64,000 nt of DNA from the NCBI GenBank assembly GCA_965204755.1, contig OZ242011.1, forward strand, positions 1,888,001 to 1,952,000, given 5' to 3'. The notes beneath the pieces were generated by a model that saw only the letters and a program-made list of their open reading frames with translations, had not been told where the DNA came from and searched no databases. The position numbers and the translations under genes are program-made. Source of the DNA: Candidatus Marinacidobacterium sp. (GTDB lineage: Bacteria > Acidobacteriota > Vicinamibacteria > Marinacidobacterales > Marinacidobacteraceae). This document shows, in pieces, positions 1 through 64,000 of this stretch; position 1 is the first letter of the stretch, and every line of letters begins with the position of its first letter.

Positions 1-1025
1 AGCGCGAGTCCTACTTCCGACAGGCGCGGACGGTGCTGCGCCCGGTCGTCGGCGACCGCTGGCGCCGCCCGAACGACAACTTCGACGCCCACACCTACCC
101 GAAGGGCGCGGCGCTGATCCACCTCCTCCGCCACATCGTCGGCCCGGAGGAGTTCCGCCGCGGTCTGGGCCACTTCCTGGAAAAGCACGCCTTCCAGCCG
201 GTGGACACCGAGGACTTCATCACCGCCTTCGCCGAAGAACCGGGTGCGGACATCCGCTGGTTCGTGGACCTGTGGCTGCGGAGGCCGGGCCATCCGGTGC
301 TGGAGATCACTTCGTCCTGGGCCGACGGGCAGGTGGAAATGCACATCCGCCAGGTGCAGTCGCCGGAAGCCAGCATCGGCGAAGTCCCGGACGCCTACCG
401 CGCGCCGCTCTCCGCGCGGGTGGTCGGCGAGTCCGGTTCCGAGACCCACGAGTTCTGGCTCGAAGGCCGTGAGCAGACCCTGACCTTCCCGGCGGCGGAG
501 CGCCCGAAGTTCGTCCGCTTCGACGCCGACGATGTGCTGCTGGCGGAGTTGCGGATCGACAAGCCCGGCGAGGAATGGATCGCCCAGTTGCGCGAGGACG
601 ACGCCGCCGGCCGCCGCCGCGCCGCCGTGGCCCTCGGCGGCTTCCGCGAACGCGAAGCCCGCTCCGCCCTCTGGGAAGCCGCCGCGAACGACCCCTTCTG
701 GGCCGTCCGCCAAGCCGCGCTGGAGGGCCTCGACCCGTCCAACCCCGCCGATTTCGACACGCTCTCCACCGCCGCCGCCGAGGACCCCAAGTCCACCGTT
801 CGCGCCGCCGCCCTCGACCTCCTGGGCGTCACCGGCAACGCCCCGTTCCTCATCGAACGCTTCCACGCCGACTCGTCCTACGCCGCCCAAGCCGCCGCCC
901 TCCGCTCCCTCGGCCGCGCCGGCGGCGACTTGGCCCCTCCGGTCCTGGAGGAGGCGGCCGCGATGGCGTCTCCCCGCGATGTAATCGCCCGCGCCGCCCG
1001 GGAAGCGCTCGAGTCCCTGCGGTAA
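1..1025 (+). CDS. M1-family aminopeptidase, C-terminal part with HEAT repeats (5' truncated by window edge)
   Basis: 'HTYPKGAALIHLLR' M1 catalytic-Tyr region and 'WFVDLWLRRPGHPVLEI', followed by HEAT-like repeats (DPFWAVRQAAL, DPKSTVRAAAL). Confidence 0.85.
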   Translation, partial: RESYFRQARTVLRPVVGDRWRRPNDNFDAHTYPKGAALIHLLRHIVGPEEFRRGLGHFLEKHAFQPVDTEDFITAFAEEPGADIRWFVDLWLRRPGHPVLEITSSWADGQVEMHIRQVQSPEASIGEVPDAYRAPLSARVVGESGSETHEFWLEGREQTLTFPAAERPKFVRFDADDVLLAELRIDKPGEEWIAQLREDDAAGRRRAAVALGGFREREARSALWEAAANDPFWAVRQAALEGLDPSNPADFDTLSTAAAEDPKSTVRAAALDLLGVTGNAPFLIERFHADSSYAAQAAALRSLGRAGGDLAPPVLEEAAAMASPRDVIARAAREALESLR

Positions 1026-1048
1026 CAGAGTGCGATAGCCCCGTTCCC

Positions 1049-2422
1049 ATGAATGCCTCCGGAACATCGATCGGTGGCGACAGGTCCGCGTACGAGCTCC
1101 TGCGCCAAGCGGAAGTGCTGTACGAGCGCTACGAGGCGGGCCGGAAAGAACCCTTCAACCTGTTCTCGGTGTTGCGCAAAGCGAGCGACGAGGAACACCT
1201 GCACTCGAAGTTCCTCGCGGCTCTCCTGAACTGGGAGTCACCGGAAGACGGCGCGGAAAAGGGTGCCAAGAAGAACCTCCGCGACTTCGTTGAGCAGGTC
1301 GTGGCACCCGCCGTGGACACCGCGCGCGAAGAGGCAGCCCGCAAAGAGGCGGAAGGCGGGGATGCGGAGTCACCGGAGGACCGCGGAGAGCCGCGTCTAG
1401 AGAACGCGGCCCCTCCCTCCGCACCCCAGGTCGAAAGCCATGAACGGCGCGAAGCGGATGTCGGTAATGGCGATTCCTACCGGAGCGGCTCTCTCAGTGC
1501 CGGGCAGTTCTCGTTCTTGGTTGACGAGGGTGCCAGAGTCGAACGGGAACGGCATCACATCGATCTGCTGATCACGAACGCCGACGGCCAGGCGATCGTG
1601 CTCGAGAACAAGATCTGGGCAGGCGACCAGCCACGGCAACTTGAGCGTTATTTCGACACAGTAAAGCGTCTCGGCTTGGAACCGACGCTCGTCTATCTGA
1701 CGCTTGATGGCCGCCCACCGTCCGAACAGAGCCGTAGGGAACATGTAGTCGCTTGCCTGAGTTACAGAGAGGACCTTATTCCGTGGCTGAGGGGATGCCA
1801 GGAGAGAGCCTGCGACGAGCCGGCACTGCGAGAGTCGGTGGCTCAGTATCTCGCTCTGATTCACACCCTATGCGGCGACGCCGGGAGGGAATTCATGACC
1901 GAACTCACGAAACTCTTGCGCGAGGGAAACGACCTCATCTTGGCGCGTACGCTCGGAGATGCCGCCACGGTTGCCTGGGGCGATCTCCTCTTCGACTACT
2001 GGGAAGGCGTACGCCAGGAAGTCGAAACGGAGATCGGCCTGCTGCCCGACCAAAGCGATCTTCGAGGCTGGATCAAACGGTTCGTTGACCGGCGAGCGGG
2101 TCACTTCCACTACTCTTGGCCTCTACCGAGCGAATGGGCGCCGGCTCCGCTCGCTCTCGAGGCGCGACGCGATGGCGGAATCTTCTGGGGTGTCATCTGC
2201 GGCAACCGGGAACACCGGGAACTGTACGGCCGACTGAAGGACAAACTGAGTCCTTTGGGGTATGCCCATGCTGAGCGGTGGTGGTCCGGCCGCAAGTTCG
2301 TCTGTGAGGGGAATACCAGCAGACCCTCCGAGAGGGTGCTCGCGGTCTTGAACAACGCGCAGAAGCGAAGTGAGGTTGTCCGGGATCTGATCGAGACTTG
2401 GGAGTCTCTGCGAAAGGCCTGA
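1049..2422 (+). CDS. PD-(D/E)XK nuclease superfamily protein (PDDEXK_4-like)
   Basis: FNLFSVL...EEHLHSKFLAALLN and IDLLI...IVLENKIWAGDQPRQLERY motifs; ATG at 1049 in frame with ORF 575..2422; lower GC than flanks. Confidence 0.85.
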   Translation: MNASGTSIGGDRSAYELLRQAEVLYERYEAGRKEPFNLFSVLRKASDEEHLHSKFLAALLNWESPEDGAEKGAKKNLRDFVEQVVAPAVDTAREEAARKEAEGGDAESPEDRGEPRLENAAPPSAPQVESHERREADVGNGDSYRSGSLSAGQFSFLVDEGARVERERHHIDLLITNADGQAIVLENKIWAGDQPRQLERYFDTVKRLGLEPTLVYLTLDGRPPSEQSRREHVVACLSYREDLIPWLRGCQERACDEPALRESVAQYLALIHTLCGDAGREFMTELTKLLREGNDLILARTLGDAATVAWGDLLFDYWEGVRQEVETEIGLLPDQSDLRGWIKRFVDRRAGHFHYSWPLPSEWAPAPLALEARRDGGIFWGVICGNREHRELYGRLKDKLSPLGYAHAERWWSGRKFVCEGNTSRPSERVLAVLNNAQKRSEVVRDLIETWESLRKA

Positions 2423-2563
2423 CCACCTCCTGACACCCGTCTCTCTCGCCCGACCGCGCAATGCTCTGGCGAGAGGCGCCGGTGAGCATCCGAGTCGTCG
2501 GCGCTGCGGGGCGCGGGCGGCATCGGCCATCCGGCCGAAGCCGGCAACCCCCAGATTCCCCCT

Positions 2564-2627
2564 ACTTCGACGGTTTGGTCTTGTAAGTTGTTGACTGTTG
2601 GGAAGTTGATTTCGTAGGCACACTACA
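2564..2627 (-). repeat. 64-bp AT-rich dispersed motif, copy A (inverted relative to 38023..38086); possible IS-like end
   Basis: Reverse complement TGTAGTGTGCCTACGAAATCAACTTCCCAACAGTCAACAACTTACAAGACCAAACCGTCGAAGT matches 38023..38086 with 6 mismatches. Confidence 0.9.
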
Positions 2628-2836
2628 TCCGGGCTCATGGTTGGGGCCGGTGCGACCCGGCGGGGCTCCGCCACCACTGTCGCGATTCGGGTTCGGCGGC
2701 CATCCCCGGAGACCGCCCGACCTCCGAGCCGAGGTCCCCGCCCGAAGCGTGAACCACGGGCTCGTCGGCTCCCCGGATGCGCCCCACCAACAGGCGCCGA
2801 GACCTCCGGCTCGGCCCCCGAACCGAGTTATAGCGA

Positions 2837-2877
2837 GTTTAGGCAGGTTTATCGGATTTCGATAAACCGGGGTAAAC
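2837..2877. promoter_or_regulatory. Nested palindrome, candidate operator upstream of the PQQ-propeller gene
   Basis: Inner arms GGTTTATCG-gattt-CGATAAACC (2846-2868) with symmetric outer arms GTTTA (2837) and TAAAC (2873-2877). Confidence 0.5.
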
Positions 2878-3128
2878 CTCCTACAACCGGAGCAACATCC
2901 CGGTCGCCCGAGAGCCCCGGCCTCGACCACCCGGCACCGGGCGAGAAGACCGGCACGGTCGGCAAACTCCGGTAGCCAAGCCGAATTCCCGAAGGTCCGG
3001 GCGTATGCACAAAGGCTTGGAGCAATCACCCGGAGCCTGCATTTCGCCCCGTTTCGACACCGAGACGCGAACACTTGCCCCGCCCCCCGGACCCGGCGGA
3101 TAGGATGGAACGCCCGAGGAACAACGAA

Positions 3129-5081
3129 GTGAAACACCACCGCCGCGCGCGGACCGCCCTCCCCACCTGCGCCGCCGCCCTCGCCACGACCCTCGCCGTC
3201 GCCCAACCCCCCGAAGACACCCACTTCCCCTGGCCCTCCTTCCGCGGCCCCTCCGCCTCCGGCATCGCCGACGGACAAGCCCCGCCGACCGAGTGGGACG
3301 CGGGCACCGGCGAGAACATCCGCTGGAGCACGGAGATCCCCGGCCTCGGTCACTCCAGCCCCATCGTCTGGGGCGACCGCGTCTTCCTCACCACCGCGGT
3401 CAGCGCCGACCCCGACCCGGTCTTCCGCTACGGCACCGACGGCCGCATAGATCGCCGCTCCGACCGCGAACCCAACACCTGGTTCGTCTATGCCTTCGAC
3501 CGCGCGGACGGCCGCGTCCTCTGGACCCGCGAAGCCGCCAGCGGCGTCCCCGCCATCGCCCGCCACCCGAAGAACACCTACGCCTCCGCGACCCCCGCGA
3601 CCGACGGCGAGCGCGTCGTCGCCCTGATGGCCAACGGCGGCCTCTTCGCCTACGACCTCGACGGCGAGCCGCTGTGGTCGGTGGACCTCGGCCCCCTCGA
3701 CTCCGGCGCCTCCTACGACGACACCTACCAGTGGGCCGCCGCCAGTTCCCCCATCCTCTGGCGCGGCCTGGTGATCGTCCAGGCCGACCAGCAGGAGGGC
3801 TCGTTCCTCGCCGCCTTCGACGCCGCCACCGGCGAGGAGGCTTGGCGCGCACCCCGCCAGTTGATCTCCGCCTTCTCGACGCCGCTCGTCCTCGAAGGCC
3901 CCGCCCGCGCCGAACTCGTCACCAACGGCGCCGGCACCATGTTCGGCTACGACCCCGCGACCGGCGAAGAACTCTGGCGAATGTCCGGCAGTTCCTTCAA
4001 CACCACGCCCACCCCGGTCGCCGCCGACGGGCTGATCTACCTCACCAGCGGCTACCGCATCCGCCCGATCTTCGCCGTCCGCGCCGGCGCCGCCGGCGAC
4101 ATCTCCCTCGCCGAAGGCGCCCGCTCGAACCCCGATGTGGCCTGGAGTTCCCCCCGCGACGGCCCCTACATGTCCTCCCCGCTGGCCTACCGCGGCCTCC
4201 TCTATGTGGTCTCCACCGGCGGCGTCCTCACCGTCTTCGACGCCGCCACCGGCGACCGCATCTACAAGCGCCGCATCGGCGACCGCGGCGGCGCCTACAC
4301 CGCCTCCCCGGTGGCGGCGGACGGGCGGATCTACCTGGCGTCCGAGGACGGCGACATCTTCGTCATCCGCGCCGGCCCCGACTACGAGTTGCTGGCCGCC
4401 AACCCGATGGGCGAAGTCTGCCTGGCCACCCCGGCGATCTCCGAAGGCCAGATCCTCATCCGCACGACCTCGCGCCTGGTCGCCGCCGCCGACGGCATCG
4501 CCGCCAGCGCCGCCCCCGCGAGACCCTCCCGCGCCCCCTTCCCGGAGGCGTTCGCGGCCGGGACGACCCTCGCGCTCGACGACTTCGAGGACGACGACCT
4601 CTACGCGAGCACCGGCGTCCGCTGGCAGACCTTCACCAACGGCGTCTCGAACGCCGAGTTGCGCCTCGTCCGCCCCGGCGCCGGTTCGACGGGGGCGGCC
4701 GTCCGCGTCGAGGGCGAACTGGCCCTCGGCGCCGAACGCGGCCCCCTCGCCCAGATGTACCAGCCCTTCGACCGCGGCGCCATGCCGGTGGACTTGCGCG
4801 GCCTCGGCGGCGTCCGCTTCCACGCCCGCGGAAACCGCCCCTTCGACCTCTCCATCCGCTGCGCCGACGGCGAATTCCGCCACGAAGTCCCGGTCTCGGA
4901 GGAATGGCGCCCGTTCGACCTCCCCGTCGAATCCCTCACGCCCCTCCGCCCCGACAACGCCGGCGCCCCGTGGACCGGCGACCGCTGCGTCGGAATCTAC
5001 TTCTCCCGCCGCGGCACCGCCGACCCCGGCCCGTTCCGCTTCGAGTTGGACGAAATCACCCTCTACGGCCGCGCCCGGTAG
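3129..5081 (+). CDS. Secreted PQQ-binding-like beta-propeller (BamB-like) protein with C-terminal CIA30/carbohydrate-binding-like domain
   Basis: Signal peptide; WPSFRGP, GHSSPIVWGDRVFLT, YASATPATDG and YTASPVAADGRIY repeats; C-terminal LDDFED...GVRFHARG domain; GAGGA RBS before GTG 3129. Confidence 0.85.
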   Translation: MKHHRRARTALPTCAAALATTLAVAQPPEDTHFPWPSFRGPSASGIADGQAPPTEWDAGTGENIRWSTEIPGLGHSSPIVWGDRVFLTTAVSADPDPVFRYGTDGRIDRRSDREPNTWFVYAFDRADGRVLWTREAASGVPAIARHPKNTYASATPATDGERVVALMANGGLFAYDLDGEPLWSVDLGPLDSGASYDDTYQWAAASSPILWRGLVIVQADQQEGSFLAAFDAATGEEAWRAPRQLISAFSTPLVLEGPARAELVTNGAGTMFGYDPATGEELWRMSGSSFNTTPTPVAADGLIYLTSGYRIRPIFAVRAGAAGDISLAEGARSNPDVAWSSPRDGPYMSSPLAYRGLLYVVSTGGVLTVFDAATGDRIYKRRIGDRGGAYTASPVAADGRIYLASEDGDIFVIRAGPDYELLAANPMGEVCLATPAISEGQILIRTTSRLVAAADGIAASAAPARPSRAPFPEAFAAGTTLALDDFEDDDLYASTGVRWQTFTNGVSNAELRLVRPGAGSTGAAVRVEGELALGAERGPLAQMYQPFDRGAMPVDLRGLGGVRFHARGNRPFDLSIRCADGEFRHEVPVSEEWRPFDLPVESLTPLRPDNAGAPWTGDRCVGIYFSRRGTADPGPFRFELDEITLYGRAR

Positions 5082-5100
5082 AGCAGGTTCGCCGCCCCCG
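5028..5100 (+). repeat. 73-bp direct repeat, copy 1 (3' end of PQQ gene)
   Basis: Matches 6294..6366 with 2 mismatches (offset 1266). Confidence 0.95.
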
Positions 5101-5298
5101 GTCCCGGGGCCACTCCGGGACAACCCGCCTCCGGAGGCGCTCGGCGGAATCGTCCGAGCCACCGGTGCGCCTTCCGGTAGGTCGGCTCCACCGGAGTCGC
5201 GCTTGCACGCGCTCCGCGTCCCTCGATAGGGTGGGAATCGGAGCGCCGAACTGACGGCTGCTCCGCTCAACCTCCGATCGACCAGACGGGAGCCGACG

Positions 5299-6255
5299 AT
5301 GCTTCAGGCACTCAAGGACTACTTCAAGGCGCGAGGAATTCTCTCGACGCACTTTCGCTGCGAGCACAGCGATTCCTGCGCAGGGTGCTTGGCGGCGGAG
5401 GATCATCCTGACTGGGAGATTGATCTCCGCTTCGCCAGGGAAGACTCCGGCGACGGAGACACTCGCCCATGCCCGAAGTGCGGGGCGCCCATGGACCGCG
5501 CCTGGAAGGGAAAGAAGGAATGCAGGGTGAAGGGATGCGGCTACTTTCCCCGGTTCACCGGCCCGAAGTCTTCGTATGTCGGTACGGGGTACGAGCGAAG
5601 CGGGGGATTCGCACGGGGAGACTTGCCTCGGCTCTTCATCCTCTCGCCGGATTCCGGAGGTGAGACTTGGGACGCGAGGAGCAAGACACCGGAGTCGGTT
5701 CGGCGCTGGGAAGAACGAGCCACCAATGATGTGGCGAACTACGGCGAGAAAGACCAAGACAAACACTGGTACCGGACCTATGAACTCGCCTCGTACATCC
5801 TCCGTGTCTTCGATCCGAGGTTCGAGACCATCGGAAATGTGACGGGTCACTTCGCGCATGTCAACGCCGCGAAGTGCTCCCTCAACAATTACGCCAACAG
5901 AGAGGCCGATGATCAACTCGCCGAAAACTGCCGCGAGTACCTTCCCGGAGAACTGGAGATTCTTCGCCCCGACATCGTGGTAACGCAGGGCAGGAAGTGC
6001 GAAAGACTCGCCGTCAGGCATCTCTACCGTGGCCGGATCAGTCAGATCGAGGGTGAACTGGCGTGGGTCCAAATGAACGATGCGCACCGGTTCTTGTGGC
6101 TGTGGATTTTCCACCCGACTTCGCGGCCGCCTAGGAAGGGAGAGCTCAGCCCGTTCGAGAAGCAGGCCGACTACGACGCTTCGGGGACCGCGCAAGGTTG
6201 GGTGCGGCGCTCAAGACGGATCCGCCAACTCTTGGAGGAGTCTCAGAGCGGGTAA
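5299..6255 (+). CDS. Uracil-DNA glycosylase superfamily-like protein with Cys-rich N-terminal region
   Basis: AHVNAAKCS...ENCREYLPGELEILRPDIVVTQG...IFHPT resembles the UDG fold; N-terminal CEHSDSCAGC, CPKC and CRVKGC; GGGAG RBS; lower GC. Confidence 0.6.
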   Translation: MLQALKDYFKARGILSTHFRCEHSDSCAGCLAAEDHPDWEIDLRFAREDSGDGDTRPCPKCGAPMDRAWKGKKECRVKGCGYFPRFTGPKSSYVGTGYERSGGFARGDLPRLFILSPDSGGETWDARSKTPESVRRWEERATNDVANYGEKDQDKHWYRTYELASYILRVFDPRFETIGNVTGHFAHVNAAKCSLNNYANREADDQLAENCREYLPGELEILRPDIVVTQGRKCERLAVRHLYRGRISQIEGELAWVQMNDAHRFLWLWIFHPTSRPPRKGELSPFEKQADYDASGTAQGWVRRSRRIRQLLEESQSG

Positions 6256-6293
6256 GTCGCGACGAATCGGGTGTCCTGAGCGGCTTCGCGGGA

Positions 6294-6366
6294 GGCCCGT
6301 TCCGCTTCGAGTTGGACGAAATCACCCTCTACGGCCGCGCCAGGTAGAGCAGGTTCGCCGCGCCCG
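6294..6366 (+). repeat. 73-bp direct repeat, copy 2 (contains the stop codon of the convergent FG-GAP gene)
   Basis: Matches 5028..5100. Confidence 0.95.
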
Positions 6367-7441
6367 ACCGCGCCGCCGCGATGTCCGGCGCGCCGTCGCC
6401 GTCCACATCGCCGACCGCGAGCCCGTACACCGTTCCCGCGCCGTCCCCGAAGGGAACCGGCGTGAACCGCTCGGCGGCGCCTTCGTTCCGGAGCACGACC
6501 GCGGGTGCTTCGCGGCTGCCCACGGCCAGGTCCAAGTCGCCGTCCCCGTCGAAGTCGGCCGCCGCCAGCGAATAGACATCGTCGCTCCCGCCGCTGATCT
6601 CGCGGGGCGGCGCGAACGAACCGCCGCCGCGGTTCCGGTGGAACAGCACTCCCCCGGCGATCTGATCGCTGACCGCGATGTCCGCGCGTCCGTCCCCGTC
6701 GAGATCGGCCAGCGCGACCGCCCGCGCCGCGGACTCCGCCGGGCCGACCGGGCGCGGCTCGTCGAACCCGCCGTCCCCGTCGCCGGCGAACAGGTAACTC
6801 TGCCCGCTGTCCCGGTGGGGCGTGAACAGGTCCGCGAGCCCGTCCCCGGTCAGGTCGCCGGCCGCGATGATCGTCGCCGACTCGCGTGACAGCGCCTCGC
6901 ACGCGGGGAACCTTCCGGCGCCGTCGTTCAGGCAGGTGTAGTTGACGCTGGTGTTGTCGCGCCCGCCCCGGTTGGCGACGATGAGGTCCGGCCGCCGGTC
7001 GCGGTTCAGGTCCGCCACCGTGACATACCGCGTCCGCCACGCCGGGTCGCCGAAGGTCCCGGCGGGGCGGAACCGCCCGGCGCCGTCGTTCGCGTAGAGG
7101 CGCTTCTCGTCCGGCCGGTCGTTCCCGACGACCAGGTCGAGGTCGCCGTCCTCGTCGAGGTCCGCCAGCGCCGCCGTGTAGGTGCGGTCCGCCGGGAAGC
7201 CGGTGTCCTCGGCGGCGGCGAACCCGCCCGCGCCGTCGCCGAGCAGGATCCGGTTCTCGAGCGGCCAGTGCCGCCCCTTCGCCAGCACCAGGTCGAGGTC
7301 GCCGTCCCCGTCGAGGTCGCCGAAACTCGCGCCGGCACTCGTCTCCGCCGTCTCTTCGAGCGCCCGCGCCTCGAACCGGATCTCTCGGGCGCCCGGGCCG
7401 GCCTGCGCCGGCGCCGCGAGGAGGAGCAGGAGAACCGTCAT
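6329..7441 (-). CDS. FG-GAP/VCBS repeat beta-propeller secreted protein
   Basis: Repeated DLDGDGDLDLV motifs; signal peptide MTVLLLLLAAPAQA from ATG 7441. Confidence 0.9.
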   Translation of the reverse strand: MTVLLLLLAAPAQAGPGAREIRFEARALEETAETSAGASFGDLDGDGDLDLVLAKGRHWPLENRILLGDGAGGFAAAEDTGFPADRTYTAALADLDEDGDLDLVVGNDRPDEKRLYANDGAGRFRPAGTFGDPAWRTRYVTVADLNRDRRPDLIVANRGGRDNTSVNYTCLNDGAGRFPACEALSRESATIIAAGDLTGDGLADLFTPHRDSGQSYLFAGDGDGGFDEPRPVGPAESAARAVALADLDGDGRADIAVSDQIAGGVLFHRNRGGGSFAPPREISGGSDDVYSLAAADFDGDGDLDLAVGSREAPAVVLRNEGAAERFTPVPFGDGAGTVYGLAVGDVDGDGAPDIAAARSGAANLLYLARP

Positions 7442-7567
7442 CGGGATGCGCCCTTTCGGATGGGATGCCCGCGCATTGTCGTCCCCGACCGGCGCGGCTC
7501 CGCGCCCGGGCGCCGAGCGCCGGCCGGCCGGCCCGTTCGCCAGACTTCCCGTGATCCGACCCTCCCG

Positions 7568-8785
7568 ATGACCGACTCGTGGATTCCCCGCCATCTCGCG
7601 GCGGTCCTGCGCTCGGCGGCCGCCCAATTCCCGGTCGTCTCCGTCACCGGCCCGCGCCAGTCCGGGAAGACCACCCTCCTCCGCCGCCAGTTCCCCGACC
7701 ACGCCCATGTGTCCCTGGAACACCCGCTGGATCGCGCCGAGGCGCTCGAAGACCCCCGCGGCTTTCTCGCCCGCTTCCCCGGCCCCGTGATCCTCGACGA
7801 GGCGCAGCACGCCCCGGCGCTGTTCTCCTACATCCAACTGGCGGTGGACGACGATCCTTCGCTCGGCCGCTTCGTCCTCGCCGGTTCGCAGAACTTCCTC
7901 CGGATGCCGAAGATCACCCAGTCGCTCGCCGGCCGCGTCCGGGTCACCCATCTCCTGCCGTTCTCCCGCGCCGAACTGGCGCGTTCACCGATCCGCTCCA
8001 CCGCCGACCTCCTCTCCGACGCCGCCGATCCCTCCGCCATCGAACCCCCCGGCGAGCACTGGACGGACGAAGCCGCGCGCGGCTTCTACCCGCCGATCCA
8101 CGACCGCGGCGCCACCCCCGCGACTTGGCTCGCGTCCCACTTCCAGACCTACCTTCAAGGCGATGTCCGCGACCTGACCCGCGTCGGCGACCTCGACGCC
8201 TTCGCCCGGTTCGTCCGGCTCACTGCCGGTCGCGTCGGCGGCTTCCTCGACCTCACCGCCCTCGGCAACGACTGCGGCGTCAGCCGAGACACCGCCCGCC
8301 GCTGGCTCGGCGTCCTGGAGACCGGCTTCGCGGTGTTCCGCCTGTCCCCGTACTACCGCAACTTCCGCCGGCGCCTGACGAAGCGCCCGAAGATCTACTT
8401 CACCGACACCGGCCTCCTCTGCTGGCTGCTCGGCATCCGCGACGGCGCCACCCTGCGCGACCACCCCCTCCGGGGCGCGGTCTTCCAGAACTTCATCATC
8501 GCGGAAGTCCTGAAGAACGAGCACCACACCGGCGAGGTCCCCTGGCTCCACTCCTTCCGCGACCACCGCGGCAACGAGGTGGCCCTCATCGTCGAGACCG
8601 AAGGCGTCCCCCACGCCGTGGAGATCGAGTCCGGCCAAACCGCCACCACCGACATGCTCCGCGGCCTCCGTTACTGGGCCTCCCTCACCGGCGAGGAGGG
8701 GCGGCGGACGCTGGTGTACGGCGGCGCCGACGACGCGATCCGCTCCGGGATCCCCGTCCGCAGTTGGCGCAACTGGCCCCGCTGA
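7568..8785 (+). CDS. AAA_14 ATPase + DUF4143 domain protein
   Basis: Walker A GPRQSGKTT, ILDEAQ, SLAGR, KRPKIYFTDTGLL; C-terminal PD-(D/E)XK-like motif degenerate (EVAL...VEIES). Confidence 0.9.
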   Translation: MTDSWIPRHLAAVLRSAAAQFPVVSVTGPRQSGKTTLLRRQFPDHAHVSLEHPLDRAEALEDPRGFLARFPGPVILDEAQHAPALFSYIQLAVDDDPSLGRFVLAGSQNFLRMPKITQSLAGRVRVTHLLPFSRAELARSPIRSTADLLSDAADPSAIEPPGEHWTDEAARGFYPPIHDRGATPATWLASHFQTYLQGDVRDLTRVGDLDAFARFVRLTAGRVGGFLDLTALGNDCGVSRDTARRWLGVLETGFAVFRLSPYYRNFRRRLTKRPKIYFTDTGLLCWLLGIRDGATLRDHPLRGAVFQNFIIAEVLKNEHHTGEVPWLHSFRDHRGNEVALIVETEGVPHAVEIESGQTATTDMLRGLRYWASLTGEEGRRTLVYGGADDAIRSGIPVRSWRNWPR

Positions 8786-8858
8786 CCCCTCCGGTGGGTC
8801 GGCCCGGCGCCTCTCTCCCATCCGATGAGGCCCGGGGAGGGGCTCAGATCGGGGCTCC

Positions 8859-8964
8859 ATATGTTCGCCAGCCTTTAACAAGATCTCTCTCCTCACGCCA
8901 TATGTTCGGTGGCCTTTAACAAGGAGCCGCAAGCGAGCCTATATGTTCGTCCGGCGATAATAAG
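8859..8964 (+). repeat. Three 24-bp direct repeats with exact 41-bp period upstream of the fic gene
   Basis: ATATGTTCG-N8-TAAYAAG at 8859, 8900 and 8941. Confidence 0.85.
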
Positions 8965-9003
8965 GACGCTGATTTCACCCGATTTTTGCGACCCCGCCAC
9001 CCG

Positions 9004-10185
9004 ATGATGTCTCCCCGCTCGGCCTCCGCATCGAGGGCCGGCCGCTGGGTCGCGCAGCCGGAGGGCTACCGGGCGTTCGTCCCCAAGCCCCTGCCGCCGG
9101 ACCCGCCGCTTCGGCTCCATGCCCGGCTGCAGACGGCGCTGTCGCGGGCGGACCAGGCGCTTGGCAGGCTTGATGGCTCCATCGAGATCCTGCCGGACCC
9201 GGATCTCTTCCTGCTGACCTACATCCGCCAGGAAGCAGTCCTGTCCAGCCAGATCGAGGGCACCCAGAGTTCCCTCGAGGATCTGCTCGCCGCCGAGGCG
9301 CAAGTGCTCGATCCGGAGCGACCGGACGACGCCCACGAGGTCATCAACTATGTCGCCGCGATGAACGAGGGGCTCAAGGCGATCCGCGAAGAAGAGGTCT
9401 CCGTGGATCTCATCAGGGCCCTCCACCGGCGACTGCTGGAAGGTGGCCGGGGCGCCGAACTCGCGCCGGGGCACTTGCGCGAGAACCAAGTCTGGATCGG
9501 TCCGCCACAGTCAACGATCCGGGAGGCCTCCTTCGTACCACCTCCGCCGAGCGAGGTTCGGCAGGCTCTGGATGCGCTCGAGACCTACCTGCGACAGGAC
9601 CCGACCGACACGCCGGCCTTGGTCCGAATCGGCCTCGCGCACGCCCAGTTCGAAACGATCCACCCGTTTCGCGACGGCAACGGCCGGATCGGCCGCCTGC
9701 TGATCACCCTGCTGCTCTGTCGCGCGCAGATCCTCCAGAAGCCGGTGCTCTACCTGTCGTGGTTCTTCAAGCGGTACCGCTCCCAGTACTACGAACGGCT
9801 TCAGGCGGTCCGCGACGACGGCCAATGGGAAGAATGGGTCGAGTTCTTCCTTCTCGCCGTTGCGGAGATAAGCGAGAGCGCGGTCCAGACCACACGCCGT
9901 ATCCTCTCCCTCCGGGAGCGCCACCGCGCCCTCATCGCCCGCGAACTGGGCAGCACGGCATCGAACGGCCACCGCGTGCTCGAAGGCCTGTTCCGACAGC
10001 CGTTTCTCACCGTGGCTAGCGTCCGCCAGACGATCGAGACGAGTTACCCCGCCGCGAACAACTTGGTGGCGCGCCTCGTGGAGGTCGGAATCCTCACGGA
10101 GCGGACCGGCCGCCGCCGTAACCGCGTCTTCTCGTACGACGCCTACCTGAGAATCTTCGTCGAGGGACCGGGCACCAACGAATAA
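9004..10185 (+). CDS. Fic family protein with N-terminal DUF4172-like and C-terminal HTH domains
   Basis: Canonical HPFRDGNGRIGR motif; EAVLSSQIEGT inhibitory helix; C-terminal TGRRRNRVFSY. Confidence 0.92.
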   Translation: MMSPRSASASRAGRWVAQPEGYRAFVPKPLPPDPPLRLHARLQTALSRADQALGRLDGSIEILPDPDLFLLTYIRQEAVLSSQIEGTQSSLEDLLAAEAQVLDPERPDDAHEVINYVAAMNEGLKAIREEEVSVDLIRALHRRLLEGGRGAELAPGHLRENQVWIGPPQSTIREASFVPPPPSEVRQALDALETYLRQDPTDTPALVRIGLAHAQFETIHPFRDGNGRIGRLLITLLLCRAQILQKPVLYLSWFFKRYRSQYYERLQAVRDDGQWEEWVEFFLLAVAEISESAVQTTRRILSLRERHRALIARELGSTASNGHRVLEGLFRQPFLTVASVRQTIETSYPAANNLVARLVEVGILTERTGRRRNRVFSYDAYLRIFVEGPGTNE

Positions 10186-10232
10186 GCGCCGACACCGTCG
10201 ACGCGCACCTCGCCGGAATCAGCGACCGGCGA

Positions 10233-10805
10233 TCATGCGGATGCCGCCCCGAGCGCCCGACGGATTCGCCGAAGGCCGGTCGCCGCGCCCTGGAAACGCC
10301 TTCGGCGGACCTCGCGAATCCGATACTCCATCTCCGTTCGCGACACATGGAAGATGTCCGCCAACTCCGTCGCCGTCGCGGCGCCGACCACCGGAACGAG
10401 AAGCCGGTCCGGAACGAGGAGATGAGCGGCGAAGCAATTCGCTTCCCGTTCCGAAGGCCCCCGGTCGTCCGTGTGCCGGAACCTCGACAGGAACCGGTAC
10501 TCCTCCGGGTTCTCTTCGTAGAAGCGGCGATGAAGAACCCAGTGGCCGAGTTCGTGGGCGATGGTGAAGCACCGGCGGACGAAGGTGTCCGCCGAGTTGA
10601 CGAGGATTTTCCGCTTCTCGAAGTCGCAGAGCCCGGACACGCGGTCCCGGTTCCGCCCGAAGTCCCCGAGCACGACCTCCACCCCGTTTCGCTCCGCGAT
10701 CTCCACCACCGGAACCGGGGCGGCCCCGTAAACCTCGGAGAGCGCGTCCGCCTCCCGGATGGCGAGCCCCCGGCGCGGCTCCGCGGGCCTCTCGGCGGTC
10801 ATCAT
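10233..10805 (-). CDS. ImmA/IrrE family metallopeptidase (stand-alone)
   Basis: FTIAHELGH and EREANCFAAHLLVP; GAGGAGGG RBS before ATG 10805. Confidence 0.88.
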   Translation of the reverse strand: MMTAERPAEPRRGLAIREADALSEVYGAAPVPVVEIAERNGVEVVLGDFGRNRDRVSGLCDFEKRKILVNSADTFVRRCFTIAHELGHWVLHRRFYEENPEEYRFLSRFRHTDDRGPSEREANCFAAHLLVPDRLLVPVVGAATATELADIFHVSRTEMEYRIREVRRRRFQGAATGLRRIRRALGAASA

Positions 10806-10896
10806 GAGCGAGTCCCTCCTCATCGAACCAATTCTCGACACGCGGCCGCCCGAAAACCAAACGCGCGCTGCCCCGGGCCATTCGGCGCGGGCTCGA

Positions 10897-11892
10897 TCAG
10901 GTTGACGGCGCAACGAGCGCCCGGCGGATCTGCCGGATCCCGTCCGCCCCGACCTGGCAGCAGCCCCCGATCGCCGTAGCCCCGAGAGCCCGCCACTCGG
11001 AAGCCTGCGCCGCGAGGTCGGCAGCCGGCGCCGCCTCCCACTCCTTCGCCTCCGCGTCCCAGCGGCCGCCGCCGTTCGGATAGACCACGATCGGGAGCCC
11101 CGTACCCGCCGCCGCGATGGCGCGGATCAGCGGCGCGATGTGCCCGGGCGCCGCGCAGTTCACCCCCACCGCGACCAACGGCGCCCGCGCGGCGACTTCG
11201 CGCGCGGTCGCCCCGACCGGCGCGCCGTCGCTCAAGTGCGCACCGTCCCGGCAGCAGAACGACATCCACGCCCTCGGCGCCTCCGGCCGCCGCCCGGCCA
11301 TATCACCCAGCAGGTCGGCGACCACCACCGCCTCCCGCGCCGACGGGATCGTCTCCACGGCCAGCAGTTCCGCGCCGGCCGCCCCCGCCTCGTCCGCGAG
11401 CGTCTCCAACCGCCGCCGGTGGAACCGCGCCAGTTCGCCGTCGCCCGCCGAGTAGTCCCCCCGGTACTCGGAGCCGTCGGCGAGGAACGCCCCGTACGGT
11501 CCGACGCTCACCGCCGCCAACGGCCGCCGCCGCCCGGCGGCCTGCTGCGCCGCCCCGACGCGCCCCCAGAACCGGTCCCGCGCCTCCGCCGCCAGCCGAA
11601 CCCCGCGCCGCAGCGCCCGCTCGGCCTCCGCGTCCCCCAACCCCGCCGCGGCGAACCCCTCGAAACTCGCCTGGTAGGTCCCCGCCGTGACCACATCGGC
11701 CCCGGCCTCGAGGAACCGGAGGTGCGCCCGCAACACCGCCTCCGGCCGTTCGAGCAGCACCCGCGCCGTCCACAACGGATCGTCCAGGGAGACGCCCTCC
11801 ACTTCGAGTTCCGTCGAGAGCCCCCCGTCGAGGATCACCGTCCCGTCCCCGAAGGGCCGGCCGCCGGCGGCCCCGGTCGCGCCCCGATTCAT
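10897..11892 (-). CDS. mmuM: Homocysteine S-methyltransferase
   Basis: ILDGGLSTEL, SVGPYGAFLADGSEYRGDY, GVNC, YPNGG and IGGCC. Confidence 0.9.
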   Translation of the reverse strand: MNRGATGAAGGRPFGDGTVILDGGLSTELEVEGVSLDDPLWTARVLLERPEAVLRAHLRFLEAGADVVTAGTYQASFEGFAAAGLGDAEAERALRRGVRLAAEARDRFWGRVGAAQQAAGRRRPLAAVSVGPYGAFLADGSEYRGDYSAGDGELARFHRRRLETLADEAGAAGAELLAVETIPSAREAVVVADLLGDMAGRRPEAPRAWMSFCCRDGAHLSDGAPVGATAREVAARAPLVAVGVNCAAPGHIAPLIRAIAAAGTGLPIVVYPNGGGRWDAEAKEWEAAPAADLAAQASEWRALGATAIGGCCQVGADGIRQIRRALVAPST

Positions 11893-11968
11893 CCCGGACA
11901 GTCTCGCGCCGCCATCCGACCTCCGGAGCCTTCCTCCCGCGCCCGCCAGCCATTCGGTTCGTCGGGAT

Positions 11969-13201
11969 TCAGGGGTTCCGGTCCGGCCGCGCCCACACGG
12001 TGAGGCGCAGTTCCTCGCCGAACAGTTCGTACTCGGGGCGGCGTCCGGCGTAGGCCTCGCCCTCTTCGAGGATCTTGCGCACGCCTTCGCCGCGTGACTC
12101 CACGAAGACCTCGCCCGTGCGTCGGCTGAAGATCTTGGACAGGAAGGACACCAGGCGCTCGTTGCGCGTCGAAGACCGATACGGCATCTCCGCGACGGTG
12201 AGCGAGTTCGGCAGTTTCCCCGGGCTGTAGATTTCGAGCCGATCCGCGAAGAGGAAGAGTCGGATCTTCGATCCGTGGATGGAGTAGTCGCGGTGGGCGA
12301 CGGCGTTGACGATCGCCTCCTCGATGACATCGAGATCGTAGAGCGGTTCGACGCCCTGCGGCCAGCCGGCGGGCCGGTTTCGCCCGTTCTTCGCGAACCT
12401 GGTGACGAAAGCCGCGCCGGCATCGATCTGGTCGGAGACCGGGCCGTCGAGCCTTTCCGAGTGGATCAAGTCGTCCGACGAGAGCCGGACTCCCCCGTAA
12501 CACGCGGCCTCGATGTACGCCGACGGCAGGAACTCGGTCGCCGCCCTTCCGAAGGAAAGCAGTCCGGCGACCGTCGGACGGTCCGCGCCGTCCCGGTCGC
12601 GGCCCGTCACCCGCGTGTTGCGAAGGACATCCAACCACGGAATCGAAGGAGTGCGGCCCAGGAACGCCTCGAGGCGACTCCGATCGAGAGCGGAAACCGG
12701 GGCGGAGAACACCAGTTGTTCGTCGAACCGGTAGTTGTTCTCCCGCTCCCGGAGAAGCCGGGCGAGTTCGGCCGTCGCGAGCGGCCGTTTCGCGGAGCCG
12801 ACCCGCGTGTAGTAGCGCCGGCCGGAAGTCTGGTGCACGAAGACGCTCCGCGGGACTTCTACGACGAGGACATGCCCCTCGCCCCCGTCGGCGTCGGGAA
12901 CGATTTCCTTGCGAATCGCGGGTCGCACGGGAGGAATGCAGTTGTTGCTTGCGATGTTGACCACCCACTGCTCCGCGGTGGCGAGCGATTCCACCGGAAT
13001 GCCTTGGACCTCTCCGGAGTCGGTGACTCCCACGAACACTACGCCGCCGTCCGAGTTGGCGAACGCTACCAGTTCGGCGGCGAAGTCCTCGGCGTCGGGA
13101 TCGGTCACGCTCCGGTTCCCGAACCGCACTTGCGCGAATTCCGTCTGCCCGTCCTCCCCGGCGCGCAGGCGGTACTCGACCCAGTTCCGAAAGTCAGCCA
13201 T
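11969..13201 (-). CDS. AlbA_2 (Schlafen-like) + HATPase_c_4 (RecG C-terminal-like) protein
   Basis: AELVAFANSDGGVVFVGVTD; EAIVNAVAHRDYS, DRLEIYSPG and ESRGEGV. Confidence 0.88.
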   Translation of the reverse strand: MADFRNWVEYRLRAGEDGQTEFAQVRFGNRSVTDPDAEDFAAELVAFANSDGGVVFVGVTDSGEVQGIPVESLATAEQWVVNIASNNCIPPVRPAIRKEIVPDADGGEGHVLVVEVPRSVFVHQTSGRRYYTRVGSAKRPLATAELARLLRERENNYRFDEQLVFSAPVSALDRSRLEAFLGRTPSIPWLDVLRNTRVTGRDRDGADRPTVAGLLSFGRAATEFLPSAYIEAACYGGVRLSSDDLIHSERLDGPVSDQIDAGAAFVTRFAKNGRNRPAGWPQGVEPLYDLDVIEEAIVNAVAHRDYSIHGSKIRLFLFADRLEIYSPGKLPNSLTVAEMPYRSSTRNERLVSFLSKIFSRRTGEVFVESRGEGVRKILEEGEAYAGRRPEYELFGEELRLTVWARPDRNP

Positions 13202-13475
13202 CTTCGTCGCTCATGAGCCGCCGGAGTCCGGTTTCCCTTCGGCGCTCGCCCGGGCAGGAAATCCTCGCCCGGTCGAGTCCGAACGCCTGCGCAGCCATCG
13301 TCGGGAACATCGAGCCCGGTCGGAGTTGAACCCTACCGCCCGAGCCGCGCTTCCCGACGCCGACCGACTTGCCCCGACGCCCCGAAGTCGCCCGGAAGAG
13401 CGCGAAAGTTTCCATCGAGACGCTTACCGCGAACATGATAGGTTTCCTCGCCGGGGCGGTCGAGGACACGGGGCA

Positions 13476-14612
13476 GTGGCGGAGAATCGCGTCGGGGCCA
13501 ATCTCGCCCGCCTCCGGCTCGATCGCGGGCTGACCCTGGAGGCGCTGGCGGACAAGGCCGGGCTGTCCCTGTTCGCCGTGGGGCAGATCGAGCGGGGGTA
13601 TGGGCGCCCCAGGATGAAGACGCTCCTCTGCCTGGCCCGGGCGCTCGGCGCGACGCTCGGTGACCTGACGACCCCGGTCCGCCGGCTCCGGAACGCGAGG
13701 TTCCGGGCGTCCGCCCGGCCCCACGGGCGGGAACAGATCCTCGTCGAGGTCTCGAGGTGGCTGGACGCCTACCGGATGCTGGAGACCGACCTCGGGGAAG
13801 CCCGCGACTTCCGGTTCGAGGCCCTGCGCGCCCGGCGGGGCCGTCGGGATCCGGTTGCCGCAGCCCGGGCGGCGCGGAAGGCCGCCGGTCTCCATCCGGA
13901 AACCCCGATCCCCGGTATGTGCCCACTGCTCGAAGCGAACGGCGTCAAGGTCTTGGTGATGGGCAAGAAGCGGAGGTCCTTCCTCGGCCTGAGCGTCGGG
14001 AGCGAAGATGGCGGCCCGGCCGTCATCGTGAACGCTTGGCAGCGGATCTCGGTCGAACGCTGGATCTTCACGGCGGCCCGCGAACTCGGCCATCTCGTGC
14101 TCCATCCCGACGAATACGACACCGAGCGCACCGAGCACTCGGAGGCGGTGGAGAAGGAGGCTGACGCCTTCGCCGACGAATTCCTCATGCCCGAGTCCGC
14201 CTTCGCCCGCGCCTGGGACGCCACCGCGCCGCAGCCGCTCCTGGCGCGTGTCCTCCGCGTGAAGCGGATCTTCGGCGTCAGTTACCGGTCGGTGCTCCAC
14301 CGGCTGGTCGCAACCGGCCGAGAAGAGAAGACGGTCTGCCGAGACTTCCAAGTCCAGCACCGGACTCGTTTCGGAAAGACGCCGGGAAGAACCGACGAGT
14401 CGGAAGCGCTCGAGAAGAGCGCCTTCGCGTGGGACTGGCTGCGGGTCAGCGAACCGGCCCCCCTCTCGGAACACGACTTCCTGGGCGACCGCCTGCGCTA
14501 CCTCGTCCGGCGCGCCTTGGAGGATGACCACATCTCGATGGGTCGCGCCGCCGAAGTCCTGGGTATGCGTCTCGTAGCGACGCGAGAGTGGATACGGGAG
14601 TGGGCGCGGTAA
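13476..14612 (+). CDS. XRE-family HTH + ImmA/IrrE-like peptidase domain (HEXXH changed to RELGH)
   Basis: N-terminal HTH (GANLARLRLDRGLTLEALA); ERWIFTAARELGHLVLH; EKEADAFADEFLMP. Confidence 0.85.
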   Translation: MAENRVGANLARLRLDRGLTLEALADKAGLSLFAVGQIERGYGRPRMKTLLCLARALGATLGDLTTPVRRLRNARFRASARPHGREQILVEVSRWLDAYRMLETDLGEARDFRFEALRARRGRRDPVAAARAARKAAGLHPETPIPGMCPLLEANGVKVLVMGKKRRSFLGLSVGSEDGGPAVIVNAWQRISVERWIFTAARELGHLVLHPDEYDTERTEHSEAVEKEADAFADEFLMPESAFARAWDATAPQPLLARVLRVKRIFGVSYRSVLHRLVATGREEKTVCRDFQVQHRTRFGKTPGRTDESEALEKSAFAWDWLRVSEPAPLSEHDFLGDRLRYLVRRALEDDHISMGRAAEVLGMRLVATREWIREWAR

Positions 14613-14779
14613 ATGCGCTCGGCGGCGAACGCTGCCTGTTGATGGTGGTGACCAAGTTGCCCCGGCTTCATGGACGGGTTGCAGTTTGGGGTCCGCACCG
14701 CGTCCGGCGGCCGCCGTAACATCAATACGCGAATTTCGTGACATCCTGACGATTCTCGGCAGGTCGCTACGCTCCCGGT

Positions 14780-15919
14780 ATGGAGCGGAGCGAACTCCGG
14801 CGGCGGGTCGCGGTGAACTTGGCCCGACTGCGGGAGGATCGGGCCCTGACGCAGGCCGTGTTGGCGGAGCGCCTGGGATGGTCGCGTGCGCGAGTCGGCA
14901 AGATCGAACGGGGCCTCGTTGACCTGCCCGCCGACCAATTGAATGGTTTGGCCGGCGCGCTGGACACGACCTGGAGCGATCTCTACGACCGCGTGCGGGA
15001 GTTCCGCAGCGCGCGGTTCCGCGCCCGGTCGAGGGTGCGCGGACGCGCGCAGATCCTCGTCGAAGTCTCCCGGTGGCTCGACGACTACCGCCACCTGGAA
15101 ACGGATCTCGACGACACCGTCCCTTTCGCCTTCGAGCCGGCCCGGGCGCATACCGACCCGGCCGAAGCAGCGCGGGCGGCGCGCCGGGCGATCGGGCTCC
15201 GAGAACGCGAACCCATCGCCAACATCTGCGGCCTGCTCGAGAGCGGCGGCGTCAAGGTGCTCCTCCTGGACAGGAAGCGCGACTCGTTCTTCGGCCTCAG
15301 CGTCGGCGAACCGGATGGCGGGCCCGCCATCGTGGTGAACACTCGGGACCGCGCCGCGGTCGAACGATGGATCTTCACCGCCGCCTGCGAACTCGGCCAC
15401 TTGGTGCTGCATCCGGAGGAATACGACCCGGCCGCCACCGACCTCCCCGAAGACGCCGCGCGCGAAGCGGATGACTTCGCCGGACAGTTCCTGATGCCGG
15501 AGGCGGCGTTTGCCGGCGCCTGGGAAGCCACGACCGGCACGCCTCTCTCGCTGCGTGTCCTGACGACGAAGCGCATCTTCCGGGTCGGATACCGGTCCGT
15601 GCTGCGGCGCCTCGTCACGGGAGGCTACGAAGACTCAGGTATCGGGCACCGATTCCACGACGACTACGCGGCCCGGCACGGAGAGGCTCTCTTGCGGGGC
15701 GACGACCCGCAGCGCCTCGACGGCAGCGAGTTCTCCTGGGATTGGAACCGAGCGACGGAGCCCGCTCCCCTCTCGAAACACGACTGCCGGGACGCCCGGT
15801 TCGGGCGCCTCCTTCGACAGGCGGCCGACCGAGGACTGGTCAGCATTCGCTTCGTCGCGAGCGCACTCGACCTCCACTACGAAGACGCGCTCCGCTGGGT
15901 GCGTCGGTCATCGCCGTAG
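14780..15919 (+). CDS. XRE-family HTH + ImmA/IrrE-like peptidase domain, tandem paralogue (HEXXH changed to CELGH)
   Basis: Clear paralogue of the previous gene (QILVEVSRWLD, FFGLSVG, ERWIFTAACELGH); TACGCT 6 nt before ATG. Confidence 0.85.
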   Translation: MERSELRRRVAVNLARLREDRALTQAVLAERLGWSRARVGKIERGLVDLPADQLNGLAGALDTTWSDLYDRVREFRSARFRARSRVRGRAQILVEVSRWLDDYRHLETDLDDTVPFAFEPARAHTDPAEAARAARRAIGLREREPIANICGLLESGGVKVLLLDRKRDSFFGLSVGEPDGGPAIVVNTRDRAAVERWIFTAACELGHLVLHPEEYDPAATDLPEDAAREADDFAGQFLMPEAAFAGAWEATTGTPLSLRVLTTKRIFRVGYRSVLRRLVTGGYEDSGIGHRFHDDYAARHGEALLRGDDPQRLDGSEFSWDWNRATEPAPLSKHDCRDARFGRLLRQAADRGLVSIRFVASALDLHYEDALRWVRRSSP

Positions 15920-16013
15920 CGCGACCGACCATTCGACTCGTTCGGCGGCGAGCGGCGCCTCCGACGCGCGGCCGCCGCCGGCGCGTTACGCTCCTGAGTG
16001 GGGTTACTCGATA

Positions 16014-17291
16014 GTGGAACACATGCACCGATACGAGCGAGCGCAGGTCGTCACCTTGGCGCAGCGACTTCTTCGCGAACCTCCGGAGCGGATCTCCGCG
16101 CTCTTCGGCCCCCGGCAGAGCGGGAAGACCACCATCGTGGACCAGGCGCTCGCGCGGTACCGTCGAGAGACGGCGCGCGAGACGCTCTATCGCGCCGCCG
16201 ACGCCCCCGAAGCCGTGCGGGGCGGAGGCGACACCCGGACTGCCCTCCCCGGTCGGAGGCGGCGGCAACGGCTCGGCGCGGCCTGGATCACCCGGCACTG
16301 GAACGACGCCCGCGCCCGGGCGGAGCGTGGCGGCGGCTGCGTCCTGGTCTTCGACGAGATCCAGGTGATTCCCTGCTGGTCGAGCGTCGTCAAGGGACTC
16401 TGGGACGCCGACCGCGATCTCCGCCGGCGGCCGCAGGTCGTGATCCTCGGCTCGGCGCCGCTGTCCGTCCAGCCCGACCTGGCGGAGAATCTCGCCGGAA
16501 GGTTCGAGCCGCTGTCGGTTCCTTTCTGGTCACTCCGCGAAATGGAAGAGGCCTTCGGTTTCGACCTGCAGCGTTACCTCTACTTCGGCTCGTATCCGGG
16601 CGCGGCGGGCCTCGCCGTCGAGGGACGCGAAGACCAATGGCGCGCGGTCGTCCTCGACAGCTGTCTCCGGCCGATCATCGGGCGGGAAATCGTGGCGCTT
16701 ACCCGCGTCGACGAGCCGGCGCTGATGAAGCATCTGTTCGAGATGGGCGCCCACTACTCGGGCCGGATCGTTTCGTCCAAGGAACTCCTCGGTTACTTCA
16801 ACGACGCGAAGAACGCGACGATGCTCTCCCGGTATCTGGCCCTGCTCGAGGCGGTGGGGTTCGTGGCCGGACTCTCCGGCTATGCGACCGGGTCGCCCGC
16901 GCGCCGGTCGAGCCGGAAGTTGCTCGCCCTGAACCCGGCGGTGCTGACCACGCTTTCCCGATTCGACTTCCGGGACGCTCTCGAAGATCGCGCCTTCTGG
17001 GGTCGAGTCGTCGAGTCAGCGGTCGGCGCGCACCTGTTCCAGACCCGGCGCCCCTCGGACGGGCTCTACTACTGGCGAGTGGGGAACGCCGAAGTGGACT
17101 TCGTCCTGGAACGGGGCACCCACCTGCTCGCGATCGAGGTCGAGTCCGGCGCCCGCGGCGCCCATGTCGGCTTCGCCGCCTTCCGAGCCAAGTATCCCCA
17201 CGCCCGGCGGCTGCTGGTCGGGGACAGCGGCGTCCCGGTCGCCGAGTTCCTTTCGGAGCCGGCCGAGCGTTGGCTGACCGGAAAGCGGTGA
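16014..17291 (+). CDS. AAA_14 ATPase + DUF4143 domain protein
   Basis: GPRQSGKTT, LVFDEIQ, NLAGRF, GRVVESAVG and EVDFV...IEVES. Confidence 0.88.
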   Translation: MEHMHRYERAQVVTLAQRLLREPPERISALFGPRQSGKTTIVDQALARYRRETARETLYRAADAPEAVRGGGDTRTALPGRRRRQRLGAAWITRHWNDARARAERGGGCVLVFDEIQVIPCWSSVVKGLWDADRDLRRRPQVVILGSAPLSVQPDLAENLAGRFEPLSVPFWSLREMEEAFGFDLQRYLYFGSYPGAAGLAVEGREDQWRAVVLDSCLRPIIGREIVALTRVDEPALMKHLFEMGAHYSGRIVSSKELLGYFNDAKNATMLSRYLALLEAVGFVAGLSGYATGSPARRSSRKLLALNPAVLTTLSRFDFRDALEDRAFWGRVVESAVGAHLFQTRRPSDGLYYWRVGNAEVDFVLERGTHLLAIEVESGARGAHVGFAAFRAKYPHARRLLVGDSGVPVAEFLSEPAERWLTGKR

Positions 17292-17322
17292 CCCCGCCCG
17301 GCGCCCCCGCCGGGGAACCGGG

Positions 17323-18444
17323 TCAGGCGCCGAAGATTTCGCGGAAGTAGCGGAGCCAGTTGCCGCCGAGGATTCGGGCGATGTCCGCCTCGGTTACGCC
17401 GCGGCGGTCGAGGGCGTGGGCGACATTGAGGAAACGCTCCGGTTCGTCCAACCCCTCGATGAAGGGAGGCCAGCGGACGCGGTAACTCGGCTTGAAGATC
17501 CGCAGCCTCGGCTCGTACCAATTCTCCCGCGTCGCCCACGAGCGCAACCCCCGGATCGCGTGGTCGGTGGAGATGCCGACATGCTCGATTCCCCCGATCC
17601 GCACTGCGTGGAGGATGTGGTCCACATAGTCGTCCAGCGAAGTGTCCGGGTCGGGGCCGACGAAGTAGCCGAGGCTGGTGATCCCGGTGATGCCGCCCTT
17701 GTCGGACATCGCGCGGATCTGCTCGTCGGTCTTCGCCCTCGGGTGGTCGGGATACAGCGTTTCGCAGAAGGTGTGGGTGAACGACGGCGGCTGCTCGGAA
17801 ACCTCGATGCCGTCCATCGAGGTGCGGCGGCCGCAGTGGGAGAGGTCCACGACGATCCCCAGTTCGTTCATCCGGCCGACGACGGCGACGCCGAAGTCGG
17901 AGAGGCCGCCGTCCACGCGCTCGGTGCAGCCGCTGCCCAGCCGGTTCTGCGAGTTGTAGGTCAACTGGATGCAGCGCGTTCCGAGTTCGTAGAGCGGGTC
18001 GAGGTTCTCGAGTTCGCCTTCCAGCATCGTCGCGTTCTGGAAGCCGAACACCACCGCCATCTTCCCCTCGGCCTTCGCGCGTTCGATGTCCGCGGCGGAG
18101 ACCGCGTGGAGCAACTTGTCCGGGTTCTCCCGGATTCGTGCATGCCATTCGGCGAGTCCCCGGGCCGCAACCTGGAAAGTCGTGCTGGGGATGGTGGTCT
18201 GGATGCCGGTGTAACCGGAACGGCGCACGGCCTCGTATTCCTCGTCGTCCCAGCGGTAGCCCACCGCGAGCGCGTCCACGACCACCGAGCGGCGGTAGAG
18301 GTCGTCGATCTCCGGTTTGCGCGGAGGGCCGGCGGGGGTCTGCTGACGCGGTCGCCCCGAAGGGAACGCGAACGCGGCGGGAGCGGCGAGAACCGGAAGG
18401 GCGCCGAGGAATCGGCGGCGCGGAATCGAGGAAGATCGAAGCAT
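17323..18444 (-). CDS. Membrane dipeptidase (M19 family), Tat-exported
   Basis: RRRFL Tat motif; IQLTYN, GLSDFG, MNELGIVVDLSH, HPRAKTDEQIRA and GGNWLR. Confidence 0.9.
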   Translation of the reverse strand: MLRSSSIPRRRFLGALPVLAAPAAFAFPSGRPRQQTPAGPPRKPEIDDLYRRSVVVDALAVGYRWDDEEYEAVRRSGYTGIQTTIPSTTFQVAARGLAEWHARIRENPDKLLHAVSAADIERAKAEGKMAVVFGFQNATMLEGELENLDPLYELGTRCIQLTYNSQNRLGSGCTERVDGGLSDFGVAVVGRMNELGIVVDLSHCGRRTSMDGIEVSEQPPSFTHTFCETLYPDHPRAKTDEQIRAMSDKGGITGITSLGYFVGPDPDTSLDDYVDHILHAVRIGGIEHVGISTDHAIRGLRSWATRENWYEPRLRIFKPSYRVRWPPFIEGLDEPERFLNVAHALDRRGVTEADIARILGGNWLRYFREIFGA

Positions 18445-18455
18445 CGAACGAACGC

Positions 18456-20192
18456 TCAGGCCGGGGCCGGGGCCGCCGCCGGGGAATCACCGGACTCCTT
18501 GAGCACTTCGGCGGCGGCGCGGGTGGCGGCGTCCACCGCGCTTCCGGCATCCGGGAAGAAGACGATTCCGTCCTTCGGGCGGAAGTTCATCTGGTGCATC
18601 ACTTCCGCGACTTCCGGCTGGATGCCCCAGTAGTAACAAACGGTGCCGCTCGCTACCAGCCGCTCGGTCAAGTCCTGCAGTTGGAGGCACGCGGTCGGGT
18701 CCATGAAATACACATTGCGCATTCCGAAGACGCACGCCGGGCGTTGCCTCGCGCCCCGGGCCAGCAGGTCCGAGAGGCTGTTCACCGTTCCGTAGAACAG
18801 CGGCCCCCGGAAACTGATGATCTCCACCCCCGGCGGCGACTCCGCCGGCAGCGGGAACATCTCGATCGTCTCCTGCGAGTCGAACAGCGCCGTGTCGCCG
18901 CGCCGCACGATGAAGATGTTGGAGACGCGCTGGATGAAGATGATGGAGGCGAGCACCAGCCCCACCGGGATGACATAGCGGATGTCCCAGAACAGGGTGG
19001 TGCCGAGGGTCGCGGCCAGCGTGAGGCGGTCGCCGATGGGCGCCCGCATGATGGAGCGGATGCGTTTCGTTTCCACCATCCGCGCCGCCACGACCAGCAG
19101 GACCGCGGACAGCGAAGTGAGCGGGATGAACGCCATCGCCCAGGAGAAGAAGAGGACGAAGACCGCGACGATCAGCGCGTGGAAGATGCCGGCGAGCGGC
19201 GTCCGCGCCCCGGAGGCGAGGCAGGTGGCGGTGCGGGCGACGCAGCCGCCCACCGGGAACCCGCCCCAGATCGCGGCGGCGATGTTGCCGACCCCGAGCG
19301 CGGTGAACTCGCGGTTGGAGCGGTTGGGGGTGCCGCGCGCGCGGCTCGCCATCGAAGCGGCGAGCAACGATTCCGAACTCGACAGGAAGGCGATGGCGAT
19401 GGCGTACGGGGCGAACGTCGCCGCCATCTCCAGCGAGGGGAGGTACGGGCGGGGCAGTCGGTTGGGGAGGTCGCCGAAGGTGCTGCCGATGGTGGCCACC
19501 GGCAGTTCCATGAACGCCGTGGCGAGGGCGCCCACGGCGAGCCCGATCACATACGACGGCAACTTCGGGACGAACTTCTTGGTCAGGAGCATCGCGAGGA
19601 GCGATGCGATTCCCACGGTCGCGGTCACCGAGTCGAAGTTGCCCAGCCGCTCGATGACTCCCTCCATGATGAAGATGAAGGAGTGCGAGTGCTCCGCGCC
19701 GCCGTGGTCGTGCGCGTGCACGGTGCTCGCCATGCCGAAGAACGGCACGATCTGCCCGGTGAAGATGATGATCCCCATCCCGTTCACGAACCCGGTGATC
19801 ACCGCCTGCGGCAGGGACTCGATGAGGATGCCGATCTTCGAGACCGCCATCGCCACGAGGAAGATGCCGGCGAGCAGCGTCGCCGCCATCAGGCCGTCGT
19901 AGCCGAACCGCTCGATCACCACCACCGCGACCAGGATGCAGGCCTCGGTGGGGCCGCCGATCTGGAACCGGCTGGCGGTGAAGAGCGCGATGACCGCGCC
20001 GCCCACGATGATGCCGACCAGCCCCTTGTCGGGGCTCGCCCCGGCGGCGATGGCGACCACCAGCCCGAGCGGCAGCGCCACCACCGCCACCGTCAGGCCG
20101 CTGGTCATGTCCGCGCCGAGGTCGCCCAGCGAGTAGCCGGCGGGAACGATCCGGCGCGCCTCCCGCCGGACGAGGGAGAACAGTCGGGACAT
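18456..20192 (-). CDS. SulP-family inorganic anion transporter with STAS domain
   Basis: DMTSGLTVAVVALPL, QIGGPT, GFVNGMG, many TM segments, C-terminal GPLFYG STAS domain. Confidence 0.92.
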   Translation of the reverse strand: MSRLFSLVRREARRIVPAGYSLGDLGADMTSGLTVAVVALPLGLVVAIAAGASPDKGLVGIIVGGAVIALFTASRFQIGGPTEACILVAVVVIERFGYDGLMAATLLAGIFLVAMAVSKIGILIESLPQAVITGFVNGMGIIIFTGQIVPFFGMASTVHAHDHGGAEHSHSFIFIMEGVIERLGNFDSVTATVGIASLLAMLLTKKFVPKLPSYVIGLAVGALATAFMELPVATIGSTFGDLPNRLPRPYLPSLEMAATFAPYAIAIAFLSSSESLLAASMASRARGTPNRSNREFTALGVGNIAAAIWGGFPVGGCVARTATCLASGARTPLAGIFHALIVAVFVLFFSWAMAFIPLTSLSAVLLVVAARMVETKRIRSIMRAPIGDRLTLAATLGTTLFWDIRYVIPVGLVLASIIFIQRVSNIFIVRRGDTALFDSQETIEMFPLPAESPPGVEIISFRGPLFYGTVNSLSDLLARGARQRPACVFGMRNVYFMDPTACLQLQDLTERLVASGTVCYYWGIQPEVAEVMHQMNFRPKDGIVFFPDAGSAVDAATRAAAEVLKESGDSPAAAPAPA

Positions 20193-20345
20193 CAGCGGCG
20201 GCCGCCGGGATCGGTCTCGTCGCGGAGCGGCGACCGGCTCGCGGAACTCAAACTCGGGGACTCGTCGGTCTGCCGCAGCAGCACCGGCTGGCTATTGTAT
20301 GACCGCCGCCGCGGGCCTTCCGCGCGGCCCCATCGAGACGCAGGA

Positions 20346-21131
20346 ATGAACGACGAACGCCCCTCCCCGAGGACGCTCGCCGGCCGGACGGCGCTGGTCA
20401 CCGGCGGGACCCGCGGCATCGGGCGGGCGGTCGCCGCCGCGCTCGGCGCCGCCGGCGCCCGGGTGGTCCTGACCGGCACCCGCCCGGCGGACGCCGAAGC
20501 CGCGGCCCGCGAACTGGCGGGCGCGTCCGGCGCGGAGATCCACGGCGCCGGGTGCGAGGTCCGAAGCGAGGACAGCGTGGCCGCGCTCGCCCGCTTCGTC
20601 CGGCAAGCGCTCGGCGGGCTCGACCTCCTGGTGAACAACGCCGGCCTCGGGATCTACCGCCCGACCCCGGCCCTCCCGACCGCCGACTTCGCCCGGGTCA
20701 TCGAGACGAACCTGACCGGCGCCTACCGGGTCGTCCGCGCCGCGCTCCCGCTCCTGCTCGACTCCGGCCGGCGCCGCCTCGACGCCCCCGCAGACGCCGC
20801 CGATCCCGGCGCGCTGATCGTGAACCTCGGCAGCCTCGCCGGCCGGCACCCCTTCCGCGGCGGCGCCGCCTACAACGCGTCCAAGTTCGGCCTGATCGGC
20901 CTCACCGAGGCGCTCATGCTCGACCTGCGCGACCGGGGCGTCCGCTGCTCGGTGGTCATGCCCGGCAGCGTGGCCACCGGTTTCGCCGGCCGCTCCCCCG
21001 AAGACGGCCGCGGCTGGAAACTCCACCCGGAGGATGTCGCCGAAGCGGTGCTCCAAATCGCGCTCACCCGCCCCGAGGCCCACCAGAGCCGCATCGAACT
21101 CCGCCCGTCCCTCCCCCCGGCGAAGAAGTAG
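20346..21131 (+). CDS. Short-chain dehydrogenase/reductase (SDR)
   Basis: TGGTRGIG, VNNAG and YNASKFG. Confidence 0.92.
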   Translation: MNDERPSPRTLAGRTALVTGGTRGIGRAVAAALGAAGARVVLTGTRPADAEAAARELAGASGAEIHGAGCEVRSEDSVAALARFVRQALGGLDLLVNNAGLGIYRPTPALPTADFARVIETNLTGAYRVVRAALPLLLDSGRRRLDAPADAADPGALIVNLGSLAGRHPFRGGAAYNASKFGLIGLTEALMLDLRDRGVRCSVVMPGSVATGFAGRSPEDGRGWKLHPEDVAEAVLQIALTRPEAHQSRIELRPSLPPAKK

Positions 21132-21179
21132 CGCCGGCGCCCGTCCCGCCGACGGCGGGCGCCCGCCCGCCGCCGCGCC

Positions 21180-22001
21180 TCAGAACAGTTCCACCGCCAC
21201 CGGCGGCAGGACCCCGCCTTCCGCTTCGGCGGAATACCGCTCGCCCGCCCGGCAGTCCAGCGGCGGCGTCAGCGTCCCGGTCGTCACCACTTCCCCCGCC
21301 CGCAGCGGGTTCCCCTGCGCCGCGGTGATCTCCGCCAGCACCCCCACCGCGTCCAGCGGGTTGCCCATCACCGCGCTTCCCGCCCCGGCGACCGGCGCCC
21401 CCCCGGCCGGCGTCGTCATGGAAACCCGCAGCGCGGCCAAGGCCCGCGCGGCCCTCTCCGCATCCCTGACCACCCGGAACTTCCCGACCGCCAGCGCATG
21501 GTGGAGGGCGCCGGCGGCCACCGAATCCGCCGGGCGCATCCTCCAGCCCGGGAACGGCGAGTCCACCACCTCGAACCCGAGCCCCACCCGTTCGATCCGC
21601 CGGGCGACCGCCGCGCCCCGCTCCCCCGGCTCCGGGGCGCTCCCGAGCACGACCACCACCTCGCACTCGATCTTGGGCTCCGTCGCGCCGTCCAGCGACA
21701 ACTGCATCTTCTCCGTGCCGCCGTCCCCGTAGCGCACCACGGTCTCCTCGAACATCGAGCCCCAGACCGGCTCGGTCAGCCCGGCGTCCTCCCAGAGCGC
21801 CCGGTTCGTGAACCCGATCTTGCGGCCCACCACCGGCGACCCCGCCGCCCGCCGGCAGGCGAGGACCCCGGCCACGCGGTACGCGTCCTCGAGCCCGAAC
21901 CCCTCGATCCGGTCGGTGAACGGCGCGAGCCGGCCCCCGGCGGCGCGGGCGGCGGCGATCTCTTCGGCGACGCTCCCGGCGTCGAAGCGGGCTTCGGTCA
22001 T
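21180..22001 (-). CDS. 2-keto-4-pentenoate hydratase / fumarylacetoacetate hydrolase family
   Basis: GRKIGFT, PKIECEV, FEVVDS, GNPL and GEVVTTGTL; GGAG RBS before ATG 22001. Confidence 0.88.
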   Translation of the reverse strand: MTEARFDAGSVAEEIAAARAAGGRLAPFTDRIEGFGLEDAYRVAGVLACRRAAGSPVVGRKIGFTNRALWEDAGLTEPVWGSMFEETVVRYGDGGTEKMQLSLDGATEPKIECEVVVVLGSAPEPGERGAAVARRIERVGLGFEVVDSPFPGWRMRPADSVAAGALHHALAVGKFRVVRDAERAARALAALRVSMTTPAGGAPVAGAGSAVMGNPLDAVGVLAEITAAQGNPLRAGEVVTTGTLTPPLDCRAGERYSAEAEGGVLPPVAVELF

Positions 22002-22093
22002 GGCGGTCTCCTCCCGGTTTCGGGGCGGCGAGTCTAGGCCCATTCCCGCCCCGCGCGACCGTTACGATTTCGCCCGCCCCCGGAGCCCGCCCG

Positions 22094-22486
22094 ATCTACA
22101 GCATCCTCGTCCGCGGCCACTTCATGTGTTCGCACACGTTGCGGGGCGCCGTGTTCGGCCCGGCGCAGAATCGCCACGGCGCCACCTACCGCGTCACCGC
22201 GGAACTCCGCGCCCCCGAACTGGACGAACACGGCATCGTCCTCGACCTCTCCCTCGCCGAACGCGCGCTCGACGAAGCGCTCGTCCCGCTCCGCCACGCC
22301 GACCTCGACGAGGTCTTCCCCGGCGAGAACACCACCACCGAGTTCCTCTGCCGCCACCTCCACACCGAGTTGAGCGCCCGCCTCCCGGACTCCTTCCGGG
22401 GGGTCCTCCGCGTGGAACTCGAAGAAAACCCCCAGATGGCGGCGGCCTACGAAGCCCCCGCCGCCGGCCGCGAACCCGCCACATGA
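22094..22486 (+). CDS. 6-pyruvoyl/6-carboxy-tetrahydropterin synthase family (QueD/PTPS-like)
   Basis: HFMCSH...HGATY...NTTTEFL; family-like N-terminus begins at ATC 22094, first ATG at 22124. Confidence 0.8.
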   Translation: MYSILVRGHFMCSHTLRGAVFGPAQNRHGATYRVTAELRAPELDEHGIVLDLSLAERALDEALVPLRHADLDEVFPGENTTTEFLCRHLHTELSARLPDSFRGVLRVELEENPQMAAAYEAPAAGREPAT

Positions 22487-23679
22487 AGACCGAAGACCCC
22501 CCGACCCCGCCCGCCGACGCCGCGGACACCCAAGCCCTCGACACCCGCGCCGTCCACGAAGGCGCGCTCTCGCCGCGCCCGCGCGGGGCCATCTCCACCC
22601 CGGCCTTCATGACCGCGAACTTCGAGTACCACGGCGAGGCCTACCACGATGTCGGCTACCTCCGCCTCTCGAACAGCCCGAACCACCAGGTCCTCCACCG
22701 CCGCCTCGCCTCCCTCGAAGGCGCCGAAGACGCGCTGGTCACCGGCAGCGGCATGGCCGCCATCTCCGCCGCCCTCCTCACCCACCTGAACGCCGGCGAC
22801 CACCTGGTCGTCCAGGATGTGGTGTACGGCGGCACCGCGAACTTCCTCCAGCACGACCTCCCCCGCCTCGGCATCACCCACACCCGCATCGATCCGCAGG
22901 ATCCCGCGTCCTGGGCGTCGGCCCTCACGCCGAACACCCGGATGATCTATGTGGAGACGCTCACCAACCCGCTCTGCCAGATGGCCGACCTCGAAGCGGT
23001 CGCCCCCTTCGCCCGCGAGCACGGCCTCGTCTCGATCGTGGACAACACCTTCGCCAGCCCGGTCCTCTGCCGCCCGGCCGAACTCGGCTTCGACCTGGTG
23101 ATGGAGAGCGCGACGAAGTACCTGAACGGCCACAACGACCTGGTGGCCGGCTCCCTCGCCGGCGCCGCCGACCGCATCCGCCGCGTCAAGTTGACGCTCG
23201 ACCACCTGGGCGGCTCCCTCGACCCCCACGCCTGCGTCCTGCTCGAGCGCGGCCTCAAGACCGTCGGCCTCCGCGTCCGCCGCCAGTCCGCGACCGCCCT
23301 GGCCCTGGCGCGTTTCCTCGAGGGCCGCCCGGAGGTGGCCCGCGTCCACTACCCCGGCCTCGAGAGCCACCCCCAGCACGCCCGCGCCGCCCGCCTCCTC
23401 TCCGGCGGCTTCGGCGGAATGCTCGGCTTCGAGTTCCGCGACGGCGGCGAGGCCGCCGACCGCTTCGCCCGGAACCTCCGCCTCCCCGCCCACGCCGCCA
23501 GCCTCGGCGGCGTCGAGTCCCTGATCGTCCGCCCGGCCGCCGCCATCCACAGCGGCCTGAGCGCGGAGGAACGCGCCGCGATGGCCATCTCCGAGGGCCT
23601 CGTCCGCTTCTCCACGGGCGTCGAAGCCCCCGAAGACCTGATCACCGACTTCACCCGGGCCTTCGCCGCCGCGGGCTAG
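22483..23679 (+). CDS. Cys/Met metabolism PLP-dependent enzyme (cystathionine gamma-synthase/lyase family)
   Basis: SGMAAI, YGGT, VDNTFASP, SATKYLNGHND and SLGGVESL; ATGA overlap with upstream gene. Confidence 0.92.
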   Translation: MKTEDPPTPPADAADTQALDTRAVHEGALSPRPRGAISTPAFMTANFEYHGEAYHDVGYLRLSNSPNHQVLHRRLASLEGAEDALVTGSGMAAISAALLTHLNAGDHLVVQDVVYGGTANFLQHDLPRLGITHTRIDPQDPASWASALTPNTRMIYVETLTNPLCQMADLEAVAPFAREHGLVSIVDNTFASPVLCRPAELGFDLVMESATKYLNGHNDLVAGSLAGAADRIRRVKLTLDHLGGSLDPHACVLLERGLKTVGLRVRRQSATALALARFLEGRPEVARVHYPGLESHPQHARAARLLSGGFGGMLGFEFRDGGEAADRFARNLRLPAHAASLGGVESLIVRPAAAIHSGLSAEERAAMAISEGLVRFSTGVEAPEDLITDFTRAFAAAG

Positions 23680-23717
23680 CCGGGGTTCGGGCCCGGAGGG
23701 CGGGCGGCGTCGCCGAA

Positions 23718-24353
23718 ATGCCCCGAACTCCGGTCGCCGGCCCGTCTTTCCCCCCGCTCCCGCCGGGGCCGTTCGGCGTCATCTACGCCGACCCGCCGTG
23801 GGACTACCGCGGCCAGTTGCAGCACGCCGGCCCGGGCAGCGGCGACACCGGCGGCGCCGTCCGCCACTACCCGACGGTGACCTCCGACCAACTCGCCGCC
23901 CTGCCGGTCGCGGATGTCGCCGCCGACGACTGCCTGCTCTTCCTCTGGGCCACGAACCCGCACCTCGACCAGGCCATCACCCTCGGCCGCGCCTGGGGGT
24001 TCCGCTGGGCGACCGTCGCCTTCGTCTGGGACAAGGAGCGCGTGAACCCCGGCTTCTACACGCTCAGCCAGTGCGAGTTGTGCCTGGTCTTCAAGCGCGG
24101 CCGCATCCCCCTCCCGCGCGGCTCCCGCCGGGAACGCCAACTCGTCCGCGCCGAACGCGGCCCCCACTCCACGAAACCCGAGGAAGTCCGCCGCCGCATC
24201 GAGCGCATGTTCCCGGAACAACCCCGAATCGAACTCTTCGCCCGCCGCCGCTCCCCGGGCTGGACGGCGTGGGGCCTGGAGATGCTGGAGCCTGCGGCGC
24301 CCGGGGGCCCCTCGCCGGCGCTCGCCGCCGCCGGAAACGCTACGAGCGGCTGA
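23718..24353 (+). CDS. MT-A70 family (N6-adenine) methyltransferase
   Basis: IYADPPW, LFLWATNP, HSTKPEE and RIELFAR. Confidence 0.9.
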   Translation: MPRTPVAGPSFPPLPPGPFGVIYADPPWDYRGQLQHAGPGSGDTGGAVRHYPTVTSDQLAALPVADVAADDCLLFLWATNPHLDQAITLGRAWGFRWATVAFVWDKERVNPGFYTLSQCELCLVFKRGRIPLPRGSRRERQLVRAERGPHSTKPEEVRRRIERMFPEQPRIELFARRRSPGWTAWGLEMLEPAAPGGPSPALAAAGNATSG

Positions 24354-24506
24354 ACTCCAATATGGCCTCGATGGTCCTGCGCGCCTCCCGCGGGGAGGTC
24401 GAGACGGCCGAAATCGCGGAGAAAGCCTTTCGATAAGCCGAGTGGTCTGACGGGGATACCGGGAGTTCGTTTCCTCGACCGAGTTGGATTGCCGCTGCGG
24501 CGGCCT

Positions 24507-26075
24507 CTACGCGTAGAGACCGGCGTCCTCGACGGCTTGGTCCGGCGCCGGCATCGACGCGATGGGAACCGGCAGTCGCGGAGGGGCACACTTGGCGGGG
24601 CGGCGGTGTTCCTCCTCGCCCACATGATGGGCCAACAGATCGCGAATTCGCGGGTCGGCAGCCGAAGCGGCGCTGCTCGCCAAGTCCTCCTGCCGCGCTT
24701 GACGCCCCCCGCGGACGGCGGCGAGAAGCGCCAGCAATTCGGCTTCCTGACTCGGACCGAGTGAGTCGCGCCGCCTTTCGTAGTCTTCGCGCTCCGCCGC
24801 GCCATCGCCGATCTCGTAGTGGTCGCGATGGAAGATGAAACGATGCGGAAGGCTCAGCAGCCGGAGGAAGGCATCGGGACTCCCACCGTAGGCGCGCAGA
24901 AAGAACTCCGGGCTGCCGCTCACGACTCCCCGCGTCGCCTGCAACATGATCTGGAAACTCCTGAGGTAGTAGGCATTCCAATTCCTGCCTACATGGGAGC
25001 GGTCCTTGAGGGTCACCGGCTGGTAGCGCATGGGGAACGACCAGACCGTCACTCCCAGTTCTTCGCGCAGCGAGATGTTGAGTCTCATGCGCGCATAGAG
25101 GTCCGCCGGCGTGTCCATGAAGTTGTACAGCATGTAGTTCGACAGCGAGGTGATTCCGCTGTCGGCCGCCATCCGGACCGAGGTTTCGTACACCCGACGA
25201 ACCCCCATGTGGTCGAAGGCGATCCGCAGGGGATCGATGCAGACGGTCGCCATCTCCCGAAGGTAAACCGGAGACTGCGCCAGGATGCGGGCGTCCACGC
25301 CCTGGTTGAAGTCCACGCGGCGGCGCATCGTCCTGCCGTCGCGCTCGATACTCGCGCCTTTCTGGAACCCGAGGTCGCGAATCTCGGCGATGACCTCCCG
25401 GTAGCGAGCCGACGCCGTGATGTTGTTGTCCATCAGGATCAGGTCCTTCTTGACCCCGAAGCGCCGAGCAACACCTTCTACGAAGTCGGCGAGCGGCGGC
25501 ATCTCCTTCTGGCCGCCCTCCAGTTTCGGCACGCCGCAGAAGCGGCACTTGCGGACGCACCCCCGCGAGGCGTACCCGAAGTAGGCGTCTCGCACCGGAT
25601 ACCGATAGTCGATGTGCTCCAGGATTCCATAGTCCGGAACTCGGCTTTCGATCGGCGTACCGTGTACATCGTCCGCGCCGAACTCACCGTCCTCGCTGCT
25701 CAGTTGGAGGGCGTGGGCCGGTGGGCCGTCCAGGAGCCCGGCGATGAAGCGCGCGCCCGCCCATCGGGGCTCGCTGACGAAGGCCTCGCGCATCAGGGAA
25801 GCGGCGATTCCGCCGACGAAGACCCGCTCGGTCTGTCCCGACGCGGCCGACACGGCGAAGTCGATGGCGTCCGCAGTCCGCGGCCACTCGAAACTGAACA
25901 GGGTGGTCACATAGACCCGGTCCCACACGCGATCCAGTACGCGGTCGTCCGTCCCCTTGACGAACCGGACCCGATCTCCCCGCGACCCGTGGTACGCGGC
26001 GATCTTCATCAACCCGAGTGGCGGGTACTTGTTTCGGTAACCCGGCTCCACCAGCAGGATGTTCTTTCCGGTCAC
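24507..26075 (-). CDS. Radical SAM protein with B12-binding-like N-terminal domain
   Basis: ILLVEP..KYPPLGLMK N-domain; SRGCVRKCRFC (CxxxCxxC); MDNN; DFNQGVDAR; GTG start overlaps upstream stop (GTGA). Confidence 0.88.
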   Translation of the reverse strand: MTGKNILLVEPGYRNKYPPLGLMKIAAYHGSRGDRVRFVKGTDDRVLDRVWDRVYVTTLFSFEWPRTADAIDFAVSAASGQTERVFVGGIAASLMREAFVSEPRWAGARFIAGLLDGPPAHALQLSSEDGEFGADDVHGTPIESRVPDYGILEHIDYRYPVRDAYFGYASRGCVRKCRFCGVPKLEGGQKEMPPLADFVEGVARRFGVKKDLILMDNNITASARYREVIAEIRDLGFQKGASIERDGRTMRRRVDFNQGVDARILAQSPVYLREMATVCIDPLRIAFDHMGVRRVYETSVRMAADSGITSLSNYMLYNFMDTPADLYARMRLNISLREELGVTVWSFPMRYQPVTLKDRSHVGRNWNAYYLRSFQIMLQATRGVVSGSPEFFLRAYGGSPDAFLRLLSLPHRFIFHRDHYEIGDGAAEREDYERRRDSLGPSQEAELLALLAAVRGGRQARQEDLASSAASAADPRIRDLLAHHVGEEEHRRPAKCAPPRLPVPIASMPAPDQAVEDAGLYA

Positions 26076-26200
26076 CGGCTCCGTTCGATCTCCTTCGCGA
26101 TCTTGTAACTGCGCTCGACTGCCCGCGTCGCCTTTCGAGCATCCTGCTCGAACGCGCCGAGCAGCGCCCGCTCGATGGCTCCGCTGTTGACCCTCGCCAT
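26072..26200 (-). CDS. 42-aa small ORF translationally coupled to the radical SAM gene
   Basis: MARVNSGAIERALLGAFEQDARKATRAVERSYKIAKEIERSR*; TATGCT -10-like hexamer 6 nt before ATG; GTGA overlap. Confidence 0.5.
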   Translation of the reverse strand: MARVNSGAIERALLGAFEQDARKATRAVERSYKIAKEIERSR

Positions 26201-26295
26201 TTCGGAAGCATAGCGATGGCCTTCCTCGGAAGCGCATACCGGCGCTCGCCGCCGAAAGCGCCGCCGGAGTGGCGGTCGCTGCGGGCCGCGCGGGG

Positions 26296-27411
26296 TCAGC
26301 CCAAGGTCGTCGCGAACTCGCCGGGAAGGGTGACCTCCAAGATCTCCAGGTCGTCGGACGGCGCTTCGATCCCCGTGTGAAGGCTCGGCGGGAGGACGAA
26401 GGCATCCCCCGCCGCGAGCGGCTCGGGCGGGCGCCCCTCGACGCGCAGGGTGAGCGCGCCGCTCCGCAGGAAGGCGAAGTGGATGTCGGCATCGTGCCGC
26501 GATCGGGGGATGTCGCCCCCGCCGTGGGCGCGCCGCGCAACCCGCACTCCGGCGAGCCCATTCGTGGCAGCGGCGATCCCGGTGTCCCGCGCCCGGAATC
26601 CCGGCAGCCGCCAGTCGCCCCACTCCGCCTCGGCCTCGCGGGCGCGGCGGAACCGCGTGCCGGCGAACTCCCGGTCGGGACGCCGGTGCGCCGTCGGCAA
26701 CTCCATCTCGTGATCCATGCTGGTCAGGTGGTCGGCGGGAACGCCGATCTCGACCACCTCGAACCCGGGTGACGCTTCGAGCACCCGGTGCCGGATCTCC
26801 GGCGGCTGGATGAGGCAGTCCCCGGCCCCCAGCACGAACGGCGGCCCCTGGTCCTCGTACACCAGCCGCACCCACCCCCGGTGGCAGAAGATGAGTTGGA
26901 AGCGGACGGTGTGGAAGTGCACCTGGTCGGGCACCGGCCCCCCGTCCGGGATGCGGATGTGCGACGCGATGACCTCACCGCCGAGCCGCCCCGGAATCAA
27001 GTCCCGGTACTCCATCCCCGCCCGCCCGACGCCCCACCCGCTCTCTTCCTTCGGAAGGCGGGTGACCACGAACCGATGCTCGGTCGCCGGCGCCGGGAGC
27101 GGCGGCTCGGCGGCGACGACCACGATCCGGTGCCCTCCGGGAGTCGTGATCTCGCTCCGCCCTCCCGCGACGGCTTCCGGACGCTCCGCGTAGAGCCGCA
27201 CTTCCGCGGGCGCCGCCTCCCCGGCCCGCTCCAGCGCCAGCGCCGTCCCGTGCCCGGACACCTCCGCCACCGCCGGCGCATCCGCCGGCCATATCCGATC
27301 CAACCGAAACCCGAACTCCTCCACCAGGCACCGCAGATCCCCGTCCAAGTCCGCCGTCCGCACCCGAACGACCGCCCGCCGAATCGAAACTCGGGGCGCG
27401 TCCTCAGCCAT
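26296..27411 (-). CDS. VOC/glyoxalase-like N-domain + double cupin protein
   Basis: GRAGMEYRDL, HFHTVRFQLIFCHRGWV, QPPEIRH and a second cupin (HDADIHF...PPSLH). Confidence 0.82.
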   Translation of the reverse strand: MAEDAPRVSIRRAVVRVRTADLDGDLRCLVEEFGFRLDRIWPADAPAVAEVSGHGTALALERAGEAAPAEVRLYAERPEAVAGGRSEITTPGGHRIVVVAAEPPLPAPATEHRFVVTRLPKEESGWGVGRAGMEYRDLIPGRLGGEVIASHIRIPDGGPVPDQVHFHTVRFQLIFCHRGWVRLVYEDQGPPFVLGAGDCLIQPPEIRHRVLEASPGFEVVEIGVPADHLTSMDHEMELPTAHRRPDREFAGTRFRRAREAEAEWGDWRLPGFRARDTGIAAATNGLAGVRVARRAHGGGDIPRSRHDADIHFAFLRSGALTLRVEGRPPEPLAAGDAFVLPPSLHTGIEAPSDDLEILEVTLPGEFATTLG

Positions 27412-27666
27412 TCACCGCCGCCCTCGCCGGTCGGAGCGAGGTCGGGACTTGCGAACCGACCCCGAACGCCACGGTCCGGCGCCGGGCCCCGGCTCGCCGA
27501 CCGCGCGGCCGGCGCATTCATGAACTCCCCGCTCCGGGAACGGTTTCATGGGCGCTTTCGTACCGTGGACGCACACATACCAACGGATCTTGGCTCCGCA
27601 GTCCCTGCATTTGCCCCACCCCGCGAGCCGCCCGTCGCACGACGGGCCGTGGGAAGGCGTTCCCAC
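27412..27666 (-). CDS. Small Cys/His-rich hypothetical protein
   Basis: Fills the gap exactly between flanking co-directional genes (1-nt and 0-nt gaps); CRDC, CVH and HEC motifs. Confidence 0.5.
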   Translation of the reverse strand: MGTPSHGPSCDGRLAGWGKCRDCGAKIRWYVCVHGTKAPMKPFPERGVHECAGRAVGEPGPGAGPWRSGSVRKSRPRSDRRGRR

Positions 27667-27667
27667 T

Positions 27668-29995
27668 TCAGCCGCCGCCCCCCTGCATCGCGCGCCAGAC
27701 CTTCTCCGGGGTCAGCGGCGTGTCCAAGTGCTCCACCCCGAAAGGCCGCAGCGCGTCCAGCACCGCGTTCGCCACCGCCGGGGTGGAGCCGATGGTCGCC
27801 GCCTCCCCGATCCCCTTCACCCCCAGCGGGTTCAGCGGGGAAGGGGTGACCGTCCGGCGCAACTCGTATTCCGGCAGCATGTCCGCCCGCGGCGCGGCGT
27901 ATTCCAACAGCGACCCCGTGACCAGGTTCCCCTCCGCGTCGTACGCCGCCTCCTCGTAGAGCGCCTGCGAGATCCCCTGCGCCAAACCCCCATGCACCTG
28001 GCCTTCCGCCAGCAGCGGGTTGATGACGCGGCCGCAGTCGTCCACCGAGAGATACCGGAGGATCGAAACCTGCCCGGTCGCCGGTTCGACTTCCACCGCG
28101 GCGAGGTGCGTCCCGAACGGGAAGGTCTCCCCCGGCGGACGGAAATCCGTGTCCGCCCGCAGCGCCTCCGCCGCGCCCTCCGGCGCGTCCGGCCCGTAGG
28201 CGAACGCCGCGACCTCTCCCCATCCGACCCCCCTCGCCGGCGAGCCCGCCACGAAGAACCGCCCGTCCTCGAACCGCAGGTCCTCCGCCGCGCACTCCAG
28301 CAACTGCGCCGCCAGTGACAGCGCCTGCCGCCGCACCGTCTCCGCGTTCGAGAACACCGCCGACCCCCCCACCGGCGCGCTCCGGCTCCCGAAAGTCCCG
28401 ATCCCCCGCGGGCACTCGTCGGTGTCCCCGTGGAGCACCCGCACCGACTCGTACGGCACTCCCAGCCGGTCGGCGGCGACCTGCGCCCACGCCGTCTCGT
28501 GCCCCTGCCCGTGCGGGGAAGTCCCGCTGCGGACGGTCACCGACGCGTCTTCCTCCACGGTGACCCCGCCGGCCTCCCACGGGCCGAACCCGCAGATCTC
28601 CACATAGCAGGCGAGCCCCACGCCCAGCGGGCGGCCCCCGTCCGCCCGGCGCCGCGCCTGCTCCGACCGCAGCGCCGCGTAATCCCCGGCCTCGAGCGCC
28701 AGGTCGAGCGCCTTCTCGTACTCCCCGCTGTCGTAGGTGAGCCCCGTCGGCGTGCGGTACGGGAACCGGTCCGCCGGAACCAGGTTGCGCCGGCGGATCT
28801 CCGCCGGATCGATCCCCAGCCGCCCGGCGAGCACATCCATCGCCCGCTCGATCAGGTAGGTCGCCTCCGGCCGCCCGGAACCCCGGTAGGGCTCGTTCGG
28901 CGCCGTGTTGGTGAACGCCCCCTCCGCCCGCGCCCCCGCCGCCGGGAAGGCGTACGGCCCCACGATCATCGAGCCGGTGAGCGACGGCGTCGTCGGCCCC
29001 GGCCGGCTGTAGTAGGCGCCGCAGTCGTAGAGCGCGTCCAGGTCGGCGCGCGACACCCGCCCGTCCTCCCCGGCGTCCAGCGTCAGCCGCGCGAACAGGT
29101 TGCGCCCGTGGGTCGTCGTGAGGAAGTCCTCGCTGCGCGTGGCGACCCAGCGCACCGGCCGGCCCAGCCGCCGCGCCAGCCAGCAGACCAGCACCTCCTC
29201 CGGGTAGAGGTTCGCCTTCGCCCCGAACCCGCCGCCGACTTCCGGAGCGATCGCCCGCACCTGCTCCGGCGCGACGCCGAGGATCTTCGCCACGCTGTCC
29301 CGCACCCGGTGCGGCGACTGGGTGGAGGTCCAGATCGTGAACCGCCCCTCGTCGTACCGCGCCGCCGCCGCGCGCGGCTCCATCGCGCAGGGGATCAGCC
29401 GCTGGATGCGGAAGTCGAGCGCCACCCGCGCCGCCGCCTCGGCGCCGCCGCCGTCCGCGCCGGCCCCCTCGTCGTCGTCCAGCGACCAGACGAACGCCCG
29501 GTTCCCCTCGGCCTCCTCGTAGAGCGGCTCCGCCCCCGGCGCCCGCGCCGTCCGCGAGTCCCCGGCCCCGGGCAGGTCCCGGTAGTCCACCACCACCGCC
29601 TCGGCGGCGTCGGCGGCCTGTTCCGGCGTCTCCGCGACCACCGCCGCCACCGGGTCGCCCACGCAGCGCGCCCGGTCCTCCGCCAGCGGCCAGCGGTCGG
29701 GGATCTTCAGGTCGCGGAACGCCCCGGCGTCCGGCGACTTCGCCACCGGGAACGGGCGCTCCAGGTCGGAGAGCACCTCCCGCCCCCAGAAGACGCCGCG
29801 CACCCCGGGGGCCTTCCGGGCCTCGGAGGCGTCCACCCGCAGGATCTCGGCGTGGGCGTACGGGCTCCGCGCCAGCGCCAGGAACAGCGCGTTCGGGAGC
29901 GCGATGTCCGCGGTGTAGGCGGCCTTCCCGGTGACCAGCGCCGGGTCTTCGCGCCGGCGAACCCGCTCACCGATGCTCCGGGTGTTGACCGCCAC
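27668..29995 (-). CDS. Xanthine dehydrogenase family molybdopterin-binding large subunit (CoxL form-II-like)
   Basis: RREDPALVTG, VGGGFGAK, PYRGSGRPE, HGQGHET, GTFGSRS and GVKGIGE. Confidence 0.92.
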   Translation of the reverse strand: MAVNTRSIGERVRRREDPALVTGKAAYTADIALPNALFLALARSPYAHAEILRVDASEARKAPGVRGVFWGREVLSDLERPFPVAKSPDAGAFRDLKIPDRWPLAEDRARCVGDPVAAVVAETPEQAADAAEAVVVDYRDLPGAGDSRTARAPGAEPLYEEAEGNRAFVWSLDDDEGAGADGGGAEAAARVALDFRIQRLIPCAMEPRAAAARYDEGRFTIWTSTQSPHRVRDSVAKILGVAPEQVRAIAPEVGGGFGAKANLYPEEVLVCWLARRLGRPVRWVATRSEDFLTTTHGRNLFARLTLDAGEDGRVSRADLDALYDCGAYYSRPGPTTPSLTGSMIVGPYAFPAAGARAEGAFTNTAPNEPYRGSGRPEATYLIERAMDVLAGRLGIDPAEIRRRNLVPADRFPYRTPTGLTYDSGEYEKALDLALEAGDYAALRSEQARRRADGGRPLGVGLACYVEICGFGPWEAGGVTVEEDASVTVRSGTSPHGQGHETAWAQVAADRLGVPYESVRVLHGDTDECPRGIGTFGSRSAPVGGSAVFSNAETVRRQALSLAAQLLECAAEDLRFEDGRFFVAGSPARGVGWGEVAAFAYGPDAPEGAAEALRADTDFRPPGETFPFGTHLAAVEVEPATGQVSILRYLSVDDCGRVINPLLAEGQVHGGLAQGISQALYEEAAYDAEGNLVTGSLLEYAAPRADMLPEYELRRTVTPSPLNPLGVKGIGEAATIGSTPAVANAVLDALRPFGVEHLDTPLTPEKVWRAMQGGGG

Positions 29996-30128
29996 GAGTG
30001 TTCGTTCTTGCTCGGGGGTCTTCGGTCGTTTCGCGCTTCGTCGTAAGGGGCGGGCGATTCTACCGATGCCCGCCGGCGCCGCGCCCCTCCGTTCGTGATA
30101 CAACGAAGGCTCGCTCCCGGAGGCGTCC

Positions 30129-31295
30129 ATGTCCAAGAACCTGCCCGAGAAGGGTCCCCGCCCGGCGTCGAGGCGCCGCTTCCTCGCCGGCGCCGGCGCC
30201 GGTCTCGCCGGCGCGGCCGCCGCGCCGCTGGCCGGCGCCGCCCCGGCGGTCCACACCCAGTCCCGATCCCGCATCCGCTGGCGGCTGCAGACCTACGCCG
30301 GCGCCTCGCTCGCCGAGGAAGTCATCGTCCCGGCCGTCCGCTCGTTCAACCGGATCGCCAACGGCGAGATGGAGATCTCCCTCCACACCGCCGACGAACT
30401 CGTCCCCCAGTCGGACCTGTTCAGCGCCGTCAAGTCCGGGCTCGTGGACGCCGCGCAGTCCGACGACGACTCGATGGGCTCGCCCGCCGATGTCTCCGTC
30501 TTCGGGGGCTACTTCCCCTTCGCCACCCGCTACAGCCTCGACCTGCCGGCGCTGTTCCACGACTACGGCCTCGCCGAGATCTGGCGCGAGGCCTACGCGG
30601 AGCAGGGCGTGGTCTGGATCAGCGCCGGCGCGTGGGACCCCTGCCACTTCCTCACCGTGGAGCCGATCCACCGGGTCGCCGACCTCCGCGGCAAGCGCAT
30701 CTTCACCTTCCCCACCGCCGGCCGCTTCCTCTCCCGGTTCGGCGTGCTCCCGGTAACGCTGCCCTGGGAGCAGGTCGCCGGCGCCATCTCCGGCGGCGAC
30801 CTCGACGGGATGGCCTGGTGCGGCATCACCGAGGCCTACACCGTCGGCTGGGCGGAAGTCACGAACTACTTCCTCACGAACAACATCTCCGGCGCCTGGT
30901 GCGGGTCGTTCTTCGCGAACGCCGCCTCCTGGCAGTCGCTGCCGTCGCACCTCCGCCAGTTGTTCCGCTCCGTCACCGACGCGTCCCACTACCGCCGGCA
31001 GCACTGGTATTGGGCCGGCGAGGCGCGGCTGCGCACCGAGGGGACCGAACTCGAACTCACCACGATTCCCGACGCGGAATGGCGCGAAGTCGAAGACGAA
31101 GCGCACCGCTTCTGGGACGAGATCGCCTGCACCACCTGGCGCCGGTTGCAGGTGGTGTATCTGCTCAAGCAGTACGAGCAGACGATGGCCCGCGCCGGCC
31201 GCCCGTACCGCTACGGGGACGCCGCCGCTTCCGGCGATTCCTCCGTCACCGATCCCTTCGCCGCCTGCCGCGCCCCCGCCGGGGGAGTCGGCTGA
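30129..31295 (+). CDS. TRAP transporter substrate-binding protein (DctP/TakP-like), Tat-exported
   Basis: RRRFL Tat motif; WRLQTY; ELVPQSDLFSAVKSG; DLRGKRI. Confidence 0.85.
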   Translation: MSKNLPEKGPRPASRRRFLAGAGAGLAGAAAAPLAGAAPAVHTQSRSRIRWRLQTYAGASLAEEVIVPAVRSFNRIANGEMEISLHTADELVPQSDLFSAVKSGLVDAAQSDDDSMGSPADVSVFGGYFPFATRYSLDLPALFHDYGLAEIWREAYAEQGVVWISAGAWDPCHFLTVEPIHRVADLRGKRIFTFPTAGRFLSRFGVLPVTLPWEQVAGAISGGDLDGMAWCGITEAYTVGWAEVTNYFLTNNISGAWCGSFFANAASWQSLPSHLRQLFRSVTDASHYRRQHWYWAGEARLRTEGTELELTTIPDAEWREVEDEAHRFWDEIACTTWRRLQVVYLLKQYEQTMARAGRPYRYGDAAASGDSSVTDPFAACRAPAGGVG

Positions 31296-31322
31296 GCGCC
31301 CGTCACGCAAGCGAGACCCGCC

Positions 31323-33038
31323 ATGACCCGACCCTCTCCCTCCCGCCCCTCCCGCCGCCGGTTCCTGCAGGGCGCCGCCGGCGCGGTCGCCGCGACCGCC
31401 GCCGCGCCGCTCGCCCGCCCGGGTTCCGCCGAGGCCGCCCCCGACGCCGCCGAACGGAAGCGGCTGGTGGCGCAAGCCCACTTCGGGCGCAAGCCGCCGG
31501 CGTCCGGCCCCGGCGGCATGGCGATCACCTCGCACCCCCTCGCCACCCGCGAAGCGGTGGAAGTGCTGCAGCGCGGCGGGAACGCCTGCGACGCGGCGCT
31601 CGCCGCCTCGATCACCCAGACCGTGGTCGAACCCCACATGACCACGATCACCGGCTGCCTCTCGCAGTTGTACTTCGACGCCGCCAGCGGCGAGACCACC
31701 TATGTGAACGGCAATGTGGACACGCCGCTCGCGCCGCTGCCCGGTTTCGGCGTCCACGACCTCGCCGGCGGCCGCGGCGTCGCCGTCCCCGGCTGGTGGG
31801 GCGGGTTCGAAGCGGCGCACGACCGCCACGGCTCGCTCCCGCGCCAGGACCTGATGAAGACCGCCGTCGCCTACGCGCGGGAGGGTTTCGAGATGCACCC
31901 CTTCCTCTGGGGCGAAATCTTCGTCCAGGCGGAGAAGGTCGGCCGCACTGCGGAAGGCCGCGAGATCTTCTTCGAAGACGGCGCCATACCCCGGCCCGAC
32001 GGCCTGCTGGTGCAGGAGCGCGCCGCCGACACCTTGGAGCGCCTCGCCGAAGAAGGCGGCGACTACTTCTACCGCGGCGACTTCGCCCGGAAGGTCTGCG
32101 AAGTGGTGAAGGCCGCCGGCGGCGTGCTCACGCCCGACGACTTCGCCCGTTGGGAACCGCGCTGGCAGGAACCGGCGTGGGGCCGCTACCGCGACTGGCG
32201 CATCGCCGGTTCCCCGCCGCCGGACAACGGCGGCACGCACCTCATCGAGATGCTCCAGATGCTCGAGCACTTCGACCTCGACCACCACGGCCCGCCCACC
32301 GAGTCCGCCGAGTCCCTGCTGCAGTTGGTGCGCATCAGCCACGCCGTGTACACGGAAGGCGCCCGGCAGAACGACCCGGAGACCCACCCGCTGCCGCTCG
32401 AGACGATCCTCTCGCCGGAGTACGCGCGGATGCGATACGAGTTGCTGCAGATGGGGCACCCGGTAACCGACCCGGCCGACCCGCCGCCCCCCGCCGGCAG
32501 CAACCATGTGACCGTGGTGGACGCCGCCGGCAATGTGGCGACGATCCTCCATTCCTGCATGTCCTACCCGTGGAGCAACGGCCTCTTCGCCGAGGGCGTG
32601 AGCATCTGCGCCGCCGGAGCGCACTTCCTGCGCGTGATGCCGCGCCCCGGCCAGCGGATCTCGGCGTATGTCGCGCCGAACATCGTCTTCCGGGGCGACC
32701 GCCCGGTGCTGGCGTCCGGCTCGCCGAGCGTCAGCCTGCTGCAGAACATCCTCCAGAACAGCCTGAACCTGCTGCAGTTCGGTGAGGAGGTGGAGGAGTC
32801 GGTGCACCGCCCGCGCTTCGGCGGCCCGTCGCTCACCGTTCCCGGAGCGGTCCTGATCGAGGCCGACTTCCCGGAGGCGGTGCGCGAGAAGGTCGCGGAG
32901 CGGGGAATCCGCTTCGATGTGGTGAATCCCTGGAACTGGCACCACGGCTCGTTCGAGGGCATCCACCTCGGCGAAGACGGCGAGCGCCGCGCCTGCGGCG
33001 ACCCGCGCCGGTGCAGCATGGCGGAGGCCTCCGCGTAG
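31323..33038 (+). CDS. Gamma-glutamyltransferase (Ntn-hydrolase) family, Tat-exported
   Basis: GGNACDAA, VAVPG, DYFYRG, PPPDNGG, (S)NHVTVVDAAGN and C-terminal DPRR. Confidence 0.88.
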   Translation: MTRPSPSRPSRRRFLQGAAGAVAATAAAPLARPGSAEAAPDAAERKRLVAQAHFGRKPPASGPGGMAITSHPLATREAVEVLQRGGNACDAALAASITQTVVEPHMTTITGCLSQLYFDAASGETTYVNGNVDTPLAPLPGFGVHDLAGGRGVAVPGWWGGFEAAHDRHGSLPRQDLMKTAVAYAREGFEMHPFLWGEIFVQAEKVGRTAEGREIFFEDGAIPRPDGLLVQERAADTLERLAEEGGDYFYRGDFARKVCEVVKAAGGVLTPDDFARWEPRWQEPAWGRYRDWRIAGSPPPDNGGTHLIEMLQMLEHFDLDHHGPPTESAESLLQLVRISHAVYTEGARQNDPETHPLPLETILSPEYARMRYELLQMGHPVTDPADPPPPAGSNHVTVVDAAGNVATILHSCMSYPWSNGLFAEGVSICAAGAHFLRVMPRPGQRISAYVAPNIVFRGDRPVLASGSPSVSLLQNILQNSLNLLQFGEEVEESVHRPRFGGPSLTVPGAVLIEADFPEAVREKVAERGIRFDVVNPWNWHHGSFEGIHLGEDGERRACGDPRRCSMAEASA

Positions 33039-34339
33039 TGGCCCGCCGCTCCGTTTCGTTCGCGCCCCGCCGTTTCCCGGCGTTCGGGCTCCCGGTCGTC
33101 GCCGGTCTCCTGTTCGCCGGCGTTCTGCCGGCAGCGGCCCAGGACACCCTGCTCCGTTGCGGAGCGGTCTTCGACGGCGAAACCCTTTCCGGCGCCGCCG
33201 AGATCCGCGTGAGCGGCGACCGCATCGCCGGCCTCGAAGGCGGCGCCGCGGAAGAAGTCGTGGACCTCGGCGATTACACCTGCCTCCCCGGCCTCATCGA
33301 CCTCCACGCCCACCTCACGATCAACCCGGAGACGCTCACCGCCCTCGACCTCTACCGCTCGAGCGCGGCCCGGACGCTCGACGCCCTGAAGAACGCGCAG
33401 GCGATGCTCGGCGCCGGCTTCACCACGCTGCGGTCACCGGGCGAGTTCGACGGCTACTACGGGATCGTGGACCTGAAACGCGCCATCGCCCGCGGCGACC
33501 ACGAAGGGCCGCGCCTGCTGGTCGCGCCGCACGCGATCTCCGCCACCGGCGGACACGGCGACTTCAACAACCTGATGGCGGACCTCCACATCGAAACCCC
33601 GACGCGCATCGCCGACGGCCCGGAGCAACTCCGCGCCGAGATCCGCCGCGAGTTCAAGTACGGCGCCGACTGGATCAAGTTGATGATGACCGGCGGCGTG
33701 ATGTCCGCCGGCGACGACCCGAATGTCAGCACCTACACCGAAGAAGAGATCCGCGCCGCCGTCGAGGAAACCCACCGCCACGGCAAACGGATCACCGTGC
33801 ACGCCCACGGCGCTCCGGGAATCGTCATGGCCCTCCGCGCCGGAGTGGATTCGGTGGAGCACGCCACCCTGGTGGACGAAGAAGGCGCCGCCCTCTTCCG
33901 CGAACGCGGCGTCCCGATGGTGCCCACGCTCTATGTCATGAACTACATCGTCGAAGAGGGCGAAGCCATCGGCTTCCCCCGCGAGAGCATCGAGAAGGCG
34001 CGCGCCCTGATGGAAGAACGCAACCGCCGCATCGGCGCCGCCTTCGCCTCCGGCGTCCCCGTCGCCTTCGGCTCCGACACGATCTTCCCCCACGAAACCG
34101 CCGCCCGCGAGTTCGCGGTCATGGTCGGCCTCGGCCTCTCCCCGGAAAACGCCCTCCGCTCCGCCACCACCGTCGCCGCCCGCGCCCTCGGCCTCGAAGC
34201 CGAAATCGGCCGCCTCGCCCCCGGCTACACCGCCGACCTCATCGCCGTCGCCGACAACCCGTTGGAGGACATCCGCACGATGGAGAATGTCCTCTTCGTA
34301 ATGCGCTCCGGCCGCATCGTGAAACTTCCGGCCTCGTGA
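33038..34339 (+). CDS. Metal-dependent amidohydrolase (Xaa-Pro dipeptidase-like)
   Basis: LPGLIDLHAH, ISATGGHGD, GADWIK, HAHG, SVEHA, FGSD and ADLIAV.NPLEDI. Confidence 0.9.
   Translation: MARRSVSFAPRRFPAFGLPVVAGLLFAGVLPAAAQDTLLRCGAVFDGETLSGAAEIRVSGDRIAGLEGGAAEEVVDLGDYTCLPGLIDLHAHLTINPETLTALDLYRSSAARTLDALKNAQAMLGAGFTTLRSPGEFDGYYGIVDLKRAIARGDHEGPRLLVAPHAISATGGHGDFNNLMADLHIETPTRIADGPEQLRAEIRREFKYGADWIKLMMTGGVMSAGDDPNVSTYTEEEIRAAVEETHRHGKRITVHAHGAPGIVMALRAGVDSVEHATLVDEEGAALFRERGVPMVPTLYVMNYIVEEGEAIGFPRESIEKARALMEERNRRIGAAFASGVPVAFGSDTIFPHETAAREFAVMVGLGLSPENALRSATTVAARALGLEAEIGRLAPGYTADLIAVADNPLEDIRTMENVLFVMRSGRIVKLPAS
34031..34323 (+). repeat. 293-bp direct repeat, copy 1 (3' end of amidohydrolase gene)
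   Basis: Matches 38091..38383, offset 4060, about 14 mismatches by eye, no indels. Confidence 0.95.
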
Positions 34340-34427
34340 CAGCGATCCGCAAGCGCTCCGGGTTGGAAGGAAGGCCGGCGCAGCGCCCATGGTCTCTCTC
34401 ATCCGCGCCCGCTGAGGATCCCCAATC

Positions 34428-35408
34428 GTGACTTCGGAATCGCCACTCTCCACCCTGCGGAAAACGAGTGAGAAAATCGCGCGAGACTTCGTGGATCGCC
34501 CGATCGTCTTTCGCGGATACCTCAGCCAAGTGCTCTCTCCCGCTCTGACCGACATACTCGGCCCTGTCAAGGAACAGATCCTCAAGGACTTCCACCGCCC
34601 CGAAGCGACGACTTCCATCACGCACTACACGAGCCTCGCCGCGCTCTTGTCGCTCATCGAGGGCTCGCCGAAGACCGCGAAAGCGAATTCGTTGCGCCTG
34701 TTGCCCACCTATCGCTTCAACGATCCCACGGAGGGGGCGTACTTGCCTCGGGAGATCGCGCGTGTTACTGATCATGACTGGCTCGAGGCCGATGTTGCTC
34801 CGCTCGCTTTCGCTGCCTGTTTCGTAAGTAACGGCAACGAGAACGCCGGTGATGATCTCGTGTACTGGCGCAGTTACGGCAGTGACGGGGAGGGTTGCTC
34901 GATTACTTGGAAGCCGGAGGGTTTGACGAACCTCTATGCCGTCGCGTATTCGGACGGTGTGGAACGCGTCACGAAGCGACTCGAACCGATCCTCGCGGCC
35001 CTCCAGCCCGCGCTCCATGCTCCGGATCCCACCTGCAGCCGTGAGGCGCGACGCGTCCTCGGTCGAACCTTCTGGAAATCACTGACGGAACTCCGCTATC
35101 TCTACAAGAGCGACGCCTATCGGCACGAGCGCGAGTCTCGAGTTCTGATTACGGAGGGAGGCAAGTCCTTCCAGCCGGACCGTGTGGTCTTCGTGCGCAA
35201 GGATGAGCCGGACGGCTATCCCGATCTCTGCCGGTATTATGTCGATCCTTCCCTATCGGCAGAGCGCATCTTCCGTCCCGGAACCCGAATCACCTTGGGC
35301 CCCCAAGTCCGACACGCGCCGGACGCCAAGGCCTACATCGAAAACCGACTCAAGACTCCACTTCTGGCTGAGGTCAGGGTGTCCTCCGTCCCGTACCGAA
35401 CCACTTAG
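34428..35408 (+). CDS. DUF2971-like protein
   Basis: HYTS...FNDPTEG...ACF...DDLVYWRSYG...YKSDAYRHERESR...ITLGP pattern. Confidence 0.75.
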   Translation: MTSESPLSTLRKTSEKIARDFVDRPIVFRGYLSQVLSPALTDILGPVKEQILKDFHRPEATTSITHYTSLAALLSLIEGSPKTAKANSLRLLPTYRFNDPTEGAYLPREIARVTDHDWLEADVAPLAFAACFVSNGNENAGDDLVYWRSYGSDGEGCSITWKPEGLTNLYAVAYSDGVERVTKRLEPILAALQPALHAPDPTCSREARRVLGRTFWKSLTELRYLYKSDAYRHERESRVLITEGGKSFQPDRVVFVRKDEPDGYPDLCRYYVDPSLSAERIFRPGTRITLGPQVRHAPDAKAYIENRLKTPLLAEVRVSSVPYRTT

Positions 35409-36834
35409 CGAGAGGTCGGATAAGGTTGTCAAAGGACGAGCGCGGCGGTTCGGTCGAGGTGACATAGTGCGGTATTTCACTGTCGCCTCGCGCTCTTCGA
35501 CGACGAAAGGAACAGTGTTCGTGGCAGTCGCCCTTCATAACCCGGGTTTCTCCCGTCACGAACTGGTGTTCCTGCCAGGTCGCATCCGGCCACCAGTCCG
35601 GCGCCAGCAGGTAGCGAAGCCATAGATTGACCTGCATTCCGGCTACTCCGAGGGCGAAGGGAAAGACATTCTCGTTCCGCTTCGACTCCGCGGGGAGGTT
35701 GCGGATGTAAGTGGGGGCGTCCAGCGAACCGTCGAGTTCGGCGACGACCATCCCCGAAGAATATTGCTCGCTGCACCTCAGGCATTGGTGGTGCGGAGTC
35801 ACGATCTGCGTGCGCCAATGGGCCGAGAACAGGCGATCTCGCTTGGGGTCCGTAGCAACGGCCACGCCGCCGTCCACGACGGGGATCAGGTGGGCATTGG
35901 CGATGTAGTTCAACACATCCCGCGCTATGGGACGGTCCACGCAACTGAACAGCACATCGCAGTCCAAGGCGGCGAGGTATCCACGCTTTCGATGTACGGA
36001 CACCGGCAACCGTTCGATTTCGACCTTGGCAGCCGTGGCGTGCCTCCGGAGCCGACGCGCGGCGACATCCACCTTGGCGCGGCCGATGTCGCTCGCCGTC
36101 GCGTGGAGGAGCCGGTCGAGGTTGTGCTCTTCGACGCGGTCCGGGTCGATCAGCGTGATTTTCGCCACCCCGATACGGGCGACGGACTCGGCCACGATCG
36201 AACCGACGCTTCCTGCTCCGATCACACCGACACGCAGTCGAGCGATGGTGTTCTGGACATCGTGGCCCCAAGTATCGAAGGTCCGCCGCAAGAGGTTGCG
36301 ACGACGCGGCGGGGGGAAGGAACGGTCGTTGAAGTAGTAGCGGCACGCTCCTCGGGAGAGGATACGCACCTTGCTGCACCAATTCCGGCGCATGACCGCG
36401 CCATCGCGTTCCCAGAAGCGCGCGCTCCAGTAGCCATCGGCGCCGATCGTCAGGCCCACGAGCGGCAACTTGGTGGCATGGGCGGGGTAGGCGATCACAT
36501 CCCGCTCCGCGACGGTGTCGGCTGGGCTCAGGTCCTGCCATCCGTCGGTCGGATGACTATGCATGAAGGCGAGCCCCATGCCGCGCTGCTGCGCTGTCAG
36601 GAGGGCTCGCGCGAGATAGGCGGGTGTGAAACTCACATTTCCGTGGAGTCGGCGCTCCCCGGAGCGCGGGAGCAGGACCTCGGAGATCAACGCCGTGCGG
36701 CGTACGGCGCCGGTAGCCGGCCGCCACATGGCGAAGCACAGGTCTTCCTGCGCTTCGTCCTTCCGCAGGTGCTGGAGGAGATGGGAGGCGGCCGCCTCGT
36801 CCGCCTCGGCAGTGAGGGCGGCGTCGAAGATCAC
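35374..36834 (-). CDS. JAB peptidase + ThiF/E1 adenylase fusion (BubCD-like)
   Basis: JAB: QEDL...HSHPTDGWQDLSPAD. E1: GAGSVGS, DPDRVEEHNLDRL, K, CVD, CLRC and CHEHC. GTG start overlaps E2 stop. Confidence 0.88.
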   Translation of the reverse strand: MIFDAALTAEADEAAASHLLQHLRKDEAQEDLCFAMWRPATGAVRRTALISEVLLPRSGERRLHGNVSFTPAYLARALLTAQQRGMGLAFMHSHPTDGWQDLSPADTVAERDVIAYPAHATKLPLVGLTIGADGYWSARFWERDGAVMRRNWCSKVRILSRGACRYYFNDRSFPPPRRRNLLRRTFDTWGHDVQNTIARLRVGVIGAGSVGSIVAESVARIGVAKITLIDPDRVEEHNLDRLLHATASDIGRAKVDVAARRLRRHATAAKVEIERLPVSVHRKRGYLAALDCDVLFSCVDRPIARDVLNYIANAHLIPVVDGGVAVATDPKRDRLFSAHWRTQIVTPHHQCLRCSEQYSSGMVVAELDGSLDAPTYIRNLPAESKRNENVFPFALGVAGMQVNLWLRYLLAPDWWPDATWQEHQFVTGETRVMKGDCHEHCSFRRRRARGDSEIPHYVTSTEPPRSSFDNLIRPLAKWFGTGRRTP

Positions 36835-37223
36835 ATGGCCGCCCAGAGGCGCCGCAGGTGTTCCTTGAAGAAGAGGCTCATGTGCTTGGTGGGGAAGCGG
36901 TCCCACGACGGGCCGGGCGGGCGGCTCATCGCGATCCAGTCGCGGTTCTCGGGATCGGTGTACTTCTGGGTCACGCCTCCCCGTCCGTCGTCCATGGGCG
37001 GGGAGATGTGGACCCAGTGCGGAGGGTATTCGGGATAACCCTCGCTGCCCTGCATGCTCACTCCGATGCGCACCCGGCGACCTTGGTGGGAGCCGGTTGG
37101 GACTTCGTAGTCGAACGATACGACCTCGCCGTGGGGGCTCGCGGAAACCGCGGTCGCGTAGCCGAGCGCCTCGATTTCCTGCCGGATCCGATGGAGGCTG
37201 TAGGACTGAAGACCGTCGGGCAT
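36831..37223 (-). CDS. Prokaryotic E2-like protein (Cys-free, WxxxSR type; BubB-like)
   Basis: YEVPTG, YPEYPPHW and WIAMSRP; located between Ubl and E1; no Cys in sequence. Confidence 0.72.
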   Translation of the reverse strand: MPDGLQSYSLHRIRQEIEALGYATAVSASPHGEVVSFDYEVPTGSHQGRRVRIGVSMQGSEGYPEYPPHWVHISPPMDDGRGGVTQKYTDPENRDWIAMSRPPGPSWDRFPTKHMSLFFKEHLRRLWAAM

Positions 37224-37236
37224 TCTCTTCGTGGGA

Positions 37237-37488
37237 TCAGGCTACGGGAGTGGCCCCGATCGGAATCGTCAGGAAGTGGGAGTCTTCTCTCAGGTCCACG
37301 GTCTCGTCCCAACCGTATCGGCGTTTGTCGCCCTGGAGCCGGTACTGGTCCGGCGGCTCCGGCATCGCGTGGTGTTTTTCGGCCAGTTCGAGGATGTCGT
37401 GAGCGACCGGAGTCGGCGTGCGCATCGTCATTTCGATGCCGTTCACCTTGAGAGTGAACTCTTCGCCGGTAGTCGAGGTAGCGCCCAT
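37237..37488 (-). CDS. Ubiquitin-like (multiubiquitin-type beta-grasp) protein
   Basis: FTLKVNG...DILELA...YRL...DETVDL...FLT pattern; first gene of Ubl-E2-E1 operon; ends TPVA. Confidence 0.78.
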   Translation of the reverse strand: MGATSTTGEEFTLKVNGIEMTMRTPTPVAHDILELAEKHHAMPEPPDQYRLQGDKRRYGWDETVDLREDSHFLTIPIGATPVA

Positions 37489-38022
37489 CGTGTGGTGACC
37501 CCCTGCGCGATTGTGTGCTTGGTTCGCTTCGTCCGCCCCGGACGCCCGCAGCGAGAGAGGTGGAAGACGAGCCGTCGACGAGACGGACTCCGGAGCCGAA
37601 GAACACCCCTATCTTAGCCATCCGACGGAGCCATGAGTCCGGTCGTCCCCTCCTCGGCCCGTCCTCGTGGAACCCGCGGAGCCACGGTCGGACGGGCCCG
37701 TCGGCCCGGCCTGTTCCCCGCCGACCTGCTGCTGCGGCAGGCGCTGGTGGCCCGCCAGGACCGGCGGACGCGCGGGGCGCGGCTCTCGGAGGCGAGCCAG
37801 ACGCGGAGGAGGCCCGCCTGACCTTGGGGGTGCAACAAGGTGTTCGGCGCGCTCCGGGCCGAGGCGGGGCGGGACGGGGTGTGGCGGCGCGCCGCCTGGT
37901 GTCGGGCCCGGTGTTCGGCTGGTGGGCCGGCAACTGCCCCGGCGGGCCGCGCCGGTTCCACCCCCGCGCCGACTCCGCGAAGTCGCCTAACCCCCGACAC
38001 CCCCGCCGGACTTCGCCCGGTT

Positions 38023-38086
38023 TGTAGTGTGCCTACGAAACCAACTTCCCAACTGTCAATCACTTACAAAGCCAAACCGTCGAAGT
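38023..38086 (+). repeat. 64-bp AT-rich dispersed motif, copy B, ending 4 bp before the duplicated gene end
   Basis: TGTAGTGTGCCTACGAAACCAACTTCCCAACTGTCAATCACTTACAAAGCCAAACCGTCGAAGT; about 91% identical to reverse complement of 2564..2627. Confidence 0.9.
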
Positions 38087-38090
38087 CGAG

Positions 38091-38402
38091 ATCGGCGCCG
38101 CCTTCGCCTCCGGCGTCCCCGTCGCCTTCGGCTCCGAAACGATCTTCCCCCACGCCACCGCCGCCCGCGAGTTCGCCGTCATGGTCGGCCTCGGCCTCTC
38201 CCCGGAAAACGCCCTCCGCTCCGCCACCACCGTAGCCGCCCGCGCGCTCGGCCTCGAAGACGAAATCGGCCGCCTCGCCCCCGGCTACGCCGCCGACCTC
38301 ATCGCCGTCGCCGACAACCCCTTGGAGGACATCCGCACGATGGAACGAGTCCTCTTCGTAATGCGCTCCGGCCGCGTCGTGAAGGGGCCGCCTGCTCGGT
38401 GA
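38091..38402 (+). pseudogene. Duplicated 3' fragment of the amidohydrolase gene (direct repeat copy 2, 38091..38383)
   Basis: Same reading frame as the amidohydrolase C-terminus, ends ...VVKGPPAR*; no 5' part. Confidence 0.9.
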
Positions 38403-38567
38403 ATGTTGCCGGACTTTCCGGACGCAGTGTGGACGGCGGCGGAGCCGTGAATTCCGCCACCGGCATCGCGTATTCTTCCGCTTCACGCTCTTTGCGAACG
38501 CCCTCGCTCGCATCGCCGGTCATCTGGTGGATGGCGAAGGCACGAGCCCGAACTACCAGAGAGGAAC

Positions 38568-38993
38568 ATGACCTTCGAGACACTTGTGAACCTCGTGATT
38601 GCGATCGCGGTCGTCCAGATCGGTTGGTTGATTTGGTTCACGATCAGCATCACTGAAATGCGCCGATCTCTTCGGACGCTGAGTCATCACGCGATCACAC
38701 GAGAGTTCCGTATCGAGCGGGTCGATCAAGAACAGTTCCGCCTGTTGAACGCTTCGACACCTACTATGTGTGGCGGTTGTAGCCGCGTGCTGGATGATTG
38801 GGTCAGCGAGAAGGAGCAGGTGGTTCGCGCCGTGGCGTATGTTCGGCGTCACGGGATTCCCGCTCGGCTTTGCCTCGAATGTGCGGAGAAAGAACACCGT
38901 GATGTTCTGCGAGAGTGGGATCGGGAGACCGAAGAGGCGGCCGTCGCGAAGTTGCTCGAGGAGTCCGGAATCGGGAAGCGCGACGATTCTTGA
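38568..38993 (+). CDS. Hypothetical protein: N-terminal TM helix + CxxC...CxxC zinc-ribbon-like domain
   Basis: GAGGA RBS; hydrophobic residues 5-27; CGGC and CLEC; low GC. Confidence 0.6.
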   Translation: MTFETLVNLVIAIAVVQIGWLIWFTISITEMRRSLRTLSHHAITREFRIERVDQEQFRLLNASTPTMCGGCSRVLDDWVSEKEQVVRAVAYVRRHGIPARLCLECAEKEHRDVLREWDRETEEAAVAKLLEESGIGKRDDS

Positions 38994-39048
38994 TTTCGAC
39001 GGTTCGAGCAGTGCGGCCCGTGACTCGGGACGCCGAACCGAGTACGGC

Positions 39049-40203
39049 TCAGCGCCGCGCGAATTCCCGGGGCAGGCGGTCGACGCCCCGCGGGGCGGTC
39101 GTCGGCTCGATGATTTCGGCGAGGCTCAGGCCGGCGTCCAACTCCGCTTGGATATCCGGGAGGTCGCTTCCCAGCCGGACCTCCGTCCCTTCCGGGCCGG
39201 GGCTCAGGACGACGACTTCGTCCTTGCCGAGCCCCTCGTCCTCGAGCAGTTCGCGGGAATGCGAGGTCAGGATCACCTGCGGCCCGCCGTGGAACCGCAT
39301 CCGGCTGAGAATCGTCGGCAACAGGCGGACGAGCGACGGGTGGAGATTCGCTTCCGGTGTCTCCATGAGCAGCGGCCCATGCGACTCCCTTCCTTCCAAT
39401 AGCGCCCAGAGGAGTTCGATCAGGCGGAGAGTCCCGTCGGAAAGGTCGCGCTCGGTGTGTCGAGCATCCTCGGCGCGCCAGTGTTCGTACCGGACTCGCA
39501 GGCGACGCCGGCCGACTTCGTCCGTCCCGAGTTCCACTCTCTCGAGTTGTGGAATCGCGATCCCGAGCGCTCGACCGAGACGGCGCAGCCGCGCGGCGCG
39601 GATCCGTTCCGGCGTCCGCGCCATCCGCTGCAGGAAGTCCGCCCGGTCGGAATCGTCGGTCGGGGCCTCCGTTCGTTGCGGGCTGCGGAACCGCCGCGGG
39701 GCCGGATCGAGATACCGGATGGAACGAAAGAACGCCCCGACTTCCCGAAACTCCCGATTCTGGTTGACCTGCTCGAGGGCGGTCTGCGTCATCCCCTCCC
39801 GATCGGATCGGTCCTCCGGGGTGGGTCGCGAAAGGACCTCGCGTCCGTCCAGAGTGACGGACTCGCGCACCACGACCGGACGCCGCCGCCCGCGCGGTTC
39901 GACGCCGAAAGCGAGTTCGTAGGCCGCGGAGCCGCCGCCGTCGCCGAGTTCCGCCCGGATCGTCGAGGGGACGCGGGCGGAGCCGGGGGCGGCGAGACAG
40001 CGCCGCCGGGACGGGCCGCCGCGGTAGCGGACGGCTGCCTGGAACCCGCCGGGCGAGGCGACCTGCCGGAGGAAGCGGAGGGCTTCCAACAGGTTGGACT
40101 TCCCGACCCCGTTCGGCCCCACGACGACCATCCGCTCCTGCAGGGGGAAGTCCGCCCGGCGGAAGTTCATCCAATTCTTCAGCGTGAGACGGGAGAGGCG
40201 CAC
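39049..40203 (-). CDS. AAA_21 / ABC-type (SMC/RecF-like) ATPase
   Basis: LTLKNWMNF, GPNGVGKSN, LSDGTLR, METPEANLHP and QVILTSHS. Confidence 0.88.
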   Translation of the reverse strand: MRLSRLTLKNWMNFRRADFPLQERMVVVGPNGVGKSNLLEALRFLRQVASPGGFQAAVRYRGGPSRRRCLAAPGSARVPSTIRAELGDGGGSAAYELAFGVEPRGRRRPVVVRESVTLDGREVLSRPTPEDRSDREGMTQTALEQVNQNREFREVGAFFRSIRYLDPAPRRFRSPQRTEAPTDDSDRADFLQRMARTPERIRAARLRRLGRALGIAIPQLERVELGTDEVGRRRLRVRYEHWRAEDARHTERDLSDGTLRLIELLWALLEGRESHGPLLMETPEANLHPSLVRLLPTILSRMRFHGGPQVILTSHSRELLEDEGLGKDEVVVLSPGPEGTEVRLGSDLPDIQAELDAGLSLAEIIEPTTAPRGVDRLPREFARR

Positions 40204-40365
40204 GCTCCGGAGCCTACGCCGCCGGGGGGCCACCCGCCATCGGCTTGCCGGCCCCGCCTCGGCCCCGTCGCGCGCCCGGTCCGGCGCCCCGGACAAGCGG
40301 TTGCGGCGGCGGAGGCGGGTCTCGTACACTCGGTTCCCCCTACTCGCTGACAGCAAGGAGCCCAC

Positions 40366-43263
40366 ATGCGCAACCGACTTACCCTCGCGGCCTTCGGGGC
40401 CGCGCTCGCTTTTGCCCTGCCCGCCGCGAGTCCGGCGGCCGCCCAGGAACTCCGGGGGCGGCTGGTCGGCACCGTGAGCGACGCCACCGGGGCCGTCCTC
40501 CCCGGGGTGACGGTCATGGCGTCCAGCCCGGCGATGATCCAGGACCAGACCACGGTCACCGGCGGGCAGGGGACCTATGTGTTCCCCGCGCTGCCCACCG
40601 GGGTCTATTCGGTGACCTTCTCGCTCTCCGGGTTCGGCTCGGTCGTCCGGGAAGACATCCAGATGACCCTGAACACCACCCTCACGGTGAACGCCACGCT
40701 CAATGTGGGCGGGGTCGAGGAGGTCATCACGATCACCGGTGAAGCGCCGGTGGTGGATGTGAAGACCACCGCCACCGGCGTGAACTTCACCGAGGAACTC
40801 CTCGAAGACATCCCGAACGCCCGCGACATCTGGGCGGCCATGGCGCAGGCGCCCGGCTTCCAGATGGAGGGCTACGATGTGGGCGGCTCCCATACCGGCA
40901 CGCAGACCGGCTTCCAGGCCTTCGGCTTCGGCGACCAGCACCGGACGCTGCTCGAAGGCATCAATGTGACGGAGACCACCTCCGGCAACGCCGGCTACTT
41001 CGACTACGGGAGTTTCGAGGACTTCCAACTCGGCGGTTCGGGCAACATGGGCGAAACCCACGGCCTCGGCGCCTTCTTCAACCTCACGGTGAAGTCCGGC
41101 GGCGACCGCTTCAACGGCGACATCTATGTGGACTTCGAGAACGACAGCACGGTCGGCGACAATGTGCCGGATTCGCTCCGCACCGGCGGCGGCACCGTAG
41201 GGCCGTACAAGGCCGGCGGCGACGGCCTCCAGGCCGGGAACCCGATCACGCTGCAGAGCGACATCAATGTGGGAATCGGCGGCCCGATCTGGCCCGGCAA
41301 GGCGTGGTTCTACGCGGGCTACCGCCTGAACCACCAGGAGAAGTTGACGATCGGCAACCCCGACCCGGCGACGACCCAGTTGGGCAACTGGACGGGGAAG
41401 GCGACCTACCAGTTGTCCGATTCCAGCCAGTTGATCGGCTTCTTCAACCGGCGCTCCAAACTCCAGGCCGAGCGCGGACTCGGCGGCGATCGGCCGCTCG
41501 ACACGGCGTGGTATCAGGCATCCGTCAACAAGCCGATGAAGATCGAGTACACGAATGTGGTTTCCGACCAGGTGTTCCTCAACTTGCAGGTGAGCCACTG
41601 GATCAACCAGTTCCCGTTGTATCCGACCCAAACGAAGTCCGAAAGCGTGGAAGGCATTTCCGCGGGCCGTCGCGACCAAGGGACCGGCGACTACACGAAC
41701 GCCTACTCCTACTATCACTTCCGCAAGGTCACGAAGCCGCAGTTTTCGGGCAACCTGACCTACTTCGCCGATGATTTGGGCGGGCAGCACACTTTCAAGA
41801 TCGGCACGGAGGTCTACCGGGAGCGTCGGAGTTTCTTGCGCATGCAGCCCGAAGACATCTTCTATTGGGATCGGGACGGCGAAGTCGAGGATGTATCCAT
41901 CTACAACACGCCGAACACCGGCGTGAACGACATCTATCTCACTTCCGCCTATGCGCAGGATGCGTGGACGATCAACGACCGACTCACCCTGAACCTCGGC
42001 CTTCGCTTCGACCGCTACCGCATGGGATGGCCGGACCAGTCCATGTCCCCGACCCACTCCGACATCTTCGCTCCGCTCGAGGTGTCGCAGCGCGATGTCC
42101 TGACCTTCTCGAACATCGGGCCTCGGATCGGCGCCGCCTTCGACTTGACCGGTGAAGGAACGACCGTGCTGAAGTTGTTCGGCGGCCGGTTCTACTGGAA
42201 TCCCAGCACGACGATCGTCGACGACGAGAATCCCGTCGGCCAAGCCGCATTCCGCCACCGCTTCAATGACCTCAACGGCAACCGGATCTTGGATCCCGGG
42301 CCGAGCGGCGGCTTGGCGGACTCACCGGAACTGGGCGAAAAACTGAGCACCTCGGGCGGCGCCGGTTTCGTCACCGTGGACCCGAACCTGACGAACGCCT
42401 ACGGCCACGAAGCCTCGGCGCACTTCGAGCACCAGTTGGCGGACAACTTCTCCTTCCGCGCCTCCTATGTGCACAAGAACTCGCGCAACGGCTACGGCAT
42501 CGTGGACTTGGGCCGGGCGAACGCCTACAACATCCCGTTCACCTACGAAGACCGGGGCGCGGACAATGTGGCCGGTACCGGCGACGACCAGACGATCCAA
42601 CTCGTGGACCGTCCGTCGGGCGTCGATGAGAACCGGATGTATGTGAACCCCGGAGCGCACGGCTTGCCGGCGCCGGACGGGAACTACCACACCATCGAAG
42701 TGGCCCTGAACCGGCGTTTCTCCGACCGCTGGATGTTCCTGACCTCGTTCCTCCACACCTGGGCCAACGCCCACATGCGCACGACCGCCTCGACCAGCGT
42801 GCGCGCCGCCGCCCGTTTCGACTTCGTCGAGGGGACGACCTACGAGTGGCGGCCGAACCAGTCGCTCCGCCTCGGCGCCATCGACACGACCTACTGGAAC
42901 TACAAGATGGTCGGTCGCTACATCTTCCCGTGGGATGTGGGCGTCAGCGCGTCCTACAAACTGCAGAGCGGCTACCAGACGGCTCGCCGGATCAGCGTCC
43001 GGCTGCCGAACGCCGGCACGGAGCGCGTGATGGCCTCGCCGTACGACGAACGCGCCCCCAGCGTCGGCATCTTCGACATGCGCGCCGAGAAGGCGTTCAC
43101 GCTCCCGAAGGGCGTGAATGTGGCCCTGCTGTTCGACGGCTTCAACCTGCTCAACAGTTCGACGGTGCTCAACTACCGCACCATCTCGGGCGGCCGCTAC
43201 AACGAGATCGTCGCCATTCTCGACCCCCGCATCTTCCGCGTAGGCGTCCGGATCGAGTTCTGA
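40366..43263 (+). CDS. TonB-dependent receptor with carboxypeptidase-regulatory-like N-domain
   Basis: Signal peptide, GTVSDATGAVLPGVTV, YAQDAWTINDRLTLNLGLRFD, C-terminal RVGVRIEF; AAGGAG RBS. Confidence 0.93.
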   Translation: MRNRLTLAAFGAALAFALPAASPAAAQELRGRLVGTVSDATGAVLPGVTVMASSPAMIQDQTTVTGGQGTYVFPALPTGVYSVTFSLSGFGSVVREDIQMTLNTTLTVNATLNVGGVEEVITITGEAPVVDVKTTATGVNFTEELLEDIPNARDIWAAMAQAPGFQMEGYDVGGSHTGTQTGFQAFGFGDQHRTLLEGINVTETTSGNAGYFDYGSFEDFQLGGSGNMGETHGLGAFFNLTVKSGGDRFNGDIYVDFENDSTVGDNVPDSLRTGGGTVGPYKAGGDGLQAGNPITLQSDINVGIGGPIWPGKAWFYAGYRLNHQEKLTIGNPDPATTQLGNWTGKATYQLSDSSQLIGFFNRRSKLQAERGLGGDRPLDTAWYQASVNKPMKIEYTNVVSDQVFLNLQVSHWINQFPLYPTQTKSESVEGISAGRRDQGTGDYTNAYSYYHFRKVTKPQFSGNLTYFADDLGGQHTFKIGTEVYRERRSFLRMQPEDIFYWDRDGEVEDVSIYNTPNTGVNDIYLTSAYAQDAWTINDRLTLNLGLRFDRYRMGWPDQSMSPTHSDIFAPLEVSQRDVLTFSNIGPRIGAAFDLTGEGTTVLKLFGGRFYWNPSTTIVDDENPVGQAAFRHRFNDLNGNRILDPGPSGGLADSPELGEKLSTSGGAGFVTVDPNLTNAYGHEASAHFEHQLADNFSFRASYVHKNSRNGYGIVDLGRANAYNIPFTYEDRGADNVAGTGDDQTIQLVDRPSGVDENRMYVNPGAHGLPAPDGNYHTIEVALNRRFSDRWMFLTSFLHTWANAHMRTTASTSVRAAARFDFVEGTTYEWRPNQSLRLGAIDTTYWNYKMVGRYIFPWDVGVSASYKLQSGYQTARRISVRLPNAGTERVMASPYDERAPSVGIFDMRAEKAFTLPKGVNVALLFDGFNLLNSSTVLNYRTISGGRYNEIVAILDPRIFRVGVRIEF

Positions 43264-43301
43264 GTCCGAACGAAACGACCGTGTAGAACCCTACCCGGCG
43301 C

Positions 43302-43340
43302 GGGCGGCGCTCCCCACCGAGGGAGCGCCGCCCTTCGTGT
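43302..43340 (+). terminator. GC-rich stem-loop after the TonB receptor gene
   Basis: GGGCGGCGCTCCC-caccga-GGGAGCGCCGCCC perfect 13-bp stem with a weak U-tail. Confidence 0.65.
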
Positions 43341-43487
43341 GTACTCCGGGCTCCCCGGAAGTGGCCGCGCTGCGATGTCGTTGGCGACAGGATCGGTGCC
43401 TCCACCCTCGGTGATCCGGCTAAACTTCACCCGTCCGGGCCGCCTCGCGCGGCTTGGACACTACTTGGCCCGAAAGGAGGGCTGAAC

Positions 43488-43718
43488 ATGCTTGACCTGA
43501 AGAAACTCATCGAGGAGGCGATGTCTCTCGTTGCCGACCGGCACGCGCTCTCGCTGTACAGCAATGGTGACTTCGTGGTGTCGGGCGAAGTCCCGCCCGT
43601 CGTGGTGAGCGCCGACAAGCGATCGTCGTCCGCGGTCTCGATAACGGGACGAGGACAGACGCTTGAAGACGCGCTGACCGCGTTCATCAACCGCGCCGCT
43701 GCCAAGGAGGGCGAATAG
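43488..43718 (+). CDS. Hypothetical protein (76 aa)
   Basis: Strong AAAGGAGG RBS; first of three tightly packed low-GC ORFs. Confidence 0.6.
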   Translation: MLDLKKLIEEAMSLVADRHALSLYSNGDFVVSGEVPPVVVSADKRSSSAVSITGRGQTLEDALTAFINRAAAKEGE

Positions 43719-43720
43719 CC

Positions 43721-44029
43721 GTGGTTTCCATCTCACTGGACGCGATACCCGACGAAGTTCTGGGTGTCTCGTTAGAAGACCGGTCGATGGCGATGTACCT
43801 TTCGATCCATGTCGTGAAGAAGATTCTCGCTGCCGTACACGCGGAGAAAGCGGAAGTCGTGATCAACAAACCGAAAGGCGAAGCCTTTTATCGGTTCGTG
43901 CACGATGGCGATGTGCATGAGATCGAGATCGCGTCGCGCCACGAAATTGAGTCGTTGATGAAGAATCTCAATGTGACCTATCGTGATCTCTTGGATCACG
44001 AGAGTAATTCTGCGGCGGGTGTTGCATGA
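43721..44029 (+). CDS. Hypothetical protein (102 aa)
   Basis: AAGGAGG RBS inside upstream gene end; ATGA overlap with next ORF. Confidence 0.6.
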   Translation: MVSISLDAIPDEVLGVSLEDRSMAMYLSIHVVKKILAAVHAEKAEVVINKPKGEAFYRFVHDGDVHEIEIASRHEIESLMKNLNVTYRDLLDHESNSAAGVA

Positions 44030-44388
44030 CTGCCAAGAAGCCGGGGATTCACGGGTTGATTCTTCGAGACGGAGACCCATTGTGGTTGATCTTCCCCTCC
44101 ACTCGCCCGTCCGACCTTCGTCGGATTCTGATGGAACAGAAGGGCCAACAGGAAGCCGCTATCGAGATCGACAGTCGTGGCGGCAGCATTGATGCGGCAT
44201 GGGAGATGAAGAAGGTAATCGAGGAGTTTAGGGCGGAGACAGGTATGAGAATAGTGTCCCATACCCGCCTTGCCGTTGTAGCCGCCACGATCCCGATGCT
44301 GGCGTGCGATCATCGAATCATGTATCACGACGGCAAGATGTGTTTTGCTGGACCTCGTGTGCCGTTCGGACTCAGCGATCCGCTCTGA
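44026..44388 (+). CDS. Degenerate or truncated ClpP/SDH-fold protein
   Basis: IDSRGGSIDAA and AATIPMLACDHRIM resemble the ClpP/crotonase fold; usual catalytic Ser not seen. Confidence 0.5.
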   Translation: MTAKKPGIHGLILRDGDPLWLIFPSTRPSDLRRILMEQKGQQEAAIEIDSRGGSIDAAWEMKKVIEEFRAETGMRIVSHTRLAVVAATIPMLACDHRIMYHDGKMCFAGPRVPFGLSDPL

Positions 44389-44438
44389 TGCACGCCGACG
44401 CGGGCGAAATGGGCGGATCGCTCACGCCGCCCACCGGG

Positions 44439-45782
44439 TCATGGATGCGTGCGGGCGAGCCTGACCGGTACCGGCGACGCCCCGGCCTGCTCCGCCCCGA
44501 AGCGCGACAGCGAGAAGAACGGCTCCTTCTCCCGCTCCCCCAGCGCCTGCGCCGCGGTCATCTCCCCCAGCGACGGCCCCAACTTGTACCCGTGCCCCGA
44601 GCCCCCGCCCACGAGCCACGCGTTGTCCGCCTCCGGGTGCGTGTCCACGATCAGGTGGCCGTCGGCGCTCTGCTCGTACTGGCACACCCGCGCCTCCAAC
44701 AGCGGCGCGCCGCGCATCGCCGGGAACCGCCGCTCCATGTACTCCCGCCCGGCCCGGATCGCTTCCGGTGACGGTGTCCGGTCGCCGTTCGTGGGGTCGA
44801 ACGGCGCCCCCCGCGCGTCGTCCGCCACCTTGAACCCGCGGTAGTTGCTGCCGGGAATGCCGTAGAACAGGCTCTCCCCGCTCTCCACCCAAACCGGCAA
44901 CTCGGCCTCGGTGAGGTCCGTCCTCCCCGGCGGCGTCCCGAAGTAGAGGATCTCCTGCCGCGTCGGCTCCACCAGCGGCGGATCGAACCCCGGGAACAAC
45001 TCCGGCAGCCACGGCCCGGCGGCGAACACGAAGAGGTCCGCTTCGACCCGCTCCGCCCCTCCCACCCGCAACTCGCGCATCCGTCCCCCGCGCATCGCGC
45101 CGGGCGCCGCCTCCGCGGTGCGGAAGGTCCCGCCCTCCCGCGCGAACGCCTCGAGCACCCGCTGGCAGCCGCGCCGCGCGAGCAGGTAACCGGCGCCCTT
45201 CTCGTGGAGCGCGTAGGTGATCCCCTCCGGCGAAATCTGCGGGAACCGGCGGCCGACCTCCGGGCCGTCCAGTTCGTCGAAGTCGAGCCCGAGGTCGCGG
45301 AAGATCGGCGCGGCGTCCCGCGCGTAGTCGTCGTCCCCGCCGCTCATCCAGAGCGCGCCTGTGGGGAAGAGCAGCCGGTCGCTCCACCGCGCCTCGTTCT
45401 CCCGCCAGAGTTCGAGCGCCCGCACCACCATCTCGGTGTAGATCCGGAACGGCCCGTAGGTGGCGCGGATGACCCGCGTCTCGCCGCCGGAACTCGCCCG
45501 CGAATTCCCCGGCCCCCACGCGTCCACCAGCGTGACCTCCGCCCCGGCCCGCAGCAGGTGGAGCGCCGTCCACCCCCCGAACGCCCCGGCCCCGACCACC
45601 GCCGCCCGAACCCCCCGCCCGGCCTGCGCCCCCGGCGCCCCGAGCGGCGCCGCCTCAGCGCGGCGACGGCCCCCGCCGAGGAGCCCCGCCGCCGACCCGG
45701 CGGTAGCGATCCCGGCCGTAGCGAACGAAGTCGCCAGCACCCGCCGACGGGAGATGCGGTTGTTGTCTCGCGGTTCCATCAC
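44439..45782 (-). CDS. FAD-dependent oxidoreductase (monomeric sarcosine oxidase/SolA-like), Tat-exported
   Basis: SRRRVL Tat motif; VVGAGAFG, SSGGETRVIR, CQY and GGSGHGYK. Confidence 0.9.
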   Translation of the reverse strand: MMEPRDNNRISRRRVLATSFATAGIATAGSAAGLLGGGRRRAEAAPLGAPGAQAGRGVRAAVVGAGAFGGWTALHLLRAGAEVTLVDAWGPGNSRASSGGETRVIRATYGPFRIYTEMVVRALELWRENEARWSDRLLFPTGALWMSGGDDDYARDAAPIFRDLGLDFDELDGPEVGRRFPQISPEGITYALHEKGAGYLLARRGCQRVLEAFAREGGTFRTAEAAPGAMRGGRMRELRVGGAERVEADLFVFAAGPWLPELFPGFDPPLVEPTRQEILYFGTPPGRTDLTEAELPVWVESGESLFYGIPGSNYRGFKVADDARGAPFDPTNGDRTPSPEAIRAGREYMERRFPAMRGAPLLEARVCQYEQSADGHLIVDTHPEADNAWLVGGGSGHGYKLGPSLGEMTAAQALGEREKEPFFSLSRFGAEQAGASPVPVRLARTHP

Positions 45783-46057
45783 GGCCTCCTGCTCCTCTCT
45801 GCCCGCGGCCGACCGCCGACCGGGGAGTTATCGGATGATGGCCGATTCTACGGACGAACGCGCCTCGGAGCGGGGGAAAGCCGTCGCCGGCGAGCCCCCC
45901 GCCGCCGTCCCGTGGGGACGGGCGCCGCTGGCTATGGTTCGCTTCGGCGACGCGTCCCCCGATCCACCGTCGAGCGACCGGCCTCCGAGGAGACCCGGCG
46001 CGACGGCGCGATCCGACACCCGGCGGGGCGATTCACGCTCTCGAAGGAGATCCGACG

Positions 46058-46621
46058 ATGACCGACACCGAACTCGCCGCGGCCGTCACCTCTCTCGTGT
46101 CGCTGGCCGGGCTGCTCGTTCTTCTCCGCCTCTACCGGGACTACTCGGTGGACCGGTTCCGCGCGGAGATGTTCGCGCTCCGCGACGAGATGTTCGACTT
46201 CGCCGCCTCCGGAGGAATCGCCTTCTGGCGCCCCGCCTACGGAAGGCTCCGGCTGACGATGAACGGCTTCGCGCGCCGGGCGCCCCGGATGCGACTCATG
46301 GAGATCGTCCTCTTTCGGCTCCTTTCCCGACGCGACCGCGGCGGGATCGCCGAAATCGACGCGGCCTGGGAAAAGGCGCTCGACGGCCTGGACGACACCG
46401 CGCGGCGCCGACTGAACGACTTTCGAGGCCGTATGCGCCGAATCGTGATCGCCCACCTGCTGTTCCGCTCTCCCGCCGCCGTCGCCACGCTCATCGCCTC
46501 TCTGGCGACTCGGGCCGCCGGCGCGAGGTTCACCGACTTCGCGAGGGACCGGACGAAGGCGCTCCTGGCGAGTGCGGAAGCCGTAGCGTTCGAGTACGGA
46601 CAGACGCCGGCGACGGCCTGA
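46058..46621 (+). CDS. Hypothetical membrane-anchored protein
   Basis: GAAGGAG RBS; N-terminal TM helix; DRFRAEMFALRDEMFD...PAYG. Confidence 0.7.
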   Translation: MTDTELAAAVTSLVSLAGLLVLLRLYRDYSVDRFRAEMFALRDEMFDFAASGGIAFWRPAYGRLRLTMNGFARRAPRMRLMEIVLFRLLSRRDRGGIAEIDAAWEKALDGLDDTARRRLNDFRGRMRRIVIAHLLFRSPAAVATLIASLATRAAGARFTDFARDRTKALLASAEAVAFEYGQTPATA

Positions 46622-46631
46622 TCTCCGTCAC

Positions 46632-47507
46632 CTACTCTGCAGGAGCCGGCGAATAGCCGGATTCGCTCGGCCCTGCCGCGAAGATCGTGAGCAGCAACTC
46701 CGATTCGTTGATGAGACGATATTCGGGACGCCGTCCGGAGTATTCCTCGCTTCGCCGAAGCAGGATTCGAACACCCTCGCCTCGACTCTTCATGAGAGTC
46801 GTCTGCCTCGTCTTGAGCCGGGGTATCCCGGACGGCACCTCGATATCCTCCAGCAGACTGGAAACTGCGATGTTTCGCGTAACTTGGCGGAACTGCAGGG
46901 TTTCGATACTGAGCGAGTTGAGCAACCTTCCGGGAGAGTAGATCTCCAAGCGGTCGCAGAACATCCGGAGGCGGATGTGGGATCCACTCACCGAGTAGTC
47001 CCGGTGGGCGACGGCGTTCACCAACGCCTCGAAAACGGACATCATGTCGTACTGGGGGATGTCCATTCTTCCGACGGCCTTCGTCGCCGCGACCTTCTGG
47101 TTTCGAGCGACGAAGTGGCAGGCCTCTTCGATCTGCCGATCCAGCGGGCCTTCGATGTCGCGGGCGTCCAGTTGATAGTGCGTGGCATCCAGGGACTCGA
47201 CGATCTTCCTTCCCCGGTAGGCAACCGCTTGGACGAAGGCGTGCGGGAACCATTGCTGCGGGTTCGTCGAGCCGAGCAGGATCCCGGCTACCGTCGGTCG
47301 AGTGTCTTGGTCTTCCGAGACCGTGACCATGTTGCGCCTCCCCGCAACGGTCAGTTCGTCCTCCTTCTTCGCCTCGGCGCCGAATCGCCGGATCAGCGCC
47401 ATGTCCAAGTCTCCGACTGACGCCGTAGGGACGATCTGCTCATCGAAAGAGATCCAGGGCACCCCGCCGAGATGCGGCAGGAACGGGGACCACATCTCGG
47501 TGTTCAT
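46632..47507 (-). CDS. HATPase_c_4 (RecG C-terminal-like) protein lacking AlbA_2 domain
   Basis: Starts just before FDEQIV; FEALVNAVAHRDYS, DRLEIYSPG and SRGEGV. Confidence 0.8.
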   Translation of the reverse strand: MNTEMWSPFLPHLGGVPWISFDEQIVPTASVGDLDMALIRRFGAEAKKEDELTVAGRRNMVTVSEDQDTRPTVAGILLGSTNPQQWFPHAFVQAVAYRGRKIVESLDATHYQLDARDIEGPLDRQIEEACHFVARNQKVAATKAVGRMDIPQYDMMSVFEALVNAVAHRDYSVSGSHIRLRMFCDRLEIYSPGRLLNSLSIETLQFRQVTRNIAVSSLLEDIEVPSGIPRLKTRQTTLMKSRGEGVRILLRRSEEYSGRRPEYRLINESELLLTIFAAGPSESGYSPAPAE

Positions 47508-47629
47508 GGCCGTTTCGAACTCCCGATCCGTTTGAGGTGTCCGCCCGGTCCCAAAAGGGGGTGCGGGCGGGCGTAGAGCGTAACGTGCCGGCGTTTCCGG
47601 GAACGAGCGCCCTCGAGGGGCAGGCCCGG

Positions 47630-49747
47630 CTACTCCGCGAGGGCCTTGAACACCGCGTTGGCGGGGTCGGCGTAGAACTCGATGTTGATCTTGGTCCAGA
47701 AGTTGTCGGGGAGGTCGTTCAGGTCGCGGCGCGAAGACACCGGCATCAGCAGGGTCGTGGCTTGGCGGTCCACGGCGGCTTCGGCGATCTCCACCGGCTT
47801 CGGCAGCCGCTCGACCGCCCCCCCGAGGCTCAGCGCCCCGACGACGACCGCGCCGCCGCGGACGCGGCGCTCCAGCAGCCCGCCCACCAGCGCCACCAGC
47901 GCCGGCAACCCGAGACCCGCGCCCGAACGGTCGGCGTCCAAGGCGTGGAGTTGGACCTGGTATTCGTGGCCGCGCGGATCGCGGTCGCCCACCAACTCCT
48001 TCGCCAGCGCGTAGAGGTTCTGTTCGCCGACGCGGACGCTCTCCCGGAAGCGCGGGGGCACCGGGTGGTTCAGGACGCGGGCGCCGCTCCCCGGGCCGAC
48101 CGCCGCCTCGATCCGGTAGAGGCCGGGCCCGGTTTCGCCGGTTCCCGGCCCGAAGGCCCAGACCTGCCCCGGCGGGAGCGGGTCCTCGTCGATCGCGTCG
48201 TCGCTCCGCAACTCCGGCGTGCCGACGAACTGCTCGATGCCGTCCGCGCCGAGCGTGTACGAGAAGCCGGTGTTGCGGAACTCGCTCTTGAGGCACCGCT
48301 TCTGCTGCTCCTTGACCCGGCGGCGCGCTTCCAGCGCCATCCTCACGATCCCTTCCAGGTCTTCGTCCGGGATCTCGGTCTCCGGGTCGGGGAACAGCAA
48401 CTTGACCAGCGCCGAGCAGGTCTTGTTCACCGCTTCCTGGTCGCGTCCGCTGAGCGCGCCGCCCCAATAGACCCGGTTGTGCAGGGCCGAAATCCTCGGC
48501 GCCTTCCGCATCTCGGTCCAGCACTCGCTGAGGAAGTCGCTGACCAGGCCGAACCGGTCGGTCAGGTGCGCTTCCGGGTCGAGTTTCGGGAAGTCCCAGC
48601 CGGGCGCGAAGGCGTGGATGCGGTCGTGGAAGGCGGTGTCGTTCCGCATCTCCTTCGGCAGCGGGCTGAGCAGGTGCCCGACCCGCTGTTGCCGCTCCAC
48701 ATCCAGGTCGAAGTTGCCGACCATGACGATGCCGCCCTCGGCGCGGATGCTCTCTTTGCCGCGGCTGAACTCGCCCGACGCCATGTAGCCCTTCATGATG
48801 TTCGCGCCGTCCTTCTGGTCGAAGGAGATGCCGGACACTTCGTCGAAGCAGACCACATCGTATTGGCACACCAGCCCGCGCTGGCCGCTCGCCATGTTGA
48901 CGAACATCTTGGCGACGGTGGCCTTGCCCCCGGAGATCAGGTGCGAGTAGGGCGAGATCTGCTGGTAGAGGTGGCTCTTGCCGGTGCCGCGCGGCCCGAG
49001 TTCGACCAGGTTGTAGTTCCGCTCCACGAACGGCGCCATCCGCAGCAGCGCGACCCGCTTGGCCCGCTCGTCGAGCGCCCCCGGTTCGAGTCCCACGGAA
49101 CGCAGCAGGAAGTCGCGCCATTCCTCGGTGCTGAACCGGCCGCGCCCTTCCGCCAGCCGCTTCAGGACATCCGGGTCCGACATCTGGATCGGGCGCAGGG
49201 ACTCGATGCGGAACGGTTCGCCGCCGGACTCCTGAGCCGCGATCGCGTCGTAGCGGAGCGTCACTTCGGCGTAGAAGCCGTCGGTGAGCATCCGCTGGTT
49301 CTCGCGCACCGTCGTCGGCTCGATACCCACCTGGCGCTCGCCGAGACTGGGCAACTCGACCAGGTAGCGGTCGCGCCGGGCGTCCAGCCGCGCCCGCACC
49401 AAGTCGATCAACTTGACCGTGCCGCGTTCCCGGGCGTCGGAGCGGAACCGCTCCCGGTCGGAGACGCGCACGGTGCGGCCCTGCAGTTGGCCTTCGACGA
49501 TCTGGAGCCCCTCCTCGATCTCGGCGTCGTCGGTGCTGGCGCAGAACCGCCCGAGCAGGAACTCCACCACATAGGTCGGCACCGGGAACTGCCGCGCGTA
49601 GCGGCGCACCAGGTCCTTGCGGACGAGGTAACCCGGGAACGCGTCCGCCGCGATCCGGTCGAGCGAGTCGAGTTCCCTCGGCGCCCCGTTGCCGTTTCCG
49701 GCGCCCGTTCCGTTGCCGTTGACGCCGGCGCTTTCGGATTCGTTCAT
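47630..49747 (-). CDS. brxL: BREX Lon-like protease BrxL
   Basis: VRKDL, PVPTYVVEFLLG, ELGPRGTGKSH, FDEV, GEFSRGKE and a Lon-like C-domain; ATGA-coupled to pglZ. Confidence 0.92.
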   Translation of the reverse strand: MNESESAGVNGNGTGAGNGNGAPRELDSLDRIAADAFPGYLVRKDLVRRYARQFPVPTYVVEFLLGRFCASTDDAEIEEGLQIVEGQLQGRTVRVSDRERFRSDARERGTVKLIDLVRARLDARRDRYLVELPSLGERQVGIEPTTVRENQRMLTDGFYAEVTLRYDAIAAQESGGEPFRIESLRPIQMSDPDVLKRLAEGRGRFSTEEWRDFLLRSVGLEPGALDERAKRVALLRMAPFVERNYNLVELGPRGTGKSHLYQQISPYSHLISGGKATVAKMFVNMASGQRGLVCQYDVVCFDEVSGISFDQKDGANIMKGYMASGEFSRGKESIRAEGGIVMVGNFDLDVERQQRVGHLLSPLPKEMRNDTAFHDRIHAFAPGWDFPKLDPEAHLTDRFGLVSDFLSECWTEMRKAPRISALHNRVYWGGALSGRDQEAVNKTCSALVKLLFPDPETEIPDEDLEGIVRMALEARRRVKEQQKRCLKSEFRNTGFSYTLGADGIEQFVGTPELRSDDAIDEDPLPPGQVWAFGPGTGETGPGLYRIEAAVGPGSGARVLNHPVPPRFRESVRVGEQNLYALAKELVGDRDPRGHEYQVQLHALDADRSGAGLGLPALVALVGGLLERRVRGGAVVVGALSLGGAVERLPKPVEIAEAAVDRQATTLLMPVSSRRDLNDLPDNFWTKINIEFYADPANAVFKALAE

Positions 49748-52062
49748 GAGTCCTCCCCTACGCGGGTCGGGACGGTGGCGAGCACGCGGTCGTCTTCGTC
49801 CAGGACGACGACGGAGAGCGCGGCCGTTTCGTGTTCGTCGCCGGACAGCACCAGGCTGACGGAACCGTCCGCGTCCACCGGCTTCGGCTGAGCGACGGAC
49901 TCCCCGGAGGGGCCGCCGAGCCGCAGGGCCGCCGTCCACCCCGCGCCCCCGCCGGCGACGACGAGGCGGCACCGGAACCGTCTCCAGGTCACGGAAGTGA
50001 TGGAAGCGTCCGCCGCGCTCCCGGCCGGGCGCTCGACCACGATGTCCGGCGTCAGGCATTCCTGGATGCTGAGGCCGCCGTGCGCGAAGGCGTCCGACTT
50101 GTTGAAACAGGAGATGCCCGCGGCGGCGGCGAACCATTCCCCGGCGTTCCAACCCCACGGGTAGCGCGGCGCGCCCGGATCCGATTCCCCGGCGATGACC
50201 GCGCACCGCGCCCACCGGGTTTCCGTGAGGTGCTTCGGCAAGTCCGTCTTCGGCAGCCCGCCGGGAAGGAGCAGCCATCCGTGGTCGGTAACCACCCGAA
50301 CCGTCTTCCAGCCGGCGTCCAGAAGGTCGGCGATTCGCCGGGCGAGGCCGTCGAGTTTCTCCGGGAGGCGCGACGCCAGCCCGGCCTGCTCGTGGTGTCC
50401 GGTCTTGTCGATTTCCCCGGTTTCGAGCCACCCGCGCGCCGCCGCCGAGCGGGGTCGGTCGAAGGCGCCGGCGCCGAGGATCTGGTAGCCGCGTTCCGTC
50501 ATCGCCGCGCGAAGGCCGGACGCGTCCACGGCGCGGCCGTCGGAACGGAAGCGGGGCGCGAAGGACTTGTCGAGCGCGGCCGCTTCGAGGTCACCGGCCA
50601 CCGGAGTCACCCCCGCCTTCGCGGTCGCGGTAACCGTCGGGAGCGCCGCCCAACGCGTGTCCACGGCCGCCCGCAGGCCCCGCGCTTCCAGTCGTTCGGC
50701 GAGCCGCCGGCCGAGGTCGTAGCGAAGACCGTCCACGAAGAAGAGGCAGCCGTCCCCGCCCGCTTCGACGAGCGGTTGTTCGCCCGCTCCGGGAAGCGGT
50801 TTCCGGAGAACGGCCCGCTGGAAGGCCAGCGCGGAATCGTGCAGCCACGGTTCCAGCAGGTGCCGCACGACTTCCGACACCAACTCTTCGTCCGCGCCCC
50901 CCACCGCCGCCACCGCTTCCCAGGCGGCCGCGTCGGCGCCCCACCCGCGCTCCAAGTACGCCGACCGCACTTCCTCCGGATCGCCGCCGCCGAGCGGCGA
51001 TTTCGCCGCCGCCGCCAGCCGCGCCAGCGGTTCGAGCGCCGCCGCGAGCGGCGACCGGCCGAGTTTCGCCCAGACCCAACCCCGCCGCTTCCCGTGTTCC
51101 TCCTCGAGTTTCACCACCCGGTCGCACGCTTCCCGCTGCGGCAGCGCGCCCAGCCCGGCGAGCGCGTCGCGGAGCGCCCCTTCGCGCCGTTCGTTCTCCT
51201 TCGGCCAGCGCTCCGGCGCCGCCGTCAGGAGTTTGCCCCGAGGCTGGCTCCGCTTCAGGACATCCACGACCTCGCGGAACGCCGTCGGGGAGTCGGTGAA
51301 TCGAGCCCAGACCGGATCCCATCCGGAAGCGCCCGAACCGAGACGCTGCCCGGCCTCCACCTCCGATTTCTCCCCGGGATCGAAGTCCAAGTCCTTCGCG
51401 CACTGGCCGCGGAAGGCGTCCCAGCGTTCCCCCAGCCGGGCGCGCGTCCCCGACGGGTCACCCATCCAGAGGAGGAGATCCCGGCGGGCGTCCGCGACCT
51501 GAAGCCGTTGGAAGTCGTCCGCTTCCAGCCGCCGACCCCGGAGCCGGGCGAGCGGCGTCACCGCCACTTCCGGCAACGCCTGCCGCAGCGCGTCCCTGGT
51601 GTCGCGGTCTTCGGCCACCTCGCACTGCGCCCCGTGGCGCGAACCGAGGAACCCGGCGGCGGTCCAGTCCTTCCCGTTCGGATGCAGCCACGCCGCGCCC
51701 CGATGGAGCAGTTCGATCAGCGGCTTCAGCCGATCCGGGCAGTCGTCGCCGGCGCGGAGGTCTTGCTTCCCGATACCGGGCAGGTAGAGGATCGGCACGC
51801 CCTCGCCGTTGGCAGCGCGGTCCACCTCGCACCGCAACCAGATCGCCGGCCCGGAGCGTTTCTCCGGCTCGTACTCCCCGAGGACGAACAGTTCGGGAAC
51901 CCGTTCGCGCGCCAGGCCGGCGACCCGTTTCCAGTCGCCCTTCGGGTCCGGCCAGAGGATCGCCGCCGGCCGCGTCTCCCCGTCCACCGGGACGCCGCGG
52001 GCGCGGAGGCTCTCGATCACCCGGTCGAGCAGCGTCGCCTCGTCCCGCGGCAGCAGGTTCAC
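49744..52062 (-). CDS. pglZ: BREX alkaline-phosphatase-like PglZ (type-B-like)
   Basis: FVDGLRYD, LPTVTATAK, IDKTGH, VVTDHGW and HGGLSIQE. Confidence 0.92.
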   Translation of the reverse strand: MNLLPRDEATLLDRVIESLRARGVPVDGETRPAAILWPDPKGDWKRVAGLARERVPELFVLGEYEPEKRSGPAIWLRCEVDRAANGEGVPILYLPGIGKQDLRAGDDCPDRLKPLIELLHRGAAWLHPNGKDWTAAGFLGSRHGAQCEVAEDRDTRDALRQALPEVAVTPLARLRGRRLEADDFQRLQVADARRDLLLWMGDPSGTRARLGERWDAFRGQCAKDLDFDPGEKSEVEAGQRLGSGASGWDPVWARFTDSPTAFREVVDVLKRSQPRGKLLTAAPERWPKENERREGALRDALAGLGALPQREACDRVVKLEEEHGKRRGWVWAKLGRSPLAAALEPLARLAAAAKSPLGGGDPEEVRSAYLERGWGADAAAWEAVAAVGGADEELVSEVVRHLLEPWLHDSALAFQRAVLRKPLPGAGEQPLVEAGGDGCLFFVDGLRYDLGRRLAERLEARGLRAAVDTRWAALPTVTATAKAGVTPVAGDLEAAALDKSFAPRFRSDGRAVDASGLRAAMTERGYQILGAGAFDRPRSAAARGWLETGEIDKTGHHEQAGLASRLPEKLDGLARRIADLLDAGWKTVRVVTDHGWLLLPGGLPKTDLPKHLTETRWARCAVIAGESDPGAPRYPWGWNAGEWFAAAAGISCFNKSDAFAHGGLSIQECLTPDIVVERPAGSAADASITSVTWRRFRCRLVVAGGGAGWTAALRLGGPSGESVAQPKPVDADGSVSLVLSGDEHETAALSVVVLDEDDRVLATVPTRVGEDS

Positions 52063-53381
52063 GATTCGCCTCCGCCGGGGTAGGGGCGAGGCGCGGGATT
52101 CGGCCAGCCGCCGGATTCCGCGGCCAACTCGCCGTCCGGATTCGCATTGAAGAGGCGGATGACGAAGATGTCGCGTTCCGCCGAGATCTCCGGCGGGGGC
52201 AAGGAGTTCTTCCGCATTTCGTTGTGGATGCGGGTCACGCCCTCTCCCTTGCCGTGCATGTAGCCGGCGGCGGCGAGGGCGCGAGCCAGCAGCGGATTCC
52301 GGGAGGAGTGCGCGCGAGCCCCTTCTCGCAGTTCCGCCTCGGTCGCCGGAGGCATTACCCCACCGGGACTCTCGACCTCCACGCGATCCGCAAAGAACCA
52401 GACCTCCGTTTCGCGCCCCTGGATCCCGTAGTCGCGGTGCGCGACGGCGTTGACGATCGCTTCCCGGAGGGCGAACTCCGGAATCTCCGAGAAGGTTTCG
52501 AACCGCATGCCGTTGAAGCGCTCCACGCGGCGGATTTGCGTGGGGCAGACCAGGAGCGCGTCTCGCAGCGCGTCGGCGACCGGGGCTTCGAGCGTCGCGA
52601 GTTGGCTCACATTCCGATGCCGGCCGGGCCGTCGCTCGGTCCCGAAAACGCGAAAGAGGCGGATGCCGGCCCGCGGATGCGACGGGTAACCCGCGCGTCG
52701 TCCGAAGAGGAGCAGGGCGGCGTTCGTGAGCCGCCAGTCGTGCGGCCCATGTTCGATCAACCCATAGTGACGGAGGGCATCGACCGGCGACCGCCCTCCG
52801 AGCGGCGTCCGTTCCATGAAGCGTCCGACGAGGCCCAGGTCCAACGCGTCCAAGGTGGCATCCGGGCTGAATCGCGGCTCATAGCCGCCACCCCGATACG
52901 CCTGCTTCTTCGCACTTATGGTCTCTTGCCGCTCGCGGACGATCTGCGCCCCGACGCGGTACGGGAACCCGTTCCCTTCGACCGTGACTGCTTCGGGCGC
53001 CATGCCGGCGGCGAAGACCAGGACCTCGAAATCCCCGACCCTTCCTCGCGCGGCGTGGCAGGAGACGCAGCGGTCGAGTCGCGTCTCGGGGACGGCGAGC
53101 AGGCCCTCCACCACATTCTCGGGATAGCCGTGACCCGACGGAGCGCGGTCGTCCTCCACGCCCACGAGCAACACTCCACCGTCGGCGTTGGCGAACGCGG
53201 CGACCACTTCCGCGATCTCGTCGCGGAGCGCCCGTCGCGGAAGCGGCGTCGCCCGGTCTCCGCTTCGATCCCAGGCGGACTTGAACTCGAGGAACTGCCC
53301 TTCGCCACGCTCGATCAGCGCGACCAGTTCGGACTCGGTGTAATCGAACGCGCGCCCGGGAGCGACTTCGTTCCCCGTCAT
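52059..53381 (-). CDS. AlbA_2 + HATPase_c_4 protein inside the BREX operon
   Basis: GEGQFLEFKS, AFANADGGVLLVGVED, REAIVNAVAHRDY and VESPG; coupled to neighbours on both sides. Confidence 0.88.
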   Translation of the reverse strand: MTGNEVAPGRAFDYTESELVALIERGEGQFLEFKSAWDRSGDRATPLPRRALRDEIAEVVAAFANADGGVLLVGVEDDRAPSGHGYPENVVEGLLAVPETRLDRCVSCHAARGRVGDFEVLVFAAGMAPEAVTVEGNGFPYRVGAQIVRERQETISAKKQAYRGGGYEPRFSPDATLDALDLGLVGRFMERTPLGGRSPVDALRHYGLIEHGPHDWRLTNAALLLFGRRAGYPSHPRAGIRLFRVFGTERRPGRHRNVSQLATLEAPVADALRDALLVCPTQIRRVERFNGMRFETFSEIPEFALREAIVNAVAHRDYGIQGRETEVWFFADRVEVESPGGVMPPATEAELREGARAHSSRNPLLARALAAAGYMHGKGEGVTRIHNEMRKNSLPPPEISAERDIFVIRLFNANPDGELAAESGGWPNPAPRPYPGGGES

Positions 53382-54313
53382 CGGCCGCACTTCACCTCCG
53401 CGCCGCAGCGCAGCGGATCGGTGTTCGCGAGGCGCTCGGCGCCGGCCCCAGCGTTCGTCGTCGTTAGCACCGAGTCCCGCTCCTCGTCTGGCGGCGAGGA
53501 AGGAAACGAGCCGGCCCGTTCCCGACTCGCGGCGTAGATCGTCAGCCGGAGGCCGCCGTCCCGCAACTCGTACTCCGGCGTCCGCCCCGAGTGCTCCTCA
53601 CTCCTCTCGAGGATCGGCTCGACTCCCCGGCCGCGCCAATCCATGAGCGTCTCCCGCTCGGTGGCGAGATCCGGGAACTCGGCGGGGACGGGGCACTTCG
53701 CGAGCAGGCTGGTGATCGTCTGGTTCCGGCTGACCTGCCGGTACGCGAGCCACTCCACGGGAGTCTCGCGCGGAGGCTCCCCCGGGGAATCGAGTTCGAG
53801 CCGGTCGGAGAACAGCCTCAGCCGGATCGCGGGTTCGTAGATCGAGTAGTCGCGATGCGCCACGGCGTTCACGACCGCCTCGAAGACCGCGGTGAAGTCG
53901 TACGGCGGAGCGCCGCCGCCCCCGGTTCCCGCTGCGGCGCGCGCGTTCCGGAGGACGAACCGACATGCCTCGGCCACCTGCGCATCGAGCGGGCCGCGGA
54001 TGTCCTGCGCCGCGATCCGGCGACCGCTCTCTTCGCCCTCGCCGCCGGCAGCCCGCCCGCGGTACGCCTCGGCCCGCAGGAACGCGTTCGGCAGCCAGCG
54101 GGTCGTCGGCTCTTTCGCGGCCATCAGGAGGCCGGTGACCGTCGGGCGCAACTCGTCGCCGCGCTCCCGGCGCGCCAGCCCGAACCGGTAGGCCCAAGTT
54201 TCGTCGTCTGCCGACTCTCCGGCGACCCGGAAACGCCGGATGAGCCGCGGGTCGAGGTCGCTGAACGCGGCAGCCGCCACGATTTCTTGGTCGAACTGGA
54301 TTGTCTTGAACAT
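53378..54313 (-). CDS. HATPase_c_4 protein lacking AlbA_2 domain, inside the BREX operon
   Basis: Begins at FDQEIV; FEAVVNAVAHRDYS, DRLELDSPG and RGRGV; GGGAG RBS before ATG 54313 (alternative start 54337). Confidence 0.8.
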   Translation of the reverse strand: MFKTIQFDQEIVAAAAFSDLDPRLIRRFRVAGESADDETWAYRFGLARRERGDELRPTVTGLLMAAKEPTTRWLPNAFLRAEAYRGRAAGGEGEESGRRIAAQDIRGPLDAQVAEACRFVLRNARAAAGTGGGGAPPYDFTAVFEAVVNAVAHRDYSIYEPAIRLRLFSDRLELDSPGEPPRETPVEWLAYRQVSRNQTITSLLAKCPVPAEFPDLATERETLMDWRGRGVEPILERSEEHSGRTPEYELRDGGLRLTIYAASRERAGSFPSSPPDEERDSVLTTTNAGAGAERLANTDPLRCGAEVKCGR

Positions 54314-54317
54314 TCGC

Positions 54318-55217
54318 TCAGGCTCCCTTCCGGTCATTGGTTGGAGCGAAACGGAAGGTCAGGCGGACGAGATCGCCGTCGGTGCGGTTGATGAGTTCCG
54401 GCTCGGTGCCGTTGAAGTCCCGCATGGCGTTGCGCATGACGAACCAGCCGCGCCCGCGCTTTTCCATCAACCCGGCTTCGACGAGGAAGTTCGCCAGCAT
54501 CTCGTTTCGGGACCACGACCCGCCGCCGACTTTCACCGCCTCCACCGTCATGGGGTTGGGCAGGGTTCCCGGGCTGGTGATCTCGGCCCGGTCGGCGAAG
54601 ACATCGAGCAGGACCGCCGAACCCGTGGCCGTGTAGTCCCGGTGGGCCACCGCGTTGACGAGAGCCTCGCGGAGCGCCTCGGGCGGGAGTCGCGGGATGT
54701 CCTCGCGTTCCACTCCCTCGTACTTCTCCCTCCAGCCGAGCGAGCGGAACCACCCCAGCGCTCGCCGGACCTGTTCGTCCAGAGGGCCGTCGGCTTCCCC
54801 GGCGAGGATGACTTCGGTTCCGCGGTCGTCACCCGCGTAGGCGGCGCACCGAACGAGGAAACTCGTCGTGTACGGGTGAGCCTGCGGCGTCCGGCCGAAC
54901 CGGAGGATGCCGTAGAGGGTCGGGTAGTGCTTGCCGTCATACTCGCGAACGACCCGGAAGTTGCGCCAGTCGGCCACGGTCGCCGGCTGCGGCTCGTTGC
55001 CGGTACGGAAACCGCGAGCGACGAGGAACCTCTCGAACCTCGAAGCGTCCAGATGCGCCAAGTCGGCCGCGGGGACGATCTGTTCCTCGGTAAGCCGAAA
55101 GCGGAGGCCGCTCCACATGTCCGGCCGTTCCGTCGGCGATGGCTCGACACCGCTCCGCAGCCGGCGGCCATCCTCACCGCCGGCGATTCGCCCTTCCACT
55201 TCGGGCCAGTCCGTCAC
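54318..55217 (-). CDS. HATPase_c_4 protein with internally deleted AlbA_2 domain, inside the BREX operon
   Basis: N-terminus ...RIAGGED then jumps to EEQIV; REALVNAVAHRDY, EITSPG and MEKRGRG; GTGA overlap with pglX stop. Confidence 0.8.
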   Translation of the reverse strand: MTDWPEVEGRIAGGEDGRRLRSGVEPSPTERPDMWSGLRFRLTEEQIVPAADLAHLDASRFERFLVARGFRTGNEPQPATVADWRNFRVVREYDGKHYPTLYGILRFGRTPQAHPYTTSFLVRCAAYAGDDRGTEVILAGEADGPLDEQVRRALGWFRSLGWREKYEGVEREDIPRLPPEALREALVNAVAHRDYTATGSAVLLDVFADRAEITSPGTLPNPMTVEAVKVGGGSWSRNEMLANFLVEAGLMEKRGRGWFVMRNAMRDFNGTEPELINRTDGDLVRLTFRFAPTNDRKGA

Positions 55218-58200
55218 GCCGTCCCCCTCTCGTTCCCAGTGCCGCTGGCCATGGCGTCTTCCGACGGCTTGTCCGCCAAATCTCGCTCGTGGCGCTCGCG
55301 GGCGGCGCGTTTGGCGGGGAGCGTGTAATGGAGATCGTTCCAACGACTGCCGTCGAATTCGGTACCGCCCATGAAGTCGGTGCGCTCGTCCTTCGTGCCG
55401 GTTCCGGCACAGGCCCAGAACCAAGGAAAATCCTTTTTCGGTCGGATCTCCTTGGGAAGACTAGCTTTGCCCTTCTCCTCGCCCTTACGTCTCATTCGAG
55501 GTCTCTGCGGTTCTGCGCCGCGATCCTTTTTCCAGTGGATCGTCGGCTTGGCCCGCAAAAGACCCGCACCACTCCGGTCGTCGTTCGTGAGTTTTGCCCG
55601 TATGAAGGGGCGTATGTTCAGGCGGACGCCGTCGTCGAGGTCCGGCTCCCAGCCAACAGATTGCCGATGGAGCGGCTTCCACCGGACGAAGAGGTCGAGC
55701 GGTGATTCGCCCTCCAGGATCTTTTGGAGTTGGTACTGAAGTCTCTGAGCGGCCACGAGTCGCCCCTCGGCCCTTGGTGTGCTGTCGTCCTGCGCCGTGT
55801 GCTGCCGAGCGATCCAGTCACCGAGATACCGAAAGGTCATGGACTCGAGCGTCCGTTGCCCCTCGCCGTGCGGGCCGGCCAGCCGGTGGTAGTTGACGAG
55901 GGCGTGGAAGCCGTCGGGAAGCCCGTCCCAGATGTGCCAGACGAGCGGGCGTTGGTGGAAGATGCCGCAGTGTGCCTTGAAGAAATCCCGACGCAGCCAG
56001 TCGTCTAGGTTGTCCGCCTGTCCGCCGGCCGCCGTCCGCAGCAGACGCCGCTCGATCGTCGTGTCCCAGTCGTTCCCGTAGGCGGCGGCGAGAAGGGAGC
56101 GCAAGCGGTCGGCGGCGGGCGCCTCGCCGCCCACAGCGGGCAGGCAGACGATCCCGTCCTCGTCAGCAAACGCGTGGAGATCCGCGCAGCGATCTATCCA
56201 AGCGCGCTGTTCCTCGGCGAGACGCATCTCCGGGTTGCATTCGGCCGGCCAGCGGTACCCGAGCAGCCGCAGGACCGCGACATGTAGAACCGTCGGGTCG
56301 GTTCGGAGAGGCCCGTCCGCAGTACGCTTAGTGTCTTCGTCCCACACGACGCTCCCGCACGGGTGACCGTGGAAGATCCACTGGGTAGGATCGTCGGAAT
56401 AGGGTTCCGGGAGGCCCTTCGGGTACTGTTCGGCGGCGACGGCTTTCCAGCGATCGAGATCGAACGGGACCTTGACAAGAGACGCGTTGGTTACCTTGAG
56501 TGCCTGGTCGATCTCGCGCACTGACCTCGTGTATTCCGGCGTCGCGCAGAAGCACCAGGTGGCTGCGAGTTCGGCGTCGCTCAGCGGGCCGACCGCGCTT
56601 ACGTTGTTGTCGAAATGCTCTCCCGTGTACAGAGTCGCCGACAAGTTCCGAATCTGGGACACTGCCACGCCCTGCTTCTTCCAGATACTCCGGCCGCGTA
56701 TCGTCGCTCCAGGACTCTCGGCGAGTGATCCGCCGGGTCCACAATGCACGACGTGCTCTCTCCCTCCGAAATGCCGTGTCGCGGCGACAGTACTCTGCTG
56801 TGGAACCCACGACGCCGCAAAGTCCGTAGACTCCCAGAACTTCCGACCGAAACGTGCGTAGTCGCCAGTAGTCGTTCCGTTTAGACCGTCACAGAGCCTT
56901 TCGAGAAGCGGCACACTCTCGTCGAATAGACGAATCCGGATTACCGCATCCGGATAGCCGCGCAGCGGTGCCTGTGGTATCAGGTGTACCTCTGCCGTCA
57001 TTCGTAGAGAGTCGGCCTTCTCTCGCGTCGGTAGTCGTGTCTTGCCACGAGTGGAGGCATCAACGCCTGCCATCTCCCATCCATCAACGGGAGAATCGGC
57101 GGACACGATCGTCATCGCGGCGAACGCGCCGGCTGCGGATGTGTCTTGGAAAGCGTGTTCGCCAAGTCTCGCCACGAATCGCCACTGTCTTTGGGATAGC
57201 AGACCTCTGCGCAGTTTACGGTAGGCCTTTAGGAAGAGCCAGTTCTGCGGCACGACGAGTGCTTCGACTCCACTCTCACCCAACAATGCGAAGACCCGCA
57301 CGAGGAATGCCGTAGCCAAGTCATGCTTCGCACTCGGATAGCGAACTCCTAGGAGAGTGGCCAATTCAACACTCTGCCGCTGTCGACTCAGATAGGGCAC
57401 ATTCGTAATGACCAACGAATATGTCTCTGCGAGGAGATCAGCAGCCCCCGCCATTCCGGCGGCAGCGATGGCCTGCTCCCTGCGCTCCGGCTCCTCCTCG
57501 GCTTCTGCGAGAACGGAGTCCAGCAAGGGACGGATGGCGTCGAACCTAGCACCGAAGATGCTCGTGTCGTCATGGCGGGGCTCAATCAGGGAACCGATTG
57601 TCGGTGCCTGGGCGAAGAGGTCGTGCAGTGTTCCGAAGGTCTGGCGGAGTGCGCCCGAGACCAAGGTATCCTGTGTGCGGTAGAGCGTCTTGTCCGGCGC
57701 GGAGCCGGCGGTGCCCGCGGCTCTTTCTGCGAGCGCAATCCATTCATCCTTCGCGGCGTTCGGGGCAAGACCGGAGCAAGCGATCCGGAGAGGCGGGAGT
57801 TCTATGGCCTTTCCGGCGAGTTTCCATGCGGCGAACGCCACCGAGAAGGCGGCGACCTGCGCACACCTCGGGTCTATCTCCAAACCATGGAGGTTGTCGC
57901 GGAGCACCGCCCTGATCGCATCACCAAGAGATAGGCCCTCTTCCTCCATCCGCAGCCGAACGACCAGGTGGAGGCCTTCAACGAGGAAGTGTCCGCTTCC
58001 GCAGCAGGGATCGAGAACACGCAATTCGGCAGCGCGGGCGGGCCACTTGTCGAACGACCCGGCGGCGGGCCGCCAAGGGCCGGAAGCGCCTCCGTTGTCG
58101 GTCCCGTTGCCCGGTTCACGAACGAAGCGCAAGTAGTCGAAGTCGTAGCCGTCCTCCGCCTCGAGGCGCACGGCGCGCCGGAGGTCGTCTTCACTCTCGG

Positions 58201-58936
58201 CGCTCCTCGCGAGTTCGGGACGGTCGGCCAGGAGACGCCCCGCTCGCCACGCGCCCACGGTGTTGTGGAACAGGAAGCGCACCATGTAGGGCTCGGTGAA
58301 CAGTTGGGTCACCGCCGGTAGTTCGTCCGCCCCGATCTTGACGCCGCTCCGGTTCACTTCGTCTTTTCGGTCGGTCTGCCAGAACTGGTAGGTCCAACCG
58401 AGGGCATCATCGGCCAGGAAGACCGCCGGGGGCAGACCGGCGAGTGTCCTCTCGAGTTCTCGCTGCGTCTCCGGGGGAAGCCGCACGGCCAGCGACGGGT
58501 CATCGGGCCGGAAGATGCGCGGCAACATCGCTGCTGCGAATTCGGCGGCCACCGCCCAGATGTCCCTACGGGACTCCCGGGCGATGTCCCGGCACTCGTC
58601 GAGCGACACCGGCACTCCGTGCGTCGGCTCGACCAGCAGCCCGTTCTCGGCGAGGAACCGGGCGAACAGCATCCGGTGCCAATGTTCGTAGGCGACCTCG
58701 TGCGCGAGTCGGCCCACCTCCTGTTCGGCTCCCTGCCGCAGGTCCCCGAGTTGCCGCCCGTGCGCCCGCAGCCGGCGCCGAAGCGCCCGTTCTTCCGCGC
58801 TCAGGGAAGAATCGGGTTCGGCAGCGGCCACCGTGAGCGCCGTAAGCGCGTTGCGAGCCCCGGCCTCCGCCGTCTTCCGTGCCGCCCGCACCGCCTTCGC
58901 CAGTTCCCGGCGCAGTCCCCGATCCAGCGCGCTCAC
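55214..58936 (-). CDS. pglX: BREX DNA adenine methyltransferase PglX
   Basis: AYEHWHRMLFARF, LGWTYQFW, TQLFTE, VLDPCCGSGHF, TNVPY, RPLVWHI and PDLDDGVRLNI; GGAG RBS before GTG 58936. Confidence 0.92.
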   Translation of the reverse strand: MSALDRGLRRELAKAVRAARKTAEAGARNALTALTVAAAEPDSSLSAEERALRRRLRAHGRQLGDLRQGAEQEVGRLAHEVAYEHWHRMLFARFLAENGLLVEPTHGVPVSLDECRDIARESRRDIWAVAAEFAAAMLPRIFRPDDPSLAVRLPPETQRELERTLAGLPPAVFLADDALGWTYQFWQTDRKDEVNRSGVKIGADELPAVTQLFTEPYMVRFLFHNTVGAWRAGRLLADRPELARSAESEDDLRRAVRLEAEDGYDFDYLRFVREPGNGTDNGGASGPWRPAAGSFDKWPARAAELRVLDPCCGSGHFLVEGLHLVVRLRMEEEGLSLGDAIRAVLRDNLHGLEIDPRCAQVAAFSVAFAAWKLAGKAIELPPLRIACSGLAPNAAKDEWIALAERAAGTAGSAPDKTLYRTQDTLVSGALRQTFGTLHDLFAQAPTIGSLIEPRHDDTSIFGARFDAIRPLLDSVLAEAEEEPERREQAIAAAGMAGAADLLAETYSLVITNVPYLSRQRQSVELATLLGVRYPSAKHDLATAFLVRVFALLGESGVEALVVPQNWLFLKAYRKLRRGLLSQRQWRFVARLGEHAFQDTSAAGAFAAMTIVSADSPVDGWEMAGVDASTRGKTRLPTREKADSLRMTAEVHLIPQAPLRGYPDAVIRIRLFDESVPLLERLCDGLNGTTTGDYARFGRKFWESTDFAASWVPQQSTVAATRHFGGREHVVHCGPGGSLAESPGATIRGRSIWKKQGVAVSQIRNLSATLYTGEHFDNNVSAVGPLSDAELAATWCFCATPEYTRSVREIDQALKVTNASLVKVPFDLDRWKAVAAEQYPKGLPEPYSDDPTQWIFHGHPCGSVVWDEDTKRTADGPLRTDPTVLHVAVLRLLGYRWPAECNPEMRLAEEQRAWIDRCADLHAFADEDGIVCLPAVGGEAPAADRLRSLLAAAYGNDWDTTIERRLLRTAAGGQADNLDDWLRRDFFKAHCGIFHQRPLVWHIWDGLPDGFHALVNYHRLAGPHGEGQRTLESMTFRYLGDWIARQHTAQDDSTPRAEGRLVAAQRLQYQLQKILEGESPLDLFVRWKPLHRQSVGWEPDLDDGVRLNIRPFIRAKLTNDDRSGAGLLRAKPTIHWKKDRGAEPQRPRMRRKGEEKGKASLPKEIRPKKDFPWFWACAGTGTKDERTDFMGGTEFDGSRWNDLHYTLPAKRAARERHERDLADKPSEDAMASGTGNERGTA

Positions 58937-58965
58937 GACTCCACTACTCCGCGCTCGGTGCCCAC

Positions 58966-59526
58966 TCAATCGAGCGGCGCGATCTTCCCCGGGGTTTCCC
59001 CGTGCCGCGCCCGTTCCCACGCCTTCAAGAGTTCGTCGCGGTGCTCGGCCGCCCACTCCAGCACGAGCATGCGAGCGCGCTCCCGCAACTCGCCCTCCAA
59101 CAGCATCAGATCGCGAATACCGATCGCGGCCTCCGTTTCCGCATACCGAGCGTGGAAATGTGGCGGCTTGTGCTCCCGAAAATCGATTCGGACGACGATG
59201 CCGTAGAACCGGCTGACTTCGGCGTCTTCCGTTGCGCCCCGCAATCCGGGCATGACTTCCTCGGGAGTCTTGCCCGTGATCTCCATGTAGAGCGCATCGG
59301 GACACAACTCGATCTCGTCGCTCCAGGCGATGCTCCGCCATTCCGAGATGTACACGCCTTCGAAGAAGCGACGATCGTTCCATACCGTGAAAACACCTTC
59401 GCCCGCCAAGTGGGAAAGATCCACTTCCCCCTCGACACCATCGGCGTAGCGCAACCAGATCCGATGCCCTTCTCGCGGCGCCACGGCCACGGGCTGCAGC
59501 AGGTCGTGGTTGGTTTGGGCCGTCAT
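58966..59526 (-). CDS. DUF2442 + DUF4160 fusion (fused toxin-antitoxin-like pair)
   Basis: N-half WLRYADGVEGEVDL...IAWSDEIELCPDALY (DUF2442); C-half SRFYGIVV...EHKPPHFHARY...LVLEWA (DUF4160). Confidence 0.82.
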   Translation of the reverse strand: MTAQTNHDLLQPVAVAPREGHRIWLRYADGVEGEVDLSHLAGEGVFTVWNDRRFFEGVYISEWRSIAWSDEIELCPDALYMEITGKTPEEVMPGLRGATEDAEVSRFYGIVVRIDFREHKPPHFHARYAETEAAIGIRDLMLLEGELRERARMLVLEWAAEHRDELLKAWERARHGETPGKIAPLD

Positions 59527-59536
59527 GCCGAAGTCG

Positions 59537-59992
59537 TCAGCGGATCGCCGCGAACACGATGACGGCGAGGAAGAGCAGGGAAAAGATGACGGGGAGCGAA
59601 GTCTCGACGACGGTCAGTCGCCAGTAGCGGCGGAAGTCCCGTCCTTCGCGAAGCAGTTCCCATTCGCGTCGGAAGAACTGATACGGCATGGCCTGTTCCA
59701 GTTCTTGGAGCGCCTTGAATTTGCCTGTGTTCAGTTGTCGGTAGGACCGGATGACAACGAACCAAGCCGCAGAGAGAATTACGCCGACGACGCCGAAGAA
59801 GACCATGACGGCGTTCCCGCCCAAGTCCCCGGTTCCGAGGCGCAGAAGCGCCGCCAGAAACACCATGAGGCCGGTGAGCAGGCTCACGAACAGGCGATTC
59901 GCCCTTTCGCGGCGCTGGCTCACCCGATCGGCGAGTTCCGCGTGGAGTCTGTAGATTCCGAACAGTTCATCCGGGCTGTTCTCGGCCATCAC
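59537..59992 (-). CDS. Small membrane protein (RipA-family/SLATT-like putative pore-forming effector)
   Basis: ADRVSQRRERANRLF-TM-TM-SYRQLNTGKF..ELE...EW..TM pattern. Confidence 0.7.
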   Translation of the reverse strand: MMAENSPDELFGIYRLHAELADRVSQRRERANRLFVSLLTGLMVFLAALLRLGTGDLGGNAVMVFFGVVGVILSAAWFVVIRSYRQLNTGKFKALQELEQAMPYQFFRREWELLREGRDFRRYWRLTVVETSLPVIFSLLFLAVIVFAAIR

Positions 59993-60044
59993 GCCAACTC
60001 CCTGAACGCCGGTTTCTGCCGTTGCCGCTCAATCGAACGCCGGC

Positions 60045-60380
60045 TCACCCCTCGGGCGCCGGCGTAGTCCCGGCGTCGTCGGACGGATGCGGCGCGGCGG
60101 TGCGGCCGCCGAAGTAGAAGCCCATCACCGAGCCGCTCAGCGTGGTGAGCGCGGCGATCACTTCACCGAAGTGGTCACCGGCCGGTTCGGATCCGAAGAG
60201 CAGCGCATTGATGGTCGAGCCGACGATGAGAAGCGCCAACATGCTTCGCACCGAGCCTCTCGGCAGCCCGAGGCCTCGGCTGGTTTCGTGCTGCGTTCTG
60301 CCTCGCACCCAGAAGAACAGGGGCAGCATGAAGAGGACGAGGAAGGCCAAGACGATTTCGGCCCACATCAGGTTGTTCAT
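60045..60380 (-). CDS. Small 3-TM hypothetical protein
   Basis: GGGAGG RBS; GLGLPRGSVR and GFYFG.R motifs. Confidence 0.72.
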   Translation of the reverse strand: MNNLMWAEIVLAFLVLFMLPLFFWVRGRTQHETSRGLGLPRGSVRSMLALLIVGSTINALLFGSEPAGDHFGEVIAALTTLSGSVMGFYFGGRTAAPHPSDDAGTTPAPEG

Positions 60381-60398
60381 CGCGTTCCTCCCCTCGTC

Positions 60399-63300
60399 CT
60401 AGCCGACGAGGATGGGGCCCTTTCGGACCCGTTCCAGCAGGACGACCTCGGTTTCCTTCAACCAGTCCTCGACCGCCGCTTCATCGGCGAGCGTAGCGCG
60501 GCGGAGGGTGACCGCGGCGGGGGCGCGGGTGTCGGGCTGCGGGTCGTTCGGGGGTGCCGGGGGCGTTTCGCCTTCGGGTGTGTTTGCCGTGTCGTCCGCG
60601 GTCGTGGGGGCGGTGGCGCCGCGCGCGGCGGCCAAGGCGTCTGCGGTCCGTTTCGGGACGGCGTCTGTCTCGGCCCGCCAGACGGCCAGCGGGCGGTCGT
60701 CGAGGGTCCGGAGCAGGGTTTCGTCCGTCGCGATGTCGAGAGGCGCGGGGGCGACGAGACCGTAGCGGCGGCGGATTTCTTCCTGTCGGGCGGAATCGAG
60801 GGCCGGCCAGGCGGGGTCGGCGGCGAGAGTGCCGTCCGCCCTGCCGATCGCGTCCGAGAGGGCGCGGTGGAGGCGCGTCAGTTCCCGTCGGAGGGCGTCC
60901 GCCAGTTTCGCGGCGAGCGGTGCGACCGGGTTGGACTCGGCCAGCAGGGATCGCCGGACGAGGATCGTTTCCAGTTCCGGGCCCACTTCCTCGATCACCG
61001 GAAGGCCCGCCGCGCGATTGCGGAGCCGCATCGTCCGGTCCCACTGCTCCCGGCGCGGCCTGATGCGCTCGGCGAGGGCGCTCCACTCCGGCCACAACTG
61101 CCGGAGTTCCTCGAGGTTCTCGTGGACGGCGGCCAGTTGTTCGTTCCCCGTCTTCCGGCCCAGGCCGTCGAGGAGGGCGGAGACCGGCGGCGCCGGGAGC
61201 GGCGGCTCGCCACCGGCGGCGGCGGCCAAGAACTGGAGCGTTGCCAGGAAGTCCGCCGCCCCGCGCTCCTCTTCCCCGGAAGCGACGGAGACGCCGGCCG
61301 TCTGGAAGAGGCCGCGGAGCGCGATCTTCTCCGCGGTCTTGAGGACGACTTGTTCCGGGCGGAAGTTGGTCGTCTTGACCGCCGCTTGGTCGAGTTTGCC
61401 GGGCTGCACCTGTTGGCCGTTGCGCTCCGCCTTCAACCGTCCGGCGTGGAAGAGCGCGATCAGCGCGGCGTCTATCGCGTCCTGGGGCCAGCCGAACGGC
61501 GCGGAGCGCAGTTTCCGGTGGACTTCGGGCCCGCGCGCTCCGGCGCCGACCGTGTTCATGACCTCCTTCGCCACCGGGTGGTCGGCGGTGTCCCGGTCCC
61601 AGTTGACCGGGGCGAAGGGGCGGTCGGACCTCTCCCTGGCGCGTTTCACCGCCGTGCCCCAGTGCGCGTGGTCGCCCTCGTCGAACCGCGGGAACAGGCG
61701 GGCGAGCGACGACCGGGCGCCGGAGGCGATCTTCGCGGCGAGATCGGCCCCGTACACCTCGCTGCCGCCGCCCTGCAGCACCTGCGTATGGCGCAGCAGG
61801 TTGTCCACGATGCCGTCCCGGCCCTTCTCCGCCGCGGCGAGGCGGCTCTTCATGCTGTTGCGCGCCTCGTGCCCTTCCCGCGAGGCCGGGTTGCCGCGAA
61901 GGTCGAGGACGCGCTGCGCGGCCAGCGCCGTCGCGATCCGGGCCTTCAGGTCGTCGGCGTCGCGCCTGGGGATGTGGACATGGAGCGTCGGGTCGTCGGT
62001 TCCGCCCGAACGCGCCTGCCGCGCGAAGTCGCGGTCGGAACACTGCCAGCCGTCGCGCAGCCAGACGAAGACGGCGTTGGCGTCCCCCCCCGAAGGGGCT
62101 TCGGCCGCGAGGTGGAGGACTAGCGAGCGGCGTTCCTTCGAGTCGCCGTGCGGCACGCGGACCTTGCCGAGGGCCTGCTGGACGGCGGCGCGGAAGAGAT
62201 CGTCGCGTTCGGCGGCGATGTCCGCCTCGTTGTTGCGGCACCGCCCTTCGTGCACCCGGAACTCGCGGTCCCACTCGGCGCCCTCGGTGGTCTGGATGCG
62301 GTACTCGCTCTCGACCTTCATCAGGACGCCCTCGTCCGCCAGCGCGTCGAGGGCCGCCGCCGCCCGCTGCCGGAGCGGGCCGGAGTCGGCGTTCAGGTCG
62401 GTGACGAGGAGGTCGGCCAGCGTGGCCACATCGGCCCGGACTCCGGTGTCCACGCCCGGGTTGCGCGGCAACTTGCCGATGAGGAAGACGAGCGCGGCCA
62501 GGTCGCGGCGAAGCGTTCCTTCGTCGGTTCCGTCGTCCAACTTGGTGATCCGCGTGAAGATTTCGTTCAGGAGGACGCCCGACGAGACGAGATCCGCCGA
62601 GACCGCGTGGAACAGGTCGCTCGTGGGAATGACCGCGCCGAGCGGCCGCTCCGCGACCGCGACGAGCGAGTCGTGGAGGATCCGGAGTTGCGAGCGCAAC
62701 TGGCTGTGGACGCCTTCGCCGGCTTCCGCGGCGCGGAGGCAGGCTTCCCAGAAGCGGCGGCGGGTGCTGAGGAGCGGGTAGTCGGTCTGGCGGGTCGCGC
62801 CGTCGCCGGGCTGCGTGGCGAGGCGGGTGTCGCGCAGGTGGCGGGAGACTTCGCCTTCCCGGTCGGCGAACATCCGTTCGATCGCCGGGCCCGCGCTCGG
62901 CTTCTTGCGGAGCAGGACCTCGCGGGTCACCTTCTCCACATCGGCGTCGGTCAACTCGACCTGGATGCGGAACCGGTCGCGGAGTTTCTGGAGCGCCGGC
63001 GTCGCGGAGAGCGCGGATTGGCCGGAGGCGACGAGGCCCACCCGGCCGTCGAATTGGGTCTGGAGGGCTTCGGCCATCTCGGTGAACACCGCGGAGCGTT
63101 CGTCGGAGCCGCCGATGTACTGCTGGGCCTCGTCGAGCACCAGCGCGGTCAAGGGCAGGGTTTCGTCCTTGCTCCCGAAGCAGAGGGCTTTCCGGGCCAG
63201 GGTCACGAACTGCTCGGTGGTGAGGTCTCCGGAGCGCGGCGGGAACTGGGCGTTGATCGCCGTCCGCGCCTGCTTGGCGCCCGATGCGAAGTCGGGGCTC

Positions 63301-63959
63301 GCTTCCAGAAGCGCTTCGGCGATGCGCGTGCTCACATGGAGGTTGTTCAGTTCCTTCGCCCAGGACTTGCCGCGGGATTCGACGCCGGCCCGGACCTTCT
63401 CCAGGAGACCCTGTTCTTCGAGCCAGAAGCAGAACCCCGCCTGCGGGATCCCGGTGGGGAGGCCGCGGGCCCGGAGGAGGATCGAGAGCGCGGCGACGCG
63501 AACCTGCTCGTTTCCGCTGAGCAGGGTTCCCGCGGCGGCGAACAGCGGCTTCCCGGCGCGGCGGGCGCGGGTGTCGAGTTCGGTGAAGTTCGCCTGGATG
63601 TCCTTCGGCAGGCCGCCCGGGACGAGGCTCCGGGCCTTCGCGCCGTCGTCGAACGCCGTGTTCATCCACAGGTGGGTGAGCATCTTCAGCAGGTGCGACT
63701 TGCCGCTGCCGAAGAAGCCGCTGACCCAGGCGGCTTCCTGCCGGCTGCCGCCGAGGTCGGAGAGGAACCGTTCGAGGATGCGCTGCAGGCCGTCGGCGAA
63801 CCGGCCGTCGCAGACGAAGGTCTCCAGTTCGGCGCGGAGGGCGCCTTCGCGGGCTTCGTCCGGGGCGTCGCCGATCCGCGCCTGCCCCTTGTTGGCGAGC
63901 GGGGAGGTGCGCGGGTCCCGCTCGAGGAGTTCGTGGATCTCCGGAGTCTTCGCGGGCAC
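60399..63959 (-). CDS. brxC: BREX P-loop ATPase BrxC
   Basis: ELETFVC, WVSGFFGSGKSHLLKM, LDEAQQYIG, KLRDRF, YPLL and PFGWPQD. Confidence 0.92.
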   Translation of the reverse strand: MPAKTPEIHELLERDPRTSPLANKGQARIGDAPDEAREGALRAELETFVCDGRFADGLQRILERFLSDLGGSRQEAAWVSGFFGSGKSHLLKMLTHLWMNTAFDDGAKARSLVPGGLPKDIQANFTELDTRARRAGKPLFAAAGTLLSGNEQVRVAALSILLRARGLPTGIPQAGFCFWLEEQGLLEKVRAGVESRGKSWAKELNNLHVSTRIAEALLEASPDFASGAKQARTAINAQFPPRSGDLTTEQFVTLARKALCFGSKDETLPLTALVLDEAQQYIGGSDERSAVFTEMAEALQTQFDGRVGLVASGQSALSATPALQKLRDRFRIQVELTDADVEKVTREVLLRKKPSAGPAIERMFADREGEVSRHLRDTRLATQPGDGATRQTDYPLLSTRRRFWEACLRAAEAGEGVHSQLRSQLRILHDSLVAVAERPLGAVIPTSDLFHAVSADLVSSGVLLNEIFTRITKLDDGTDEGTLRRDLAALVFLIGKLPRNPGVDTGVRADVATLADLLVTDLNADSGPLRQRAAAALDALADEGVLMKVESEYRIQTTEGAEWDREFRVHEGRCRNNEADIAAERDDLFRAAVQQALGKVRVPHGDSKERRSLVLHLAAEAPSGGDANAVFVWLRDGWQCSDRDFARQARSGGTDDPTLHVHIPRRDADDLKARIATALAAQRVLDLRGNPASREGHEARNSMKSRLAAAEKGRDGIVDNLLRHTQVLQGGGSEVYGADLAAKIASGARSSLARLFPRFDEGDHAHWGTAVKRARERSDRPFAPVNWDRDTADHPVAKEVMNTVGAGARGPEVHRKLRSAPFGWPQDAIDAALIALFHAGRLKAERNGQQVQPGKLDQAAVKTTNFRPEQVVLKTAEKIALRGLFQTAGVSVASGEEERGAADFLATLQFLAAAAGGEPPLPAPPVSALLDGLGRKTGNEQLAAVHENLEELRQLWPEWSALAERIRPRREQWDRTMRLRNRAAGLPVIEEVGPELETILVRRSLLAESNPVAPLAAKLADALRRELTRLHRALSDAIGRADGTLAADPAWPALDSARQEEIRRRYGLVAPAPLDIATDETLLRTLDDRPLAVWRAETDAVPKRTADALAAARGATAPTTADDTANTPEGETPPAPPNDPQPDTRAPAAVTLRRATLADEAAVEDWLKETEVVLLERVRKGPILVG

Positions 63960-63961
63960 GG

Positions 63962-64000
63962 TCAGCCCTCGTCGTGCAGGGTGATGGCCTGCGCCAGGTA
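63962..64000 (-). CDS. brxB: 3' end of BrxB (DUF1788), truncated by window edge
   Basis: YLAQAITLHDEG* resembles the DUF1788 C-terminal YLA..I motif; lies directly upstream of brxC. Confidence 0.6.
   Translation of the reverse strand, partial: YLAQAITLHDEG

Follow-up and report, generated by a model that had tools for sequence, protein, structure and literature searches.

The 3′ end of an amidohydrolase gene of Candidatus Marinacidobacterium sp. is present twice, on either side of a defence-like gene cassette, and this locus raises the question of how the duplicated gene end arose and whether it brought the cassette with it. We analysed a window of 64,000 nucleotides (contig OZ242011.1, positions 1,888,001 to 1,952,000), within which all coordinates are given unless stated otherwise. 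A repeat search of the window returned a single family, a direct repeat of 293 nt (34031-34323 and 38091-38383) with 95% identity and a spacing of 4060 nt. The duplication reported in the initial annotation thus holds: 279 of 293 positions are identical, 14 sites differ by script count and the MAFFT alignment contains no indels. Across the 3.98-Mb genome the pair was the sole match of such quality, followed by a 69% paralogue.

Copy 1, the proximal one (34031-34323, + strand), is the 3′ end of a functional gene for an Xaa-Pro dipeptidase-like amidohydrolase (33011-34339, + strand; Pfam Amidohydro_1, E=2.5e-46). NCBIfam model NF051886 scored 381.9 bits, under its cut-off of 500, and orthologues of 75-82% identity exist in 21 relatives. 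Copy 2 proper (38091-38383) and the gene tail and stop that follow it (38384-38402) together form a displaced pseudo-copy of the gene end (38091-38402, + strand). As originally annotated, the host gene is intact and the two tails differ, reading ...IVKLPAS* on the copy 1 side and ...VVKGPPAR* on the copy 2 side. The last 5 codons and stop of the functional gene (34324-34339, LPAS*) derive from inserted DNA. In G001, a relative of the same genus, the tail reads VVKRPALR* and is similar to that of copy 2, which, to judge from this tail and from the gene order described below, is the ancestral state. Both copies are about equally near to the G001 orthologue (87.4% and 86.3% identity), so copy 1 does not look foreign. 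Measured against seven orthologues, few derived changes fall into copy 1 and most into copy 2, among them D16E and E22A at positions that are invariant otherwise. These similar distances, together with the excess of derived changes in copy 2, invariant residues included, argue for a duplication in situ that was followed by decay.

G001 also provides a gene-order 'empty site', as had been sought in relatives: there the amidohydrolase orthologue lies directly before a 45% identical homologue of the 141-aa protein encoded downstream of copy 2 (38568-38993, + strand). This gene had been taken as the first of more cargo (38568-40203); since its homologue directly follows the orthologous gene in G001, it is an ancestral neighbour and not cargo of the element. 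It is missing in some strains: a contig from run X3 has 31 nt in place of 38385-38994, and run X1 has zero coverage over 38374-38907 at contig level. Contigs of the host were found in runs labelled marine and sponge metagenome.

The DNA adjoining copy 2 was identified by blastn against an intact copy as a decayed IS1634-family insertion sequence (37688-38090, + strand). Positions 37688-37955 correspond to IS positions 307-575 and 37916-38090 to 1737-1911, which include the right inverted repeat (81.6% and 91.4% identity, respectively). The cassette is not transposase-free, as had been stated, because transposase residues 63-125 are still encoded at 37696-37884 (tblastn, 68% identity, E=7.6e-20). 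Within the remnant lies a 64-nt motif (38020-38083) that occurs once in the window with 3 mismatches allowed and at 13 places of at least 64 nt genome-wide, itself counted (blastn-short), four of them within intact 1,911-bp elements. The motif is therefore real and conserved, as first noted, and these matches identify it as the right inverted-repeat terminus of an IS1634-family IS 1,911 bp in length. It was said to end 4 bp before copy 2, but the conserved sequence runs on, and the inverted-repeat tip (...AAACCGTCGAAGTCGAG) extends to 38090, contiguous with copy 2. In agreement with the earlier reading, blastn and junction inspection found no left inverted repeat or left IS end in the cassette; the right one only is kept. 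Single-end remnants of the 1,911-bp IS number eight with the right end only and zero with the left end only, and a second right-end remnant of 70 nt lies in the window at 2564-2633 (- strand).

Four intact copies of this IS are present in the genome, each 1,911 bp long and free of cargo. They encode a 560-aa DDE transposase (NCBIfam NF033559, 319.5 bits at a cut-off of 100; Pfam DDE_Tnp_1, E=2.9e-17) between terminal inverted repeats that match at 19 of 21 positions. Direct repeats of 286, 601, 285 and 201 bp, with 100% identity between the two sides, begin precisely where the four elements end, and the 293 bp of the cassette repeat fall into this range. The proposed link to the long duplications of IS1634/IS1549 transposases is thereby borne out, as a cognate transposase with the same end exists and its four intact copies all lie between long direct repeats. 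A further IS1634-family element (NF033559, 335 bits) likewise has a repeat of 129-131 bp (89%) around one of its copies. Since the decayed IS at 37688-38090 abuts copy 2 with its tip, the 293-bp repeat is most likely the long target-site duplication of an IS1634-type insertion that has since decayed and now lies beside a Ubl-type defence-like module.

Two of the four recent IS copies are located in ORFs. Copy B sits at mid-position in a 980-codon ORF, which is restored by removing copy B and one repeat, and the repeat made by copy D contains the 5′ start of a 699-codon ORF. These positions do not support the suggestion that the system parks at 3′ ends of core genes; the 3′-end position of old insertions is better explained by selection.

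IS1634 of Mycoplasma mycoides and IS1549 of Mycobacterium smegmatis resemble the IS found here in their DDE transposase of the same NCBIfam equivalog, their terminal inverted repeats, their long variable duplications and a length in the 1.5-2 kb range. For these two elements, variable repeats of 8-514 bp are quoted from PMC2266710, according to which a mechanism has yet to be proposed; the 601-bp duplication observed here is longer than this quoted range. The host differs as well, being another bacterium with a high GC content (71.7%). The copy in the cassette has decayed to a remnant, and a defence-type module stands where its left arm would be, an arrangement that the excerpted part of PMC2266710 does not describe for the IS1634 family.

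We consider the following scenario, taken as a whole, to be moderately probable. An IS1634-family IS would have inserted into the amidohydrolase gene shortly before its 3′ end and duplicated a long target, of which at least 293 bp are left per side, like at the four intact copies. The copy next to the gene body would have stayed in use, and the distal copy would have become a pseudo-fragment and drifted to 95%. As the IS decayed, it would have lost positions 1-306, with the left inverted repeat and the beginning of the transposase gene, and roughly 576-1736; the remnant that survives is 403 bp long and still touches copy 2 with its right tip. The 3.36 kb that separate this remnant from copy 1 represent the module, which would have replaced the left arm after the insertion, presumably via one illegitimate insertion-deletion event. 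It speaks against this scenario that the junction with copy 1 bears no recognisable signature of how the module replaced IS positions 1-306.

The repeat or its right junction might also be an assembly artefact, produced by wrong joining where a multi-copy IS ends. At contig level, the short-read contigs are interrupted in each of the four runs, at 34060-34231 and, because of the multi-copy IS end, at 38052-38091, and no unique contig bridges the IS tip into copy 2. However, the genome is a single 3.98-Mb contig, contigs of three studies cross the left junction (from 34231 or 34286) into the cargo, and one identical contig spans 34231-38049 while others begin at 38091 and continue downstream. 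The k-mer depth is elevated over the repeat (for example 96 versus 44-62 in X1), and the 14 sites at which the copies differ are not expected of a collapsed or duplicated assembly. Thus, an artefact is very improbable.

Judged by domain and fold predictions, the cargo is a self-contained module in which a DUF2971-like gene accompanies a Type I Bub-like operon for Ubl, E2 and JAB-E1. The DUF2971-like protein (34428-35408, + strand, 326 aa) is encoded convergently with the E1 gene and is a conserved operon partner, as homologues adjoin E1 in the paralogous locus and in the genome G024. Its initial assignment was upheld by the Atlas, where 27 of 30 matches were DUF2971 clusters (top score 0.97), but not by Pfam, where the match stayed below the cut-off (E=0.026). 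PADLOC gave a weak PDC-S31 match for this gene (E=0.002); its remaining matches were to generic CBASS-type E1-E2 models, on the E1 domain (best E=5.6e-19). In the operon, the 510-aa JAB-peptidase/E1 fusion (35374-36906, - strand) is BubCD-like, with a ThiF domain (Pfam, E=9.1e-35), a weak Prok-JAB match (E=0.045) and Citrobacter BubCD as closest PDB match (9ea4, E=1.3e-24, query residues 72-358). The 130-aa E2-like protein (36831-37223, - strand) had zero Pfam matches and is BubB-like by predicted fold: its AlphaFold2 model (6-sequence alignment; pLDDT 88, pTM 0.83) retrieved Citrobacter BubB as the top PDB match in Foldseek (9eae_C; prob 0.95, TM 0.50, E=0.077), followed by Ubc12. The 83-aa ubiquitin-like protein (37237-37488, - strand) matched Multi_ubiq just under threshold (E=5.1e-05; 23.8 bits versus a cut-off of 24.5), and a Ubl homologue occupies the same position in G024.

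Type I Bub (6E.1; BubAB, BubCD, BubE), as described in the excerpted text of bioRxiv 10.1101/2024.11.21.623953, shares the JAB-E1 fusion, the BubB-like E2 fold and the small upstream Ubl with this module, but differs in having a Ubl-E2 fusion (BubAB) and a DUF6527 protein (BubE). Here, 13 nt separate the Ubl ORF from that of E2, the convergent DUF2971-like gene takes the place of BubE, and DUF6527 was found in no ORF of 34428-38063 at E values up to 5. The module presumably conjugates the Ubl to targets in a stress or antiphage response; for Bub, antiphage activity is itself a deduction in the quoted text (bioRxiv 10.1101/2024.11.21.623953).

We compared the module with 26 homologous loci, comprising five (the paralogue and four relatives) and 21 metagenome loci. 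High-identity flanking repeats and an IS1634 transposase beside the module were each found at 0 of the 26, so the module does not need the repeat. The cargo DNA is single in the genome, save for a 69% paralogue without an IS; no near-identical copy was found among 54 genomes of the order or in metagenome contigs, where the best match had 62% amino acid identity, in a collection that may lack records close to this genome. When the cargo was examined for terminal inverted repeats, its alignment score was 6, short of the 8-9 that mark the 95th percentile of shuffled sequences; the two IS controls did pass. No recombinase domain was detected in the ORFs tested (33011-44388), no tRNA in 20000-50000 and no Rfam family nearby. 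An integrase-borne genomic island is not supported, for lack of a recombinase domain and a tRNA in these ranges. A non-autonomous transposon, MITE-like or passenger-carrying, is not supported either, given the missing left end, the terminal score of 6 and the absence of further copies of a cargo-plus-end unit.

The genome contains six low-GC islets flanked by repeats, and in four of them IS1634-family remnants directly abut a repeat copy. The GmrSD/Schlafen islet (2622107-2625065 in the genome) and the islet at 240057-242182 are built alike, with one repeat copy followed by a truncated IS that ends in its inverted repeat, then by the cargo and the other repeat copy; in both, the retained IS end points to the cargo and not to the repeat, which poorly fits an IS that came first and cargo that came later. 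The Fic-gene islet has pseudo-copy pieces of 309 bp (86%) and 236 bp (87%) on the two sides of an IS cluster, and here the IS inserted into a pre-existing duplicate. The MamI-type restriction-modification islet has a 176-bp gene-3′-end repeat (97.7%) with zero IS trace. The '73-bp case' (5028-6377 of the window, + strand) is a repeat around 1.2 kb of low-GC inserted DNA that carries a UDG family-4-like gene; its copies (5028-5111 and 6294-6377) match at 92% over 84 nt and at 97% over the inner 73 nt. No IS trace was found there, contrary to its proposed membership of the same system. The latter two cases, both defence-type islets, count against an IS origin of the repeat under study, and they indicate that a route to such repeats exists in this genome that is IS-free or leaves the IS fully erased.

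The layout of the two islets with a cargo-facing IS end requires the fewest steps if IS and cargo transposed jointly and one deletion followed. Applied to our cassette, module and IS would have moved as one unit by one-ended transposition, bounded by the right end and an unrelated far sequence, with the 293-bp duplication made on arrival and the IS decaying later. This resembles the vehicle of the initial annotation, now with its own transposase at the time of moving. The abutting remnants in the four islets suit such a process, and the excess of right-end-only remnants hints at asymmetry. Units of ISEcp1 (IS1380 family) are comparable, in which the IS lies beside its passengers, the far end is unlike an inverted repeat and the duplication surrounds the whole unit; the duplications of ISEcp1 measure 5 bp, and the IS retains its two own ends. 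In contrast, our cassette has no left inverted repeat where module and transposase meet, although an internal one is expected there, and no surrogate end was detectable: nothing IR-like marks the far boundary of the cargo, where 67% of random genomic windows score equally well (67-95% over the cargo-distal boundaries), and terminal inverted repeats are absent. Moreover, all intact IS copies are cargo-free, the other module loci lack the transposase, and module plus IS in a second context was found neither in the genome nor among the 54 genomes of the order and the metagenome contigs, a collection from which the nearest records may be missing. Joint movement is therefore rather unlikely, and the non-autonomous vehicle as first proposed is not supported, as the cargo is bounded neither by a left end or terminal inverted repeat nor by a surrogate end and its right side is a decayed full IS instead of a bare motif.

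Alternatively, the module could have arrived on DNA with its own version of this gene's 3′ end, by Campbell-type single crossover of a circle or on an island that was borne by an integrase and supplied a surrogate gene end; the IS would later have hit the neutral pseudo-copy, and a deletion would have cleared its left side. The IS-free MamI-type and 73-bp repeats and the interrupted duplicate of the Fic-gene islet favour this, and a leftward deletion would by construction make the visible repeat start at the IS tip. The element e14 and phage 21 integrate into icd and bear such a surrogate 3′ end. As with these elements, the 3′ end of a protein gene is duplicated here over 100-300 bp with a few per cent divergence, while the gene is intact and the native end displaced; unlike them, our cassette has no integrase, att-type arms or phage genes, and an IS inverted-repeat tip forms its far junction. 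Furthermore, no gene piece from upstream of 34031 was found left of the IS remnant, no tRNA gene lies in 20000-50000, the 26 other module loci have no such repeats, both copies match the G001 orthologue about equally well, more events are required, and it would not be explained why IS1634 remnants are enriched at islets flanked by repeats. We consider this course of events quite improbable.

Under the preferred reading of a decayed IS1634-type insertion, the structure would now be a fixed, immobile relic that can be lost only by recombination between its repeats. Since four of the six islets carry IS1634-family remnants, it is possible that elements of this family are generally involved in making the repeat-flanked low-GC islets of this genome.

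The cassette (window 34031-38383) is framed by a 293-nt direct repeat, the one such repeat reported by a repeat search of the window. Its copies (34031-34323 and 38091-38383) are spaced 4060 nt apart and share 95% identity. When aligned, they showed 14 differing sites, zero indels and similarity that ended sharply on both sides, which bears out the duplication without indels described in the initial annotation. Across the genome (a single contig of 3.98 Mb, 71.7% GC), all other matches to the repeat were distant paralogues of at most 69%. Copy 1 makes up the 3' end of a gene for an amidohydrolase (33011-34339; Amidohydro_1, E=2.5e-46). This working gene ends in IVKLPAS before its stop codon, and copy 2 reads on to the tail VVKGPPAR. 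GC content between the copies was 0.60-0.69, below that of the genome.

A genome of the same genus (G001) served as reference; its orthologue, at 82% amino acid identity, was the nearest relative available for comparison. It ends in VVKRPALR, similar to the tail of copy 2, and is directly followed by a homologue of p141, a 141-aa gene found here at 38568-38993. From this gene order and tail, copy 2 and its downstream sequence are the ancestral arrangement, to which p141, previously taken for more cargo following copy 2, belongs; the LPAS tail, with which the working gene now ends, stems from inserted DNA. Polarising the 14 differences with seven orthologues placed derived states mostly in copy 2, including D16E and E22A at invariant residues, and identity to the G001 orthologue was about equal for both copies (87.4% and 86.3%). 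The pattern fits duplication in place and decay of the unused copy, not a foreign surrogate gene end.

Variation was also observed beyond copy 2. In a contig of sequencing run X3, 31 nt stand in place of window 38385-38994 (610 bp, holding p141), with the break right at the end of copy 2, and run X1 gave zero cover over 38374-38907. A joint in an X1 contig (34325 to 39034) most plausibly shows copy 2 running into a downstream sequence without p141, as in X3. The presence or absence of p141 is a strain polymorphism, and its boundary coincides with the repeat end. From the amidohydrolase gene to a TonB-dependent receptor gene (40366-43263), the stretch 38403-40365 varies in content and length among genera: the gap is about 3.4 kb in a second relative (G012), and G001 is without the receptor gene within 13 kb. 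This stretch looks like a variable hotspot.

The AT-richer sequence before copy 2 had 13 genomic matches, itself included, four of which mark ends of intact elements of 1,911 bp that are 99.6-100% identical to copy A. These intact insertion sequence (IS) copies, A to D, lie at 1257072-1258982, about 3341160-3343069, 3934808-3936718 and 2340536-2342446 of the genome contig. Each has terminal inverted repeats (IRs) matching at 19 of 21 positions and a 560-aa ORF assigned to the NCBIfam equivalog 'IS1634 family transposase' (NF033559, 319.5 bits with a cut-off of 100 bits, E=4.5e-95) and also to Pfam DDE_Tnp_1. A transposase cognate to the conserved motif at the end of the cassette was thus found, encoded in four intact elements sharing this end.

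Within the cassette, window 37688-37955 corresponds to IS positions 307-575 (81.6%) and window 37916-38090 to IS positions 1737-1911 (91.4%), and transposase residues 63-125 were still detectable by tblastn. These matches identify the rightmost 403 bp of the cassette (37688-38090) as a decayed, internally deleted IS copy. Its inverted-repeat tip is contiguous with copy 2, without the 4-bp gap reported earlier between motif and repeat. The 'terminal motif' is therefore a real conserved end, but it is the right end of an IS and not a bare end motif, and the description of the cassette as transposase-free does not strictly hold. No sequence of the IS left arm (1-306) was found in 34300-38100 with the intact IS as query (blastn, word size 7, and tblastn), in agreement with the remark that a matching left-end motif was not evident, and nothing at the junction with copy 1 resembled the left inverted repeat. 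At the left junction, TGAAACTTCCGG agrees with the tip of a second IS in 11 of 12 positions, a match we discounted since four of the bases belong to the gene itself.

All four intact copies carry direct repeats exactly at their tips, 100% identical and 286, 601, 285 and 201 bp long. Copy B (G000:C1:3340559-3343670) lies with its perfect 601-bp duplication midway along an ORF of 980 codons, which is restored once the IS and one repeat are taken out. For copy D, the duplicated stretch is the 5' start of an ORF of 699 codons. Contrary to the proposed parking at gene 3' ends, the recent copies show no preference for such sites. The second IS1634-family element (1,963 bp, NF033559 335 bits) is just 31% identical to the first, and one copy has a flanking repeat of 129-131 bp (89%). 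For IS1634/IS1549, a 2008 review (PMC2266710) quotes, in its part on these elements, variable repeats of 8-514 bp and states that a mechanistic model is absent. The present element is a member of this family and behaves alike, with long and variable duplications, although its 601-bp duplication exceeds the quoted range. We consider it very probable that the 293-bp repeat is likewise a long target duplication made by an IS that has since decayed; this confidence is the sum of that in two IS-based readings, which differ in how the module arrived.

The first IS has left its right end alone in eight remnants and its left end alone in none; its left 300 bp are present only in the four intact copies and in one internally deleted copy. 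For the second IS, right-only and left-only remnants number two each. The right end of the first IS holds an imperfect hairpin at window 38020-38043 (GGTTTGTAG...CTACGAAACC), whose first half is found again, in the same orientation, close to the left end (IS 71-87). This hairpin may be a transposase binding site. The 27-mer at the IS end had no exact match in a collection of genome contigs that may lack records close to this genome, and among 54 other genomes of the order IS DNA gave marginal matches alone, of 29 and 39 nt (G015 and G017).

The cargo comprises three ORFs and a convergent gene. A strong ThiF E1 domain was found in a 510-aa protein, whose best PDB match is Citrobacter BubCD, a JAB peptidase-E1 fusion (9ea4, E=1.3e-24, query 72-358). 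Upstream of it, a 130-aa ORF without a Pfam match yielded a confident fold (pLDDT 88, from a 6-sequence alignment), with Citrobacter BubB as top structural match (prob 0.95, TM 0.50, E=0.077), followed by Ubc12. An 83-aa ORF matched Multi_ubiq near threshold, and the convergent 326-aa gene is DUF2971-like (Pfam E=0.026; DUF2971 clusters made up 27 of 30 Atlas matches). In PDB sequence searches the E2 gave chance-level matches only and the DUF2971-like protein none. A scan of 34200-38600 returned 0 promoter and 0 terminator sites. The same four-gene layout occurs in a related genome (G024). Measured against the Type I definitions in the relevant part of the Bub preprint (bioRxiv 10.1101/2024.11.21.623953), the cargo is Type I Bub-like, but its Ubl and E2 are unfused and a DUF6527 protein is absent, so that two of the three defining gene-fusion and partner features are missing. 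PADLOC gave generic E1-E2 matches only; a role of the module in defence is plausible. A paralogous locus (L033, G000:C1:2647254-2649951) encodes DUF2971-like, E1 and E2 homologues at 30%, 63% and 43% amino acid identity, with no Ubl detected. It lies in a 3.2-kb low-GC islet without flanking repeat or IS, and its split E1 match suggests a frameshift.

Self-comparison of the genome reduced 206 candidate pairs to six low-GC islets with flanking direct repeats of host sequence, in four of which an IS1634-family remnant lies against a repeat copy. In the present cassette (293 bp, 95%), the Bub-like module is followed by the IS remnant against copy 2. The Fic-gene islet (L002, G000:C1:438179-445136) has a pseudo-copy of the Fic-gene 3' end in pieces of 309 bp (86%) and 236 bp (87%), split by nested remnants of both IS types; about 3.9 kb of cargo between gene and pseudo-copy holds an erythromycin-esterase-family gene and a 790-aa gene. 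The islet at 2622107-2625065 (114 bp, 90%) reads repeat, IS 1748-1914 ending in the IR, cargo (a GmrSD_N and Schlafen AlbA_2 protein), repeat. A methyltransferase-like islet at 240057-242182 (66 bp, 89%) reads repeat, truncated second IS ending in its IR, low-GC cargo (a methyltransferase-like protein), repeat. The other two islets have no remnant. An N6-methylase and MamI-type endonuclease pair (2746002-2749614) lies between 176-bp repeats (97.7%) that copy the 3' end of a zinc-metallopeptidase gene together with its stop codon, and contains no IS, integrase or inverted repeat. The '73-bp case' (window 5028-6377), with an 84-nt repeat (92%) spanning the stop codon of the upstream gene and a low-GC insert of 1.2 kb with a UDG family-4-like gene (TIGR00758, E=1e-05), has IS sequence neither inside nor beside it. 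An acquisition system common to this case and the cassette, as had been envisaged, is therefore not supported. That the repeat of the cassette arose by an IS-free route, with the IS inserted later, we regard as improbable. Among boundary motifs shared by the six islets, two of 30 comparisons came out slightly above the 99% shuffle level and were treated as chance. One of them, in which cassette and 240-kb islet agree at 16 of 19 positions, was so treated because 19-mers with up to three mismatches occur about 3-5 times genome-wide.

How did the module enter? Our preferred reading, which we hold to be moderately probable and rank above joint transposition, is that it later replaced the left arm of the IS. 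Module and IS may instead have transposed jointly via a sloppy far end, a less likely but serious rival that better accounts for the bias towards right ends and for the two islets with the IS end facing the cargo. However, the internal left end is missing, and no surrogate end is visible: of five cargo-distal boundaries, each compared with 3,000 random genomic windows, none stood out for IR-like sequence, and the score at the far boundary of the cassette was equalled by 67% of such windows. Moreover, the module occurs elsewhere independently of these IS: homologous modules at five loci in this genome and relatives and at 21 metagenome loci were without high-identity flanking repeats or an IS1634 transposase. 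Terminal inverted repeats were sought in seven cargo segments against shuffles; none passed, and both IS controls did. Together with the four recent IS copies, none of which carries cargo, these results speak against the non-autonomous vehicle initially proposed. Spacers beside IS remnants showed no homology to host genes. ISEcp1-type units and icd-type integrative elements resemble the architecture of the cassette only in part.

Contigs served as read evidence in place of raw reads; they collapse repeats and break at repeats and at the multi-copy IS end, where the right junction remained unbridged. None of them showed an empty site or a circle junction, a result without weight in either direction given the collapsed repeats. 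Contigs assembled from four runs, each of a different study, contained cargo and left junction and differed by 0 to about 0.8%, which marks the insertion as old and shared rather than as a polymorphism of the present. An assembly artefact we regard as extremely improbable. Joints at 32989 to 37884, 33424 to 40087, 33425 to 33502, 33759 to 38236 and 34183 to 37937 were rejected, their sides of 21-24 nt being too short. A joint in run X14 (37691 to 40297, side 87) came from one contig at depth 19.5 versus about 650-700; its start coincides with the left edge of the IS remnant, a multi-copy sequence.

It is conceivable, though rather unlikely, that IS1634-family elements serve the present lineage as a general source of defence islets, via long target duplications. 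An IS would carry or admit adjoining defence genes, by one-ended or sloppy-end transposition, and decay afterwards, the end product being a cassette between long direct repeats of a host gene end. A transposase would then be unnecessary, as RecA-type recombination between the repeats could excise a circle with one repeat, and one crossover could bring this circle back into any relative that possesses the gene, recreating the same architecture. The two IS-less islets may be end states from which the IS has been wholly erased.

The duplications of IS1634/IS1549 were unexplained in the relevant part of the 2008 review (PMC2266710), and this genome, with its two distinct IS1634-family elements, is a clean natural data set for the problem: it has four perfect duplications (201-601 bp) besides older ones whose copies share 87-95% identity. 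Such a duplication keeps the host gene intact if the insertion is near its 3' end, leaves a decaying pseudo-copy behind and places long direct repeats around whatever later fills the site. Should the link between IS and islets prove causal, defence genes would have a new route by which to be parked and possibly moved; if not, the locus is an ordinary decayed IS beside a Bub-like operon. The value of the finding lies in the set of duplications, one longer than 514 bp, and in the as yet unexplained co-occurrence of these IS and defence islets with flanking repeats.
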